NCBI GenBank assembly: GCA_964449585.1
Contig: CAYUZE010000005.1
Location: forward strand, 46,596-110,595
Source of the DNA: an uncultured Gammaproteobacteria bacterium
GTDB lineage: Bacteria; Patescibacteriota; Microgenomatia; UBA10105; UBA927
Reading direction: 5' to 3'
Length of the DNA stretch: 64,000 nt
Shown: piece after piece, positions 1 through 64,000 of the stretch
Layout of the letters: each line of letters starts with the position of its first letter
Position numbering within the stretch: position 1 is the stretch's first letter
The notes under the pieces: generated by a model
Database searches by the model: none
Told to the model about the DNA's origin: nothing
Seen by the model: the letters and a program-made list of their open reading frames with translations, nothing else
Position numbers and translations under genes: made by a program

Positions 1-244
1 CGTGCCGCACCTCGGTACTCCTGCCGAACTTATTGACGTCATGGAACGCCACATCAAACTTTTTGTTGAAGTTTGGCGGGGTCGGAAAAATTACGCCATT
101 TTAAAAAAGTTTTTTAAAATTTATGTGAGCGGTTTCCGTCACGCTACCGATTGGCGCGTGCGTGCCATGGCTACCGATACGCCCGAAGAAGCCCTCTCGC
201 TTATTGCCGAACTTCGCCTGTCGGATGACTTGACTGCCGTTTAA
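1..244 (+). CDS. dus: tRNA-dihydrouridine synthase, C-terminal fragment (5' end cut by window edge)
   Basis: 80-aa C-terminal region resembles the C-terminal helical domain of Dus family enzymes; ORF runs off the window start. Confidence 0.5.
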   Translation, partial: VPHLGTPAELIDVMERHIKLFVEVWRGRKNYAILKKFFKIYVSGFRHATDWRVRAMATDTPEEALSLIAELRLSDDLTAV

Positions 245-284
245 CACTACACCGAGTAACGGAAATGAATGCTACAATAGATGC

Positions 285-995
285 ATGGGGAAGACGGTTA
301 TCGGACAGTATATCGCAGCACTTCTTTTCGGTATCGTTATTGCGTCGGGAATTTTTGTGACGCAACAGTTAAGCGGTGAATCCGTTCTTTCCGCGATCAA
401 TATCAGTCTCGCGGCGACGACGCTTTTCCTTTTGGGAAGTGTATTACTGCTGGGGCCGCTTTCCCGGCTCTTCACCGTGTTTGACGGATTGCTCACTTAT
501 CGCAAAGAATTGGGGATCGTCAGCTTCTTTACGGCACTGCTTCACGTGTATCTTGTCATGTTTCCGCTCGCAAGAAACGGCCCGTGGGGGTTGTATATCT
601 CCCGCCCGTGGTCTGCCTACCCGGGTTTGGAAGCGTTGATCATCCTGTTTATCCTTTTTCTTTTTTCCTGGAATTTTGCCATGCATGCGTTGGGGACAAA
701 ATTATGGTGGCAAATCCAATATTGGGGAGCGAGAATCGCATTCCTTCTGATCGCGTTTCACATGATTATTCTTAAGTACAAAACGATTCTTGCGTGGGTG
801 ATTCCCGGACAACAAGTTTCCGATATGACGAAAATGCATTTTCCGCCGCTTATCATTTGGGAAGCGCAGTTTGTGCTGTTTATTTTGGTTGTGCGGTTAT
901 CCGAACTTTTTGGCAAGAATGCGGCTCGACGAATCACCCAAGGCGTTGCCATGATTATCGTTACCACCATGCTGTGGTGGATATTTCTTCGATAA
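285..995 (+). CDS. Ferric-reductase-like transmembrane protein (MsrQ/YedZ-like heme-binding membrane subunit)
   Basis: Multi-TM protein with conserved His in TM helices (LHVYLVMF, AFHMIIL), resembling the ferric reductase transmembrane domain. Confidence 0.4.
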   Translation: MGKTVIGQYIAALLFGIVIASGIFVTQQLSGESVLSAINISLAATTLFLLGSVLLLGPLSRLFTVFDGLLTYRKELGIVSFFTALLHVYLVMFPLARNGPWGLYISRPWSAYPGLEALIILFILFLFSWNFAMHALGTKLWWQIQYWGARIAFLLIAFHMIILKYKTILAWVIPGQQVSDMTKMHFPPLIIWEAQFVLFILVVRLSELFGKNAARRITQGVAMIIVTTMLWWIFLR

Positions 996-1070
996 ATGAC
1001 ACTGCCGCTTTGCGAAAGATTTCCCTCGATGAAGCTTGTGCGGTAAATATGCGCGAGCGGTTATGTCGGG

Positions 1071-1322
1071 CTATATCCCGAGAATTTCGAATCGTTTGTT
1101 TTTTGATTTGTGACCCGATATGAGGGTGACAGCGGACTTTTTTACTTTGTAATAGTCGGCAAGCGCTTCAATTGCCGCCATATTTGCCCTTCCTTCGAGC
1201 GGCGGTGCATTGACGTAGATGTGGAGCATGCTGGTGAGGTCTTCTTCTACTCTCGGTCGCTTGCTGTTGGGGTGGGTGATAGCAGTAATCTGCATACGTT
1301 GATTGTACGCCAAATGGCACAA
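1071..1322 (-). CDS. YggU/DUF167 family protein
   Basis: Motif APPLEGRANMAAIEALADYYKVKKSAVTLISGHKSKNKRFEI matches the UPF0235/YggU signature (GKAN...G..S..K). Confidence 0.55.
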   Translation of the reverse strand: MCHLAYNQRMQITAITHPNSKRPRVEEDLTSMLHIYVNAPPLEGRANMAAIEALADYYKVKKSAVTLISGHKSKNKRFEILGI

Positions 1323-1351
1323 AAGCGCGTATTCCTCTATACTATGGCGCT

Positions 1352-1723
1352 ATGAGACGCGATATTGAACAGGAGTGGAAAAGTCGACTGATGCCGGAAG
1401 CGCAGGAAATCTACGACACACTCCCGCGGGCATCGGGAAGTACGCTTGTCCGCATGGTGACGGCACAATTTGTCACGGAACGGGCGGTTTTTTGCGACCA
1501 GGGAGGGCAATATAGTTTGCGAGCCGATAAAGGGCATGCCCTGGAGCCGCTTTCGGCGGTGGATCATTCGGATATGATGGGCGTTGATGAACATGTGTGG
1601 CGCGTATTGGAGCGGACACCGCCGCATAGGGAGAATCTCATAAATGGCATTAACCGGTGTCTTGCGGGTTGTGAAGAAAACGGGGAGTTAAAAAAGGTAG
1701 TGCAACGGCTCTTTGCCCGATGA
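1352..1723 (+). CDS. Hypothetical protein
   Basis: 123-aa ORF in intergenic position; no recognisable motif. Confidence 0.3.
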   Translation: MRRDIEQEWKSRLMPEAQEIYDTLPRASGSTLVRMVTAQFVTERAVFCDQGGQYSLRADKGHALEPLSAVDHSDMMGVDEHVWRVLERTPPHRENLINGINRCLAGCEENGELKKVVQRLFAR

Positions 1724-1730
1724 CGGATGG

Positions 1731-3053
1731 TTATTCGACCCCGAGAATACTTACCACACTCACCACGATAATGACCGTCATGGCTACCGCAAACCCGCGG
1801 AAAAATGCAGAAGAGCCGTTGGTTTTGGCATAAAAGATTTTCATCCCCAAGTTGACGGTATTGGCTACCGCTATTGCGCTTATCGCGTTACTGTAGCTCA
1901 ATGATTTGCCCGCCATGTCGGCAATCGTTATCACCACCGCATCCATACCCGCAACCGCCCCGATGGCGCTCGTGAGGATGACCCCGCTTTCGCCGAACAG
2001 CTGGCGCGCCAGTTGTGATCCCGTGCGGATAAGGCTAAAGATGACGGCAAATTTAAGGGCGGATTGGAGCGAAAATATACTCGTTGCGGCTTTGGATTCC
2101 GCGGTTGTATGCGTCGAGCGGAAGTGAAGCACCGTACTCACGATGATTCCGGTTAGGAGAAGCGCCATAAAGAACAATGAGCCGCTCGTAAAGAGCGCCG
2201 CATTGATGGGGAGCACTAACAGCATAATCTGCACGAAACTTGCGGTGTTTGAAAGTACTGCCGCGGTAACAAGCGCCGTAGCATCCGTCATTTTCTTGCT
2301 CCGCTGGGCAAGGGCAAGGGTAGATGCTGTCGATGATATGAACCCGCCGCTCACCGCCGCCATGATCCAGCCTTTTTTCCCCCCAAACAATTTTTGGAGT
2401 CCGTAGCCAAGAAGATCAATACCCGTGATAAGCGTGACGACGAGCCACAATCGGTACGGGTTGATGAGTTCGATGGATGCAAAGCGTTCAAGCGGTGCGT
2501 TGTAAGCAGACGCAAGTTGGTTCACCAAGGCTAGGTCACCCACGCGTATCCAGGTGTTGGGAAGGAACGGCAGGATCACGAGTGCGATGATGCCATATAA
2601 GACAAACGCATTGGTTTCAAACATGTGGAGCGATCGCACTACGGATTTGATTTCCTGTTTGCGGGAGAGAAGGAAGGTGATGACAAACGTGGCGGCAAAC
2701 ACGAGAGCGATCGGGAATTGGGGGAAGAACAGGAGTGCCCCCATGAAAAACACGGCGATAGCGCCGATTTCCGAGGTGGGACCGTGATCGCGGGTGCGGA
2801 TGCTCGATATAATATAGTAAGAAACAAGCATGATACCCGTGAGTACTGCGGCGACTATCCCCAGAGGATTACCCGCGGTAGTAAGATACCCGCAAATGCC
2901 TCCCAAAAAGGAGAGTAGTGAATAGGTGCGGATACCCATGGAGGTTTCTCGCTTTACGCGCGAGCCTTTTTCATCGTGCTGATACTCGCGCTCAAGCCCC
3001 ACGATGGCGCCCACGAGGAAACTCAACCCAAACCGGAGGAGAAGATCATTCAT
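1731..3053 (-). CDS. MgtC/SapB family membrane protein with DUF4010-like C-terminal domain
   Basis: N-terminal GxxxGLEREY motif typical of MgtC; long polytopic membrane protein. Confidence 0.55.
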   Translation of the reverse strand: MNDLLLRFGLSFLVGAIVGLEREYQHDEKGSRVKRETSMGIRTYSLLSFLGGICGYLTTAGNPLGIVAAVLTGIMLVSYYIISSIRTRDHGPTSEIGAIAVFFMGALLFFPQFPIALVFAATFVITFLLSRKQEIKSVVRSLHMFETNAFVLYGIIALVILPFLPNTWIRVGDLALVNQLASAYNAPLERFASIELINPYRLWLVVTLITGIDLLGYGLQKLFGGKKGWIMAAVSGGFISSTASTLALAQRSKKMTDATALVTAAVLSNTASFVQIMLLVLPINAALFTSGSLFFMALLLTGIIVSTVLHFRSTHTTAESKAATSIFSLQSALKFAVIFSLIRTGSQLARQLFGESGVILTSAIGAVAGMDAVVITIADMAGKSLSYSNAISAIAVANTVNLGMKIFYAKTNGSSAFFRGFAVAMTVIIVVSVVSILGVE

Positions 3054-3121
3054 ATCCTATAGCTATTATAGCGGAAGCAAGGTGTAGGGTAAATAGGGCG
3101 TCAGGGAAGGATGAATGGTTG

Positions 3122-4366
3122 TTACTTTGTAACCCACTTCTCCAGCGCCCGTTGCAGTTCGGGGCTGTCTTTGGCTTCAGATAGGGGAATGCCGTTAAGT
3201 GCCGCATTGAGTGACTGAATGATCGCCCGCGCCCCTGCGGGAGTGCCGTCGGGATGTCCGTGGATGCCGCCGCCGAAGTTCATCAGTAAATCTTTGCCAA
3301 GGATCGACACAAGGTCGGGGATATGTCCGGGGTGCAGTCCGCCCGAGGCGGTAGGGAGGGTCGTTTTTAGCCCGTACCATTCACTGCGGAGAAAATTATT
3401 GATCGTCACCACTTCTTCGCGGCCTCCTTCCATTTTGCCGACCACGGTTCCGGTGTGGAACGAGTCGATACCCGCAAGCCGCGCGAGTTTGGCGATGACG
3501 AGCATCGAGATACCGAAAATTTTAGATCGGGTAAATGCCGCATGCATCGCGCGGTGCCCGTGGATCATCAGTCCGTAGTTGCGGTTTCGTATCCCTTGGG
3601 TCGCGGCAAAGCCCGCGGTCAGTACATCGATCATCAGGCAGTTCGCGCCGCTATCGCGCACGTAGTTTGCGCGTTTCATCATTTCTTCGTAACTGGCCGT
3701 GATATTGAATGCATGGATTTTGGCATTGCCGATTTCAAGGTAATGCTTTTCCTTCATCCTGCGGGTGACTTCATCCACCCGGGTATAGAAATTATCAAAT
3801 GTCATGTTGGCAAGGTTTTCGTCATCTTTGACGAGGTTGACGCCCCCGTCCCATACCTCCATACACGCTTCGGCGTGGCGGACACTGGTAAGCCCCAGTT
3901 TGGGTTTGATGATAGAACCGGTGAGCGGACTGTCTTTCACCCCCGTGAGGTTGCGGATGCCGTCAATGCCGAGTGCGGGACCGGGGAATGATTTGACGAA
4001 TACCTCGGGAAATTCCAAGTCCTCAAGTCGGAGTCCCACGATTTCCTTGAGTCCGAACACGTTGCCCGTGATAGAAGAGAGGAGTTGGGGGATACTTCCC
4101 GCCTCAAACAAATCCAGTGGATACGCAACGACAATTCTCCCCGTAGTTTCATCCATGTCGATGACTTTGGCATGTAACTTATCCCAGATTGCTTTTTCCT
4201 CGAGCCCGATGTCCGTCCACGTGCCGACGGAGGATTCCGCCGCCACACCTCCTGCGGTCTTATCAAACGGTTCACCTTCCACTTTGAGGGTAAAGGTAGC
4301 CAAAATATGCTTGGTCTTGTCGACTTTTTCGTTGAGTGCCAGATAATGGATGTACCGATTTGCCAT
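3122..4366 (-). CDS. rbcL: Ribulose-1,5-bisphosphate carboxylase large subunit, form III (II/III)-like
   Basis: 414 aa; motifs GGVNLVKDDENL (GGxDxxKDDE active-site loop), GLHPGHIP and catalytic Lys region; length and motifs fit the archaeal/CPR-type RuBisCO. Confidence 0.85.
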   Translation of the reverse strand: MANRYIHYLALNEKVDKTKHILATFTLKVEGEPFDKTAGGVAAESSVGTWTDIGLEEKAIWDKLHAKVIDMDETTGRIVVAYPLDLFEAGSIPQLLSSITGNVFGLKEIVGLRLEDLEFPEVFVKSFPGPALGIDGIRNLTGVKDSPLTGSIIKPKLGLTSVRHAEACMEVWDGGVNLVKDDENLANMTFDNFYTRVDEVTRRMKEKHYLEIGNAKIHAFNITASYEEMMKRANYVRDSGANCLMIDVLTAGFAATQGIRNRNYGLMIHGHRAMHAAFTRSKIFGISMLVIAKLARLAGIDSFHTGTVVGKMEGGREEVVTINNFLRSEWYGLKTTLPTASGGLHPGHIPDLVSILGKDLLMNFGGGIHGHPDGTPAGARAIIQSLNAALNGIPLSEAKDSPELQRALEKWVTK

Positions 4367-4373
4367 AGAAATA

Positions 4374-5267
4374 TTATAGAGAGATAAACGGATAATTCAT
4401 ACGGGCGGTTTCGACAATTTGTTCCCCGCGAAGCAATCCCGCTTCGGTAATGATCGTGATGTCTTTATCATACGGCGTAAAGTCAAAGGCGGGGGCAAAG
4501 ATCGAAAGCTTTTCGGGCGCATCGTTCCATATTTCCGACGGATTGCGGGTTTCGATAAGCGACTGGTCAAACGGGCGAGGATCATATTTTAACAACGTGG
4601 AGAAGCAATACACGGGAATATTTCGCGCCCGTGCCGCAAGTACGATGGCAAGACTGCCGATTTTGTTGACAAACCCCGTGTCGGTCAGTAAATCCGCCCC
4701 GATAAATACCGCCGAAATATTCCGCTTCGGATCGGCAAGCACCGAGGCAGCGGCGCTATCGACGATCAGTGTCACGGGATCGATACCCCCGTTTATGAGT
4801 TCCCGCACCGTGAGTCTTCCTTGAAACAGAGGGCGCGTTTCGGTGGCGATAACCGAAAGTTTTTTGCCTTCCCCATGTGCCGCCAGAAACGCGTTGGTGA
4901 CCGTTGATGCGTGGCAATGGGTCAGGTAGGCGGCGCCGTCCCGCATGAGTTTGGCGCCGTGCTCAGCGATTTTGTGCTTTGCATCCTTTATATAGGTCGT
5001 ATAAGTGGCGATTTTTCCCAATAGTGCCGCGGCATGTTTGGGCGAGTCGGCAAACATACTCCGTACCGCATTTTGTGCCAGCGGCTCGGTAGGGCGCGCG
5101 TATGCCAGTGCATCGGCCATCTCTTTTAGCGTCGTTACGGGTGTTTCGGGGGCATTGCGTACCGTGAGGGTAAGGGTATCAAGCATGGCGAGCGCAACGT
5201 TGGTGGCACCCTGAATGTTTAAGGCTTTGATATCCGAAACCACCTGTTTGTAGGGCAGCATATACAC
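4374..5267 (-). CDS. Ribose-1,5-bisphosphate isomerase (eIF-2B alpha/beta/delta-like family, E2b2)
   Basis: eIF-2B-like fold motifs (THCHASTV, IATETRPLFQGRLTVRELI, VFIGADLL); directly upstream of, and co-directional with, RuBisCO as in the AMP/nucleoside salvage pathway. Confidence 0.7.
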   Translation of the reverse strand: MYMLPYKQVVSDIKALNIQGATNVALAMLDTLTLTVRNAPETPVTTLKEMADALAYARPTEPLAQNAVRSMFADSPKHAAALLGKIATYTTYIKDAKHKIAEHGAKLMRDGAAYLTHCHASTVTNAFLAAHGEGKKLSVIATETRPLFQGRLTVRELINGGIDPVTLIVDSAAASVLADPKRNISAVFIGADLLTDTGFVNKIGSLAIVLAARARNIPVYCFSTLLKYDPRPFDQSLIETRNPSEIWNDAPEKLSIFAPAFDFTPYDKDITIITEAGLLRGEQIVETARMNYPFISL

Positions 5268-5304
5268 CCATTGTAGGAAGAAAATTACGCCAAGACAATA
5301 CGCG

Positions 5305-5625
5305 TTACCTGGTGCGGGTGAGGTGGATCACGGTACCCGTTTCCGCGTCGGTCAGCGTACCGGTAGCATCATTAGCGGGCAAATTTGCGATATCGATAGG
5401 TGTTCCTACCTGTTCAAATTTCAAATACACCCGTCCGGCGCCCTTCGCCCCCTCACTGATCATGTGGGAAGGAGCCCAAAGTATCTTCCGCCAGATCCCC
5501 GGTTGTATTTGGAGTCGGGCGGACATAATTCCCCCCGATTCCTTGGGGTCGGGGATGGTAAATTCATCGCGTTCATCGGGTAGCCGCTCTATGTAGCCTT
5601 TGATTGTCATAACGGGATAAATCAC
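5305..5625 (-). CDS. Hypothetical protein
   Basis: 106-aa ORF downstream of the isomerase; no recognisable motif. Confidence 0.3.
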   Translation of the reverse strand: MIYPVMTIKGYIERLPDERDEFTIPDPKESGGIMSARLQIQPGIWRKILWAPSHMISEGAKGAGRVYLKFEQVGTPIDIANLPANDATGTLTDAETGTVIHLTRTR

Positions 5626-5700
5626 ACAAAAAAATCAGCCATTTTCAAGTTGTATGGCATGTACATTCCGCGCAAATGTGACGAGCATTATGATACGGTA

Positions 5701-5709
5701 TGATATACT
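5701..5709 (+). promoter_or_regulatory. Extended -10 promoter element TGATATACT, about 6 nt upstream of an ATG (likely leaderless or very short leader)
   Basis: TGnTATACT matches the extended -10 consensus TGnTATAAT at 8 of 9 positions; sits immediately before the start of the 5710 ORF (likely true ATG at 5716). Confidence 0.35.
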
Positions 5710-6045
5710 TTGGGTATGGTGAAAGAGAAACATGTCTATGCGTGCGCGGAAGGAAGGATTCGCGGTCGGGAACTGGCCGATCTGGCGAACGCGACGAAAG
5801 TAATTTCCGCCCGTTTCTTTCCCGGAGGTAAAAGAAGCCTGGTAGAGTTGGATAAGAGTGCGCTACAGGCGACAATAGCCGAGGATGAAATGGTGGTATT
5901 AATTACGGAACCGCAAACGAGTTGGCGGGAAGATTATGAGTTGTCCGAGCGGGCAAAAGTGTTGCTTGGGAACGCCGGCAGAAAGTGGCGAAGCGATACA
6001 CACGCCAATCTCATCGTCGAATTGGAGTTACGAATGCTTCAGTAG
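5710..6045 (+). CDS. Hypothetical protein (track start is TTG; likely ATG start at 5716)
   Basis: ORF only; no homology recognised. Confidence 0.3.
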   Translation: MGMVKEKHVYACAEGRIRGRELADLANATKVISARFFPGGKRSLVELDKSALQATIAEDEMVVLITEPQTSWREDYELSERAKVLLGNAGRKWRSDTHANLIVELELRMLQ

Positions 6046-6205
6046 CCACTTCGTACCATCCTTCCTGAATCCTCGGGTCGAATGCGCGGGATCGTGTTCC
6101 ACTTGCTGATTTATTTTCAAGATAGTACTTACCCAGAAAATAACCCACCCATTTTCACCATAACCGGAAGAAAAATAATACCGGCGTGTGAGGGGCTTGG
6201 GAATC

Positions 6206-6523
6206 TTATTCTTCCGGAAATTTGAGGACGCCGGTAATAAATAAATCAATGCTGTGAAGCAACTGAATCTGTGTTTCCCTTGCCCCCTTGAGGGGATTTT
6301 TTCCTCTATTTTCCTGACGTAGCTCGCGGATTTGCCGTTGATCCATGGAGAGCACCGTGGTAACAATTTCTTCAAATTCTGCTCTTGAATGACCCCAGGT
6401 ATCAGCCCATGCTATTTTCTCGGGAGTCAGGAAGTGTGTCTGTAGGCGATTACGGTTAGCCTGGATAAAACTCAGTTCTTCGTCCGGGCTAATTCGTCGC
6501 GGCATGCGGTGGGATTCATTCAT
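6206..6523 (-). CDS. Hypothetical protein
   Basis: 105-aa ORF; no recognisable motif. Confidence 0.3.
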   Translation of the reverse strand: MNESHRMPRRISPDEELSFIQANRNRLQTHFLTPEKIAWADTWGHSRAEFEEIVTTVLSMDQRQIRELRQENRGKNPLKGARETQIQLLHSIDLFITGVLKFPEE

Positions 6524-6591
6524 TTCACAAAAATTATAGCATTAATTGGGTATGCGGGTACGTCCTATGGGTGTGGATAGGTTGAACACAT

Positions 6592-6600
6592 GATACAATC
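6592..6600 (+). promoter_or_regulatory. Extended -10 element TGATACAAT, 5 nt upstream of the relict ychF start codon (original ychF promoter)
   Basis: TGnTACAAT followed by ATGAATCTGAAAGTAGG (the relict ychF 5' end). Confidence 0.4.
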
Positions 6601-6605
6601 TTGGC

Positions 6606-6622
6606 ATGAATCTGAAAGTAGG
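6606..6622 (+). repeat. attL-like direct repeat ATGAATCTGAAAGTAGG (relict ychF 5' end)
   Basis: 15 of 17 nt identical to ATGAACTTGAAAGTAGG at 12741-12757 (current ychF start); TTGG is also shared just upstream in both copies. Confidence 0.6.
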
Positions 6623-6784
6623 AACCCTTGTTACAATGCTCCAACTCTTAAATTAAGATTTTTACTTACAATCCCAGCTCCCAACAGAGGAAGAATAATC
6701 TCTAGTCGTAGTAATTTAGGAAGAATTATAAAAGCTCAGGTCCCAGACTTGACTGCTACGATTTAATGAACTAATCTACTGCTG

Positions 6785-6806
6785 CTGCCCGAAAGGGCCT
6801 TTTTTT
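6785..6806 (+). terminator. Candidate intrinsic terminator (GCCCGAAAGGGC hairpin followed by a T7 run)
   Basis: Perfect 4-bp GC stem with GAAA loop then TTTTTTT, immediately before the first element ORF. Confidence 0.35.
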
Positions 6807-7616
6807 ATGGCATACATCGCGAAAAATAAAGCAGTAATAATTCTGCTATTTATAATTCTTAGTCTCTCTGTTGCAGGATGGTACGCATCTAAGTTACCAC
6901 TTGAATCTACTTCAAAAGATTTTGCTATTACGGTCCTTAATGGTTTTTGGACCGCTTTATTTGCCTTTATTTTCTTAGGGCTTTCATCTATTGCATCAAA
7001 AGTGTTTGGTCGTGAACTAAAACACTATAACTCATTGGTAAATTTAGAGACGCAACTTAACGAAATGATTGGAGTTATTAAGGATAATATCTACGTAATG
7101 AAAGGTTATAAAACAGTTATCCTTAAAGGAAATATTCATTGGGGGAATTTAAGACCGATATTTATTGATAAATCTCATTATGAGAATTTACACGATATCA
7201 ATCTTATAAACAGAGTATTTTCATTCTTTTATCAGGTTAGAAAAATCAATGATGATATGGAAAATTTACAGGCTGGTTACAATGACCTAAAGAATGCATA
7301 TATACAAAAACAGATACGAGTTGAACAATATGTAGAAAATGCTCGAAGGATTTGCGAAGTCCTTGATGATTTGGAAGACTTTTCTGAAGAATTGTTCGAT
7401 GAGCTTTTATCCCTGTTAACCCGTGTTCAAATTCAAATTAGGAAGGAAAAACCACTCACCGCAATTATTAATGAAGCACTCATATATACAACAGGGGATA
7501 AGATTACATTGTCAGAATTTGAAACCGCAAAGAAAAGAATTAAATCGGAACTTGAAACATCGGCTAAAGAATCTGCCGAACAAATCGCCAAGATTCATAA
7601 AAGGAGAAAGAAATGA
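6807..7616 (+). CDS. Membrane-anchored coiled-coil protein (2 N-terminal TM helices; K-rich C-terminus)
   Basis: Hydrophobic segments at about aa 9-27 and 48-68, then a long predicted helical/coiled-coil region; AT-rich codon usage. Confidence 0.45.
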   Translation: MAYIAKNKAVIILLFIILSLSVAGWYASKLPLESTSKDFAITVLNGFWTALFAFIFLGLSSIASKVFGRELKHYNSLVNLETQLNEMIGVIKDNIYVMKGYKTVILKGNIHWGNLRPIFIDKSHYENLHDINLINRVFSFFYQVRKINDDMENLQAGYNDLKNAYIQKQIRVEQYVENARRICEVLDDLEDFSEELFDELLSLLTRVQIQIRKEKPLTAIINEALIYTTGDKITLSEFETAKKRIKSELETSAKESAEQIAKIHKRRKK

Positions 7617-7870
7617 AAAAATATATCTTTATGGTCATGCCGCCACAATTTAATACCTCAGCAGGAGTAGAAGTTGACGAGGTAGAAATTAAAACTCTTA
7701 CTGAAGAAGTTGAGATAATAAGAATCCGTATTATGGCTTCAGAAATTAAGGAAGCATTTGAAAAAGCGAAGCAGGAGTTGTCCCAAATTATTACAGTATC
7801 TTTTGGGCACATGAAGAACTTCGATTACTATGCTTTTAAACTTAGATTAATTGAAGTTGAAAATTTTTAG
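7613..7870 (+). CDS. Small hypothetical protein (85 aa), translationally coupled to upstream gene
   Basis: ATGA start/stop overlap with the upstream ORF at 7613-7616. Confidence 0.4.
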   Translation: MKKYIFMVMPPQFNTSAGVEVDEVEIKTLTEEVEIIRIRIMASEIKEAFEKAKQELSQIITVSFGHMKNFDYYAFKLRLIEVENF

Positions 7871-9186
7871 ACAACAAGCCAATTATGGCTTTCTAAATAG
7901 GCTTTTACGGTATCGGGGTGAGGATGTTCAAATCCAAAAATCCAAAATATTTCGTTTATCAAATTGATAAAGTAATCTTGAAATCGCTTCTTATCATTAA
8001 GTATCGAGGTGTCAAGCTCCAACGGATAATAGTAATGTTGCAATAATCCCATCTTGTCGTCATCAGGAAAAGTTTCTCTCCCTGTTAATACTGGTTTGAT
8101 ATAGATGTCTTCAGTGCTCTTTAATGAGAGACTACCTTTTATTCCACCTTGATACTCAAATAATTTATAAAAGTTTGTTGTAGCTTTCATTACAGCAAAA
8201 GTAAGGGAAATTAGATGCGAAATGTAGATAAATTTATATCCAGTTTCTAAATCCAAATTTAGAACATCTTTTGACAGGCGAACAAAACCCGATGAGTAAA
8301 TCTGTTCATTATGAATTCCTCCGTAATCCTCACGCCAAGAGAACGTCATAACCCCTTCTGGGATTGGTTCCATATTAACTGACGGAAAGTTAATGCGAAA
8401 AGTCCTATCACCATCTCGTATATCAGTTAGTCTTTCTTTTATATCTCGGGGCGTGACAATTGGCGTAGGATAGTAAGGTTGTAAAATCACACTAAAAATA
8501 GAAGCGTTGGACCCGAGTTCTTGTTGGAAAATTTTCGATTGAAATTCTGGTGGAGGTTGATGTTGCGTTAGCGCTTCTTGTCTTGCGCGTTTATAATTTG
8601 CTTTCTCAACTGCAATTTTCTTCTTGCGTTCTATTTCTCCTCTGTGTAAAGCAGCTTCATAGATTTCATTGGATTGTTGTATTTTGAGGTTTCTTAATAT
8701 TTCAGCATTTTCTTTTTTTCTTACGAGTAATTCAGTTGCCTCTGGTGATGCTAAATCAACAGAAGGCGTTATATTTCCTGTTCGGACATATATTTTGGGG
8801 TCATTTTGTACATAGTAGGGAGTTCTATCCCCTTCAAATACTCTTATTAAGATAAAATTTCTTCCATTTACTTCGTTTGTTGGATGCACTTCATACAACG
8901 GAAAGGGAGTTATATTGGAAGCCCACTGATGTATTCTTTCAACGTCTTGAGCATTAACAGGAATGCCAGTCCAAGCAGAGGGGACGCCAGTTGTTCTATT
9001 TTCCTCTACGCCAATAATGATTACGCCCCCTCTAGTATTTGAAAACGCGGCGATAAGTTTGGATAAACCATCCCGAGGCAATTCCTTCTTATAGTCAATT
9101 TGGAGACCTTCTCTTATTCCTTCTTGGCAAAAAGTCTCAATTTTAGCGAAGTCAAATGATTTGATGGGTTTATTGAGGATATCCAT
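7867..9186 (-). CDS. AlbA_2 (Schlafen-like, divergent-AAA/putative DNA-binding) domain protein with uncharacterised C-terminal domain
   Basis: N-terminal motif LSKLIAAFSNTRGGVIIIGVEEN matches the AlbA_2/PF04326 signature (AFANxxGGxIxIGVxD); aa 200-439 lack recognisable motifs. Confidence 0.55.
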   Translation of the reverse strand: MDILNKPIKSFDFAKIETFCQEGIREGLQIDYKKELPRDGLSKLIAAFSNTRGGVIIIGVEENRTTGVPSAWTGIPVNAQDVERIHQWASNITPFPLYEVHPTNEVNGRNFILIRVFEGDRTPYYVQNDPKIYVRTGNITPSVDLASPEATELLVRKKENAEILRNLKIQQSNEIYEAALHRGEIERKKKIAVEKANYKRARQEALTQHQPPPEFQSKIFQQELGSNASIFSVILQPYYPTPIVTPRDIKERLTDIRDGDRTFRINFPSVNMEPIPEGVMTFSWREDYGGIHNEQIYSSGFVRLSKDVLNLDLETGYKFIYISHLISLTFAVMKATTNFYKLFEYQGGIKGSLSLKSTEDIYIKPVLTGRETFPDDDKMGLLQHYYYPLELDTSILNDKKRFQDYFINLINEIFWIFGFEHPHPDTVKAYLESHNWLVV

Positions 9187-9221
9187 GTTATCTGGACGCT
9201 ATTATATACCCTTATTAAATT

Positions 9222-9500
9222 CTAATGAATGAAATAACTCAAAAGGTGTGTAATTATTGGGGCAATAAAGGCGGGTCCAATTATCAAGCCTAATACAAAG
9301 GCTAAGATTAAAAGCTTCCAATTAACAAATAAAAGCACTAGTCCCAGTAGTAAGCAAACAAAGGCATTTATATTTAAAATTGAGATAACAGAAGGACGAT
9401 TGAATAGAGTTGGTCTCTCCGTTACATTAAATTTCCCCCACTTATTTAAGGTAAAACCTCCAAAAGAAAGTAGAAATAGAATTCCCAAAAGATAGTCCAT
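9222..9500 (-). CDS. Small membrane protein (about 3 TM), first gene of the operon with the AlbA_2 protein
   Basis: 92 aa, highly hydrophobic; 35-nt gap to the downstream co-directional AlbA_2 gene. Confidence 0.45.
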   Translation of the reverse strand: MDYLLGILFLLSFGGFTLNKWGKFNVTERPTLFNRPSVISILNINAFVCLLLGLVLLFVNWKLLILAFVLGLIIGPAFIAPIITHLLSYFIH

Positions 9501-9531
9501 ATAAAGAATAAGCTTATTATGAGGCTAAATG

Positions 9532-9546
9532 CACCATCATATGGTG
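9532..9546. promoter_or_regulatory. Perfect palindrome CACCATcatATGGTG in the divergent promoter region (candidate XRE operator)
   Basis: 6-bp inverted arms with 3-bp spacer, 39 nt upstream of the XRE start and upstream of the divergent TM/AlbA_2 operon; adjacent inverted copy of the ATTTAGCCTCA motif at 9520-9530. Confidence 0.45.
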
Positions 9547-9584
9547 TAGATTAGAGGATACACCCAACATACCCTGTATGCAAC

Positions 9585-9800
9585 ATGGCAGGGTACAAAA
9601 TAAACCAGAAACTTGGACAACGAATCCAACGAGCGCGGAAGGGGAAGAAGATATCTCAAGAACAATTTGCCGAAGCTATCGGAGTCCATCGAAATCAAAT
9701 TGGTCGCATTGAGCGAGGGGAAACGAATGTCCCAATGTACACCTTTTATAAAATCGTCAAAGCCCTCAAATTAAAGGCTCGAGATTTACTTCCTTTTTAA
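9585..9800 (+). CDS. XRE-family helix-turn-helix transcriptional regulator
   Basis: 71 aa; LGQRIQRARKGKKISQEQFAEAIGVHRNQIGRIERGETNVPMYTFYKIVKAL is a canonical HTH_3 (Cro/C1) domain. Confidence 0.8.
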   Translation: MAGYKINQKLGQRIQRARKGKKISQEQFAEAIGVHRNQIGRIERGETNVPMYTFYKIVKALKLKARDLLPF

Positions 9801-9876
9801 TGAGTGCGGGAAGGTTTTATATCAAAATATATCAAAGTGATATTAGATATACCGAGGGGCAACCGGCGAATTTACC

Positions 9877-10266
9877 TTAAAGCATTGCTCTCATAAGCAT
9901 GCCTACGGAACGCACAAAGTCATCTAACTTCTCATAGTCTTTATTTACCACCTTCGTAATACCCCTATCTCGAAGTTGCTGATTGTAAGCAGGCATAGAG
10001 GATATTCCAATCACCTTATCTGTCCCAATTTTCTCTAGGTTAATTGTGTGAAAGGAGCCTCCCGCTTTGCAATCGCGGTCTAGGAGCACGATGTCCCAAG
10101 TAATTGATTCGGTTCTATTTACATAGTCTTCTACTTGGGAGTATTCGGAGAGGACGGTAGTAGCTATCTCCACATTACATTCATCCTCAAGAGTACGGAG
10201 AGCCTCCATAAGTTTCGAGAGCGTAGCTAAGTCATCTTCAAGGATAAGTACCCGACAGGTTTTCAT
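9877..10266 (-). CDS. Stand-alone response-regulator receiver (REC/CheY-like) domain protein
   Basis: N-terminal VLILEDD acidic pocket and central IVLLDRDC phospho-acceptor-like Asp in a 129-aa protein with no output domain. Confidence 0.5.
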   Translation of the reverse strand: MKTCRVLILEDDLATLSKLMEALRTLEDECNVEIATTVLSEYSQVEDYVNRTESITWDIVLLDRDCKAGGSFHTINLEKIGTDKVIGISSMPAYNQQLRDRGITKVVNKDYEKLDDFVRSVGMLMRAML

Positions 10267-10671
10267 ATGCCTAGATTGAAGTATAAACGATTCTTAATAG
10301 ATGGGGGGCTGGACAGGAAAACTATACACATTGATAGCCCGATGAAATGAGTAACCGCGTGCCTTGGTTTGTAAAAATTATAAGGTATTTGAAAAGTGAC
10401 ACATTTCAACTATAGAGCGTCCTGATGCACTAAATACCAGTTGACAGGGTGACAATAGAAATTATTCAATGGGCTTGTCTTAAGGGACTACCGTTAGGGC
10501 TTAGAAGACGTTAAAGAAACGAAGCGATAACGGCGACCGAAGCAAAGCAAACGAAACCTATACAGATAAACAGTTAAGACACCTCAGCCGCACCGGCTAG
10601 GAAAATCTGGCAGGGAGAGTGAAGCCAAGCGAGGGAGATGTATTTCTGAGTTATGGAGGGAGAAAAAAACG

Positions 10672-10863
10672 ATGAAAAAGTTACAAAGTGACACTGTAAG
10701 CACAAAACAGGTGCGAATTGACGCTGAGTGGGTAAATGCTCTGGCTTATCTCCGAGCAGACCTCCACGTGTCAATGAAGAGCCTTGTAGAGGAAGCTCTA
10801 AGCAAGTGCTATGCATTGAATTCAGAAGGGAAACCTTATCGAATTGAGAAAGCGTCAGATTAA
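10672..10863 (+). CDS. Small ribbon-helix-helix-like protein (possible CopG/antitoxin-like)
   Basis: 63 aa; VRIDAEWVNALAYL resembles an RHH beta-strand/helix start; weak. Confidence 0.3.
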   Translation: MKKLQSDTVSTKQVRIDAEWVNALAYLRADLHVSMKSLVEEALSKCYALNSEGKPYRIEKASD

Positions 10864-11140
10864 AGCTTGGTATCGAACATTTATCATTTCCATTTTCATT
10901 ATGAACATCAATAGCTATTTAACCGTCATAAGCGGAAGAACCAAATTGACCCTGTATGAATTCGATACGTATAAAAAAACGACGCAGTCCGACGATTGTA
11001 TTTCGCTATATGGTGGATGCGGGTGGAGCCACGCCTATCAAACGGATGTATAGCCGTATATTTGAGTTAGCGTATGAGCGAGTTATAGAGCGTAGGAATA
11101 AGATAAGTACTTAACAAAGTATAATGGAATAAGGGAAAAT

Positions 11141-12799
11141 ATGGGTGAACCATTCCAACCAACTAGTAGTGATAAAGTTCCACGAAAAGCAGCAATATAC
11201 GCTCGTGTTTCTACTGAAAATCAGGAGAAGCAACAAACAATAGACTCTCAGATTGATGAGGTCAAAAGGCGAATAGAGGTAGATGGAAACACCTTGACCG
11301 AGGAGAATATCTATATTGATGAAGGCTGGTCAGGGATGCTTTTGGCAAGACCTGCGTTAGACCAGTTACGTGATGCCGTTTCATCTAAGCGGTTCGATAT
11401 GGTGTACGTATATGACCTCGGGAGGCTATCGAGAGATTTTACCAACCAGCTTGTATTAATTAAGGAGATTGAAGATTCGGGGGTAAAGGTTGTTTCTTTG
11501 CATGACATTAACCCAGAAAACGATGAGCAAGGGTTTATAAGAAATATCTTGGGTAGCTTCCATGAGTATGAAAGAGTCAAAATCGCCGACCGCATGCGCA
11601 GAGGCAAACTTTATAAAGCAAGAAATGGCAACATTATCAACGGAAATGCGATTTATGGCTACTCGTATATTAAGAAAAGCGGCGATATACCCGCATCATG
11701 GGTAATAAACGAGCAAGAGGCAAAAGTCGTAAGGATGATATGGCAATGGGTAGGGGAGGAAGGAGAGTCAATTCGGGGTGTTATAAAAAGGCTTTACGAT
11801 ATGGGTATTACTCCTCGCAAACAAAAACGTCCCATTTGGACAAAGGGACCAATTGTACGAATACTCCAATGTAATACATATGTGACCGGCAAAGCCCATT
11901 ACAACAAGTCAGAAGCTACTATCGCAAAACGTCCTAGGAACAGCGACCGATACAAAAAGGTTAAGAGAACGAGTAGAAAAGTGCGACCGGTAGAAGAATG
12001 GATACCATTCGACGTTCCGATAATCATTCAGGATTTGGCGTTATATGAAAAAGTACAGAAAATATTCGAGCTTAACAAGAAATATGCAAATAAGAAAAGT
12101 AAGGGAAAGTATTTATTTACGGGAAGGATATTTTGCCAATGCGGAAGCCGTATGAACGGTGACGGGTGCAATAAATATGGTCACTTCTACTACCGGTGTA
12201 CGAGTAGAATCCACAAATTTCCTCTAGATACGTCTTGTAAGGCTGGTGGTGTGAATGCGAAGCTATTGGATACGTTGCTTTGGAATGCTCTTAAGAAACA
12301 AATTAGCGATAGCGTGCTTCTCCGGCAATATGCGGAGGAATGGCTTGAATCAAAGCAAAAGCATCTCGATATCTCAGAGGAGGTTGAGAGATTGCAAAGC
12401 ACGCTTAACAGCCTTTCTCAGGAAGAAGAGAGATATGCAAAGGCATATGGGGCAGGTTCACTAGATTTAAGTTTATTCACTAACCTTATTAAAAATATAC
12501 GAAGCCAAAAGACCGATGTTCAGGAAAAGATGTGTGGCATCATGGCTACCCATACGAGCGACATATCTCCAGTGGAAGTTGATGAGCTCGTAAAAGAATC
12601 GTTGGAAGTAATTGAAAAGTTAGATTGGGATAACAAAATTGCCACAGTTCGCGATATAATAGAGCGCGTTATTGTCAGAGAACAAACTGGAGTAGAGGTG
12701 TTCGTACATTTACCTATGCCATCTACCCAAAAGTTGGATTATGAACTTGAAAGTAGGCATCGTCGGGCTTCCCAATGCAGGGAAATCCACCTTATTTAA
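11141..12799 (+). CDS. Large serine recombinase (resolvase N-terminal domain plus recombinase domain plus Zn-ribbon/coiled-coil)
   Basis: AIYARVSTENQ catalytic Ser motif, then YDLGRLSRDF; Cys cluster CQCGSRMNGDGC...YYRC typical of large serine integrases; 552 aa. Confidence 0.85.
   Translation: MGEPFQPTSSDKVPRKAAIYARVSTENQEKQQTIDSQIDEVKRRIEVDGNTLTEENIYIDEGWSGMLLARPALDQLRDAVSSKRFDMVYVYDLGRLSRDFTNQLVLIKEIEDSGVKVVSLHDINPENDEQGFIRNILGSFHEYERVKIADRMRRGKLYKARNGNIINGNAIYGYSYIKKSGDIPASWVINEQEAKVVRMIWQWVGEEGESIRGVIKRLYDMGITPRKQKRPIWTKGPIVRILQCNTYVTGKAHYNKSEATIAKRPRNSDRYKKVKRTSRKVRPVEEWIPFDVPIIIQDLALYEKVQKIFELNKKYANKKSKGKYLFTGRIFCQCGSRMNGDGCNKYGHFYYRCTSRIHKFPLDTSCKAGGVNAKLLDTLLWNALKKQISDSVLLRQYAEEWLESKQKHLDISEEVERLQSTLNSLSQEEERYAKAYGAGSLDLSLFTNLIKNIRSQKTDVQEKMCGIMATHTSDISPVEVDELVKESLEVIEKLDWDNKIATVRDIIERVIVREQTGVEVFVHLPMPSTQKLDYELESRHRRASQCREIHLI
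12741..12757 (+). repeat. attR-like direct repeat ATGAACTTGAAAGTAGG (current ychF start)
   Basis: Partner of the 6606-6622 repeat. Confidence 0.6.
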
Positions 12800-13817
12800 C
12801 GCGCTATTGAAAAAACAGGTGGCGTTTGCCGCAAACTACCCGTTTGCTACCATTGAGCCAAACATCGGGGTCGTGCCCGTACCTGATGAACGGTTGGCAA
12901 AAATTGCCGAAATCACTAAAGAAGAAGATCACCTGGAAAAACTGCCGCCGCTCCGTCCCGCCACCGTGGAGTTTGTTGACATCGCTGGACTGGTGAAGGG
13001 CGCAAGTGAAGGCGAAGGATTGGGAAACAAATTTTTAGCCCACATTCGTGAGGTGAATATTATCTGTAACGTCCTCCGGTTTTTTCCCGACTCGAACATT
13101 GTCCATACCGAAGGGGGAATAGATGCCGAGCGTGACCGTACCATCGTCGAAACGGAGCTCGTGCTCGCCGACCTGCAAACACTTGCCAAACAGCAGGAGC
13201 CCAAAATGAATGCAACGAAGGAAGATCGGGCGCGGTATGAACTCGTTAAACGACTTAAAACCGCCATGGATGCGGGCAAGCGCGCGGGAGAAATCCTTAC
13301 CGATCCCGACGAACGGGAGCTTATCCGCCCGCTCCAACTCTTAACAATGAAGCCGATCGTCTACGTGGGCAACGTCTCCGAATCACAGCTTGCCGTTCCG
13401 CCGCAAACGAATCTTCATCCGATGGTGTTTATATCCGCGCAAACCGAATCTGAACTTGCCGCCATGACGCCCGAGGAACAAAAAGATTATCTTGCATCGC
13501 TCGGAGTTGCCGCGTCGGGACTTGATCTGCTAATCCGCACCGCATACGAAACACTGGGACTTATATCTTTTCTCACGACGGGAGAACTGGAAAGTCGTGC
13601 CTGGACGATCGAAAAGGGCATGAAGGCACCGGCAGCCGCCGGGGTGATTCACACGGATTTCGAAAAGAAGTTTATTAAAGCGGATACCGTGTCGTATGCC
13701 GACTTTGTTGCCTGCGGCGGTTGGAAAAAGGCACGGGAAGCCGGAAAAGCCCGCAGTGAGGGTAAAGAGTACGAGATGCAGGACGGTGACATCGTGGAGT
13801 TTAAAATCGGCAGTTAA
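12741..13817 (+). CDS. ychF: Ribosome-binding ATPase YchF (Obg-like GTPase family)
   Basis: MNLKVGIVGLPNAGKSTLFNAL G1 motif, TGS C-terminal domain; 358 aa. Confidence 0.9.
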   Translation: MNLKVGIVGLPNAGKSTLFNALLKKQVAFAANYPFATIEPNIGVVPVPDERLAKIAEITKEEDHLEKLPPLRPATVEFVDIAGLVKGASEGEGLGNKFLAHIREVNIICNVLRFFPDSNIVHTEGGIDAERDRTIVETELVLADLQTLAKQQEPKMNATKEDRARYELVKRLKTAMDAGKRAGEILTDPDERELIRPLQLLTMKPIVYVGNVSESQLAVPPQTNLHPMVFISAQTESELAAMTPEEQKDYLASLGVAASGLDLLIRTAYETLGLISFLTTGELESRAWTIEKGMKAPAAAGVIHTDFEKKFIKADTVSYADFVACGGWKKAREAGKARSEGKEYEMQDGDIVEFKIGS

Positions 13818-14101
13818 TGTAGACTCATATGACATTTCGCATTGAACGGTTCCCTGACTGTTACTATACCGGTCGTGAAAGGCTATATAAGGCCGGGGAG
13901 GAATTGAAGGTGCGGGTGAGTGCAATGGGTGGCCTTTCCACAAGGGAAGCAACGCTCGAGAGCTTAGCATCCGGCAAAGGGTTCATCGTCGGAGACAGAG
14001 TTATTCGACCGCCAAATTTTATCTGGACGAATTTCGGGTATGCCATTGCAGAATAAAACCCTCATTGAAGATTACGTTCCAATTTGCTATCATTATTGCT
14101 T

Positions 14102-14380
14102 ATGACTACGTACGAACTCATGGTTGTGGTAAATAGCGCCGTCGATTTGACGGGCGATAAAGCGCAAAAAGATTTGGTGGAAAAACTTGTCGGTGCAGGC
14201 GGCACGGTGACGGAAGTGACCTCGCTGGGCAAGAAAACGCTTGCGTATCCGATCAAAAAACAAACGGAAGCAACCTATCTTCTCGCGACAGTAACGGGAT
14301 CAGTGAAATCAGCGGAAATCGACAAGAAATCCAAACTCATGGATGAAGTCTTGCGATTTTTGTTGACGGTAAAAGAGTAA
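14102..14380 (+). CDS. rpsF: 30S ribosomal protein S6
   Basis: YELMVVVN...LAYPIKKQTEATYLL matches S6; conserved rpsF-ssb-rpsR order. Confidence 0.8.
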   Translation: MTTYELMVVVNSAVDLTGDKAQKDLVEKLVGAGGTVTEVTSLGKKTLAYPIKKQTEATYLLATVTGSVKSAEIDKKSKLMDEVLRFLLTVKE

Positions 14381-14400
14381 CGGAAGAGAAAGGGGTATCT

Positions 14401-14889
14401 ATGTCCAGCAGAAGTTTGAACAAGGTAACGCTCATCGGAAACCTTACGAGGGATCCTGAGCTTCGATATACACCGACGGGTGCCGCCGTGTGTACCATCG
14501 GTCTTGCGACCAACAGGACATGGGTAACTGATGCGGGGGAAAAGAAAGAAGAAACCGAATTTCACCGCGTCGTTGCTTGGAATAAGCTTGCCGAACTTTG
14601 CAGTCAGCTGCTCTCCAAAGGCCGCAAAGTCTATGTAGAGGGAAGACTTCGGACTTCCGCCTGGCAGGCACAAGACGGGTCACAGCGGACAAGTACGGAA
14701 ATCGTCATCGAAGACATGATCGTACTTGATTCAAAGCGACCGGGAGAAGAAACGGGAGAATCGCAGGATAAGCCGACAGCAGCACCCGTAGCACCGAAGA
14801 AGAAAGTCGAGAAAAAAGAAGCAAAAGAGGAAGCTCCTTCAGCGCCGTCGGCGGCAGAAGAAGTGAATCCTGACGATATACCGTTTTAA
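14401..14889 (+). CDS. ssb: Single-stranded DNA-binding protein
   Basis: OB-fold motifs (NKVTLIGNLTRDPELRYTP, HRVVAWNKLAE) and acidic C-terminal tail ending DDIPF. Confidence 0.9.
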   Translation: MSSRSLNKVTLIGNLTRDPELRYTPTGAAVCTIGLATNRTWVTDAGEKKEETEFHRVVAWNKLAELCSQLLSKGRKVYVEGRLRTSAWQAQDGSQRTSTEIVIEDMIVLDSKRPGEETGESQDKPTAAPVAPKKKVEKKEAKEEAPSAPSAAEEVNPDDIPF

Positions 14890-14920
14890 CAGATAAAATT
14901 GACAAAGTAACAAAAAACAT

Positions 14921-15166
14921 ATGATGAAACGATCTGGAAAATTTGTACGAAAACTGCGACCGGTTCCGACCAACTGTCCGTTTTGTGCGGCGGGTACGAG
15001 TCCTGATTACAAGGATGCGGCGGCACTTGGCAAATACCTTACCGAACGCGGCAAGCTTCAAGGACGCGCACGGACAGGGCTTTGTGCAAAGCATCAGCGA
15101 CGCGTCGAGCAGGCGATCAAGCGTGCACGGTTAGTCGCGATCTTACCGTTTGTGGTACGAGCCTGA
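14921..15166 (+). CDS. rpsR: 30S ribosomal protein S18
   Basis: CPFC...DYKD...LxxYLTERGKL..R..TGLCAKHQR motif. Confidence 0.85.
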   Translation: MMKRSGKFVRKLRPVPTNCPFCAAGTSPDYKDAAALGKYLTERGKLQGRARTGLCAKHQRRVEQAIKRARLVAILPFVVRA

Positions 15167-15176
15167 TAGATTTTCA

Positions 15177-16466
15177 ATGAAATCCCTGCCATTCTCAAAA
15201 ATACGATCCTTCGTTTTAATTCTCGCGCTCGTCATTCTCTCCGGAGGCGTGGGATATCAGCTGGGTGAGCGCAAAGTCTCCGTGGGATTTTCCGATAAAC
15301 GTCCCGTTATCAATACCGGTGCTCCCAACGGCACCAGCGTCAATTTCGGCGTGTTTTGGGATGTCTGGGGCAAACTTACCCGGTACTATATAGAACCGCA
15401 GACCATTGATGTGGAAAAGCTCGTTAATGGGGCGATAACGGGCATGGTGGCCGCCGTCGGCGACCCATACACTTCCTTCTTCCCCCCGCAGGAAAACAAG
15501 CAGTTTAAAGAAGATTTGGGAGGTGCGTTTGAAGGCATCGGTGCGGAGCTGGGACTGAAGGACGGTCGCGTCATTATTGTTTCGCCGCTCAAGGGTACCC
15601 CTGCGGAGGCCGCGGGAGTCAAACCTAACGATATTATCCTCAAGGTGAATGATGAAGAAACCGCAGGATGGACGGTAGAACAGGCGGTGAACAAAATTCG
15701 GGGACCGAAGGGAACCAAAGTAACACTCACGCTCCTTAGCCCTATTGATGCGTCGGGTCCGCGGGATGTCAGCATCGTACGCAACACAATCACCGTGCCT
15801 TCCGTTACTTCCTGGATCAAACCGGTACGTGAAATCACCGAAATTTCCGCTGCCACTGAAGCGGCACAACTTAAATCCCGCTCCTCGGATGACCGTGTTG
15901 CTTACATCAAGCTGACCCGATTCGGGGACAACACCAATGCCGATTGGAACAAAGCCGTGGATGCGATTCTTGCCGCAGACAAAGCCAACAAACTCGGCGG
16001 TCTGATTTTGGACCTGCGAAACAATCCGGGAGGCTATCTGGACGGCGCGGTGTACATCGCCAGCGAATTTATGAAAGGCGGCACCGTGGTATCACAGGTT
16101 AACAGTGATGGAACCCGACAGGATTACCCGACGGATCGAAGGGGAAGATTGACCGGCATGTCGATTGTCGTACTGGTCAATAACGGTTCCGCATCGGCAT
16201 CGGAAATTGTTGCCGGAGCACTTCGGGACAGTAAGCGGGCAAAGCTGGTCGGACAAACGACATTCGGCAAAGGCACCGTGCAAACGCCGTTTGATCTTTC
16301 GGGCGGCTCAAGCGTGCATATCACGACCGGCAAGTGGTTGTTGCCCGGCGGCAGTTCAATCAGTCAAAAAGGGCTTACGCCTGATCTTACGGTTGCGCTT
16401 GATCCTGCAGTGTCCGCGACCGCGGATGCGCAACTTGCCCGTGCGATTGAACTCCTTCTTCAGTAA
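15177..16466 (+). CDS. ctpA: Carboxyl-terminal processing protease (S41 family, CtpA/Prc-like) with PDZ domain
   Basis: PDZ (GIGAELGL...GTPAEAAGVKPNDIILKVN) plus S41 catalytic region (LDLRNNPGGYL, GSASASEIVAGAL); start chosen at MKSLPF to avoid overlap with rpsR. Confidence 0.8.
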   Translation: MKSLPFSKIRSFVLILALVILSGGVGYQLGERKVSVGFSDKRPVINTGAPNGTSVNFGVFWDVWGKLTRYYIEPQTIDVEKLVNGAITGMVAAVGDPYTSFFPPQENKQFKEDLGGAFEGIGAELGLKDGRVIIVSPLKGTPAEAAGVKPNDIILKVNDEETAGWTVEQAVNKIRGPKGTKVTLTLLSPIDASGPRDVSIVRNTITVPSVTSWIKPVREITEISAATEAAQLKSRSSDDRVAYIKLTRFGDNTNADWNKAVDAILAADKANKLGGLILDLRNNPGGYLDGAVYIASEFMKGGTVVSQVNSDGTRQDYPTDRRGRLTGMSIVVLVNNGSASASEIVAGALRDSKRAKLVGQTTFGKGTVQTPFDLSGGSSVHITTGKWLLPGGSSISQKGLTPDLTVALDPAVSATADAQLARAIELLLQ

Positions 16467-16511
16467 TTTTTCGGTTTTGCGATGTATGGTTTGTTGTGTA
16501 TACTAAGTGGT

Positions 16512-17663
16512 ATGAAACAGCAAAAAATACTTCTTCTGAGTGCTCTTTTCCTGTTGATTACGGGCGGCATCGTATCGGCCGGTTTTTTGGGACTGAATTG
16601 GCAACAGGTAAACAAGGTGTTTAAATTACCGTTGGGAACCAGCGCTCCATCACAAACCTTTTCCGATCGCATAAAAGTGGTAGAGGAAGAAAATGTTATT
16701 ACCGATGTGGTGGAGCGAGTTTCACCCTCTGTCGTTACGGTAGGTATATCACAGACAAGAGCGGTAGGGGATATTTTCGATTTTAATCCCTTTGACCCAT
16801 CGGAAACTGCGCCCCGCAGGCGCACGATCGAACAGGATATCGGCAGCGGCTTTGTGATCTCTTCTGACGGGCTTATTGTGACCAACAAACACGTGGTGAG
16901 TATGAGTAATGCGAAATACCGCGTAATCACCAAAGACGACAAATCCTATGATGTGGTCAAAATCTATCGTGATCCCGATAACGATTTGGCTATCGTCAAA
17001 ATAAACGCTACGGGGCTAACCCCCCTAGAAATGGGCGACTCGGATAAACTGAAGGTGGGACAAATGGCGATTGCCATCGGTACCGCATTGGGTGAGTTTC
17101 GGAACACGGTAACGGTGGGCGTTATTTCTGGCGTGGGGCGCGGCATTACGGCGGGTGAGCCGTTTGGCGGCAGCGCGGAAAAACTTGATAACGTCATTCA
17201 AACCGATGCGGCAATCAATCCCGGTAACTCGGGAGGACCGCTCCTTAACTCTGCAGGTCAGGTAATAGGCGTCAACACCGCCGTTTCCGCCGAGGGGCAG
17301 GGCATCGGATTTGCGCTTCCCATTAATGTCGTTAAGGATGCAGTGGCGAACTTCAATACCACGGGACAATTTAACCGTCCGTTTATGGGAGTTGAGTACC
17401 GTATGGTGACGCGCCAAATCGCCGTATTAAACGAGATTCCCGAGGGGGCATACATCATGGCGATCGTATCGGGAAGCCCTGCTGATGACGCAAACATCGA
17501 AGAAGGGGATATCATTACCAAAATAGCGGGGGAAAAGGTCACGGAGAGTAATGATCTTGCCCGCATCATCGGCAAGAAAAAAGTAGGGGACAAACTCACC
17601 ATCACCGTATGGCGTAACGAAGAGGAAACGGATCTTACGCTTACCCTGGGAACGCAGGAATAA
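16512..17663 (+). CDS. htrA: HtrA/DegP-family trypsin-like serine protease with C-terminal PDZ
   Basis: Catalytic triad context (TNKHVV, DLAIVKI, NPGNSGGPLLN) and PDZ domain. Confidence 0.85.
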   Translation: MKQQKILLLSALFLLITGGIVSAGFLGLNWQQVNKVFKLPLGTSAPSQTFSDRIKVVEEENVITDVVERVSPSVVTVGISQTRAVGDIFDFNPFDPSETAPRRRTIEQDIGSGFVISSDGLIVTNKHVVSMSNAKYRVITKDDKSYDVVKIYRDPDNDLAIVKINATGLTPLEMGDSDKLKVGQMAIAIGTALGEFRNTVTVGVISGVGRGITAGEPFGGSAEKLDNVIQTDAAINPGNSGGPLLNSAGQVIGVNTAVSAEGQGIGFALPINVVKDAVANFNTTGQFNRPFMGVEYRMVTRQIAVLNEIPEGAYIMAIVSGSPADDANIEEGDIITKIAGEKVTESNDLARIIGKKKVGDKLTITVWRNEEETDLTLTLGTQE

Positions 17664-17683
17664 GAAGAAGCGATAAGGGTGTT

Positions 17684-18382
17684 TTATGCCGGGGTAGCCA
17701 GCATTGCCTCGGTTATCTTTGTCATTTTTCCTTCGATGATATCTTCAAGATTGTGCCAGCTTTTGTTTATGCGGTGATCGGTAACCCGATTTTGGGGGAA
17801 ATTATAGGTACGGATTTTTTCACTCCGCATCCCGCGTCCGATGATGGAACGTTGTTCACTCATGGACTGTTCTCTGGCCAAAAGCTCCCGTTCCCACAAT
17901 CGTGCGCGCAACATGGACATGGCTACCTGCCTGTTTTGGTACTGGTCACGTTCATTTTGGCACTGTACGACGATCCCGGTGGGCTTATGTCGCAGGCGTA
18001 CCGCCGAACTTACTTTGTTCACATTCTGTCCGCCTTTGCCGCCTGCGCGATAAAATTCCCATTCCACATCCTCGGGTTTGATATATACTTCGTTTTCGGG
18101 AATTTCAGGTAATACCGCAACCGTCGCGGTGGAGGTGTGAATTCTGCCGTGCCGTTCGGTGGATGGTATCCGCTGGACACGATGGGTACCCGCCTCATAT
18201 TGCAGTTTGGTAAAAGCCGCGGCACCGCGGATACGCACGGCAAAATCATCGAGCTGTTCGGTTTTCCAGCCGACGATTGCCGCATAACGGACGTACATGC
18301 GGAGCAAATCAGCCGCCCACAGTTTGGCTTCTTCGCCTCCCGGGCCCGCACGAAACTCCATGATGGCTATATCGGTGTTCAT
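17684..18382 (-). CDS. prfA: Peptide chain release factor 1 homolog lacking N-terminal domain 1 (232 aa)
   Basis: PST tripeptide in [18 protein letters not shown] (RF1 PxT motif); GGQ motif in [12 protein letters not shown]; aligns to E. coli RF1 from about residue 110 onward; in-frame TAA 21 nt upstream of the ATG and only 82 nt to the rpmE stop. Confidence 0.75.
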
Positions 18383-18464
18383 AGTGAAAGACGTCGAAAA
18401 TCGTTACATGTCTACGTCGAAAAATTGCACACGAGAAACGTGGGAACAAGCGCGGTGCGTGTTC

Positions 18465-18764
18465 CTATTTCAAGCCCATCAACATTTCCTTGAGGGACTT
18501 CGGTGCGACAGCAGAGGATTGCTGTTGCTTCTTTTTCTTCTTTGATACATACGTACTGGCGGCAGCCTTTTGCTGCTTGTTTTGGAAGCGTTCCACGCGA
18601 CCCATGGTATCGACAAAGCGCATCTCGCCGGTAAAGAACGGGTGGCATTTACCGCAAATTTCGACCTGTATTTTGTCCTTGGTTGCTCCCACGGTAAAGG
18701 TATTGCCGCAGGCACAGGAAACGACGGCTGACGGATACCATTTCGGATGAATGTCGGATTTCAT
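18465..18764 (-). CDS. rpmE: 50S ribosomal protein L31 with Lys/Gln-rich C-terminal extension
   Basis: [11 protein letters not shown]...CxCG...[10 protein letters not shown] Zn-ribbon; about 30 extra C-terminal residues (KKKKKQQQ...). Confidence 0.8.
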
Positions 18765-18812
18765 AGAAGACTATTATAGCAAAGAATTTGTATTCCGTAC
18801 AGAGTGGGGTAT

Positions 18813-19238
18813 TTAGGGGTTATTAGGGTCAAATTCGTCATACTTTGCCAGTTTGGCTTGGAGCCGCAGGGATTCCAGTCTCGAGATGGGCTTTCTGCGG
18901 CCGTAAATGGGGTTATTGACGTTGGGATTATCGTCCTTATCCCGCCATTCCATGTAGTAATCCATGACATGTTTGCCCTTAACCTGTTGCAGGGCCACAA
19001 TCGGCACCAGTCGGTACTCCGACGTTATATCAATGCCTCCCGATCTTTCGATAGCCTGCTTCCTCCGTAGGGTTATCTCCATCTCCATGAAATCTCGCGT
19101 AAGTTCGGGAAAAAGCCGATCCGCTTCCGCAAGCTTACGGAGGTTATACACGCCTAAAATACTTGCGGCGATATCTGGGCGTTCCGACCGGGGTGAGGTA
19201 AAGCGTTTTCGCAGTCCGTCAATAAATCCTTCTCCCAT
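18813..19238 (-). CDS. Hypothetical protein
   Basis: 141-aa ORF; no recognisable motif. Confidence 0.3.
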   Translation of the reverse strand: MGEGFIDGLRKRFTSPRSERPDIAASILGVYNLRKLAEADRLFPELTRDFMEMEITLRRKQAIERSGGIDITSEYRLVPIVALQQVKGKHVMDYYMEWRDKDDNPNVNNPIYGRRKPISRLESLRLQAKLAKYDEFDPNNP

Positions 19239-19263
19239 AGCAAAGGTATTGTAGTATACCTCG

Positions 19264-20184
19264 TTATCTTTTGCGAAATCTTATTCCTTTCGATTCTGCC
19301 ACCACGACTCCGATGGCGATGATGACGCCTCCTAACACATAGGAAGGGGTAATCGCTTCCTTAAGCCATACGACGGCAAGGATGGCCGCCCACAGCGGCT
19401 GGAGATAGACGTACAGTGCCGATTCCGATACCTCGATGGTTTTGACCGCGATGTTGCGTATGGTATAGGCGATGGTCCCCGAAAATAGCGCCATATACAG
19501 CACTCCGAGATGCGCTTCAAGCGGTGCGTTCAAAAGTGTGGCAACGACGGTATCGGGTGCCTGTCGAAGGAACAGGATGGGCAAAAAAAGCGCAAACCCT
19601 ACGATAAACTGGGTTTGCGCCACAAGGGTGGCGGCAATACCTTTTTTCATCGCTTCCTTGCTCAATAACGCACCGATGATATCCACGATCACCGCAAGCA
19701 GCATCAAGCCGTTGCCTTCCAGCTTTCCCAGGGTGTCGCTGTGACCGTTAAGAATAAGGGGCCCGATTACCGTGAGAAGTGTTCCCGTTATCGCAACGGC
19801 TATACCGAGTTTCTCATTGAAGCGTATCTTGTCGCGGAAAAAGAGCACGCCGCCCAAGACAAGAAACAAAGGCCCCGCAGCGGTAATAAGACTGCCGGAA
19901 AGGGCCGTCGTTTTATCGAGTGCCTCAAAAAATAAAAAGAGCGACAGGGGAGCGGATACAAACCCCGTAAGGAGGGTAAGTCCCATAAGTGCGGGCTTTT
20001 TGGGAAACGGAACACCCGAAAGCGAAAGAGAGGGAAACGCGATAAGCGTACTCAGGAAAAACCGATAGGTAAGAAACAGCCAGGGGTCAAACCATGTCAG
20101 GGTATGCTTGACGACCGGGCTTGCCGCTCCCCACATCAGTGAAACCAAAAGAAGATAGAACGCGGCGGTAGTCCGTTTATTCAT
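19264..20184 (-). CDS. EamA/DMT-superfamily transporter
   Basis: About 10 TM helices, duplicated EamA-like halves; start set at the internal Met to avoid overlap with hisS. Confidence 0.55.
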   Translation of the reverse strand: MNKRTTAAFYLLLVSLMWGAASPVVKHTLTWFDPWLFLTYRFFLSTLIAFPSLSLSGVPFPKKPALMGLTLLTGFVSAPLSLFLFFEALDKTTALSGSLITAAGPLFLVLGGVLFFRDKIRFNEKLGIAVAITGTLLTVIGPLILNGHSDTLGKLEGNGLMLLAVIVDIIGALLSKEAMKKGIAATLVAQTQFIVGFALFLPILFLRQAPDTVVATLLNAPLEAHLGVLYMALFSGTIAYTIRNIAVKTIEVSESALYVYLQPLWAAILAVVWLKEAITPSYVLGGVIIAIGVVVAESKGIRFRKR

Positions 20185-20206
20185 GGGCAGTATATATATA
20201 ACAAGA

Positions 20207-21418
20207 TCAGTCGGTACCAAACAACGAAGGGAGTTCGGTAAGCGACACTGCTTTTTGTTCTTTGGTTTTCATATTCTTGAGCGTGACGGTATTTTTTGCC
20301 TGTTCTTCGCTTCCGGCAATGACGACAAACGGGATAGCGTTTCTATCGGCGTATTTAAGCTGTTTTTCCAATTTGTCCGCGGCAGGATATAAATCGGCGG
20401 CCACTTGCTTATCGCGGAGTGTTTTTGCAATCTGCAGAGAATACGGTCGCTCTTTTTCGGAAAATACGGTGACCAGTACCTGTCCCGCGGTGGTAAGACC
20501 GGGAACTATTCCCATGATTTCAGCCGCTTCCAGGGTGCGATCAAATCCTACGGCAAACCCTGTGCCGCCGATATCGCGCCCCGCAAATTTTGCGAGCAAC
20601 CCGTCGTACCGTTCGCCGCCCAACACCGACATGTTATACCCCGCATCGGGAACTTCCACTTCCCATATAGGCCCCATGGAGTACGAAAATGAACGGGCAA
20701 TCGTCGGATCAAAAGCAAACCAATCGTCGGAAAACCCGTAATCTTTGAGATAGGTGAGGATGAACGAAAGTTCCTCATTCGGTTTCAGATTTTTGACATA
20801 GGAAAGGTATTCTTTTGCCGTATCAAGTGCGATACCTTTCTTTTCCATATCGGACAGCACGCCGTCATCGCCGATTTTTTTGATTTTATCGATGGCAACG
20901 ATGGCCTCATACGGCATATCCTTAAACAGCGCGCGTGAATTGATGCGAACGAGCGCGTTTTTAAAACCAAGCTGCCGATAGATATCCAAAGAAAGCGCGA
21001 TTACTTCCGCATCCGCATCGGGTGTTTTGATACCGAAGATATCCGCATCCGCCTGGGTAAATTCGCGATACCTGCCTTTTTGCGGTTTTTCCGCCCGGAA
21101 GGCGGGCTGTATCTGATATCGCTTGAAGGGAAACGCGAGCGTGTTTTGATACTGTGCGATTACCCTGCAGGTGGGGACGGTTTGATCATAGCGGAGCGCC
21201 ACGTCGCGATCACCCTGATCCTTGAACTTAAAAAACAGTTTTTCGTCTTCGCCGATGGCGCCCGCAAATATCTCAAGCGGTTCCAATGTTGGCGTTTCGA
21301 GCGGGGCAAATCCCCAGGAAGTAAAAATTCCGGAAAGCTTATCCCGCAACCATTTGCGTTTCGCCGCCTCAGCGGGAAGAAAATCACGAAATCCTTTAAG
21401 GGGTAAAATTGTGTTCAT
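20207..21418 (-). CDS. hisS: Histidine--tRNA ligase
   Basis: GFRDFLP start motif, class II motifs (FKRYQIQPAFRAEKPQKGRYREFTQ), C-terminal anticodon-binding domain. Confidence 0.85.
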   Translation of the reverse strand: MNTILPLKGFRDFLPAEAAKRKWLRDKLSGIFTSWGFAPLETPTLEPLEIFAGAIGEDEKLFFKFKDQGDRDVALRYDQTVPTCRVIAQYQNTLAFPFKRYQIQPAFRAEKPQKGRYREFTQADADIFGIKTPDADAEVIALSLDIYRQLGFKNALVRINSRALFKDMPYEAIVAIDKIKKIGDDGVLSDMEKKGIALDTAKEYLSYVKNLKPNEELSFILTYLKDYGFSDDWFAFDPTIARSFSYSMGPIWEVEVPDAGYNMSVLGGERYDGLLAKFAGRDIGGTGFAVGFDRTLEAAEIMGIVPGLTTAGQVLVTVFSEKERPYSLQIAKTLRDKQVAADLYPAADKLEKQLKYADRNAIPFVVIAGSEEQAKNTVTLKNMKTKEQKAVSLTELPSLFGTD

Positions 21419-22452
21419 ATAACCTCCTTTGATGGTAACAAGTTATTTTTGCTTACACAAGCGAGTGCGGCATCGAGTCGCTTAAGAAACTCACCGTTCG
21501 TGCGCTTGTCTTTAATCGAAATTCTAAACCCTTTTGTGGTGTTTCCCGGGAAAAATTTGCCGTCGATTACACTTACGCCGCGCGTTGCTAACGCCCGAAT
21601 TACCGCGGCATTATCGGATCGGGAAACAAACAGGTTATTCGTCACCGAGGCGGAAACGCGAAAACCGCGTTGTATGAGTGCCTGTGTCATTTTTCGTCGT
21701 TCGGATGCGATAAACCGCTTTGTTTTTTCGATAAATGCCTTGTCGGAAAGCGCCGCTTGGGCGGCTTTGATTGCCTGCATGCTTACCGGAAAAGGTTGAA
21801 TAATCTCCTTCATCCTCCGGATAACCCGATCGTTACCGAACGCGGCTCCTATGCGAAGTCCGGCAAGCCCGTAGACCTTGGAAAACGTCCGTAACACGAC
21901 AAGATTCTTCCTTGCACGGAGCGTATCGATCATCGTGGTGTCACAAAACTCGGCGTTTGCTTCATCGATCACGACGACACGGGGATTTATGGCATCAATG
22001 ACGGCATTGAGTTGGACGGTGGACCGTTCTATCCCTCCCGGAGTCGTGGGATTTGCCATAAAAAGCAGGGCGGGTCGGCTTCGTCGTTTGGTAACCGATG
22101 AAGCATCAAAAAACCGTACGGTTGCACCGCAAAGTTGCGGCTCTTTAGAAAACAGGAAAAACGATCCCGCTTCAACAAATACGGTATCACCCGGCGTAAG
22201 AAATGCCTGGCTGACGAGCTTAATGAGCATTTCCGATCCGTTGCCCAGGATGCAGTTTTCTTTTGTTATCCCGTACGTAGCTGCCAACAGCGTGATGAAA
22301 GAATCGGTATCGGGATACCTGCTCACCTCCGTCATTGGTACGGCGGTAAGCGCTTCTAACACACGGGGAGAACACCCGAGCGGATTCACGCTTAAGGTCA
22401 TATCGATTGTCCGTTTCCGGACGCTTGTCGCATATGCTTTCGGTAGTTTCAT
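21415..22452 (-). CDS. Class I/II PLP-dependent aminotransferase (histidinol-phosphate aminotransferase-like)
   Basis: 345 aa; NPTTPGG and FSKVYGLAGLRIG (PLP-Lys region) are typical of HisC/CobD-type aminotransferases. Confidence 0.6.
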   Translation of the reverse strand: MKLPKAYATSVRKRTIDMTLSVNPLGCSPRVLEALTAVPMTEVSRYPDTDSFITLLAATYGITKENCILGNGSEMLIKLVSQAFLTPGDTVFVEAGSFFLFSKEPQLCGATVRFFDASSVTKRRSRPALLFMANPTTPGGIERSTVQLNAVIDAINPRVVVIDEANAEFCDTTMIDTLRARKNLVVLRTFSKVYGLAGLRIGAAFGNDRVIRRMKEIIQPFPVSMQAIKAAQAALSDKAFIEKTKRFIASERRKMTQALIQRGFRVSASVTNNLFVSRSDNAAVIRALATRGVSVIDGKFFPGNTTKGFRISIKDKRTNGEFLKRLDAALACVSKNNLLPSKEVI

Positions 22453-22632
22453 AGTGCTCCTTTCATACTTTTTCCCATAAAAAAACCCGCCTTATTGCGG
22501 GTTTCACGGTGCATAGAGGTTGTCTTTATCGCACGAGATACCCGCCCAAGCAAGGATGGGTATGGTACCAACCGGCGGTGCGAGTTATCATCATACGTCC
22601 TGTAGTATATGGAAAGTGAAAGCGGGTGTCAA

Positions 22633-23748
22633 CTAGACGATCAGCGGTTTTTTGTGACTTCGTGACAGTACGGTTATCCCGTCGGCAGTAATTTCGACTA
22701 GATCCTCAATACGAATGCCAAACGATCCTGCAATATATACTCCCGGTTCAACGGTAACAATCATACCGGTACGAAGGATTGCTTCCCGGGCGACGGTGAG
22801 CCGGGGGGCTTCATGGACGTCAAGGCCGACGCCGTGTCCCAGGCTATGCGGATACACGGGAAAGTTAGCTTCCGCAATCACTTCCCGAGCCGCGGCATCC
22901 AGGGTCGCGCCGTTTCGTTCACCGTCCGAGAGAAGTGAGAGTGCTTTTTTATTGGCATCGGATACGGCAGTATAGGCTGCAAGCCACTCGGGTTTGGGGT
23001 TCCCCACAAAAAGCATGCGGGTCATGTCGGCGGCGTAGCCTTCCACTTTTGCGCCGAAATCTAAGAGTACGATGTCGTTTTGGGCAAGAGCGGCATGGGA
23101 TATATGACTTACGCCGTAGTGGGGAAGCGCGGTGTTTTTTCCGAACGCCACGATAGGAGCAAACGCATTTTCCGCGCCGTGATGACGAAAAAATGATTCT
23201 ATATGCGTCACGATCTCTGCCTCGGTCGCTCCCGGTCGTAGTGAGGGTACCATTTCCGACAGACACCGGTCGGTGAGTTCTGCGGCGGCACGGATTCGGA
23301 CGATCTCTTCGTGTTTTTTTACTACCCTAAGGTTCTCTATGCGGTCGCCGGTGGGAACAAACTCGATGCGGGGGATTTTTTCGCGAAACCGCGCCAGTTC
23401 ATAGACGGTACAATTTTTTTCTTCAAATCCCAGCCGTTTCACTGCAGTTGCGGAAACAAGATGCTCCAATGCGCGGGTGATCGTCAGATCCTTCCCCAAG
23501 AGGACGAGTCGAACGGGAGTGCCGGTTGCCGCCGCGGGATTAGTGTGGACAAGATTTTCCGCGGTTTCCCGGTACAGTCCGTAGGTGAAAAGATGCACCG
23601 CATCGTTGGTAACCAAAACGTATGATTCCCTCTCCGTCGGCGCCACACCTGCAAATCCCGTAAGATATCTGATATTTGTAGGGTTGGTGACAAGTAATGC
23701 GTCAAGACCGTGAAGCAGTTGCGCGTTCATGGGGATATTATACGTCAC
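22633..23748 (-). CDS. pepP: Xaa-Pro aminopeptidase / M24-family metallopeptidase
   Basis: Creatinase-like N-domain plus M24 motifs (HSLGHGVGLDVHEAP, metal-ligand D/H/E residues). Confidence 0.8.
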   Translation of the reverse strand: MTYNIPMNAQLLHGLDALLVTNPTNIRYLTGFAGVAPTERESYVLVTNDAVHLFTYGLYRETAENLVHTNPAAATGTPVRLVLLGKDLTITRALEHLVSATAVKRLGFEEKNCTVYELARFREKIPRIEFVPTGDRIENLRVVKKHEEIVRIRAAAELTDRCLSEMVPSLRPGATEAEIVTHIESFFRHHGAENAFAPIVAFGKNTALPHYGVSHISHAALAQNDIVLLDFGAKVEGYAADMTRMLFVGNPKPEWLAAYTAVSDANKKALSLLSDGERNGATLDAAAREVIAEANFPVYPHSLGHGVGLDVHEAPRLTVAREAILRTGMIVTVEPGVYIAGSFGIRIEDLVEITADGITVLSRSHKKPLIV

Positions 23749-23758
23749 CCGAGGGGTA

Positions 23759-24565
23759 TTACGGGGTAGGCGTTTGTGTAACCTTCGGTGTCACTTTGGG
23801 CGTCGCCGAGCTTGATGCAACGGGAGTTGCTACCGCGGTAGGGGTAGATGCGGCGCCGGTGACGTTGCCGAGGTCGAGGATGCGAACGGCACTATACGTG
23901 TTCTCTTTTTTTGCGACGGGGGTCGCGGTGATATGGACGGTATCACCCACGGCTATTTTGGAAAACCCTCCCTTGGCGATACCGCCCGCTTTGGTCCACA
24001 TGGTGGTTTTGGTTGTCCGTTCGATATCGACGGTAAGTATGCGTCCTTCACCCGTGTTTATCGTCAGGACAAAATCCTCATCATCAACATCGACGACGAT
24101 GCCCGACACGCGGGTGACGGTACTGCCGCTTTCAATAAATATATACCGTGCTTTCAGTAAGTCCAGCGTTTCGTCATACGTGCCGAATACGGTTACCACG
24201 TCTTTGGGTTCGATTTTATCGACGGCAAGTGAGGTTCGTTTCCCGGCAATCATTTGGGTCACCGTCACGTCGTCGGTAAGTTCGATTTTTATATCCTTGG
24301 TCTTTGTCTCGATGCTTGCCGATGTTACCGATACGGATTTTACGGTACCGCTCATCGCCCGTTTCACCACCGTACGAAGTTCCGCCACTTTTGTTGCGAG
24401 TCGCGCCTTCAATTCTTCCATTTGGGCACTGCCTGATGCCGGCGTCGCGGCAGTCGGTCTTGTTGTGGCGGCAGGAGAACCTTCCTGTGCCGTGACCGGT
24501 GCGAAGGGGGACACAAGAAATAAAATAACCAATACGATACCACTTATTGTCTTATAGAGTGACAT
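23759..24565 (-). CDS. Secreted hypothetical protein (signal peptide; Thr/Pro-rich C-terminus)
   Basis: N-terminal hydrophobic signal-like segment; beta-rich repetitive middle region. Confidence 0.4.
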   Translation of the reverse strand: MSLYKTISGIVLVILFLVSPFAPVTAQEGSPAATTRPTAATPASGSAQMEELKARLATKVAELRTVVKRAMSGTVKSVSVTSASIETKTKDIKIELTDDVTVTQMIAGKRTSLAVDKIEPKDVVTVFGTYDETLDLLKARYIFIESGSTVTRVSGIVVDVDDEDFVLTINTGEGRILTVDIERTTKTTMWTKAGGIAKGGFSKIAVGDTVHITATPVAKKENTYSAVRILDLGNVTGAASTPTAVATPVASSSATPKVTPKVTQTPTP

Positions 24566-24570
24566 AGGTG

Positions 24571-25023
24571 TTAAAAATCCTCCGGTGTGTAATACACGGT
24601 AACCGTCTGCATTTGTACCTTTTCTCCGGTATAGCTTGTCACGATAATATCATTCTTACCTTCGGTAAGCGCAATTTTTCCGGCATAGGAGCCCTGCGCA
24701 TTGGCAACCGCTACCGTTTCGGTGCCGTCGGTTTCAATGACCACAATAGATTCAGGTTGCACGGAACCGGAAACAAGCGTTTCATTTTTCGGCTCAATCG
24801 CCTCTGGCAGCGGACTTTGAATTGTGAGGCCCTCACCCGGTTTAGGAGTGGGGGTGGGTTTCGGTTTGTCCTTTTGGGTGAACAATGAGGATATTCCTGA
24901 CAGGTTAGGGAGTCTGATGGACGGAAAATTTTTGATAAGCGACGGACCCAAGAATACCGCGGCAGCGATAATGAGACCTACGCCGAATCCTATGACTGTT
25001 GCGAGTAGTGCGTCTTTATTCAT
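24571..25023 (-). CDS. Membrane-anchored hypothetical protein (Pro/Thr linker, beta-rich ectodomain)
   Basis: Single N-terminal TM helix then KPKPTPTPKP linker. Confidence 0.4.
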   Translation of the reverse strand: MNKDALLATVIGFGVGLIIAAAVFLGPSLIKNFPSIRLPNLSGISSLFTQKDKPKPTPTPKPGEGLTIQSPLPEAIEPKNETLVSGSVQPESIVVIETDGTETVAVANAQGSYAGKIALTEGKNDIIVTSYTGEKVQMQTVTVYYTPEDF

Positions 25024-25164
25024 ACCGATGTTTCATCACGGAAACAGCGAAATAACCGATGGTTTTCAACATGAAATAACTACACGAGGCAGGAAAATCC
25101 CTAAGCTTATAGCAAAGGGATATGTTGCTTAGGATACTGAAATCTGATATAAAATGCAACTACT

Positions 25165-25791
25165 ATGGAAATACTTCCTCTCGGTCATTCATCGTTCCGT
25201 CTTCGAGGTAAAAATGCAACTGTCGTCACCGATCCGTTTGACGGTAAAGATATGGCTGTTAAGTTTCCCAAACATATTGAGGCAGACATCCTTACCGTTT
25301 CCCATGATCATGCCGATCACAATGCGGTAAGCCTTGTCGGCGGTAGTCCTTTTGTCATCCGCGGACCGGGAGAGTATGAGATAAAGGGCGTGGCGGTGAT
25401 CGGTATTTCCACCTTTCATGATGCGAGCGAAGGGAGCGAACGGGGCAGAAACACCGCGTATCGGATAGAAATCGACGGGGTGAAGATTGCCCATCTGGGA
25501 GACGTCGGTCATGTATTAACTTCCGCACAGCTCGAGTTGCTCGACGGTATCGATATCCTTATGGTTCCGGTAGGGGGTATTTATACCATTGATGCGGAGA
25601 AAGCCTCGCAGGTTATTGCCGATATCGAACCGCGCATCGTTATTCCGATGCATGACAGTCGATCCAACCCGGCACTTGCCCCCGTTGCGGCATTCTTAAA
25701 GCAAATGAACAAAGAAGTGACCCCCGTGCCGAAGTTGACCGTCAGTCGCGACAAACTCCCGCAAGAGATGCAGATTGTCGTACTGGAATAA
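25165..25791 (+). CDS. MBL-fold metallo-hydrolase
   Basis: HxHxDH motif (VSHDHADHN) and further His/Asp ligands (IAHLGD, PMHD). Confidence 0.65.
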   Translation: MEILPLGHSSFRLRGKNATVVTDPFDGKDMAVKFPKHIEADILTVSHDHADHNAVSLVGGSPFVIRGPGEYEIKGVAVIGISTFHDASEGSERGRNTAYRIEIDGVKIAHLGDVGHVLTSAQLELLDGIDILMVPVGGIYTIDAEKASQVIADIEPRIVIPMHDSRSNPALAPVAAFLKQMNKEVTPVPKLTVSRDKLPQEMQIVVLE

Positions 25792-25792
25792 C

Positions 25793-27145
25793 ATGGCAAA
25801 CCCCAAAGTTCCTCCGCATGACGAAGTCGCCGAACAATCGGTATTAGGCGCTATTCTTATCGATAAAGACGCGATGGTGGACGTGGCGGAGTTTTTGCGT
25901 CCCGGACATTTTTACCGGGATGCCAACGCCATGGTCTATGAAGCCATGATGGAGTTATATGAGCTGCATGATCCCATCGATGTGGTAACCGTGAGCGCAC
26001 AGCTGAAGAAAAACGGCAATATAAAAACCGTCCCTGCCTCCTACGTTTCCGACCTGGTCAATGTGGTGCCCACGAGTGCACACGCGGAGCAATACGCGCG
26101 CATTATTTCAGAAAATGCCACAAAACGCCGCCTTGTTGATGCGGCGGCGAAGATAACGGAGATGGCGTTTCGGGAAGAGGGTGCGGCAAATAAGATTGTC
26201 GATGAAGCGGAGTCGGAAATTTTTGCCATTTCCCAATCAGCGATCCGACGGGATTTCATGCCGATTAAAGATGCGCTGGCCGCATCGTTTGATCGTTTGG
26301 ATGAACTGCATAAACGGGCGGGGGGGTTGCGCGGTGTTCCCACGGGTTTTGTGGAGTTGGACAATAAACTTGCCGGTATGCAGGACGCCAACCTTATCAT
26401 CTTGGCTGCCCGTCCGGGAACGGGGAAGACCGCCATGATCCTTAATATGGCGCAACATGTGACGGTCAAGGAAAAAATTCCCACCGGTATTTTCTCGCTC
26501 GAAATGAGTAAGGAGGAATTGGTGGATCGTTTGCTGGTATCACAGGCGGATATCGAAGCGTGGAAGCTAAAAACAGGCAAACTCACGGACGACGATTTCA
26601 CCAAACTTTCCGATGCGATGGGGGAGCTTGCGGAAGCGCCGCTATTTATCGACGACACCCCGGGAATGAATATTATCGAGATGCGCACCAAAGCACGGCG
26701 TCTCCAAGTGGAACACGGGGTAAAGCTGATCATGGTGGACTATTTACAGCTCTGCGATCCCGGGAGAAAGTTTGATAACCGCGTGCAGGAAGTTTCCATC
26801 ATCTCGCAAAGCCTTAAAAATCTTGCCCGCGAGCTCAGGATTCCCGTTCTTGCGTGTTCCCAGTTATCCCGGGCGGTGGAAACCAGGGGAACGAGAGTGC
26901 CGGAATTATCCGACCTTCGTGAATCCGGTTCCATCGAACAGGACGCCGACGTGGTTATGTTCTTGTACCGCGAAGATGCCGATCAGGCGATGTGGGGAGA
27001 CCAGATTCAGACAAAGCTTCGTATCGCCAAACACCGAAACGGTGCGTTGGGAGAGATCGATCTGATCTTCAGGGGAGACAGAATCCGGTTCTATTCGGTT
27101 GATCGCAAACACACGGAGGCCGCTCCTCCTCCCGCGGCACACTAA
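25793..27145 (+). CDS. dnaB: Replicative DNA helicase DnaB
   Basis: N-terminal PPHDEVAEQSVLGAIL motif, Walker A (ARPGTGKTA), Walker B, RecA-like C-domain. Confidence 0.9.
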   Translation: MANPKVPPHDEVAEQSVLGAILIDKDAMVDVAEFLRPGHFYRDANAMVYEAMMELYELHDPIDVVTVSAQLKKNGNIKTVPASYVSDLVNVVPTSAHAEQYARIISENATKRRLVDAAAKITEMAFREEGAANKIVDEAESEIFAISQSAIRRDFMPIKDALAASFDRLDELHKRAGGLRGVPTGFVELDNKLAGMQDANLIILAARPGTGKTAMILNMAQHVTVKEKIPTGIFSLEMSKEELVDRLLVSQADIEAWKLKTGKLTDDDFTKLSDAMGELAEAPLFIDDTPGMNIIEMRTKARRLQVEHGVKLIMVDYLQLCDPGRKFDNRVQEVSIISQSLKNLARELRIPVLACSQLSRAVETRGTRVPELSDLRESGSIEQDADVVMFLYREDADQAMWGDQIQTKLRIAKHRNGALGEIDLIFRGDRIRFYSVDRKHTEAAPPPAAH

Positions 27146-27148
27146 TCT

Positions 27149-27439
27149 ATGAAAGAAGTCGAAAGTGAAGGACTTCGTATTAAAGATCTTCGCAGACAGC
27201 CGAACGCTTCATCATTGGAAACCTGGGAAATTTTATCGGTTCCTACCGGTCGAGGGAAGCGTCCGTTCCGGACACTCGTTTTGTTGGGAGATGTGGATGC
27301 CGCCGTACAACATGCAAAGTTTGTGTCGGAAACCAAACGCTCTATGGATCTTACCCGAGCAAGACTCCTCACCGTATCGTATGACGAGGCAAAAAAGTGG
27401 GGTCTGGTTGCGGGAGTTTCAGTGATAGAATCTTCCTAG
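27149..27439 (+). CDS. Hypothetical protein
   Basis: 96-aa ORF; no recognisable motif. Confidence 0.25.
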   Translation: MKEVESEGLRIKDLRRQPNASSLETWEILSVPTGRGKRPFRTLVLLGDVDAAVQHAKFVSETKRSMDLTRARLLTVSYDEAKKWGLVAGVSVIESS

Positions 27440-27464
27440 GTACCCTTGGTATAATAGACTTCTT

Positions 27465-27549
27465 GCCGAGGTGGCGGAATGGCAGACGCTCAGGTCTCAA
27501 AAACCTGTGAGCATAATAGCTCGTGGAGGTTCGACTCCTCTCCTCGGCA
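27465..27549 (+). tRNA. tRNA-Leu (anticodon CAA)
   Basis: Hand-folded cloverleaf: 7-bp acceptor GCCGAGG/CCTCGGC, 3-bp D-stem, anticodon stem CAGGT/ACCTG with loop CUCAAAA, long variable arm (type II), T-loop GGTTCGACTCC. Confidence 0.8.
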
Positions 27550-27593
27550 CCCGTTAGATAAAATCTCCGTCAATTGAAGAAGGGAGCGTAGCT

Positions 27594-28550
27594 ATGAAAC
27601 TGAAGGATCTCTATGCATTGGCGGTACAAATGGGTATTGACGCTGACCCCCGCGGGACGCAACGCGTAAAGAAACTTTTGGAGCGACGCAAAAAAGAATA
27701 CGATGAACTTCCCGCAGCAAAAAAAGCGGAATATGATACGGAAGATTTAACAAACCCCTACACCGACTCCCGTATCTATCTGGGTGAACCCGAACAAGAG
27801 GTGGATTCGATCATGGCGGGCATCGATATCAATGCCGCCGAAGTATTGCTTGCCGATCGCTTAAACCAAAAGGGCGAAAGTATCGATCTGTTGCTCACGC
27901 ATCACCCGGAGGGAGCTGCCCTTGCCTCGCTGCACGAGGTGATGGAAGTCCAGGCGGATATTTGGGCGAAGTACGGGGTTCCCATCAACATCGCCGAAGG
28001 AGTCATGCGGGATCGGATCGGTGAAGTGCAGCGACGGTTTTCACCGATCAATCATACCGAGGCGATTGATGCGGCACGGTTATTGGGATTGTCCTTCATG
28101 GGGATGCATACGGTCACGGACAATCTGGTGCATCAGTATATGGAGGATTTATTTACCAAAAACAATCCGGAAACGGTCGGCGATATCATGGATCTTCTGA
28201 AAAATGAACCGGAGTACCGTGAGGCTATGAAAGGGAAAGCGGGTCCGGTGATTTTTGCAGGAGATGCCAAGAATAGAGCGGGAAAGATAGCCCCCATCGA
28301 ATTTACCGGCGGCACGGAGCCTTCTCACATCGTCTATGAAAAACTCGCCATGGCCGGGGTGGGCACCGTTATCGGGATGCATGCGGGAGAAGAACACCGA
28401 AAAGAGGCGATGAAACATCATATCAATCTGGTTATTGCCGGTCACATGAGCTCGGATAGTTTAGGGATGAATCTCTTGCTTGATGCGTTTGAAAAGCAGG
28501 GGGTGAAAATCATTCCCTGCTCGGGGCTTATCCGGGTGAAACGGAACTAA
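27594..28550 (+). CDS. Nif3/YqfO-family dinuclear-metal-centre protein
   Basis: LLTHHPE and IAGHMSSDSLGMN motifs characteristic of Nif3 (DUF34). Confidence 0.55.
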   Translation: MKLKDLYALAVQMGIDADPRGTQRVKKLLERRKKEYDELPAAKKAEYDTEDLTNPYTDSRIYLGEPEQEVDSIMAGIDINAAEVLLADRLNQKGESIDLLLTHHPEGAALASLHEVMEVQADIWAKYGVPINIAEGVMRDRIGEVQRRFSPINHTEAIDAARLLGLSFMGMHTVTDNLVHQYMEDLFTKNNPETVGDIMDLLKNEPEYREAMKGKAGPVIFAGDAKNRAGKIAPIEFTGGTEPSHIVYEKLAMAGVGTVIGMHAGEEHRKEAMKHHINLVIAGHMSSDSLGMNLLLDAFEKQGVKIIPCSGLIRVKRN

Positions 28551-28561
28551 CAATCGACGCT

Positions 28562-29035
28562 TTACGAGAGGATAATGAGGAAAAAGAGCACGGTTGCAAC
28601 CTGCGTGATGACGCCGAGCGGAAACTGCGCTTTTGAGTGAAAAATGTTCGGCAATTTATAAAATGCATAGGCGATTTTCTCCGCAACGCCGGCATTGTGT
28701 CCCGGCTCATGTTTTTTCGCATGAGCAAAGAAAATATACCAGGGAGTTTCCAGCCAATCGGGAAGCAGGCCGAATATGACGGTAGCCAGCCATAGGCCGA
28801 AGGGGAGGTGCCGACCGAAAAAGACGTACGACAGGATAAACCCGACCGTTGTCTCGACGATCGCTAATATTCCCGTGAGCTTTTTCGGGCGGTTCCGCCA
28901 ATTGGTACCGAAATCCCAATGGGGGATGCTATCCATCACGTAATGGGAGGTGAGCGCGAGCAAACTTGCCGTAACGGGATCGGAAAAACGCGCGGCGAGC
29001 GCACCCGAAACAAGTGCATGTGCGGTTGCAGTCAT
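28562..29035 (-). CDS. Membrane protein, possible membrane-bound metal-dependent hydrolase (YdjM/DUF457-like)
   Basis: Polytopic; His-rich motifs (TSHYVMDSIPHW); start set at the internal Met to avoid overlap with the divergent MFS gene. Confidence 0.35.
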   Translation of the reverse strand: MTATAHALVSGALAARFSDPVTASLLALTSHYVMDSIPHWDFGTNWRNRPKKLTGILAIVETTVGFILSYVFFGRHLPFGLWLATVIFGLLPDWLETPWYIFFAHAKKHEPGHNAGVAEKIAYAFYKLPNIFHSKAQFPLGVITQVATVLFFLIILS

Positions 29036-29086
29036 GTTCTCATTGTATGATAAGATTGAGTTTGTTGCAAAAGGTCCTCGATTGAT

Positions 29087-30391
29087 ATGAAAGTATCCCA
29101 TATTACAAAAAAGATGGATCCGGTGCTCGATGTCTTGCGTACCAGGCTGTTTCGCCACTTGTGGGTGGGACAAATCGCCACGCAGCTTGCAAGCAACATG
29201 CTTATTTTTCTTCTGGCGCTTATTATTTACCGCTTAACGGGGAGTAATGTGGCGGTGTCCGGTCTGTTTCTGGCATACGGCTTTCCTTCGTTGCTCTTCG
29301 GCGTTATGGCCGGCACTATCGTGGATAGGCTTGATAGAAGAGCCGTTCTTATTATTGCCCATTTTACCCGCGCACTGTTAACCCTTGCCGTCTTACTTTC
29401 CGGCGACCGAATATCGGCAATTTATCTTCTGATATTCACCTACGCGATTATCAATCAGCTGACCACCCCCGCCGAGGTTCCGCTTATTCCGCAGTTTGTT
29501 CCCAAATCGCATCTTGTATCCGCGAATAGTTTGTTTTCATTTACGTTTTACGGAAGTATGGCAATCGGTCTTATTGCCGCGGGACCCGTGCTTCGTTTTT
29601 TCGGGAAAGACGGTGCGTATAGTCTGATTTTCATCCTCTATCTTATCGGTACCATTGCGGTAATAGGAATCCCGCCGCAAGGGGAAGGGATTAAATCGCT
29701 GCGAAACGTGTTGCGCTATGATTTTTTCTATATCGTAAAGCGGTTTCTCATCAACATGCAGATGGGAATTACCTATGTGGCAAAATCCCCGGTGCTTCGC
29801 GAATCGGTCGTGTTACTCACCGGCACTCAGGTAATGATTGCCCTCCTGGGAACGCTCGGTCCCGGGTTTGCGGATAAGGTGCTTCGCATCGATATTCGCG
29901 ATGCATCACTGCTCATCGTCGGTCCCACGATTTTGGGAATATTAACCGGTGCGTTGTGGGTGGGGAATAGAGGCTATCGGTATCCGCAGTCGCGGCTTGT
30001 CAACGTGGGTGTTACCGCGGCGGGAGTTATTCTTGTCGTTACGTCAGCCGTTTTTGCCGCAACCAATACGCTGTGGTTTTCCCTGGTACCGAGAACACTC
30101 GTGAACGGGTTGGCGCTCGGCCTTTTTTACCTTTTGGGCGTCGCCAATAGCTTATTGGACGTTCCTTCAAATACCATGCTGCAGAAAGAAGCGGAAGGCG
30201 ACATGCGCGGAAGAGTCTACGGCATTCTTTCGGCTTCCATCGGAGGGGCGGGTATTCTGCCCATTGTCGTGAGCGGATTATTGGCCGACCTTATCGGTGT
30301 CGGTACGGTGATATTTATCCTGGGGTGCATCGTGTTATGCTACGGGATAGTGCGTGCAACACGCAGCAAAACGGTAATCGGAGTACAATAA
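29087..30391 (+). CDS. MFS transporter
   Basis: 12 predicted TM helices, MFS-like loop motifs (GxxxDRxGRR-like: TIVDRLDRRA). Confidence 0.7.
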   Translation: MKVSHITKKMDPVLDVLRTRLFRHLWVGQIATQLASNMLIFLLALIIYRLTGSNVAVSGLFLAYGFPSLLFGVMAGTIVDRLDRRAVLIIAHFTRALLTLAVLLSGDRISAIYLLIFTYAIINQLTTPAEVPLIPQFVPKSHLVSANSLFSFTFYGSMAIGLIAAGPVLRFFGKDGAYSLIFILYLIGTIAVIGIPPQGEGIKSLRNVLRYDFFYIVKRFLINMQMGITYVAKSPVLRESVVLLTGTQVMIALLGTLGPGFADKVLRIDIRDASLLIVGPTILGILTGALWVGNRGYRYPQSRLVNVGVTAAGVILVVTSAVFAATNTLWFSLVPRTLVNGLALGLFYLLGVANSLLDVPSNTMLQKEAEGDMRGRVYGILSASIGGAGILPIVVSGLLADLIGVGTVIFILGCIVLCYGIVRATRSKTVIGVQ

Positions 30392-30395
30392 TGCT

Positions 30396-31241
30396 ATGAT
30401 CCCGACGATTTTTTCCCTCCCGCACGGCAGCTTCATCGTCATCAACAGTTTTGCCGTGGTGGGATGGCTGGTGTTTTCATTTCTATTCTGGCGAAGTCTC
30501 CGTCGTTTTGCCGTCGATGAAGATCGGGTTTTTGATCTTACCTTCTTTGCCACAATTGTCGCGATTATCTTTGCGCGCATCGGCTATGTGATGGCGCATA
30601 CCGAACTGTTTGCGGGAAAGTCATTGCTGCTTGTTGCCGCCATTTGGGTGGCTCCGGGGTTTTCGTGGCTTTCCGGGTTTATCGGAGGGGTTGCGACGCT
30701 CGTGATGCTCAGCAGGCAGTACAAGGTTCGTTTGGGTTTGGTGCTTGATGCGCTTGCCGTTTCATTGCCGCTCCCCATTATTATCGGAAAAGCGGGATCA
30801 TTGTTAACCGGCATTGAATCGGGAAAGGTTTTTGCCGCTCCCTGGTTAGGGGGGATATTCAACGGAGTGCATTCTTTTCGGCATCCCGTACCGCTGTATG
30901 AAATGCTGTCCCTCCTGCTTATAAGCGTGTTGTGTCTGCGTTTGACGATGCGATCGAATAAAGAAAAATGGCCGTACGGATTAGTGGGTCTTTGGTTCTT
31001 TTTTTGGTACGCGATAACGGGATTCGTGCTTGAATTTGCCAAAGAAAGTCATGTATACTGGGGAAGTCTCACCGCCAATCAATGGATGTTGATTGGCATT
31101 TTTGCTGAATGCGTCGGGGTGCTCTACGTCCGGGGCGGGGGAAGGGAACGTTTCCGGCCGATATTCTATAAATTTGTGAAATTTTTTGAAGAGAAAGGAA
31201 AGAAAATCCATGAATCAATTTCCACAAGACACGCTCACTGA
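30396..31241 (+). CDS. lgt: Prolipoprotein diacylglyceryl transferase
   Basis: FARIGYVMAH resembles the Lgt signature GxRLGYVLFY; polytopic with conserved HPVPLYE region. Confidence 0.6.
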   Translation: MIPTIFSLPHGSFIVINSFAVVGWLVFSFLFWRSLRRFAVDEDRVFDLTFFATIVAIIFARIGYVMAHTELFAGKSLLLVAAIWVAPGFSWLSGFIGGVATLVMLSRQYKVRLGLVLDALAVSLPLPIIIGKAGSLLTGIESGKVFAAPWLGGIFNGVHSFRHPVPLYEMLSLLLISVLCLRLTMRSNKEKWPYGLVGLWFFFWYAITGFVLEFAKESHVYWGSLTANQWMLIGIFAECVGVLYVRGGGRERFRPIFYKFVKFFEEKGKKIHESISTRHAH

Positions 31242-31572
31242 AATAAAAACTCACCTTGAGGAAGAGCAGGCGAGACTTGCTACCCGCATCGCGGAACTGT
31301 CCGGTCAAGACCCGTTTTCCGATCCGGGAAGAACAACGGATAACGCCGCATCCGATACCGAAGCAAGCGAAGAAAGCGATCATGATAGGGTTTCCGCGCT
31401 GGTGACCGAACTCAAAAAACGGCAAGATGAGGTGGAAAACGCGCTTGCCAAGATAGCGGACGGCACCTACGGTTTCTGCGTTGAATGCGGCAATATGATC
31501 GATACGGATCGATTGGCGATTCATCCGACCGCTACCATGTGCCTTACTTGTGAATCCAAAAAGAAGAAGTGA
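31210..31572 (+). CDS. DksA/TraR-family C4 zinc-finger protein
   Basis: Coiled-coil N-region and C-terminal CxxC-N17-CxxC zinc finger (CVECG...CLTCES). Confidence 0.65.
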   Translation: MNQFPQDTLTEIKTHLEEEQARLATRIAELSGQDPFSDPGRTTDNAASDTEASEESDHDRVSALVTELKKRQDEVENALAKIADGTYGFCVECGNMIDTDRLAIHPTATMCLTCESKKKK

Positions 31573-32276
31573 ACATTCCTATTCTCTACGAAGACGACGC
31601 GTTGCTGGTAATAAACAAACCCCCGGGTATTGTGGTCAATAACGCGCAATCCGTCGAGGGAGAAACCGTGCAGGATTGGGCGCATGCCCATTTAGGGCTT
31701 CCGGAACAGAGCACCCCCGTAGTTCCCGGCGACGACTTTCTTTCCCGCGCGGGCATCGTGCATCGGATCGATAAGGAAACATCGGGCTGTCTCGTTATCG
31801 CCAAAAACCCGGAGTCGTTTAGCGCGCTGCAATCGCAGTTTAAAGAACGAACCATCAAGAAAATATATCGTGCCGTGGCGCACGGGAAACTGCTTCCCGA
31901 AGCAGGGGAAATACGGGCTCCCGTCGGCAGATTGCCGTGGAATAGAGAACGCTTCGGGATCCTTCCCGGGGGAAAAGACGCGGTGACCCGTTATCGCGTG
32001 CTCCGATCCGGAACTTCGCATAACACCGTCGTTTCTCTGGTGGAGCTGTATCCCGAAACCGGAAGAACGCATCAAATTCGGGTGCACCTGAAGTACATTA
32101 ACCATCCGATTGTCGGTGACTGGCAATATGCGGGACGAAAGACCGCGCGAAACGATCGGGTGTGGGCGCCGCGCGTCATGCTGCATGCTTTTGCCATAAC
32201 GCTTACCCACCCTGTAACCGGGGCTTCCCTTGCAATTGAAGCCGAGGTACCGGATGATATGAAGAGTATCATCTAG
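31569..32276 (+). CDS. RluA-family pseudouridine synthase
   Basis: Catalytic motif HRIDKETSGCLVIAKN and RTHQIRVHL. Confidence 0.8.
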   Translation: MNIPILYEDDALLVINKPPGIVVNNAQSVEGETVQDWAHAHLGLPEQSTPVVPGDDFLSRAGIVHRIDKETSGCLVIAKNPESFSALQSQFKERTIKKIYRAVAHGKLLPEAGEIRAPVGRLPWNRERFGILPGGKDAVTRYRVLRSGTSHNTVVSLVELYPETGRTHQIRVHLKYINHPIVGDWQYAGRKTARNDRVWAPRVMLHAFAITLTHPVTGASLAIEAEVPDDMKSII

Positions 32277-32279
32277 GAC

Positions 32280-34001
32280 ATGGAACACTCATTGTCGCTG
32301 GTCACCACTTTTTTATTGCTCCTTGCCGCCGCGTTAGGCGGAGGGGTGATTGCGATGCGCCTGAAACTCCCTTCCATTGTGGGCTATATCGCGGGTGGCA
32401 TATTGGTCGGGAATACGCTGAGCGCCTCCTTTGATCACAAGCTTATTAGTACTATTTCGGAAGCCGGTGTCACTCTGTTGCTCTTTACGTTGGGAGTGGA
32501 GTTTTCCTTTCATAAACTTAAACGCATCCTCCATCTTGTTTCCTGGCCGGCAATCGGACAGATCATCATTACGTTATTTGTCGTGCTGTTACTCTTGTTT
32601 GCCCTTAACGTTTCGTTTGTGCCCGCGCTGTTTCTTGCGAGTGCGGCGGCGCTTTCCTCAACCGCTATCGTGGTGAAACTGCTGTCTGAGCGGGGAGAGC
32701 TTGATTCCGTTCCGGGAGAGTTATCAACGGGCTGGCTCGTTATCCAGGATCTTGCGGTAGTGCCGCTCCTGATCCTTCTTACCGCCATATCGACCGTGAC
32801 AACGGGCGAAGGGAGTATTTTTTCGATCATCGGTACGATCGCCCTTGCCATGCTCAAAGCGGGTATCGTGATTGCCCTCGTGTTATACCTCGGGAGTCGC
32901 GGGGTACCCAAATTGCTCGGTGCGGTTGCCGGTTTTCGCAACCGGGAACTGTTTTTACTTACGACGATCGGCATCGTATTTTTCGTGGGGTTGTTAACGT
33001 ATGTTGCCGGCTTATCCGTGTCTCTCGGCGCGTTTTTGGCGGGGTTACTGGTTGCGGAAACCAGTCAAAATCACGCCGTATTTTCCGAAATTCGTCCGCT
33101 TCGTGATCTCTTCGCGGTAGTATTTTTTGTTTCGTTGGGGATGTCGCTCCCGGTAAGTGCGCTCGTTTCCTCATTGCCGGTTCTTGCGGCGATGACGATT
33201 GCCATCGTGCTCGTCAAAGGCGGGAGCATCTATGCGTTGCTTCGTTTCTTGGGGTACCATCGGAAATCGGCGTTCCTCGTAGGAATATATTTAACGCAGG
33301 TAAGTGAATTCGGATTCGTCATTGCGGGAACGGGCGTTGCCATGGGAGCGCTTTCGGAAGCGCAGTCCTCTCTCCTTGTGGCCGTAACCTTTGTTACGAT
33401 TCTGCTTTCCAGCCCCATGATAAGTCGCGGGCATGAGCTGTATTACTCGTTCGCACGTCTGATGAAGCGATTCCCCAAATTCTTTCGGGAAAATGCCGAC
33501 GACGCGATGCTGTCGAAAGAAGGCTACCCGATCAGCGATCACGTGGTACTTCTCGGGTACGGCAGAGTGGGAAAGTATATCGGTCGAGCGCTTGCGATGA
33601 GCGGCATCCCATTCCTCGTCGTTGATTATAATCAGCATGTGCTATCAGACCTCAAAAACTCAGGAATCCAAACGGTCTACGGCGATCCTGCGGACAAAGA
33701 AGTGTTGGATTACGCACAGGTTGATCTGGCAAAGGCAATCGTTATCGCCATTCCTGATAGGCATACCCAGGAGATGGTGATCGCAAATGCCTTATCGCTG
33801 AATCGAAAAGTTAAAATTATCTGCAGAACCCACCATGAAGCGGATCAGCGTCATTTGAAATCACTGGGAGTGCAGACGCTTATCCAGCCCGAGTTTGAAG
33901 GAGCGCTTACCATCGTGGCGAAATTATTCGGAGACTTCGGTATTTCGGATGAAGAATCCGCAGGTAAGATTGCGCGTCTGAAAATTGAGCACGGCATGTA
34001 A
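32280..34001 (+). CDS. Monovalent cation:proton antiporter (CPA2/Kef-type) with C-terminal TrkA-N (RCK) domain
   Basis: Na+/H+ exchanger-like TM core plus Rossmann motif LLGYGRVG in the C-terminal domain. Confidence 0.75.
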   Translation: MEHSLSLVTTFLLLLAAALGGGVIAMRLKLPSIVGYIAGGILVGNTLSASFDHKLISTISEAGVTLLLFTLGVEFSFHKLKRILHLVSWPAIGQIIITLFVVLLLLFALNVSFVPALFLASAAALSSTAIVVKLLSERGELDSVPGELSTGWLVIQDLAVVPLLILLTAISTVTTGEGSIFSIIGTIALAMLKAGIVIALVLYLGSRGVPKLLGAVAGFRNRELFLLTTIGIVFFVGLLTYVAGLSVSLGAFLAGLLVAETSQNHAVFSEIRPLRDLFAVVFFVSLGMSLPVSALVSSLPVLAAMTIAIVLVKGGSIYALLRFLGYHRKSAFLVGIYLTQVSEFGFVIAGTGVAMGALSEAQSSLLVAVTFVTILLSSPMISRGHELYYSFARLMKRFPKFFRENADDAMLSKEGYPISDHVVLLGYGRVGKYIGRALAMSGIPFLVVDYNQHVLSDLKNSGIQTVYGDPADKEVLDYAQVDLAKAIVIAIPDRHTQEMVIANALSLNRKVKIICRTHHEADQRHLKSLGVQTLIQPEFEGALTIVAKLFGDFGISDEESAGKIARLKIEHGM

Positions 34002-34043
34002 TAGGCCTGACGGTAGTTCGCTTCTTCTGGTACAATCTGTTTC

Positions 34044-35228
34044 ATGGGTTTTGACTTTCGCATCACAAAAAAAGACTCGGCGACGCATGCCCGTTGCGGG
34101 ATTATCACGACACCGCACGGAGTGATCCGAACCCCCGCATTCGTTCCGGTCGGTACGCAGGCAACCGTCAAGTCCCTAAGTCCCGACGAGCTTGACATGT
34201 TGGGCGTCCAACTGTTCTTTGTGAATACCTATCATGCATATCTTCGTCCGGGACTTTCCGTTATCAATAAATTCGGTGGTCTGCACAAGTTTATGGGATG
34301 GGCGGGCCCCCTTATTACCGACAGCGGGGGATTTCAGGTATTTTCGCTTGCGCGCCCCAAATACCAACCGACGGATAACGAAGAGCGGCTGCCGTCGCTT
34401 GTGAAGATAAGTGAGGATGGGGTGGAGTTTCGCTCGCATTGGGACGGATCCAAACATCACTTCACGGCGGAATCCTCCATGCGGTGGCAATGGGAACTCG
34501 GCAGCGACATCCATATTGCGTTTGACGACTGCACCGCCTATCCGGCAACCTATGAAACGGCTAAAAAATCGATGGAACGCACGCACCGTTGGGCAGTGCG
34601 CAGTGTTGCCGCACACAAACTTTTGGCAAAGCGGTACGCAAAGAAAGGGAAGCCCTACCAGGCACTGTACGGCGTCATCCAGGGCAGTATCTATAAGGAT
34701 CTCCGGGAAGCATCGGCACAATTTATCAAAACCCTTCCCACCGACGGCATTGCTATAGGCGGCGTTTCGGTCGGGGAGACCAAACAGGAAATGAAAAACG
34801 TGCTTTCCTACGTGTGGCCGCACCTGCCGGAGGAAAAACCCCGGCATCTGTTGGGAGTGGGGGAAATTGATGACATATTTACGCTGGTTTCTTACGGCAT
34901 GGATACCTTTGACTGTGTGCAGCCGACGCGGCTTGCCCGCATGGGGAGGCTCAGCGTGCGAAAAGCGAAGGGGCATGAAATCGATATAACGAAAAAACTA
35001 TGGGAAAAAGATATTCGTCCGATAGAGGAAGACTGCACCTGTTACACGTGTGCCAATTTTTCGCGGGCATACCTGCATCACCTGTTTCGGGTACGTGAGC
35101 TTCTGGCATATCGTTTGGCGACGATCCATAATTTGCATTTTATCCACACGCTTGTTGCCGATCTACGAACCGCAATTGCCGAAGGGACATTGCTTGAAAT
35201 GAAAAAAAGCTGGGGCTACAATAGATAA
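34044..35228 (+). CDS. tgt: Queuine tRNA-ribosyltransferase
   Basis: Conserved TGT motifs (FVPVGTQATVK, DCVQPTR) and Zn site CTCYTCANFSRAYLHHL. Confidence 0.9.
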   Translation: MGFDFRITKKDSATHARCGIITTPHGVIRTPAFVPVGTQATVKSLSPDELDMLGVQLFFVNTYHAYLRPGLSVINKFGGLHKFMGWAGPLITDSGGFQVFSLARPKYQPTDNEERLPSLVKISEDGVEFRSHWDGSKHHFTAESSMRWQWELGSDIHIAFDDCTAYPATYETAKKSMERTHRWAVRSVAAHKLLAKRYAKKGKPYQALYGVIQGSIYKDLREASAQFIKTLPTDGIAIGGVSVGETKQEMKNVLSYVWPHLPEEKPRHLLGVGEIDDIFTLVSYGMDTFDCVQPTRLARMGRLSVRKAKGHEIDITKKLWEKDIRPIEEDCTCYTCANFSRAYLHHLFRVRELLAYRLATIHNLHFIHTLVADLRTAIAEGTLLEMKKSWGYNR

Positions 35229-35250
35229 ATATCTTAAGGAGGATATAGTT

Positions 35251-35397
35251 ATGGGTTCATTCGGCGGTTTTTACAAAGGGGATAAGAAGAAAGCAAAGAA
35301 AAAAGATCTTGAAAAGAAAGCGCAAAAGCAGCTTTCCGGCAGTGCGTGGCAACTCCCGCAGGTGGAGATTATCAAAAAAGGCAAAAAAGAATGGTAA
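35251..35397 (+). CDS. Small Lys-rich protein (48 aa) with strong Shine-Dalgarno
   Basis: AAGGAGG 8 nt upstream of the ATG; ORF MGSFGGFYKGDKKKAKKKDLEKKAQKQLSGSAWQLPQVEIIKKGKKEW; stop overlaps the start of the downstream gene; below the ORF-track length cutoff. Confidence 0.4.
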   Translation: MGSFGGFYKGDKKKAKKKDLEKKAQKQLSGSAWQLPQVEIIKKGKKEW

Positions 35398-36350
35398 CGA
35401 AGGAGCACGCAAGCGCCAAGCGCCGTACCCGGCGCATCCTTACGCATGTCCTGCCGCTGATTGCACTGGGTTGTATCGTTGCGGTGTTTTTGTTTTTTGT
35501 TCGATCGGCACTTTCTCCGGCACCCTTTCGTGAAGCGATTGTGATTGCCAGCAACCCCGTGCATATCATTTCTTTTGACACCCGGGCAAAAAAAATAACC
35601 GCGCTTGATCTTTCGTCGGACACCGTCATTCCGGGAGCACTCGGCTACGGCAAATATGCCGTACGCGCCATCGTCTCATTGGATGAAATCGATCACCGGA
35701 ACGGTACCCTTATCACCGGTAGCATCGGTAATGCGATCGGATTGCCGATTGCGGGCTATGTGCGGATGGGGAATAGCGCTGACGAACCGCTCACCGCGGC
35801 ACTTTTGACCCGACTCTTTTCTATTGGAAGCATCCGGCAATATATGGCGGGTGAAATCAAAGGATCGGTACCGTTTCTTTCCTGGGTACGATTTGTGTTC
35901 TTAATGCATTCGCTGCCGGCGGACGGAATAAAAATTATCGATACCACCGCAATGACGAATAACCTCCCGTCTCCCGACGGGGGAACGTATCCGGAGTTGG
36001 ATGAAAGTCGGGTGGATTATATCGTCGATACCGCGTTTGTTGACGGCGGCATCCGAACCGAAGCCCTTTCGGTGGCTATTTATAATACGACAACGATCCC
36101 TGCGATCGGTACCCGTGTTTCACGACAACTGGCAAAAGTGGGAATGCAGATGGTGTTTGTCGGCAATCAGGAGGGAGACATTCCGCACTGCGTCGTTGCA
36201 AGTCCGGAAGAATATCTTCGTTCCAAAACGGTGTTGTTTATTACCCAAGCGTACGGGTGTACCGGCAAGATTGCACAAGAGGAAGGGAAAGATATCGGTG
36301 CGGATATCGTGATACTTCTTGGGAAAGGCGTTGCGGAACGGTTCAAATGA
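35391..36350 (+). CDS. Membrane-anchored hypothetical protein
   Basis: Basic N-terminus, single TM helix, large extracytoplasmic domain; no motif recognised. Confidence 0.35.
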   Translation: MVTKEHASAKRRTRRILTHVLPLIALGCIVAVFLFFVRSALSPAPFREAIVIASNPVHIISFDTRAKKITALDLSSDTVIPGALGYGKYAVRAIVSLDEIDHRNGTLITGSIGNAIGLPIAGYVRMGNSADEPLTAALLTRLFSIGSIRQYMAGEIKGSVPFLSWVRFVFLMHSLPADGIKIIDTTAMTNNLPSPDGGTYPELDESRVDYIVDTAFVDGGIRTEALSVAIYNTTTIPAIGTRVSRQLAKVGMQMVFVGNQEGDIPHCVVASPEEYLRSKTVLFITQAYGCTGKIAQEEGKDIGADIVILLGKGVAERFK

Positions 36351-36365
36351 CGCCGCTACGAGGTG

Positions 36366-37073
36366 TTACTCATCACCATCGGAATCTTTGGTCTCGCCGT
36401 CCGTATCATTCGCTTCGTCACCGTGTTCGCTCCGGGAGAAGGGGACATACAGCGCCGTTGTTGAAAATGACGGCTGATTGGCAAATCGCTTGCCGCGACC
36501 TGTTTCCCTGATGAACAGCGTCAGCGTGTTTTTTCCGACGGATTTCACCAGCGCCTGATAGGTATTGCCGACCCCTAAAAATTTGATGAGCCGAAACGAC
36601 AAATCATCGGGTAATGCCGCAAGATACGTGCCTTGATCGTTTCGCGCTTCCACCACGTGATTTTTAGCCTTAAGCTCAATTTCTTCGCCAGGGGATACGG
36701 TCATAAGTACTTGAAGCGGTGCGGTATTGACGCATTCCACAATTTTCGTTTTCCCCGGTTCTTCAAGAAACGACATGGGCGTAACGAATGATTTTTTGGT
36801 TTTTACGAGGTCTTTCTGGCGGACGACACCGAGTTTCTTGAGGTTTTTTGCGGCGATCTGGTTATACGTATCAAGTTTTGTTACTTTAAGAAATGTTTTT
36901 TTGGCTTCCGCAATCTCACCGCACTGAAGATACGCAAAGCCGAGACGGTTAAGATAACTGATGTTATTTTTGTTCGTTTTGAGAAGACCAAGATTGATGC
37001 GGATCGCCTCTTTCCAATCCTGGGCAAGCGCGGCCGCAATGGCTGAAGCGTCGGAAATTGTCGAGTCGCTCAT
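36366..37073 (-). CDS. TPR-like repeat protein, hypothetical
   Basis: Helical repeat region (YLNRLGFAYLQCGEIAEAKKTFLKVTKLD) and acidic C-terminus. Confidence 0.35.
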   Translation of the reverse strand: MSDSTISDASAIAAALAQDWKEAIRINLGLLKTNKNNISYLNRLGFAYLQCGEIAEAKKTFLKVTKLDTYNQIAAKNLKKLGVVRQKDLVKTKKSFVTPMSFLEEPGKTKIVECVNTAPLQVLMTVSPGEEIELKAKNHVVEARNDQGTYLAALPDDLSFRLIKFLGVGNTYQALVKSVGKNTLTLFIRETGRGKRFANQPSFSTTALYVPFSRSEHGDEANDTDGETKDSDGDE

Positions 37074-37138
37074 GGTGGACAAGAGTATCAGAGTGCCGTA
37101 AGATATGTCAATACAGAACATGCCCCGGACGCACAGGT

Positions 37139-37858
37139 ATGAGCGGACATTCCAAATGGAGTAAGGTCAAACATCAGAAGGCAACGACGGATGCCGTCAA
37201 AAGCAGGGCGTTTACGAAAGCCTCCCGTGCGATCACCGTCGCCGTCCGTGAAGGCGGGGGCATTGCCGACCCGGATAAAAATTTTCATTTACGATTGGCG
37301 ATCGAACTTGCCCGCTCGGTAAACATGCCGAAAGACACCATTGAACGTGCAATAGAAAAGGGAGTCGGCGGCGGGGGAGCAGCATTGGAAAATTTGGTCT
37401 ATGAAGGATACGGTCCCGGAGGGGTGGCGTATGTGGTGGAGGCGACTACCGATAATCATCAGCGAACGGGTTCGGAGGTGAAGCATCAATTTGACCGGTT
37501 CGGCGGAACGCTTGCAACTCCCGGTGCGGTACTGTACCAGTTTCAAAAAAGCGGGGTTCTGCTCATCGCAAAAGCGGGTAATACGTTTGATTCGTTGCTC
37601 GATCGGGTGATTGCCGCAGGTGCCGATGATCTTGTCGAACAGGAAGACGTCTTCGAGGTATATACGGCAAGTACCATGCTTGATAAGGTTAAGAAACAAT
37701 TGGAGTCGGAAGGGAGTATCATTGAGTCGGCGGAGTTTATTATGCGGTCGACGATGCAGGTTGCGGTGAGTGACGCCATACGGGAGAAAAATGAAGCGCT
37801 TACGGAAGCGCTTGAATCGCTCGAAGACGTCCAGCATATCTATACAACCATGGAGTAA
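37139..37858 (+). CDS. yebC: YebC/PmpR-family transcriptional regulator
   Basis: MSGHSKWSKVKHQKA N-terminal signature. Confidence 0.85.
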   Translation: MSGHSKWSKVKHQKATTDAVKSRAFTKASRAITVAVREGGGIADPDKNFHLRLAIELARSVNMPKDTIERAIEKGVGGGGAALENLVYEGYGPGGVAYVVEATTDNHQRTGSEVKHQFDRFGGTLATPGAVLYQFQKSGVLLIAKAGNTFDSLLDRVIAAGADDLVEQEDVFEVYTASTMLDKVKKQLESEGSIIESAEFIMRSTMQVAVSDAIREKNEALTEALESLEDVQHIYTTME

Positions 37859-37860
37859 TC

Positions 37861-38709
37861 ATGAAACGGTTTATCACCTCCATCAGCGAAACGATCATGA
37901 AACGCTATAAGCGGTGGGAGCGTACCCAACCGTTCAGCAAGCGGCAACAGTTTGTCGGCATTACGGGTATTTTGACGATTCTTCTGATGTTGACACAGCT
38001 TATGCCGTTGGATTTCCGTTATCCCATGGTCGGGGCACTGTTTGTCATCAGCTATCTGCTTTGCGCGTTTGCGCTCCGTGATGATCTGCGAGGAGCAGAG
38101 TGGGGAACACTCCTGATCCTCCCTTCGTTTTTCACCGCAGCGGTGGCGGTGTTTTACTTTCTCCTTCCCACTCGCTGGTTGACCCGGCTACCCATTGCCG
38201 TATTGTATGCGGTGGGTATGTATGCGTTGCTTCTCACGGAAAACATTTATAATGTCGCTGCGGCAAGGACAATCGCCCTACTGCGGGCGGCACACTCGGT
38301 CGGCTTCCTTCTTACACTGGCGACGTATTTTCTTTTGGTGCAAACGGTACTTGCGTATCGGTTTTATGGATGGGTAAATGCGCCGCTTATCGGACTGGTT
38401 ACGTATCCGTTGACGCTGCAAATTCTTTGGGCGATAAATCTGGAGCCTGCGGTGGGGAAGAGGGTACGGGAACTTACCCGTATTATCACCCTTGTTCTGT
38501 TTGAACTTGCCTGGATATGTTCATTGCTTCCCGTACGGACGACATTACTGGCGCTTTTCTTGACGGCCTGTTTTTACGGGCTGGCGGGGATGGGGCAACA
38601 GTATTTGGCGGATCGGCTCTATAAGCGCACCGTGTGGGAGTTCTTCGGGGTGGTCGCCATAGTCGGTCTTATTTTGCTTGTCACGTTAAATTGGCGGACC
38701 GCGGTATAA
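37861..38709 (+). CDS. Polytopic membrane protein, hypothetical
   Basis: 282 aa, about 7 hydrophobic segments. Confidence 0.4.
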   Translation: MKRFITSISETIMKRYKRWERTQPFSKRQQFVGITGILTILLMLTQLMPLDFRYPMVGALFVISYLLCAFALRDDLRGAEWGTLLILPSFFTAAVAVFYFLLPTRWLTRLPIAVLYAVGMYALLLTENIYNVAAARTIALLRAAHSVGFLLTLATYFLLVQTVLAYRFYGWVNAPLIGLVTYPLTLQILWAINLEPAVGKRVRELTRIITLVLFELAWICSLLPVRTTLLALFLTACFYGLAGMGQQYLADRLYKRTVWEFFGVVAIVGLILLVTLNWRTAV

Positions 38710-38766
38710 ATGCGCAACGTTTGGATTATTTCTTCGGTACCGTCGTTACCTCATTGGCACAAAGGT

Positions 38767-38819
38767 GGGAGAGTGGGAGAGTGATATAGTCTGATATAGT
38801 TGATATAGTTTGATATGGG
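38767..38819. repeat. Iteron-like tandem repeats: GGGAGAGT x2 then GATATAGT x3 plus GATATGGG at 9-10-nt periodicity
   Basis: Read directly from the sequence: gggagagtgggagagtgatatagtctgatatagttgatatagtttgatatggg. Confidence 0.7.
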
Positions 38820-39084
38820 TAGGGAAAACTATAGGGTACAATGTGGATAATTAATTTCACGGGGTATACGCACTGTTTTCACGATGCCCTGATAGCCTCG
38901 ATTTAGCCTCAACAGAATGGAAAACTATAGGGTAGAGCTGTGCCATTCTGTTCCGGGGAATGCCAGGCATATCGTGTGCTCCCTTCCTCTCCCTTGAGTA
39001 CACAAAGTGTGCGATAAAACATCGATTTGGATTGTTGTGACGCTCTAAATGCGACTATCTACCGCGTTACCGGAGGAGCGAAAG

Positions 39085-39425
39085 TAGCCTCAAAAAAGTG
39101 AGTTTAGCGCGTATTGATGGGCTAAATAAAACCGAAAACGTGAAGTGCTAGCAGGAGTCACCCGTGGAGCGCTAAGCTATGTGTTTTTATTTGCCTGCTC
39201 ACGAAAGAATGAGAATTGTAAGGCTAAAGTCGCATATATGGAGCGTCAATACGCTCTGTTCTATCATTGCTGGGAAGTTATTTTAATCGAGTATTTAGCC
39301 TCAGTAAATATCGTTTGGAGCGTATTAATGCGCTAAATAGCGACATGTCATGGGTACCGGATGCGCATAGGGCAGGGAGTTTAGCCTCAAAATATTGCAT
39401 TTGGAGCGTATTAATGCGCTAAATA
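39085..39425. repeat. Three copies of a roughly 45-nt element (TATTTAGCCTCA-N-TTGGAGCGTATTAATGCGCTAAATA) with terminal inverted repeat TATTTAGC/GCTAAATA and an internal palindrome
   Basis: Copies at about 39085-39128 (degenerate), 39296-39339 and 39382-39425; the last two are nearly identical over about 25 nt. Confidence 0.65.
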
Positions 39426-39984
39426 ATTTTCACAATAAAAAACCCGAACGCCCATTTTTTGCCTGTTTATTCGCCATACAATCGGGAAGAAATGTTCAAT
39501 CGATCCGCAGCGCATGGAATAGCCACGACGCGTATGCGGAAGAGAGGTGGCTTAGGACCTATCTCCCTCGGTGTGGGAGTGCTGATAAAAACTGCCCCTG
39601 GCTCTGGGGCAATTTTGGCGGTTTCCCTGCCCGGGGGAAGAACTTGCTATGTAGTCGCACAATAATACTTTTGCGACGTTACGAAAAAGACCCTGCCCGG
39701 AGAAGTGGTTTATCCGACCGTATTGTCGTTCCATTGTTTTTGTCATTTGGTTTGTACAAACGGATGCACATTGCGGCAAATATTTCGTATATATTCCCCG
39801 GTTTGTCCGACGGCTATTTTTTGTCCGATATTTTTTACGGTCGTCGGCGCCATCGTCCGTATTTTGCCCGGTTATCCCGTCAAAACGCGCTAACCTGTTT
39901 TCTGTCGGATACATGAGATGATCGCTCATACGTCTTTCGTAAATCAGGGGCCTTCTAGGTCATTACAGGGGCTCAAATTTGAGG

Positions 39985-40683
39985 CTATTTTTGATGAAAC
40001 CGATAGGTGCCAAAAACCCTGGTTTTCGACGGGTGTGCACCCGCGTTTGTGGTAATAAGCGATACTTCATTTGCAGTAATGTTCCCAAACGGCATGTCGG
40101 TATATGCGGTAAGTTGTTCAAGAAATTTCTGTTGCGGCGTATGGGTATATCGGCAGATGGTGATATTGGCAAATACCATTTCATCGGTAAAATAGGTTTT
40201 GTCATCGGGCACGCCGGTTACGACAAGTTGGTGCCGCAAGGTGCGTACGAACGCATCATACCGAGGCTCGATGAGTGCGATAACGGAAATACTCGTCGGC
40301 ATGCTGAGTATGCCGAACAAGGGAAAAGAAAACGGTTCATAAGCCGGTACGACGGCGCCAATTGCCGTATCTGCCTTGGTGATATCAGCCGAAGTAAAAT
40401 GCGGCGGATTGTTGATCACGCGAACGTTTTGAATTGTCAAATGCAGACTGTCGCGGTTGTAATAGTAAAAATTCGGCTCAATGGTTTGGAGCGTTTTGAT
40501 AATCTTTTCGTAGATAACAGTTGCAACATCTTTGCCGACGAACGATACTGCCGTCAGACATAACTGCGGATCGTTCGCATAATCCGTTTGCATCGGAACG
40601 ATGGTTGAGGAAGTGCTTCCGCGGGAAAGGGATGACTCCATTTGGCGCATCAAAACAAGCTGTCTTTTCTGGTATGAGGTCAT
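39985..40683 (-). CDS. Hypothetical protein, possibly 2H-phosphoesterase (LigT-like) with degenerate second HxT motif
   Basis: Single HLTI motif (SLHLTIQNV); second expected HxT/S replaced by NITI; weak assignment. Confidence 0.3.
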   Translation of the reverse strand: MTSYQKRQLVLMRQMESSLSRGSTSSTIVPMQTDYANDPQLCLTAVSFVGKDVATVIYEKIIKTLQTIEPNFYYYNRDSLHLTIQNVRVINNPPHFTSADITKADTAIGAVVPAYEPFSFPLFGILSMPTSISVIALIEPRYDAFVRTLRHQLVVTGVPDDKTYFTDEMVFANITICRYTHTPQQKFLEQLTAYTDMPFGNITANEVSLITTNAGAHPSKTRVFGTYRFHQK

Positions 40684-40744
40684 GAAAATATTCTACCATA
40701 TTGACATGACTCTGATGTCGTACAATTATAGATTGTAACGACGT

Positions 40745-41698
40745 ATGGATATTGATGCGCTTATTAAAGACTTTCTGGAATACCTAGAAATTGAGCGAAA
40801 TGTTTCGCGACTTACCATTCGCAACTATTCGCATTATTTGGGGCGTTTTTTTCACTTTTTGACCGGTCCCCGCGACCCCTCCTCCCCTCCCCTGTCCGTG
40901 AAAATCGTGAAAATTTCGGAGATCAATCCGGAAAATATTCGGCAATACCGTTTGTATTTGGCGCGATTTGTCGATGAAAAAGGCATGAGTCTCAAACGCG
41001 TCACGCAAAATTATCACCTCATTGCATTACGCAGTTTCCTCAAGTATCTGGCAAAACGCGATATTGCTACCGTCTCGCCGGATAAAATCGACCTTCCGAA
41101 GGCGGAAAGTCGTTCTATCAAATTTTTGGAACACAACGACATGGAGCGTCTCCTCAATATGCCCGATATGAATACCAAAGAAGGAGTGCGGGACAAAGCG
41201 ATGCTTGAAGTGCTTTTTTCGACGGGGCTCCGCGTCTCCGAATTGGTGAGTCTCAACCGTGATCAGATCAATCTTGATCGACGTGAATTTAGCGTCATCG
41301 GAAAAGGTAGACGCACGCGCATCGTCTTTTTGTCGGAACGGGCGGCAGAATGGTTACGCAAATATCTTGCTACCCGCGAAGACGATCTTCGGCCGGTCTT
41401 TATCCGGTATAGCGGCAAGACGCCCGACGAACACGATACAACGGGAGAATCGGTGCGGCTAACCTCCCGTTCCGTACAACGATGCGTCGAAAAATACGTC
41501 AAGAAAGCAAAGCTGCTGGTCAAAATTACCCCGCACGGACTGCGGCATACGTTTGCCACCGATTTGTTGGGCAACGGCGCCGATCTCCGGGCGATCCAGG
41601 AGTTATTGGGGCATAAAAACGTCTCCACTACCCAAATCTATACGCATATCACCAATCCGCAGCTGAAGGAAATTCACGACAAATTTCATAGCAAATGA
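40745..41698 (+). CDS. xerC: Tyrosine site-specific recombinase, XerC/XerD-like
   Basis: N-terminal SAM-like core-binding domain; catalytic box HGLRHTFAT...LLGHKNVSTTQIYTH with catalytic Tyr. Confidence 0.85.
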   Translation: MDIDALIKDFLEYLEIERNVSRLTIRNYSHYLGRFFHFLTGPRDPSSPPLSVKIVKISEINPENIRQYRLYLARFVDEKGMSLKRVTQNYHLIALRSFLKYLAKRDIATVSPDKIDLPKAESRSIKFLEHNDMERLLNMPDMNTKEGVRDKAMLEVLFSTGLRVSELVSLNRDQINLDRREFSVIGKGRRTRIVFLSERAAEWLRKYLATREDDLRPVFIRYSGKTPDEHDTTGESVRLTSRSVQRCVEKYVKKAKLLVKITPHGLRHTFATDLLGNGADLRAIQELLGHKNVSTTQIYTHITNPQLKEIHDKFHSK

Positions 41699-42732
41699 CC
41701 CAAAAAACAAATCTCTCAGGGCTTCGGGTAACGGTCTTGTACAATAAGCCTTCTGCCAGATTTTCCCGTGACGCGACGCATGTGGTAGCCGAAGAGGACA
41801 CTGAGGAATCGGCACACGAAATAGCCGAAGCGCTCAAGCGAAAAGGCATGGTTCCCATGCTTGCGCCGATTACCGAACATACCAGCCGTACAGTGATCGA
41901 AAATCTTCCCGATGATTTAGTATTCAATCTTATCGAGTGGACTGGCATTGACACGCCGTACGCGATCAAGGCATATGAGTACATGCACGCGAGGAATCTT
42001 TTTTATACCGGAGCAGCCCTTGATACGTATTTGCTTTCCTGCGATAAATCGGTGATGAAAGCGCGGCTTGATGAAGAACACCTTCCCACGGCTCGGTGGC
42101 AGCTTTTTAAAACGGGTGAGGAAACGGTACGCGAGGATTTTCATTACCCCTTAATCGTCAAAGTCAGCAGCGAACATTCCAGCGTGGGACTGACGAAAGA
42201 AGCGGTCGTACGAAATGTCGCTGAAGTAAAAACGATGGTGAAGAAACGGCTTGCCGAATACCGCCAACCGGTATATATAGAGGAGTTCCTGACGGGACGT
42301 GAATTTCAGGTGACGTTACTTGAGCGCGAAGGCGGGCTCGCCGTACTGCCGATTTCGGAAGTGCAATACACGAAAACAACCGATGTGCCGTTTTTGACCT
42401 ACAACAGCAGGTGGGATGCGACGCATCACGACTATGATAATTCACGGGTGCTGCTGGCAAAGCTGACCCCTGATATGGCAAAGAAAATGCACGACATGAG
42501 TGTGAGGGCATTTCGTACGTTCGGCTACCGTGATTATGCCCGCTTTGATGTACGATGCAACGGTGACGAACCGATGTTCCTGGAGATAAACTCCAACCCG
42601 GGGTTAAGCGATGATGAAGAATACGGTATGACCGTTTCCTACAAGGCGGTCGGCATGACATTTGCCGATGTCGTAGAAGCAATCGTCCGTTCGGCGCTCC
42701 GGCGCAAAAAGGGCATCACGGCTACGGGATAA
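41695..42732 (+). CDS. ddl: D-alanine--D-alanine ligase family ATP-grasp enzyme
   Basis: ATP-grasp motifs (YPLIVKVSSEHSSVGLTK, EEFLTGREFQVTLL, FLEINSNPGLS). Confidence 0.7.
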   Translation: MTQKTNLSGLRVTVLYNKPSARFSRDATHVVAEEDTEESAHEIAEALKRKGMVPMLAPITEHTSRTVIENLPDDLVFNLIEWTGIDTPYAIKAYEYMHARNLFYTGAALDTYLLSCDKSVMKARLDEEHLPTARWQLFKTGEETVREDFHYPLIVKVSSEHSSVGLTKEAVVRNVAEVKTMVKKRLAEYRQPVYIEEFLTGREFQVTLLEREGGLAVLPISEVQYTKTTDVPFLTYNSRWDATHHDYDNSRVLLAKLTPDMAKKMHDMSVRAFRTFGYRDYARFDVRCNGDEPMFLEINSNPGLSDDEEYGMTVSYKAVGMTFADVVEAIVRSALRRKKGITATG

Positions 42733-43315
42733 ATACCCGTGCGGTCTCGGTGCGGAAGTACGGGAGGGATTCCGGATCACGGGCGACCACCATCATTAGT
42801 TGCGGCTGCCATTTTCTGATGAGGCGAAATTTTTTACCGTTTTTTTTCAGTTTTTTCCGCTTATAGTCAAAGTCCCACCATCGCGCGCGAAAATCACTCC
42901 AGTCATAGGACTTTCGTTTCCCGGTCGCACTATCAAAAAGGACAATCCGTGACTTGCTGGAAAGATACGAGGCGACCATTGCCCAGTGTCCGCTCTCTTC
43001 CTGCGGACGATATTTATCATCCAAATCGTAGAGGTAGGATACGATTACCGCCCGTTGTTCTTTCGGACGATATTTGAGCGCACTCTGCAAATGTTGGAGC
43101 GTCGCGTACTCCATGACCATGACACAGAGGCCGAGTTTGTTTGCGGCTTCTATCATGTGTTTTGTAGAGGTGCCGTTCCTTCCCGTTTTGCAGAGGGTGA
43201 TCAAACGTTTCATGGAAACGCGAAGACCCAAATATTCCGCAACATGCTTAAGCGACGTCGGGCCGCAGGTTATGTCGTCGGGTTGTTGGATTGGTTTGAT
43301 GTTTTTTCTACCCAT
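42722..43315 (-). CDS. Stand-alone C39-family (papain-like) cysteine peptidase domain protein
   Basis: Q...ITCGPTSL Cys motif and downstream SGHWAMV His motif in C39-like spacing; no fused ABC transporter. Confidence 0.45.
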   Translation of the reverse strand: MGRKNIKPIQQPDDITCGPTSLKHVAEYLGLRVSMKRLITLCKTGRNGTSTKHMIEAANKLGLCVMVMEYATLQHLQSALKYRPKEQRAVIVSYLYDLDDKYRPQEESGHWAMVASYLSSKSRIVLFDSATGKRKSYDWSDFRARWWDFDYKRKKLKKNGKKFRLIRKWQPQLMMVVARDPESLPYFRTETARVFIP

Positions 43316-43489
43316 AGTAATGAATATGCCGACGATATAAAAAAACGAGAGTGTCCTTGCGGAGCGAAATCCTGCGCCGCAGGACGTTTCGAATAACCAT
43401 TTTACCCCGCCGAAAAATCGCCATCAAGACCTATAGTTGGTCAATTGACAGTTTGAAGCTAATCCCGCAGGCGTGCGGGTTGCCTGAGG

Positions 43490-44227
43490 TTACTGGATCT
43501 CGTAGCTTACGCTCACGTTCACCGAAAGCTCGGATGTACCGGGTTCCACTTCGGTAGGCGCCCCGCCGCCGGAAATCGGCATGGCTTTTTCCGCGGTATC
43601 GTACATCATCGGTCTTGGGGCGGCACCGTTTCCCTCACTGTAATTGATGACGCGGCCGAGCGTAAATCCTGCTGCCTTTGCCGCGGCTTCCGCTTTTGCT
43701 TTGGCATCGGCAACCGCCGCTTCGCGAGCCTGGTTTTCAGCTTTTGTTTTGTCATCAACGTCAAAACTCACGCCGCCGACTTCATTTGCACCTTCGCGGG
43801 TGGCGGCATCGATAACGCTGTTTGCCGTGTCGATCTTCCGTACTTTGACGGTAAGATTCGAGCTTGCCTGATAGCCGGTTATCCGTTGCGAGCTTGCGGA
43901 ATAGTCATACATCGGAGAGATGTGATAGTAACTTGTCTTGATATCTTTCGCATCCACCCCAAGCTTTTTCACCGCACTACTAATCGCGTTCATTTTTGTA
44001 TTGAGTTCGTCTTGCACTTTGGTAACGGTTGCTCCCTGTGCGGACACGCCCAACGAAACAACGGCAACATCGGGAATCATCGTCACTTTTCCCTCGCCGT
44101 GTACGGTAAAGGTATCGGTCTTGGTGGTCGTGACGCTGTTTATGGAAAACGGGAGGGGTCCCGCGAGTTTTGTATAGGCAAACAGCATAATGAAGAAAAG
44201 AACGATTGCGCCGGATATATCTTTCAT
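43490..44227 (-). CDS. SIMPL-domain (DUF541/YggE-like) protein
   Basis: N-terminal TM anchor then SIMPL-like domain; Ala/Lys-rich segment; start set at MKDISG. Confidence 0.6.
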   Translation of the reverse strand: MKDISGAIVLFFIMLFAYTKLAGPLPFSINSVTTTKTDTFTVHGEGKVTMIPDVAVVSLGVSAQGATVTKVQDELNTKMNAISSAVKKLGVDAKDIKTSYYHISPMYDYSASSQRITGYQASSNLTVKVRKIDTANSVIDAATREGANEVGGVSFDVDDKTKAENQAREAAVADAKAKAEAAAKAAGFTLGRVINYSEGNGAAPRPMMYDTAEKAMPISGGGAPTEVEPGTSELSVNVSVSYEIQ

Positions 44228-45093
44228 ACGGTACCTCCTTGCTGTATAGTACATGCTTTTACGAGATTTTGCATAAGACATGCGACGTTGACCGGTCCGA
44301 CCCCTCCGGGGGTCGGCGTATAGTGGGATGCAACGGATGCAATATCCGCTTCATCATAATCCCCCCGAAGCTTCCCCTCGGTATCCCGCCAAATCCCGAC
44401 GCTGATAAGGATCGCTCCTTTTCGCACCGCCGGGGCGGAAACGACCGCCTGTTTTCCGACGCAGGAAATGATGATTTCGGAAGAAGCGAGCACTTCGTTC
44501 GGATCAGGGGTTTGTGAATGGATTATAGACGTCGCACAATCATGCTTTTCGAAATAGCGGCGGATGGGCTCCCCTGCCGTTTCTCCTCTGCCGATAATGG
44601 TGATTTTTTTCGTACGAAGCCACTGCCAAATCGCCTCTTCAGTAACAGCGATTTCTAAAGTTTCCTTGGCAACAACCGCAAGTATCTCCCCTACCGCAAG
44701 GGCGACGGGTACTTCATACGGACTACCGGGGAGAAACCCGTCAATATCTTTTTCTGCACGGATCTTTTTTAACACATCGGCAACACCTCCCACCTCGGTG
44801 GGGATAGGCCGTTGGACGATAAGACCGTGAACCGCGTTATCTTTATTGAACCGGTTGATCAGATTGTAGAGTCCGCCTGAGGTAAGGGACGGAGGGTGTT
44901 GTTCAAAAATGACACGGGCACCTATTCGTTCAGCCGCTTTTTGCTTTTGTTTAATGTAGGCAAGACTTGCCGGGTCATCTCCTACGAGAATGACGGCAAG
45001 AGTGGGCATGCTCCCCTGCTTTGTGAGGACGTTACCCTCTTGGGTAAGTTCGGTGAGGATTCGGTCAGCGATGAGTTTTCCGTCGATACGCAT
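44224..45093 (-). CDS. folD: Bifunctional methylenetetrahydrofolate dehydrogenase/cyclohydrolase
   Basis: MRIDGKLIA N-terminus, YxxxK active site region, Rossmann GxGxxxG (IIGRGETAG). Confidence 0.85.
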   Translation of the reverse strand: MRIDGKLIADRILTELTQEGNVLTKQGSMPTLAVILVGDDPASLAYIKQKQKAAERIGARVIFEQHPPSLTSGGLYNLINRFNKDNAVHGLIVQRPIPTEVGGVADVLKKIRAEKDIDGFLPGSPYEVPVALAVGEILAVVAKETLEIAVTEEAIWQWLRTKKITIIGRGETAGEPIRRYFEKHDCATSIIHSQTPDPNEVLASSEIIISCVGKQAVVSAPAVRKGAILISVGIWRDTEGKLRGDYDEADIASVASHYTPTPGGVGPVNVACLMQNLVKACTIQQGGTV

Positions 45094-45976
45094 ACAGGCG
45101 TTCAGCCAGTGCCGACCAGTTGAGTTCAGGGAGCACCATGGCAGTGATAATCAGTATACCGCCAAGCATTGCGGGAAGCGAGGGGGTGGTTTTAAACATG
45201 ACGGCATCAAACAGCAAGACAAACACAATTTCACTCAACATAACAAGGCTTCCCAATTGCGCGTCCAATTTGCGAAAACCGTGGATAACAAGGAGGGCGG
45301 TGAGGATAAAAATAACGCCGATAAGCAAACTGGCTCCTTGGGCAGATGACACTTCGGTAATCGGCCAAGGTTCTTTCATTGCGTATGAAATCGCCATAAA
45401 GAGCGGTACCGCCAATGCGTTATCAAGAAAAGTAAGTTGGATTGCAGGATAGTCCGTAATTTTTTTTGAGGAGATTCCCCAAAACGACGAGGATACTCCC
45501 GAAAGGAATGCTAACAGTACAAAGAACGGTCCGTGGAGCGATACGCCGACGCCGTACACCAGAAGCAATCCCAAAAGCGCCAATCCCAATGATACCCATC
45601 GAAGCGGCGTCGTTTTTTCTCCGAACATGATCGCGCCCAGGGCAAATCCCGCAACCGTCATTCCGCCGTAAAAAATAAAATACGAGAGGCTGACGGGTAA
45701 CACGTTTACCGTCACAAAAAACAAAATAAACGATGTACTTCCCGCGAGCATCCGGAGCACAATCCAAAGCCATGCGGTTTTTTTAATCGGCAACCATGTT
45801 TTGTAGCTCCATACGATTAGAAGCGCCGCCAAAAGATATTTTGTCCAGCTCTGATAAAACAACGGCAGCGAGTAGCCGATGAATTTTGATATGAACCCAA
45901 CGGTCGCATACAAAAATGTCGCGCCGATAAGGCTGGCCATACCGCTGATATGGTTTTTTGTTATTGCGCGTTTCAT
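45065..45976 (-). CDS. EamA/DMT-superfamily transporter
   Basis: 10-TM duplicated EamA architecture. Confidence 0.55.
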   Translation of the reverse strand: MKRAITKNHISGMASLIGATFLYATVGFISKFIGYSLPLFYQSWTKYLLAALLIVWSYKTWLPIKKTAWLWIVLRMLAGSTSFILFFVTVNVLPVSLSYFIFYGGMTVAGFALGAIMFGEKTTPLRWVSLGLALLGLLLVYGVGVSLHGPFFVLLAFLSGVSSSFWGISSKKITDYPAIQLTFLDNALAVPLFMAISYAMKEPWPITEVSSAQGASLLIGVIFILTALLVIHGFRKLDAQLGSLVMLSEIVFVLLFDAVMFKTTPSLPAMLGGILIITAMVLPELNWSALAERLYAYRRKTHR

Positions 45977-46068
45977 GCGGCTAAGTATAGCATCTTCTCC
46001 GTTTTATCAGGTAGCCGTTGACATTGTAGAGGTAATCCTCTGTAATGGAAGGAAGAGGAGTTTTTTTT

Positions 46069-46812
46069 ATGGAAAATAAATCAACCAGTGTTGCCATTAT
46101 CGTAAGTGCGGTGCTTTTTGTCGTTCTTTTGGGAGCGGGAGGCATGTTTCTGCCGTCTTGGGGAAAACTTGAGCTTGCGCCGACAAAGACCGTGACGGTG
46201 GTGGGAGAAGCAAAATCGCAGGAAAAAAGCCAGATTGCCGTCTTTTCTGCCGGTGTTAATGCGTTTAGCGATGACAAAAATACGGCGGTAAGTGACGTCA
46301 ATAAAAAAGTTGAAGCGATTATCACGGCGGTTAAGGAATTCGGCGTACCGGTTGCAGATATAAAGACCCAGAGCCTCAATATATATCAGAATCAAGAGCA
46401 GTATTATGATACCGACGGTCGGCAACGGTATCGAGCGGGACAATGGAATGTAAGTAACACGGTTGAAATAAAGTTGAAGGATGTGGATCGTGCCGGCACC
46501 CTAGCCAGTGTGCTGACAAAGACCGGCGCCAATAACGTCTATGGCCCGAACTTTACGTTTGACGATACCAGCGAGCAGGCAACGGCACTTTTGGATGCCG
46601 CCTATAAAAATGCAGAAGCGAAAGCCATGAAAGTCGCCCAGAGCACGGGAAAGAAATTAGGAAGTGTGGTGAGTGTGTCCGAGGCGGGTGCCGCCTCGCA
46701 GGTGATGCCGCTGTATCGTATGGAAGGCGGCGGTGGCGGCGGTGGAGGTGCCGTTGAACCGGGTAGCGGGACGGTAAGTAAAACCGTAACCGTCACTTTT
46801 GAACTGAAGTAA
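46069..46812 (+). CDS. SIMPL-domain (DUF541) protein, paralog with poly-Gly tract
   Basis: Same architecture as the 43490-44227 protein; GGGGGGGG run near the C-terminus. Confidence 0.6.
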   Translation: MENKSTSVAIIVSAVLFVVLLGAGGMFLPSWGKLELAPTKTVTVVGEAKSQEKSQIAVFSAGVNAFSDDKNTAVSDVNKKVEAIITAVKEFGVPVADIKTQSLNIYQNQEQYYDTDGRQRYRAGQWNVSNTVEIKLKDVDRAGTLASVLTKTGANNVYGPNFTFDDTSEQATALLDAAYKNAEAKAMKVAQSTGKKLGSVVSVSEAGAASQVMPLYRMEGGGGGGGGAVEPGSGTVSKTVTVTFELK

Positions 46813-46833
46813 AGCGCGCTATACTGGCACGCA

Positions 46834-47415
46834 ATGTCACAACGCATTGAGGCGAGCCCGTTGTATCAGATATTTCTTGCTCCGCCAAAAGAACACGATC
46901 GTGTGGAATTGATCGGATGGCGGAGTAAGGTCGTCCCCTTCTCCCGTCCGACCCGCAGGCTTGGCGATCGCGATTGGATTCTTCTGACGGGTTGCTTTGA
47001 CGGGAAAGCCCTTTCCGAAGGACATCTTTCCCTTTTTCAGGCATTGGCGAGTATAGCCCCCCTCATTGTTGCGGTGGAGTCGGATGAGACGCTTTTGTGG
47101 AATAAAGGAATGTTCCGCCCGTATATGCATCAGGAAGATCGGGCAGCCCGCGTCGCGAAGCGTCCAGAGGTGGCTGCCGTCATCCCCTTTTCCGATGTGG
47201 TGTTTTACGGTGGCAGGTACCCTGTCCAAAAAAGCCGCGCACGGTTTGTCGAACGTTTCACCATACTTCACCCGCCGATGGTACCCATCGCATCGGAAGA
47301 TCCGTTGAATGCCTACCCGTTTGGAATGAATGCCGATGCGAAACGCATCGGGGCGACCCGTTTGGTCTATGAGTATTACCCTTCCCAATCCACGTCACAA
47401 CGGCTGGGATACTGA
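46834..47415 (+). CDS. Nucleotidyltransferase-like protein (possible CoaD/cytidylyltransferase-like fold)
   Basis: GCFDGKALSEGHL loosely resembles the GTFDxxxxGHL motif of HxGH nucleotidyltransferases; weak. Confidence 0.3.
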   Translation: MSQRIEASPLYQIFLAPPKEHDRVELIGWRSKVVPFSRPTRRLGDRDWILLTGCFDGKALSEGHLSLFQALASIAPLIVAVESDETLLWNKGMFRPYMHQEDRAARVAKRPEVAAVIPFSDVVFYGGRYPVQKSRARFVERFTILHPPMVPIASEDPLNAYPFGMNADAKRIGATRLVYEYYPSQSTSQRLGY

Positions 47416-47417
47416 GG

Positions 47418-49940
47418 TTATTTCGTAAGGCATGTTGCCGCGGCAATCGTGTCTGATTTATCCGCAAACCGCATCAAGATAACGCCGCTGGTTGCCCGGG
47501 AAAGTTGCGGAATGGATTTCATCGGCAGCTTTACCACCTGTCCTTTAGTGGAAGTCAGAATGACCTCTTCGCAATCCGCCGGCACCAGTTGGCTTACGGC
47601 GATTTTCCCCGTTTTGTCTTTAATTTCCGCGACTTTTACTCCCTGTCCTCCCCGTTTCTGTTTGGGGAATCCTGATACGGCGGTCTTTTTGCCCAATCCC
47701 TTTTCCATGACCGTCAAAAAGTCTGCTTTTTTGGTTTCATCGTTAATGACTTCCATGGCGACCACGTAGTCGCCCGGTTTGGCAAGAATGCCCCGAACCC
47801 CCATGGTGTCACGACCTGTGTGGCGGACTTCACTTTCACTGAAACGGATTGATTTTCCTTCGTGGGTAACGAGCAATACGTCATCGTCGCCGCTCGTCAG
47901 TTTTGCCCAGATAAGCTCATCGCCCGCTTCGAGTTTGATCGCTAAAAGCCCGTTTCTGCGGATATTTTCATATTCCGAAAGTTTGGTTTTTTTAACGACG
48001 CCCTTCTTGGTGGCCATTAAGATGTAGTTAATGCCCTTTTCTTTTTGTTCCGTTCGTTTCAGGCTATAGGTAAGCATCGAGGTTACCTTCTCGCTACTTT
48101 CGATGTTGATAAGGTTAACAACCGCCTGTCCTTTGGATTGGCGGCTTGCTTCCGGGATATCCCACACGCGCACTTGATATACTTTCCCTTTCTCGGTGAA
48201 AAAGAGCATATTGTCATGCGTTTGTGCGGCAACCAGCCGGTCAATGGCATCTTCTTCTTTGGTCGTCATGCCGATCACTCCCTTACCTCCCCGTTCCTGG
48301 AGCTTGAAGGTGGTTCGTGGCACGCGTTTGATGTAGCCGGTCTCGGTCATGGTAATGATGGTTTCCTCATTGGCGATAAGCTGTTCGTCGGAGAGTTCAC
48401 CGACTTTACTCTTATACACGCGGGTCTTTCGGTTATCGCCGTATTTTTCTTTGAGCTTTGTGAGTTCTTCCTTGATGACCTTAAGTACTTTTTCCGGGTG
48501 GGCAAGTAAATCTTCAAGGTATGCGATCGTTTCGCGAATCATGGCGAGCTCGTCTTCGATCTTCTGGCGCTCCAAAGCGGCGAGTTTCCGTAGCTGCATG
48601 TCGAGGATTGCCGTTGCCTGAATTTCGGAAAGCTTAAAACGAGCCATCAGTTTTGCCTTGGCATCGTCGGCATCTTTGGCTTTTTTGATGATCGCGATTA
48701 CTTCATCAATGTGATCGACCGCAATTTTGAGTCCTTCGAGAATATGTTCTCTGGCCTTTGCTTCCTTGAGTTCATATTCACTTCTTCGATAAATGACGTC
48801 ATGGCGGTGTTTCAGATACTCTTCGAGTATTTCGCGAAGGGTCAACGTTCGTGGGGTACCGTCCACCAGGGCTACCACGTTCATCGGGAAGGTCGATTGC
48901 AGTTCGGTATATTTATACAGATTGTTTAAGACTTTGTTGGGTTGGGCATCGCGCTTGAGTTCCACGACCACGCGAATGCCGCGTCGGTCGGATTCGTCAC
49001 GAAGATCGGATATGCCTTCCAGACGTTTGTCCTTTACGAGATCGGCGATTTTTGCCACCAGGTTTGCCTTGTTGACCTGGTACGGCAACTCGGTGATGGC
49101 GATCATGCTTTTCCCGTTACCGATTTCCTCGATCTCGGCCTTACCGCGCATGACGATCTTGCCTTTGCCGGTCGAATAGGCGTTTCTGATTTCATTGATG
49201 TCATAAATCGCTCCCGCCGTCGGAAAATCGGGTCCCTGGACAAAATTCATCAGATCCTCGAGCGTGACGTCAAAGGTCATACCGAATTTTTTCGATTCTC
49301 CTTCTTCGGTGACTACCGCGGTCGCCTTCTTATCAATAGTGGCTTTGCCGATCATGAAGATGATGGCATCCACAAGCTCCGTGAGATTGTGCGGCGGGAT
49401 TTTGGTTGCCATACCGACGGCGATACCTTCACTTCCCATAAGCAGCAGATTCGGGAGTTTCGCGGGAAGATACACCGGTTCCGGGATCGAGCCGTCAAAG
49501 TTCGGGATGAAATTGACGGTTTCCTTTTCGATATCCAAAAGCATCTCATCGGCGATTGAATCCAACCGGCATTCGGTGTACCGCATGGCGGCGGCGGGAT
49601 CGCCGTCAATGGATCCGAAGTTGCCCTGACCGTCCACGAGCGTATACCGCATCGAGAAATCCTGTGCCAAGCGAACAAGCGCCTCATAGACGGATGAATC
49701 GCCGTGCGGATGATATTTACCCAACACGTCTCCTACCACCGTTGCACTTTTTTTGTATTTGCTGCTGTGGTGGAGTCCTGCCTGATGCATGGCGTAGAGA
49801 ATTCTCCGGTGCACGGGCTTTAATCCGTCGCGCACATCGGGAAGCGCGCGGGCGACGATAACACTCATCGCATAGTCCATATAGGACTTCTGCATTTCGG
49901 TGACTATTTCGCTGGGTTGAATTTTTCCGATGTGAGCCAT
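47418..49940 (-). CDS. gyrA: DNA gyrase subunit A
   Basis: 840 aa; AMRYTE catalytic-Tyr region, GyrA-box-containing C-terminal beta-pinwheel repeats. Confidence 0.95.
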
Positions 49941-49943
49941 AGG

Positions 49944-50462
49944 TTATTTGTGTGCAATACCGTCGGTAATTTCCTTTTGTGCCACTTCCTTCCCTTTCCA
50001 TTCCTTGAGTTTCACCCATTTACCGGGTTCGAGTTCTTTGTAGTGTTCAAAGAAATGTTTAATCTTCGCTTTTACGGGTTCGGGAATATCGGAAACATCT
50101 TTCATCGTGCCGTAGAACGGATCGGATTTTTCCGAAGGAACCGCAACAACCTTTGCGTCAACTCCCGATTCATCCTCCATCTCAAGCAGGCCGATGGGGG
50201 TGACATTTACCATGACGCCGGGGTGTAACGGTTGACTGCAGAGCACCATGACATCCACGGGATCACCGTCGCCCGACTTTGTGTTCGGGACAAATCCGTA
50301 GTTTGCCGGATACCCCATGGTGGTGCGGACGAAACGATCCACCATAATGACTTCGGCTTCCTTGTCCATTTCATACTTCACCATGCATCCTTCGGGGATT
50401 TCGATGATGACGTTTATATCTTCGGGCGGGTTTTTTCCTGGTTTGATTGCTGATAGGTTCAT
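49944..50462 (-). CDS. ppa: Inorganic pyrophosphatase
   Basis: Family I PPase motifs ([17 protein letters not shown]). Confidence 0.9.
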
Positions 50463-50483
50463 AATGCCTCCTTTGATAAATAA

Positions 50484-52406
<1,923 letters not shown>

Positions 52407-52468
52407 TTACTGCCTTCTCAAGAAAAAAGAGAGCGACATACACGACGCTCAAAAATCATTGTACCCGA

Positions 52469-53182
52469 TCATATTTTGGTTGTCCAGCGAGTTGTTGGAT
52501 TGTTTTCTTCATCGGTGATAAGGGCGTGTTCGAGGGCAAGAAGCGGGTGAATATTCCCCTGTATCCGTTGCTTTGCCCGCATGAGACGATGGATCAATCG
52601 GGTGGTGAAAAGTACTTTTTTGTCCACGGTTATTGTCGAAACATGGGTGCGAAGGGATTGTGCAAGAACCACCGTCGCGGCATCGATCCAGGCGACCATT
52701 TCTTCCTTTGATTTGCCGATCGTCTCCGCAAACGCAATGCGTTCTCCGACCGGGGTAGTCGCAAGTTCGGTGAGAAACTCGGTCATTTTACCCGAGCCGT
52801 CGCCTACGGGTGCCGTTGATTTCCCCTTAACGGTGATCTTGGTGCATCGGGATACCACCGTCGGAAGCAAAGTCGCATCATTGGGAGCCGAAAGAATAAG
52901 AATTGCATGCGCGGGCGGTTCCTCAAGTGTTTTTAACAGTGCCTGCTGTGCTTCTACGGTGAGCAGTTCCGCTTGCGGAATAATACCCGCGCTCATTGTG
53001 CCGTGTGTCGGGCGGAGTGCAATTGTCTTGATAAAGGCACGGATTTGTTCAATCCCGATCGTCGGTCCCGTGAGTTCGGGTGAGGTGGCATCAAACGCGT
53101 GTATGTCGAGCATTGCGGTACGTCGTGCAATTTCTTTGGTTCGTTCCGGCAGGTCACCGCCGGTAATAAGATAGGCATGCAT
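52469..53182 (-). CDS. holB: DNA polymerase III delta-prime subunit (short form)
   Basis: LLKTLEEPP and SRC motifs; N-terminus uncertain (track ORF extends to 53227; internal Met MHAYLITGG chosen). Confidence 0.6.
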   Translation of the reverse strand: MHAYLITGGDLPERTKEIARRTAMLDIHAFDATSPELTGPTIGIEQIRAFIKTIALRPTHGTMSAGIIPQAELLTVEAQQALLKTLEEPPAHAILILSAPNDATLLPTVVSRCTKITVKGKSTAPVGDGSGKMTEFLTELATTPVGERIAFAETIGKSKEEMVAWIDAATVVLAQSLRTHVSTITVDKKVLFTTRLIHRLMRAKQRIQGNIHPLLALEHALITDEENNPTTRWTTKI

Positions 53183-53286
53183 AGATTTTCGTGTTTGTAC
53201 TATAGTACTTTGGCTTTCCCCTTGCAAAGCCGTTTGTTACCATGAATAATGGATATACCGACGTCTGTTGGTACGTTGTGGTCGTA

Positions 53287-55013
53287 CGGTAATCGCTATG
53301 CCTGCCCAAGATATCGTTTCCATTCTTATTGCCGAAAATAAATTATCCGCCGATAAGGGCGATAAAATCCGCACCGAATCGCTTAATTCCGGCATCCCCG
53401 TCGAAGACCTGCTGGTGGGAAAATACGGCATATCTCATGATGACTATTCGCGTGCCAAAGCAGAGTCACTGGGCATTCCGTTTGTGACCGTTTCCGGTCG
53501 TGCCATTTCTCCCGACGTCATCAATTTTATTCCCGAGCCGGTAGCCAGACGATATACGTTGGTGCCCTTTCAAATCGATCCCGACGAACGTGCCGCGCTT
53601 TCGGTTGCGATGGTCGACCCCCTGGACTTTCAGGTAGTCGAGTTTTTGGAAAAGAAATCGGGACATTCGATCCGTCCCTACATGGGACTGAAGGACGATA
53701 TTCTCTCGGCAATTGATGAACTCTACACCCAAAACCTGGGGGCGGATGTTACCGCGGCACTTGAGGAATCATCCCCCGCGATTAAAACATATGAGGCCGG
53801 GCGACTCGGGGAAGTGATTCGCGAGGCTCCGATTGCGCAAATCGTATCGGCGATTCTTGAGCAGGCAATTCGTATCAGAGCATCCGACGTCCATATCGAA
53901 CCGCAGATTGCGGAAACACGGGTGCGGTATCGGGTTGACGGTATATTGCAGGAGCGACTGGTGCTTCCCCGAAGGCTTCAGGAAGCCGTTATTTCCCGTA
54001 TCAAAATTCTTGCGGATTTGAAAATCGATGAAAAGCGGGTGCCGCAGGACGGTCGGTTCAATTTTAAAATGGGAGAAAGCGAAGTGGACCTTCGTGTCTC
54101 TACCCTGCCTACCGTACACGGCGAAAAGGTCGTCATGCGGTTGCTCAAAAAATCGGGAGGAATTCCCACGCTTAATGAGTTGGGGCTCCGCGGGTTGGCG
54201 CTGAAGCACCTTGAGACGGCAATCCGAAGACCGCACGGCGTCATTCTGGTAACCGGTCCTACGGGAAGCGGTAAAACGACCACCCTGTATTCGGTGCTTG
54301 CGATATTAAACAATGCAAAAGTAAATATCATGACCCTTGAAGATCCGGTCGAGTATGAGATCGGTGGCGTCAATCAGGTGCAGATTAATCCGGCGGCTGG
54401 CTTGACGTTTGCTACCGGTCTTCGCAGTTTCCTTCGTCAGGACCCCAACATTATTCTTGTCGGAGAAATTCGCGATCAGGAAACGGCGGAACTGGCGATT
54501 CAGGCTGCCCTTACGGGTCATTTGGTCTTTTCCACGTTACACACCAACAACGCGGCGGGGGCAATTCCGCGGTTGATTGATTTGGGGGCGGAACCCTTCC
54601 TTGTTGCTTCAGCGCTTAACGCGGTGGTAGGACAACGTATTGCGCGAAGACTCTGTCCGACCTGTAAGGAAGAATATGTGCCCGAAGAACCGGTGTTGGT
54701 GGATTTGCGTCGTGTTGTGGGGACGCTTTGGCCCCAGGATAAACCGATGGTGCTGTATCGCGGGAAAGGAACCGTGGACGGCAAGCAATGTGAAAGTTGC
54801 GGCGGTTCGGGCTATCTGGGGCGACTCGGGGTGTTTGAAGTATTTCCGATCACCGATGCCATAAGCAAATTAACGCTTACCCGGGCACCCATGAGTGAGA
54901 TTGAAAAACAGGCGATTGCCGAGGGAATGATTACTATGAAGCAGGACGGTTATTTGAAGGCGCTTGAAGGAGTGACGACGATCGAAGAAGTGCTTCGCGT
55001 CGCCCAAGACTAA
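53287..55013 (+). CDS. pilB: Type IV pilus assembly ATPase PilB (GspE family)
   Basis: N-terminal GSPII domain, Walker A GPTGSGKTTT, Asp box, His box, tetra-Cys motif CPTCK...CESCGGSGY. Confidence 0.85.
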
Positions 55014-55018
55014 CGACT

Positions 55019-56071
55019 ATGGACATGCAGCAAATGTTTGCCGAAGCGGCAAGAAAAGAAGCATCCGACATCCATTATATCGTGGGATTTCCTCCCATGC
55101 TTCGGGTCAACGGGGTGCTCCTTCCCGTTGAAGGCACGAGTATCCTGACCGATGAGGATGCCAGAAGGCTTTTGTATTCCACCTTCACCGACGACCAAAA
55201 AGAAATATTTGAAACAAACAAGGAAATTGACTATTCATTAGCCACGCCGGTCGGCCGGTTTCGGGTGAATGTCTACGTACAGAAAAATACCATTGCGGGA
55301 GCATTCCGGTTAATTCCCCAAAAAATTAAAACGATCGACGAATTAGGGCTTCCCAATATCTGCCACCAGTTTGTGAAACTCAGGCAGGGTTTGGTGCTGG
55401 TAACGGGTCCGACGGGTCACGGCAAATCCACCACGCTGGCCTCCATGATCAATATGATCAATATGAACAAAGGGACGCATATCATTACGATCGAAGATCC
55501 GATCGAGTACGTGTACCCTTTCGCCCAATCGATCGTATCCCAACGGGAAATGCACAGCGATACGCACTCATGGAATGTGGCGCTCAGGAGCGTGCTCCGT
55601 GAAGATCCCGATGTTGTCTTAATCGGCGAAATGCGTGATTTTGAGACGATCCAATCGGCGATTACGATTGCGGAAACGGGTCATTTGGTATTTGCGACCC
55701 TCCACACCAATTCCGCCGCACAAACGATTGACCGTATTGTTGACGTGTTCCCGGAAAACCAGCAAACGCAAATCCGGTTGCAGCTATCCAACGTACTTGA
55801 GGGAGTTTTGTCGCTCCGGCTTGTACCCGCTGTGGCGGGCGGACGCCTCCCCGTATCGGAAATCCTTACGGCAACTCCCGCGGTGCGTACGCTGATCCGC
55901 GAAGGAAAGACCCATCAGATCGATAACATTATTCAGACGAGTGCCGAATACGGTATGATGACTCTTGAAACATCCCTTGCAACATTGGTAAAGGCAGGCA
56001 GCATTAGTCTTGAGGTTGCCAACTCCTATGCGCTTCGCCCGGAGGAACTGGGAAGATTGTTGCAAAAATAA
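55019..56071 (+). CDS. pilT: Type IV pilus retraction ATPase PilT
   Basis: Walker A GPTGHGKSTT, no N-terminal GSPII domain, no Zn tetra-Cys, about 350 aa. Confidence 0.85.
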   Translation: MDMQQMFAEAARKEASDIHYIVGFPPMLRVNGVLLPVEGTSILTDEDARRLLYSTFTDDQKEIFETNKEIDYSLATPVGRFRVNVYVQKNTIAGAFRLIPQKIKTIDELGLPNICHQFVKLRQGLVLVTGPTGHGKSTTLASMINMINMNKGTHIITIEDPIEYVYPFAQSIVSQREMHSDTHSWNVALRSVLREDPDVVLIGEMRDFETIQSAITIAETGHLVFATLHTNSAAQTIDRIVDVFPENQQTQIRLQLSNVLEGVLSLRLVPAVAGGRLPVSEILTATPAVRTLIREGKTHQIDNIIQTSAEYGMMTLETSLATLVKAGSISLEVANSYALRPEELGRLLQK

Positions 56072-56080
56072 TAAAACGCT

Positions 56081-57289
56081 ATGGCATACTTTTCCTACAA
56101 GGCGCGCGATCTCCGCGGCAAATCAGCGACCGGTTTTGTGGAAGCGCCCACAAAAGAGGCGGCAACCCGTCTTCTTCATGACAAACAATTGTTTGTCATA
56201 AATCTTACCGAATCACGCAGGCAGGAACAGGGAATCGGCTCCGTAAAGCTGAGAAGAGTGGGGTTTGGTGAAATCGTCAATTTCACCCGCCAGCTTGCCA
56301 CCATGGTGGTTGCCGGCTTATCCCTCCCTGAGGCGCTTTCAATTCTTCGTGCCCAGACACCCAACCCTGCATTCGTCACGGTATTAAACGAAATCGAACA
56401 CCAGATCATCAGCGGCGGCAATCTGGGTGACGCGCTTGCCAAATATCCCCAACACTTCTCCGCCATCTATATCGCCCTTGTTCGGGCGGGAGAATCCTCC
56501 GGTCAACTCGATCAGGTATTGGCGCGGCTTGCCGACAGCATGGAATCCCAGCGGGATTTCCGCAGTAAGGTATCGGGTGCAATGATTTATCCCGTCATTA
56601 TCATGGTCGGTATGGGCATCGTGGTGATGATTATGATGACCGTTGTTATCCCGAAGCTGACCGAACTTTATAATGATTTCGGCGTCGACTTGCCGTTTGC
56701 AACGCAGCTGTTGATTTCCATATCGCAATTTTTCGTTCACTATTGGTGGCTTATGCTTGCGGCGGGGTTCGGTGGATTCTACGGATTTATGAAATGGAAG
56801 GCAACGAAAGTGGGTCAGTTGGTGGTAGACACGATTTTGCTCAGTATTCCCCTCTTCGGAGAATTGCAGAAGAAAATTATTCTCGTTGAATTTACCCGGA
56901 CGCTATCCATGTTGATAAGCTCCGGTATTCGGCTGCTTGATGCGCTCACCATATTGAAAGACGCGCTGGACAACGTGCTCTTTCGGAACGCGATTGTCGA
57001 AATCTCCAAAAAAGTTGAGCGCGGGTTCCCTCTGGGAGATACCTTTGCCCAATATCCGGTATTCCCGCCGATCGTATCGCAAATGATGAAAGTGGGAGAA
57101 GAAACCGGAAAACTTGACGACACGCTGCTTAAGTTGTCCAAGTATTTTGCGTCCGAATCGGAAAATCTCGTGAAAGGGCTTACGACTGCGATTGAACCTA
57201 TCATCATGGTGGTATTGGGAGTCGGTGTCGGATTTATCGTTATCGCGGTTATCACTCCGATTTACAACCTTACCTCTCAATTCAAATAA
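56081..57289 (+). CDS. pilC: Type IV pilus platform protein PilC (GspF family)
   Basis: Duplicated T2SSF domains, 3 TM helices, 402 aa. Confidence 0.85.
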   Translation: MAYFSYKARDLRGKSATGFVEAPTKEAATRLLHDKQLFVINLTESRRQEQGIGSVKLRRVGFGEIVNFTRQLATMVVAGLSLPEALSILRAQTPNPAFVTVLNEIEHQIISGGNLGDALAKYPQHFSAIYIALVRAGESSGQLDQVLARLADSMESQRDFRSKVSGAMIYPVIIMVGMGIVVMIMMTVVIPKLTELYNDFGVDLPFATQLLISISQFFVHYWWLMLAAGFGGFYGFMKWKATKVGQLVVDTILLSIPLFGELQKKIILVEFTRTLSMLISSGIRLLDALTILKDALDNVLFRNAIVEISKKVERGFPLGDTFAQYPVFPPIVSQMMKVGEETGKLDDTLLKLSKYFASESENLVKGLTTAIEPIIMVVLGVGVGFIVIAVITPIYNLTSQFK

Positions 57290-57374
57290 CGGGAATTGCA
57301 TTAGCCGTGTGAGGCGGATAGTTTTCCATGCCCCTATTGACAAGCCAATTTGAAGCGTGATACACCATATATAT

Positions 57375-57887
57375 ATGAGAAATTATTTTGCCCAAAATAA
57401 AGGCTTCACGCTTATTGAACTTCTTATCGTTATCGCACTTCTGGGTGCATTGGCAGTTGGACTTTTGGCTACTATTGATCCGTTTGAGCAATTGAAGAAA
57501 GGTCGTGATACCTCGCTTCGCAATACGGTATCGGAGTTTTATAACGCAAATCTCCGGTATTACTCTACCAAAGGACAGTTCCCGTGGGGTACCGACGCGA
57601 CGGCCGGGAGTTCGTATCCTGCGTTTACAAGTTGGATCGCCGAACTTATCACGGTGGGAGAACTCAAAGCCCGATTCCAAGAGTTAGCCGGTACGGGTAA
57701 CCTTGCCAAGATTTACGTCAACTCGACCAGCGGCGAGCATTTGTCCGCCTGCTTTAAGCCTGAATCAAAGGCATTTCAGGAAGATTTGAACACGATCTAT
57801 GATTCAAGTGGCGTCACTTCATCTGTCACTTGCAAATCACAAACGACCGGTACGGCCGGATCTGAATGCTACTTCTGTATTCAGTAA
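57375..57887 (+). CDS. Type IV pilin (candidate major pilin)
   Basis: Class III signal MRNYFAQNKG|FTLIELLIVIALLG with Glu at +5; first pilin gene after pilBTC. Confidence 0.7.
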   Translation: MRNYFAQNKGFTLIELLIVIALLGALAVGLLATIDPFEQLKKGRDTSLRNTVSEFYNANLRYYSTKGQFPWGTDATAGSSYPAFTSWIAELITVGELKARFQELAGTGNLAKIYVNSTSGEHLSACFKPESKAFQEDLNTIYDSSGVTSSVTCKSQTTGTAGSECYFCIQ

Positions 57888-57915
57888 ACACACGCCTGCC
57901 TAAGCGAACGACTGC

Positions 57916-59928
57916 ATGATCGGATCCTGGATTATCGGTGCATCCTCGGTTATTCTTTTTCTCATCTTTCAAGCGACGGGGATATTCGGCGGAGATAGCG
58001 GGGATATGGTAACGGCGGCTGTGGTGCGCGGTGTTCCCCATCCGCCCGGCTACCCGCTTTATACGTTCTTGGGGTGGCTAGCTTCTCTGCTTCCCGTTTC
58101 GACGCCTTCCTGGCGTGTCACGTTGCTTTCATCGATCCCGCACGCGGTTGCGGTCGCGATACTCTATGCATTTTTACTGCGGCTTACGAAGAAAAATATT
58201 GTTGCCGGTATCTTCGGCGTACTGCTTATTGTCGGCAACTATTTATTCTTTCTTTATAGCATCACCGCAGAGGTATTCGCGCTGTTCGACCTGTTTATTA
58301 TCGGTATCCTCTATCTCCTGTTTTGTTGGCAGGAAACAAAAAACCCCGTTCACCTTCGCATGGCAGCCATGCTCTTCGGCCTTGCCATGGCGCATCACCA
58401 CCTGATCCTTTTTTTTGTGCCCGCTATTTTTTATTTTCTTTATACGGAACGCAAGGTGCTGGCAAAAAAAATATCGCTTCGATGGCTTGGTATCACGGGC
58501 GGTCTTTTATTGGTTGCCGTTATTGTCCCCACCCTTTATATTCCCGTCGCCGCATCATCCGATCCCATTATTAACTGGGATCGCGCAGTCACCTGGGAGG
58601 GGTTTGTGCGACTCATTACGCGGGCGGATTACGGTACCTTTGTTTCCGGCGGCTCCATCGGTCATACGCTGAAAGAACGATGGATTGCCGTGATCGCTTA
58701 TAGCAATTTTCTTCGCATCGACTGGACGGCTATCGGGATTATCCTCTCGCTACTCGGACTTGCCTCATGGTATAAGACCCGCAGGACGTGGTGGGCTACC
58801 TGGATGATCGCGTTTCTTTCCATAGGACCGCTGTTTTTCTTTTATGCGAGTTTTCCGCTTGCAAGCCGTTTTACGCTGGGTACGTATGAACGTTTTTTAC
58901 TGCCCAGTTATCTTCTCCTTGCCCTTGCGGCAGGGAGCGGATTTTCCTGGCTGATAACAAGCGTTGCGCGAATGGCAAAAAAACGCTTTTCTGTGCCTCT
59001 TGCTCGCGGTATCGTGGGGGTGTTATCCCTTATCCTTCTGTGTTACCCGCTCTCGTTTATGGGAATGTCGCTATGGCGATTTTGGGGAATCTCCGCCGAT
59101 AAAACAGCCGATCAGTTAGGGATCGATATCCTTTCCCAAACGGCTCCCGGTGCGGTGCTTTTGCTGAGCCAGGATACCGCACTCTTTACGACGCAATATG
59201 TTCGTTACGGCTTGGGCATTCGACCGGATACCGCGGTCATTCATGCCTCAAGACTTCCCGCTTCTGATTATCAGCTCGTGCTCAAAAAACACTTTCCGAC
59301 GCTGGTATTTCCCGCTGCGGATCCCGTTGACGTAACCGCATCGTTTATTAAGGAAAATGTGAAGGAAAACCGGCGCGTGTATAGCAACACTAACTTGCCG
59401 ATCGGGGAGGGGTGGTATTGGGTACCGAGGGGACTTATTTATGAAGCGTTGCCCTATGAAAGACTCCCTGATGCGAGATCAATGTACAATGATGCGGCGA
59501 AGCTCACCGCCGCGATGCATGATCCGCTATCGGGTATTCTCTCCCGGTATCCCCATCTCATGCTTTCCGACGTACTGGATGTCTATGCGACCGGCAGGAT
59601 TGCATTGGGAAAAACACTTCTTCGGGCGGAGCTTTGGGAAGAAGCACGAAAGGAATTTGAAGCCGCCGTTTCTCTGGGAGGCGATACGAGTCTTACCGAA
59701 GCGCTGGAAATGGTCGGTCTCACCCATTTATATTTTAAGGAATGCGACAAGGCCATCGCCGCGTTTTCCGAGGCAAAGATGCGGTCATTTGTGGTAAGTC
59801 CCGTGCATCTTAAAATGGAATCTATCGCCTACGGCGAGTGTAAGGGCGATGAAGCGCGTGCGCGGGAGATTTTTTCCGAATATGAGAAACAGAAACGGGA
59901 AGCCGAACAGCCATTAGAGACACTGTAA
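57916..59928 (+). CDS. GT-C-fold membrane glycosyltransferase-like protein (DUF2723/TMEM260-like) with C-terminal TPR repeats
   Basis: About 11 TM helices; first-loop acidic motif GGDSGDM and GYPLYT motif; soluble C-terminal TPR-like region. Confidence 0.45.
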   Translation: MIGSWIIGASSVILFLIFQATGIFGGDSGDMVTAAVVRGVPHPPGYPLYTFLGWLASLLPVSTPSWRVTLLSSIPHAVAVAILYAFLLRLTKKNIVAGIFGVLLIVGNYLFFLYSITAEVFALFDLFIIGILYLLFCWQETKNPVHLRMAAMLFGLAMAHHHLILFFVPAIFYFLYTERKVLAKKISLRWLGITGGLLLVAVIVPTLYIPVAASSDPIINWDRAVTWEGFVRLITRADYGTFVSGGSIGHTLKERWIAVIAYSNFLRIDWTAIGIILSLLGLASWYKTRRTWWATWMIAFLSIGPLFFFYASFPLASRFTLGTYERFLLPSYLLLALAAGSGFSWLITSVARMAKKRFSVPLARGIVGVLSLILLCYPLSFMGMSLWRFWGISADKTADQLGIDILSQTAPGAVLLLSQDTALFTTQYVRYGLGIRPDTAVIHASRLPASDYQLVLKKHFPTLVFPAADPVDVTASFIKENVKENRRVYSNTNLPIGEGWYWVPRGLIYEALPYERLPDARSMYNDAAKLTAAMHDPLSGILSRYPHLMLSDVLDVYATGRIALGKTLLRAELWEEARKEFEAAVSLGGDTSLTEALEMVGLTHLYFKECDKAIAAFSEAKMRSFVVSPVHLKMESIAYGECKGDEARAREIFSEYEKQKREAEQPLETL

Positions 59929-62101
59929 GAAGAAAAAACACCCCGGAAACGATTCCCCCGATAACAATACTGTCCGGTTGGTAGCGAAAGAGTACCGTGT
60001 GAGTGCCGGCGGGAACAATGATTGCCCGCTGGGAGAGATTGGCGGGAACGATGGGCGTTTCGGTGCCGTCAATAAATGCTTTCCATCCCGGGTAGTACGT
60101 ATCGGCGAGGACCAATAGGGCGTTTTCTTCGGAAGTGACTCGGAGGCGGATTGCGGTATCGCGTATTTCCTGCCACTCCACGGAGCCGGCACGTTGATAC
60201 GCCGCCGTTTTATTGTCTGCAAATGCGGCAAGTGAAGGGAATTTTTCAAACGAATGCGCTTCGAGAAGCACAGTGGTACCGGGGATAAAAGTTTCACCGG
60301 TCATCAGTGATACCGCCTCAACAAGCGTCGTCGCGCGGAGTGCGTGTCGCACGAGATAAGCGCGAGGGAGCATGTCGTTGTTGACGTAATGGGTAAGTGT
60401 TCTATCACCGTGGCGATACGTTTGTTTTTCCTGCAACATCGGGGCGTCAAGCGGGAGGAATGAAAGAATATTGCCGATATGGAACGTACTCATAACATTT
60501 GTCGCGGATACCGTGGCAATAGGGGGGCTTACAAGAATTTCATCACTAATCATGCCTTGGGTTATTGACGGGCGTTTCAGGAAGCGCCCCGCGTACACTT
60601 CCGCCTGCGGCACGCGCCAGAGCATATTGCTGTCGGGTGACATGCCCTGACGTAAAAACGCGTACACTTCCGGATTTTGCCATCCGTTTCGTATCATTTC
60701 TTCGTTGTGTACTTTCCCTTCGCCGAGGGTAAGCGTTCTTCCGGGGATCAGTTGCCGCGCGGTTACCGGTTGTTTGAGAACTTCGGAAGCGGGAGCATAT
60801 CGGTGATAGGACCACCAGGTACCGACAAGCTGCATCGTGTGCGCGACTAAGAGAAAATATATAAGGATACGGATGCTGTTTTTAAATCCCGGTCGCTGCC
60901 GTATCACATCAAGCGATATTGCGGCAATCACGACAATCGCTAGGATAACCAACCAAAGAAACCTCGATGCGACGCGAAAAAGCGTCATCGGCCACACGCT
61001 ATAAATCACATAGGTCGGCGCATACTTTCCCGCCGCCAAAAATAATGCCCCGATAAGTAGCGCATACCAAAAAAGCAGTGTGCGATGCTTTTTCAATAGG
61101 AACGCACCCCCGAGAAGCAGGAGGAGCGGCAGTGTACCGATGTAGGCGGTGTTTTCCCAAAAAATACTGCCGTCAAACTGATAAAAGGGAGGATAGCTTC
61201 CGTTCTCGGGACTTCCGAAGAAAAACGGATCGATAAAGCTCATCAGGTGCTTAATCGGCATGGAGTATGCGGTTGCAACACGGGGGGAAAATCCCGAAGG
61301 GTCGGTGCTCGCGGTAAGAAACTCGTAGGAGGGATACAGTTGTATGGCTCCCATGCCGATTCCCAGGAGTACGGCCATTGCCCAGGCACCAAGGGACGTA
61401 AAATTTCTCTTGGGAAGCAAGGTGATGAGCATGAGGCTGCCGGTAAAAAGCAACGTAAGAAAGGTCGCCTGGGGAAATCCGGCAAATATCTGTTGTGCTA
61501 CCGCAAACGCGACTCCACCAAACGGAACCGGGCGCTGGTTTTTTACGGCATACACGCTTAAATACGCAATCAGGGGAAGCATGCTCATCCCCTGCAGGAG
61601 CGTAATGTGCGTGAGTTGGGTCACCGTTAACGCGGAAAATGTCAGTGTTATCGCCGCCATCCAGCTCGCCGTGATCGATCGACCCAATATACGAATCAGG
61701 GCATAGGTGCCGATGCCGATAAAGAGAACCGCCGTAACCAAAGCAAGATTATACGCGATTACCGGAGAAAAAAATAAAAAGTAAAGAATATTCGGAAGGA
61801 ATAACGCTCCCGTTTGCCCCTCGGCGTAGAGCGGAAATCCCCCGCCTATGTCATCCCGCCACAACGGAAGGCTCAATTTCGACAGCGATTCGGAAAGTGC
61901 AAATTTCGTCGGGAAACTGAAATGCCACGCGTCGCTTCTGCCGTAATCGGGAGTGACCAGCATCTGCGGTACCGGGAAAAAAATTCGGGCAAAAAAAACG
62001 AGAACGACAAGCACCAGCACCGTAACCGCAATAAGATCCGCCCGAGACCTTTTCATCGTGCGTGTAGTGTACTTACTTTCGCCGTTTGTCGCAACGCCCA
62101 T
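59822..62101 (-). CDS. YfhO-family polytopic membrane protein (GT-C-like glycosyltransferase)
   Basis: About 760 aa, 13 or more TM helices plus large extracytoplasmic C-terminal domain, as in YfhO-like proteins; 3' end overlaps the convergent upstream gene. Confidence 0.5.
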   Translation of the reverse strand: MGVATNGESKYTTRTMKRSRADLIAVTVLVLVVLVFFARIFFPVPQMLVTPDYGRSDAWHFSFPTKFALSESLSKLSLPLWRDDIGGGFPLYAEGQTGALFLPNILYFLFFSPVIAYNLALVTAVLFIGIGTYALIRILGRSITASWMAAITLTFSALTVTQLTHITLLQGMSMLPLIAYLSVYAVKNQRPVPFGGVAFAVAQQIFAGFPQATFLTLLFTGSLMLITLLPKRNFTSLGAWAMAVLLGIGMGAIQLYPSYEFLTASTDPSGFSPRVATAYSMPIKHLMSFIDPFFFGSPENGSYPPFYQFDGSIFWENTAYIGTLPLLLLLGGAFLLKKHRTLLFWYALLIGALFLAAGKYAPTYVIYSVWPMTLFRVASRFLWLVILAIVVIAAISLDVIRQRPGFKNSIRILIYFLLVAHTMQLVGTWWSYHRYAPASEVLKQPVTARQLIPGRTLTLGEGKVHNEEMIRNGWQNPEVYAFLRQGMSPDSNMLWRVPQAEVYAGRFLKRPSITQGMISDEILVSPPIATVSATNVMSTFHIGNILSFLPLDAPMLQEKQTYRHGDRTLTHYVNNDMLPRAYLVRHALRATTLVEAVSLMTGETFIPGTTVLLEAHSFEKFPSLAAFADNKTAAYQRAGSVEWQEIRDTAIRLRVTSEENALLVLADTYYPGWKAFIDGTETPIVPANLSQRAIIVPAGTHTVLFRYQPDSIVIGGIVSGVFFLLTVSLMAVRLPVSVSHIRKKSPAHALHRPYTRRRR

Positions 62102-62135
62102 TGAATGTTTGGTACTATTTGCGGATACTTAACAT

Positions 62136-62885
62136 ATGCTCGAAGGAATCGTGTTTGTTTTTGGTCTCGTCATCGGCTCGTTCTTAAATGTGGTCATCGA
62201 CAGACTTCCCCGTGAAGAAAATATCGTATGGGAACGTTCCCGATGCGACCATTGCAAAAAACAGCTCCGCTGGTTTGAGCTTATTCCCGTGGTTTCCTAT
62301 CTGTTACTTGGGGGGAGATGCCTCCGGTGTAAGAAGCGCCTTTCTCTTCAGTATCCTTTGGTTGAGCTGGTAAGTGGCATGGGGTTTGTCGCACTTTTTC
62401 TTGGCTCCCAACCCTCGATACCGCTCGCGTTACCGATAATCGTCTTTTGCCTGTTACTGGCGTTTTTTGTCATAGACCTTAAACATCAGATATTGCCGGA
62501 TCAAATTATGATCCTGCTTTTTATGGTCACCGCCGTCATGGGGTATTTTGTGTCGCCCGAACAGCGGATAACCCACTTTTTATCAGGGATGGGCGCAGGT
62601 GCTTTTTTTCTTCTGTTATGGCTTGTCACCAAAGGACGCGGCATCGGTTTCGGCGATGTGAAGTTAGCCTTCATTCTCGGATTTCTTTTGGGATATCCGT
62701 CAATCATCATTAGCCTCTATATCGCTTTCTTGACCGGGGCTATAGCGGGTGTCATACTGATATTGAGTCGTAAGGCAAGAATGAAAACACGGATTGCGTT
62801 CGGACCCTTTCTCATTTCGGGCGCATTTGCTACATGGTTGTGGGGAGAAACGTTATGGTCGATGTGGCAATCATTACTCGTATGA
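62136..62885 (+). CDS. pilD: Prepilin peptidase (A24 family) PilD
   Basis: N-terminal CxxC...CxxC Zn motif (CDHC...CLRC), catalytic Asp context FGDVKLAFILG. Confidence 0.85.
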   Translation: MLEGIVFVFGLVIGSFLNVVIDRLPREENIVWERSRCDHCKKQLRWFELIPVVSYLLLGGRCLRCKKRLSLQYPLVELVSGMGFVALFLGSQPSIPLALPIIVFCLLLAFFVIDLKHQILPDQIMILLFMVTAVMGYFVSPEQRITHFLSGMGAGAFFLLLWLVTKGRGIGFGDVKLAFILGFLLGYPSIIISLYIAFLTGAIAGVILILSRKARMKTRIAFGPFLISGAFATWLWGETLWSMWQSLLV

Positions 62886-63364
62886 ACTATTTTGACGCGG
62901 GGAGTAAGCGACGGCAGATCGGAGGTTTCTCGTTGGTGGAACTCCTTGTTTCGGTCTCCATTATCGCCATTCTTATTGCCATCGGCATCGCTTCTTACGC
63001 GACGATCAATAAGCAATCGAGGGATGCCAAGCGCAAAAGCGATCTCGAACAGATCCGGGCGGCGCTCGAAATGTATCGTGCGGACAACGGGTATTACCCG
63101 TCTGCCGGGAGCGGCAGTTGGGTTGCGGCATCAAGCACCACCGATACGTTAATAGGACTTACTCCGGCCCTTGTATCAACCTATATTCCCGTTATACCGA
63201 CGGATCCCAAAGCATCGCAGAGTTATATGTACATCGCAAGAAATGCGGTTGCGGGAGTCTACTATGCGTATTGTTTGAGCGCTGCGTTGGAGTCGGAAAA
63301 CCCTACGGACACCTGCACCACCTCGTTACCGACGGGGCATAATTACGGCTTGAAAAATCCATGA
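62882..63364 (+). CDS. Prepilin-type N-terminal cleavage/methylation domain protein (minor pilin/pseudopilin)
   Basis: Leader ...RRQIGG|FSLVELLVSVSIIAIL; ATGA overlap with pilD. Confidence 0.65.
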   Translation: MNYFDAGSKRRQIGGFSLVELLVSVSIIAILIAIGIASYATINKQSRDAKRKSDLEQIRAALEMYRADNGYYPSAGSGSWVAASSTTDTLIGLTPALVSTYIPVIPTDPKASQSYMYIARNAVAGVYYAYCLSAALESENPTDTCTTSLPTGHNYGLKNP

Positions 63365-63828
63365 GGAAGCAAGGATTTACCCTCGTTGAATTGCTGATTG
63401 TCGTTACCATATTAGTAACACTCCTGGGCGTCGGGCTGGCGAGCTTTAATTCCTTCAACCGTCGGGAACGGCTTAAGCAGGCGGCGCTTACCTTAAAATC
63501 GAACCTCCGTTTCGCCCAGACGAAATCCATCTCCGTTGAAAAGCCGGACAGCGGATGCACCGAATTTGTGGGAATGACCGTCCGTTTTACCGCGACAACC
63601 TATGCGGTTTCCCACACGTGTACCCCTGAGGGGGATGTCGGAGATGCGGAAACGGTAACCCTTAGCGGTGCAACCTTCTCCCCTATTCCGTCGGCCTTTA
63701 CCTTTGTATCCCGTTCGAATTCCTTAAGCCCTGCGGCCACACAGACAATTACGCTTATGAACGGTTCTGAATCGTATGTGTTGACGGTGGCTGCAAACGG
63801 AAGCGTCAGTGACGGAGGGTTTCAATGA
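63361..63828 (+). CDS. Prepilin-type protein (minor pilin)
   Basis: MRKQG|FTLVELLIVVTIL. Confidence 0.65.
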   Translation: MRKQGFTLVELLIVVTILVTLLGVGLASFNSFNRRERLKQAALTLKSNLRFAQTKSISVEKPDSGCTEFVGMTVRFTATTYAVSHTCTPEGDVGDAETVTLSGATFSPIPSAFTFVSRSNSLSPAATQTITLMNGSESYVLTVAANGSVSDGGFQ

Positions 63829-64000
63829 CACGCGCACGACGAGGTGAACAGGGACAGACGCTCCTTGAGATCGTCGTCGCCGTCGGTGTTATAGCCCTTG
63901 TCTTGACCGCCCTGGTTACTGCCGTAACCGCCTCGCTCCGTTTTAGCCAGGCGGGTAGATATCGGAGTCAGGCGGTGAAATACGCCCAAGAAGGTATTGA
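63825..64000 (+). CDS. Prepilin-type protein (partial, runs off window end)
   Basis: MTRARRGEQG|QTLLEIVVAVGV. Confidence 0.5.
   Translation, partial: MTRARRGEQGQTLLEIVVAVGVIALVLTALVTAVTASLRFSQAGRYRSQAVKYAQEGI

Follow-up and report, generated by a model that had tools for sequence, protein, structure and literature searches.

The window analyzed here, a stretch of 64,000 nucleotides, contains a 1.3-kb gap between two convergent genes, DUF5656 (37861-38709, plus strand) on the left and orf232 (39985-40683, minus strand), which encodes a 2H-phosphoesterase-like protein, on the right. The DUF5656 gene, a conserved neighbor, is preceded by yebC (37058-37858), and the pair yields matches to the Pfam families PF18900, PF01709, and PF20772. 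The orf232 gene, labeled '2'-5' RNA ligase' in one source, separates the gap from the gene for a Xer-family tyrosine recombinase (40745-41698, plus strand; PF00589, PF02899), the only xer gene seen at this locus. We found 88 homologs of orf232, and the SNPs that distinguish it from its counterpart in the closely related strain L002 fall mainly at codon position 3. It is a real gene and represents lineage-specific cargo, being absent from most of the loci that carry the 24-mer described below.

The ORFs inside the gap are junk-like, as the initial annotation had stated: the flanking genes converge, Pfam searches with the 125-aa and 173-aa ORFs gave no match, and across the 12 orthologous gaps, no frame of more than 181 codons is open and no ORF is shared. 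A small ORF after the 24-mer was sought in ~120 loci, and no conserved frame was detected; the 'peptide motifs' that recur there in differing frames are the nucleotide motif CCCTACTATRGG, not protein. A tRNA/tmRNA scan detected neither inside the region.

Conservation and motif content of the gap

Candidate-phyla-radiation (CPR) bacteria account for a large uncultured part of bacterial diversity, and to our knowledge, almost nothing is known about the maintenance of their chromosomes. Eleven other Gottesmanbacteria/Woesebacteria genomes, with proteins only ~50-80% identical to those encoded in the window, have a gap of 1059-1310 bp at this place, and a non-coding region is kept there in more than 130 CPR bacteria. 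The alignment of the 12 sequences contains blocks that are invariant between genomes with 50%-identical proteins, whereas the order and copy number of the motifs are shuffled from lineage to lineage. Motifs were counted in 129 regions, with their orientation resolved, and the counts were compared with the background expectation. Most of the motifs occur strictly in the plus orientation; CCTATAA and AGCCTCA are used in both (AGCCTCA 83 times in plus and 95 times in minus). The region had initially been described as non-coding, repeat-dense, and functional rather than random, and this is borne out. The repeats, the DnaA box, and the hairpins listed at that stage are all there, at or near the positions assigned to them; the inverted copy of TTTGAGGCTA, placed at about 39969, actually lies at 39978-39987. 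To these features, we add a fourth, degenerate unit-like copy (39215-39257), the 24-mer (39654-39677), and a 3' block (39916-39987).

The left part of the gap begins with a polypurine tract, GGTGGGAGAGTGGGAGAGTG (38766-38785, plus strand), and 2.4 copies of GTGGGAGA (38765-38783); in most lineages, a tract of the GGGGAGAG type comes after the stop codon of DUF5656. Next come three copies of TGATATAGT (38782-38790, 38792-38800, and 38801-38809, plus strand; TRF period 10), an array that is closed by the degenerate TGATATGGG (38811-38819, plus strand). These repeats are iterons resembling an extended -10 element (TGnTATAGT). Across the 129 regions, GATATAGT is found 106 times in plus and twice in minus, compared with ~1.8 occurrences expected from background, and is preceded by T in 102 of 113 cases. 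Two exact copies of GGAAAACTATAGGGTA, at 38823-38838 (plus strand) and 38919-38934, exceed the chance level, and the CTATAGG/CCTATAA family recurs in relatives in both orientations, with four CCTATAA repeats in L049. A perfect DnaA box, TGTGGATAA (TTATCCACA on the minus strand), is located at 38842-38850 on the minus strand. All 12 orthologous gaps have it unchanged, and it is present in 88 of the 129 regions, always in the same orientation (0.9 expected from background); 65 of 72 loci have it within a span that reaches from 32 nt upstream to 57 nt downstream of the GATATAGT element. Written as a binding target, the sequence of the DnaA box is TGTGGATAACT. The two TTTCACG boxes, ATTTCACGG (38854-38862) and TTTTCACGA (38876-38884), are invariant blocks on the plus strand placed 22 nt apart; 79 of 95 regions have them spaced by 22-23 nt, and TTTTCACG occurs 117 times in plus and 4 times in minus (1.8 expected from background). 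The adjacent segment (38892-38952, plus strand) combines TAGCCTC and TTTAGCCTCA motifs with a 10-bp-stem hairpin (38911-38952) that encloses copy 2 of AAAACTATAGGGTA. Overall, TTTAGCCTCA has 13 occurrences at no more than one mismatch versus 3.1 expected. The stem of this hairpin is not kept in the orthologous gaps, and the hairpin is therefore lineage-specific. As a whole, the left module resembles a promoter, with an extended -10 element (TGATATAGT), one DnaA box, and two TTTCACG boxes two helical turns apart; promoter activity and binding of DnaA are predictions.

The middle part (38979-39056, plus strand) consists of a polypyrimidine tract followed by TGAGTACACAAAGTGTGCGATAAAA (38995-39019) and GGATTGTTGTGACGCTCTAAATGCGAC (39029-39055), two blocks that are near-invariant in the 12-sequence alignment and confined to a Gottesmanbacteria-like subset. 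Farther right are three 46-nt units on the plus strand (starting at 39083, 39294, and 39380), with 74-100% mutual identity, spaced by 86-211 nt, and with no genes between them. The first unit (39083-39138) comprises box A, TAGCCTCAAA, a 10-nt spacer, box B, TTTAGCGC-N8-GGGCTAAAT, and then AAAACCGAAAA. The segment 39294-39349 holds the second unit and, after it, the half-site-like AGCGACATGTC, where relatives carry AAATTGCGACGTC, and the segment 39380-39451 holds the third unit and then the conserved AAAAAACCCGAACG. Box B conforms to the palindromic pattern TTAGMGC-N8-GCKCTAAAT, and each unit is bounded by TATTTAGC / GCTAAATA. The degenerate unit-like copy, TAAGGCTAAAG and GGAGCGTCAATACGCTCT (39215-39257, plus strand; inverted-repeat pairs I3-I5 and I7), includes GAGCGTcaatACGCTC (39241-39256); in relatives, its right half, ACGCTCT, is kept, whereas the left half decays without compensation. 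The 22-mer of the unit occurs three times, versus 0.00 expected, and only at this locus within the 64 kb, and in at least 12 species, the units occupy orthologous positions with conserved flanks. Rather than miniature inverted-repeat elements (MITEs), the 46-nt units form arrays that are specific to a lineage and keep fixed positions. The AACCCGAA motif (64 in plus, 2 in minus, 0.7 expected from background) precedes the 24-mer in the lineage of the window and follows it by ~175-186 nt in others.

The most conserved piece of the gap is the 24-mer, GTCGCACAATAATACTTTTGCGAC (39654-39677, plus strand), that is, GTCGCACAA-TAATAC-TTTTGCGAC, in which two inverted GTCGYAMAA arms surround a 6-bp center (9-6-9). 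With its flanks, the element reads (A/T)(T/A)GTCGCACAA-TAATAC-TTTTGCGACGT, and the flanks ATTAT...GT are semi-conserved. The 24-mer is one of the most conserved non-coding elements that we found in these genomes. All 11 syntenic loci obtained via a protein match have an identical 24-mer, and at least 120 metagenome contigs in which the identity of DUF5656 goes down to 30% carry it exactly, in one copy each. Since the metagenome loci were retrieved by the exact pattern, only the 11 protein-anchored loci show the invariance of the center without search bias. Contigs of 790,768, 905,580, and 1,172,001 bp also carry a single 24-mer, and a scan of viral contigs gave no match. Long sequences with the locus include JAHFKK010000001.1 (1.218 Mb), which has it at ~929 kb, and ERZ761596 NODE-1 (1.172 Mb). 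The 24-mer is almost always downstream of yebC-DUF5656, which nearly all loci with sufficient flank have on the same strand, and usually upstream of xer, at a distance of 0.4-5.5 kb; the genes between the 24-mer and xer vary by lineage and are mostly encoded on the opposite strand. About 22 nt past the 24-mer, there is a purine box, GGAGAAGTGG (39699-39708, plus strand), and then a T-rich variable stretch, with a T-run ~32-36 nt past the 24-mer; GGAGAAGTG occurs 23 times in plus and never in minus. The gap ends with a conserved 3' block, GAGATGATC ... AATCAGGGGCCTTCTAGGTCATTACAGGGGCTCAAATTTGAGGCTA (39916-39987, plus strand), the terminal TTGAGGCT of which is flipped to AGCCTCAA in L006 and L012.

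In two pairs of strains, homology breaks at the 24-mer. Over 16.6 kb, the window differs from L002 only in a tract of 56 SNPs that begins 84 nt to the right of the 24-mer, and L089 and L125 share ~98% identity over 280 nt through the 24-mer and diverge directly to the right of it. A systematic search of strain pairs, among which close pairs are few, added L089/L125 as one clear case to that of the window and L002; no other pair shows such a break.

A second, weaker palindrome, GTCGTACAA-TTATAGA-TTGTAACGAC (40717-40742, plus strand), is located between a promoter-like TTGACA (40701) and the ATG of xer. Of 81 distinct loci, 70 have GTCGCACAAT, with at most one mismatch, no farther than 160 nt upstream of xer (69 in plus; 0.05 expected), and the arm often abuts the -35 TTGACA; in 19 loci, the xer-proximal site is a full palindrome with a variable 6-nt center. 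The same C/T and C/A degeneracy is seen in three independent arms, namely, the left and right arms of the 24-mer and the xer-proximal arm. The connection to the neighboring Xer recombinase that had been noted from the outset is borne out. The Xer protein itself scores below every NCBIfam equivalog cut-off (XerC, 255.7 vs 335; XerD, 247.7 vs 330; XerA, 218.4 vs 220), and its C-terminus reads KEIHDK, as compared to RQLHQQ in E. coli XerD. Because the scores as XerC, XerD, and XerA are about equal and none reaches the cut-off, a single-recombinase system fits. An integron was also considered and rejected: against cut-offs of 265 and 435, the integron integrase models reach 106 bits and 70 bits, respectively, and there are no genes between the units.

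A candidate Xer site and the regulatory alternative

The gap is neither junk nor a replication origin; we tentatively view it as an ancient conserved non-coding DNA control locus of Microgenomates-type CPR chromosomes. Our preferred reading, held just as tentatively, takes the 24-mer as a Xer core-type (dif-like) site between arrays to which proteins bind, accompanied by the DnaA-box-associated promoter-like module. The arm geometry around TAATAC is that of a tyrosine-recombinase core site. The E. coli dif is GGTGCGCATAATGTATATTATGTTAAAT, and canonical bacterial dif sites are located at the terminus. In a hand alignment to E. coli dif, 13 of 28 positions of the 24-mer region match, including CGCAnAA-6 bp-TTnTG. 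As in dif, two imperfect inverted arms and a 6-bp center are present, and the element is non-coding, conserved among relatives, and found once per contig. The 24-mer is not at a GC-skew switch and, because the GC3 skew is positive on both sides, we do not classify it as a canonical terminus dif. It may, however, act like a FtsK-independent Xer site.

Under the Xer-site reading, the neighboring Xer would bind the 24-mer and recombine at it; like archaeal XerA/dif or the plasmid sites cer and psi, this dif-like site would act independently of a terminus position. By binding the arm copy at its own promoter, Xer would also regulate itself, and the three 46-nt units along with the other blocks would be lineage-expanded arrays of sites for accessory or regulatory proteins. 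Among the roles suggested initially, an 'array of regulator binding sites' agrees best with the observations, with sequence-conserved motifs, shuffled order and copy number, and palindromes without covariation. A more elaborate scheme, which we regard as quite unlikely, would have a DnaA-gated promoter fire across a mid-replichore FtsK-independent Xer site and so tie Xer recombination to the replication status, serving either dimer resolution or the exchange of cargo between the 24-mer and the xer-promoter site.

Linkage of xer to its site has been described as a hallmark of single-recombinase systems, and the archaeal dif as organized 11-6-11 and FtsK-independent (PMC5357621; PMC2958812). As in XerS/difSL of streptococci and lactococci, XerH/difH of epsilon-proteobacteria, and archaeal XerA/dif, there is one Xer here that is not assignable to XerC or XerD, along with a unique, conserved imperfect inverted repeat with a 6-bp center that is linked to the recombinase gene. 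Unlike in those modules, the candidate site is separated from xer by 0.4-5.5 kb with variable genes, is tied more tightly to yebC-DUF5656 than to xer, and is located within ~1 kb of further conserved motifs and not at a skew switch. In cer (ColE1) and psi (pSC101), a Xer core functions away from the chromosome terminus and without FtsK, with accessory sequences bound by other proteins (PMC5357621). By analogy, the motif arrays beside the 24-mer could play an accessory role. In cer and psi, the accessory regions lie on one side, span ~180 bp, and are bound by PepA and ArgR or ArcA; in contrast, the motifs described here are on both sides, 130-890 bp away, and include a DnaA box, and the locus is chromosomal and conserved over a very wide range of CPR. 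Searches of the literature for DUF5656, CPR dif, and the 24-mer sequence returned nothing relevant, and such a chromosomal control locus, common to Microgenomates-type CPR, is apparently undescribed. A true Xer site at the 24-mer would, judging from the literature searched, be the first dif-type site proposed for CPR, and it would exemplify in bacteria a Xer site located elsewhere than at the skew switch. It is a testable target, invariant between genomes with 30-60%-identical proteins and embedded in a reproducible motif grammar.

A different dimeric DNA-binding protein could also recognize the GTCGYAMAA arms. The corresponding alternative, which appears somewhat unlikely, is a purely regulatory hub without recombination, where a dimeric factor bound to GTCGYAMAA palindromes would control both a DnaA-modulated promoter within the locus and the xer promoter, and the other motifs would be further operators. 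Such a hub would accommodate the arm that abuts the -35 element of the xer promoter in many lineages, the extended -10-like TGATATAGT with the DnaA box close by in most loci, and the palindromes that behave as DNA sites, and the center of the xer-proximal palindrome varies freely, like an operator spacer. The 6-bp center of the 24-mer, however, is invariant, which is unneeded for an operator spacer, and there is no conserved downstream gene that the hub would serve, the cargo being variable and mostly on the opposite strand, nor a conserved small ORF. The homology breaks between strains at the site also are left unexplained by regulation without recombination. One known operator bears some resemblance to a motif of this locus. 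The CIRCE operator of HrcA is TTAGCACTC-N9-GAGTGCTAA, and box B is similar to it in the outer TTAGC...GCTAA inverted ends and in behaving as a palindromic operator, which we do not take as membership; CIRCE has an inner distance of 17 nt and box B one of 12 nt, the inner bases differ, and box B is not located upstream of chaperone genes.

Unlikely readings: non-coding RNA, replication control, and mobile elements

It is unlikely that the locus encodes one or more non-coding RNAs, with transcription proceeding rightward from TGATATAGT through the 24-mer to an end near GGAGAAGTGG and the T-rich stretch, and with the blocks serving as linear RNA motifs or as protein-binding sites in RNA. The strictly plus orientation of most motifs, the location on the inferred leading strand in 21 of 21 loci, and the T-run past the 24-mer are compatible with transcription. 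The pair -1:+25 around the 24-mer is T:G, T:A, or C:G, and the flanks show a weak excess of pairing (z = 2-3.5) that is split over two registers and is not predicted by a double-stranded DNA site; an extended 24-mer hairpin was rejected, given that this excess is modest and divided between the two registers and that RNAalifold lends it no support. Rfam searches of the whole window (gathering threshold), the region (E≤10), and 7 diverse loci (E≤0.1) matched tRNAs alone, and RNAalifold on 25 sequences yielded 5 invariant pairs and 0 compensatory changes. In 34 distinct copies of the unit, box B is paired in 75.6% of cells, compared with 77.6% for shuffled partners, and in the register of the initial annotation, in 62.6% versus 62.2%, so that box B was dismissed as an RNA hairpin in both registers. 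Likewise, pairing between the polypurine (38766-38785) and polypyrimidine (38979-38995) tracts gives -19.8 kcal/mol for cognate and -19.6 kcal/mol for non-cognate combinations (p=0.41), and a long-range helix between them was rejected because the complementarity is compositional only. The order of the blocks is shuffled, with AACCCGAA on either side of the 24-mer and the DnaA box on either side of the TTTCAC pair, and a G-to-A variant at position 20 of the 24-mer creates a C.A mismatch on the plus strand. Lacking covariation, the palindromes look like DNA-level sites rather than RNA hairpins. The structured small RNAs that had been considered initially find no counterpart in Rfam or in compensatory changes, and the 10-bp hairpin is not kept in relatives. 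A transcribed unstructured RNA would likewise be compatible with the promoter-like element and with motifs that mostly keep one strict orientation.

A role in replication control, whether as the chromosomal oriC or as a datA/DARS-like locus that titrates or reactivates DnaA, is very unlikely. The perfect DnaA box that is kept in so many regions, the iterons, the AT-rich spacers, and the repeat arrays would suit this role, and a published method paper gives 'a small repeat array' as typical of CPR origins (PMC7111523; PMC4736985). However, the plus-strand GC3 skew is positive on both sides of the gap, in the window (0.075/0.093 left, 0.032/0.106 right) and pooled over related loci (0.173/0.220 left, 0.125/0.144 right), being positive on the left in 21 of 21 loci and on the right in 20 of 21, and the cumulative skew climbs throughout the window. 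The locus is therefore neither an origin nor a terminus. Allowing up to one mismatch, only the single perfect DnaA box was found in the gap, and a relaxed consensus gave 2 matches in 1275 nt versus ~2 expected, with no cluster; a datA/DARS-like role needs several boxes. A tblastn search with a DnaA query found no homolog in the window or in 143 loci, Pfam analysis of the neighboring genes revealed no dnaA, and there is no rep gene nearby. Like oriC and the origins of iteron plasmids, the region is non-coding and has a DnaA box and short direct repeats at helical spacing, but it differs from these in having no skew switch, one box, no dnaA or rep nearby, and no similarity to plasmids or phages in blastn searches. 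The origin or iteron role that was among the first suggestions for this gap is not supported. An oriC or terminus was ruled out by the GC3 skew, the DnaA-box counts, and the dnaA search, and a plasmid or phage origin by the lack of blastn matches and of the 24-mer in viral contigs.

Finally, it is extremely improbable that the units are MITEs, as proposed initially, or that the gap is decayed junk or a pseudogene: the TATTTAGC / GCTAAATA boundaries and the junk-like overlapping ORFs could be taken this way, but the units are found at this locus alone, with no dispersed copies in the 64 kb, and sit at orthologous positions between conserved flanks in the related genomes searched (at least 12 species), blocks are invariant between genomes with 50%-identical proteins, and there is no ORF, frame conservation, or Pfam match.

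The initial annotation had also mentioned motifs in common with a serine-recombinase island. Such motifs are real, but each is short and, taken singly, non-significant. The 24-mer is usable as a marker to find and orient the syntenic block in fragmented metagenome assemblies.

Conservation of the gap downstream of DUF5656

The noncoding, repeat-dense gap (38710-39984) is located between the DUF5656 gene (37861-38709, +), which is preceded by yebC, and orf232 (39985-40683, -), a gene for 232 aa that one source names '2'-5' RNA ligase', beyond which a Xer-type recombinase gene starts at 40745. The genes on the two sides are convergent, with their 3' ends facing the gap, which rules the gap out as a promoter region for either gene. 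All repeats, hairpins and the DnaA box listed in the initial annotation were found, with counts above the shuffled expectation: GTGGGAGA, repeated 2.4 times in tandem; TGATATAGT, in three repeats and a degenerate fourth (38782-38819); a perfect DnaA box (38842-38850); GGAAAACTATAGGGTA, in two exact copies; a hairpin with a 10-bp stem (38911-38952); GAGCGTcaatACGCTC; and three 46-nt units (39083, 39294 and 39380), each combining a box A with a palindromic box B. A 22-mer of the unit occurs three times (0.00 expected in shuffled sequence) and TTTAGCCTCA, with at most one mismatch, 13 times (3.1 expected). The ORFs in the gap, initially described as junk-like, fit that description: those of 125 and 173 aa had no match in a Pfam search, and no ORF common to the orthologous gaps was found.

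Orthologous loci were obtained through matches to the orf232 protein, which has 88 homologues in CPR bacteria. The gene order TGT, LytR_C-like, TPR, YebC, DUF5656, gap, orf232, Xer, Ddl is kept in 11 Gottesmanbacteria/Woesebacteria genomes, in each of which the gap is 1059-1310 bp long. In an alignment of 12 gaps, numerous invariant blocks are separated by variable spacers, namely, the TGATATAGT repeats, AAAACTATAGG, ATGTGGATAAtTAaTTTCACGG...TTTTCACA, TGAGTACAcaaaGTGTGCG, GGATTGTTnTgACGCTCTAAAT, AAAtAACCCGAA and GTCGCACAATAATACTTTTGCGACGT, along with 3-5 copies of the 46-nt unit and a 3' block with the terminal motif TTGAGGCTAAAT; conservation of the 10-bp hairpin was not found in this alignment. 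Judging from these blocks, the gap is conserved and is not junk. In distant lineages (L049, L108, L084, L096, L141), CCTATAA(T) repeats replace or accompany the iterons of the TGATATAGT type; L049 carries four copies, spaced by 14-15 nt, ~300-350 nt upstream of its copy of the palindrome described next, and in some lineages inverted CCTATAA(T) pairs bracket a TTTTCAC box.

A conserved 24-mer and its link to Xer

The 24-mer GWCGCACAATAATACTTTTRCGAC (39654-39677) consists of two inverted arms, GTCGCACAA and TTTTGCGAC, around a 6-bp centre, TAATAC. An exact search recovered it from at least 120 metagenome contigs, with one copy per contig among the matches listed, including contigs of 0.79, 0.91 and 1.17 Mb; it was not found in viral contigs. 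In almost all loci with enough flanking sequence, the 24-mer follows yebC-DUF5656, in the same strand orientation and at a distance of 250-1430 nt, with DUF5656 identity down to 30%, and it precedes xer by 420-5500 nt. The orf232 gene is present only in a Gottesmanbacteria-like subset, and other lineages have different genes in its place. This stretch is a slot for variable, lineage-dependent cargo (L024, L119, L139, L136, L067, L034, L124, L058), mostly on the opposite strand; by eye, the cargo includes transaldolase-like and glycosyltransferase-like genes, several unknowns and a recurrent ~300-aa protein resembling a TIM barrel. No conserved small ORF was found downstream of the 24-mer, and the papers searched contained no mention of the 24-mer, DUF5656 or a CPR dif.

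In 70 of the 81 distinct loci (0.05 expected), the 160 nt preceding xer contain an arm that matches GTCGCACAAT with at most one mismatch; it has the same orientation in 69 of these 70 and often abuts a -35 TTGACA. The arm belongs to a complete palindrome, whose 6-nt centre varies, in 19 loci, one of them that of the window (40717-40742). The window palindrome, GTCGTACAA-TTATAGA-TTGTAACGAC, ends 2 nt short of the xer ATG and overlaps a promoter-like site (40701-40744; TTGACA, 17 nt, AATTAT), which suggests that this weaker second site mediates autoregulation, with a very short or absent leader. The three arms, two in the 24-mer and one near xer, show identical degeneracy, GTCG(C/T)A(C/A)AA, as would be expected if a single protein recognised them as double-stranded DNA. 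In a hand alignment with the E. coli dif sequence, 13 of 28 positions are identical, following the pattern CGCAnAA / 6 bp / TTnTG. The window Xer scores nearly equally as XerC, XerD and XerA, below all three equivalog cut-offs, and differs from XerD in having KEIHDK at the position of the RQ-QQ motif.

Tentatively, and at somewhat less than even chances, we read the locus as a conserved DNA-level control locus, with a candidate Xer core-type, dif-like site at its core and flanking arrays that would bind accessory or regulatory proteins. The 46-nt units of the window, in this best-supported reading, would be a lineage-specific expansion of such arrays. The 24-mer is not classified as a canonical dif because the locus, when tested, did not prove to be a terminus. 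It may function like the FtsK-independent Xer sites, such as archaeal XerA/dif and plasmid cer/psi (PMC5357621, PMC2958812).

Two strain comparisons hint at recombination at the 24-mer, an anecdotal sample given that other close strain pairs are few. Between the window and a second strain of its species (L002; Logan ERR15459717), 16.6 kb of sequence agree at every position bar 56 SNPs, all inside 39761-41048. This 1.3-kb patch, which begins 84 nt beyond the right edge of the 24-mer, takes in the gap's right-hand end, orf232 and the first third of xer, with the SNPs within genes mainly at third codon positions; its appearance is that of a tract imported by recombination, with its left end near the 24-mer. 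Loci L089 and L125 are ~98% identical over 280 nt, through the 24-mer inclusive, and diverge directly after it.

Regulation, transcription and replication as alternatives

The left module of the locus has a grammar of its own. A T precedes GATATAGT in 102 of 113 cases, and the resulting TGATATAGT resembles an extended -10 element. In 65 of 72 loci, the DnaA box falls in the interval from 32 nt before to 57 nt after such an element, and the pair of TTTCAC boxes has a spacing of 22-23 nt in 79 of 95 regions. The module looks like a putative DnaA-modulated promoter directed towards the 24-mer. Such an arrangement could belong to a regulatory hub that involves no recombination, which we consider rather unlikely; a hub of this kind offers no account of the homology breaks seen in the strain pairs.

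An unstructured non-coding RNA produced from the locus is less probable still. Room for such a transcript is left by the strict orientation of most motifs (TGTGGATAA, the DnaA box, 88 vs 0 opposite; TTTTCACG, 117 vs 4; GATATAGT, 106 vs 2; AACCCGAA, 64 vs 2) and by a weak excess of pairing in the 24-mer flanks. CCTATAA and AGCCTCA are found in both orientations. A structured RNA was rejected, as far as testable: Rfam gave no match at the locus in the window and seven diverse loci; RNAalifold on 25 sequences around the 24-mer yielded only five invariant pairs and zero compensatory changes; and block order is shuffled between lineages, with AACCCGAA found on either side of the 24-mer, depending on the lineage, and the DnaA box likewise on either side of the TTTCAC pair. 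Polypurine/polypyrimidine tracts pair with their own partner at -19.8 kcal/mol vs -19.6 with those of other species (p=0.41). The structured small RNAs and the G-U hairpin proposed initially find no support in the empty Rfam search or in box B, which, over the 34 distinct unit copies, pairs in 75.6% of cells vs 77.6% with shuffled partners (62.6% vs 62.2% in the G-U register).

A DnaA-regulatory locus or replication-control element, including oriC, is improbable. Cumulative GC skew rises throughout the window, and GC3 skew (+ strand) is positive on both sides of the locus irrespective of gene strand. In the window, the values for + and - genes are 0.075 and 0.093 to the left and 0.032 and 0.106 to the right; in pooled related loci, they are 0.173 and 0.220 to the left and 0.125 and 0.144 to the right. 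It is positive in the left flank of 21/21 related loci and the right flank of 20/21. The gap contains one DnaA box, a relaxed consensus gives 2 hits vs ~2 expected, and tblastn located no dnaA in the window and none among 143 loci. On this positive skew on both sides, the single box and the lack of dnaA, the locus was rejected as origin or terminus. The origin or iteron region of a plasmid-like element suggested by the initial annotation is likewise unsupported, given the lack of a skew switch, the lone box and a search for plasmid or phage similarity that returned no match. That the conserved repeats are MITEs or junk is scarcely credible. Further right, gyrA, inorganic pyrophosphatase, gyrB and a DNA polymerase III delta-prime-like gene (47418-53227, -) occupy the putative lagging strand, followed by a type IV pilus cluster (53268-57289, +) with two T2SSE ATPases and one T2SSF protein; per-gene GC3 skew is approximately zero from 55 kb on.

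Locus motifs in a low-GC island

A low-GC island (~6400-13000; GC 0.32-0.43 vs ~0.51 for the rest of the window) is probably an integrated mobile element. It encodes a Schlafen/AlbA_2 protein, a large serine recombinase (11141-12799) and, by eye, one XRE-type HTH-like and one receiver-domain-like ORF. The motif sharing noted initially between the locus and this island holds in that four motifs recur within 1 kb, TTTAGCCTCAtAATA (9515-9530, -), TTGATATAtTTTGATAT (9819-9835, -), GGAAAACTATA (10316-10326, +) and the box-B-like TAGAGCGTCCTGATGCACTAAATA (10411-10438, +), but each alone is non-significant (blastn-short E = 1-16). Jointly, they suggest that the locus and the mobile element rely on common promoter elements or on common DNA-binding factors of the host. 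Elsewhere in the window, a RuBisCO large-subunit homologue (3122-4366, -) adjoins an IF-2B-family protein (4374-5267, -), a pairing typical of the CPR/archaeal nucleotide-salvage (AMP) pathway.
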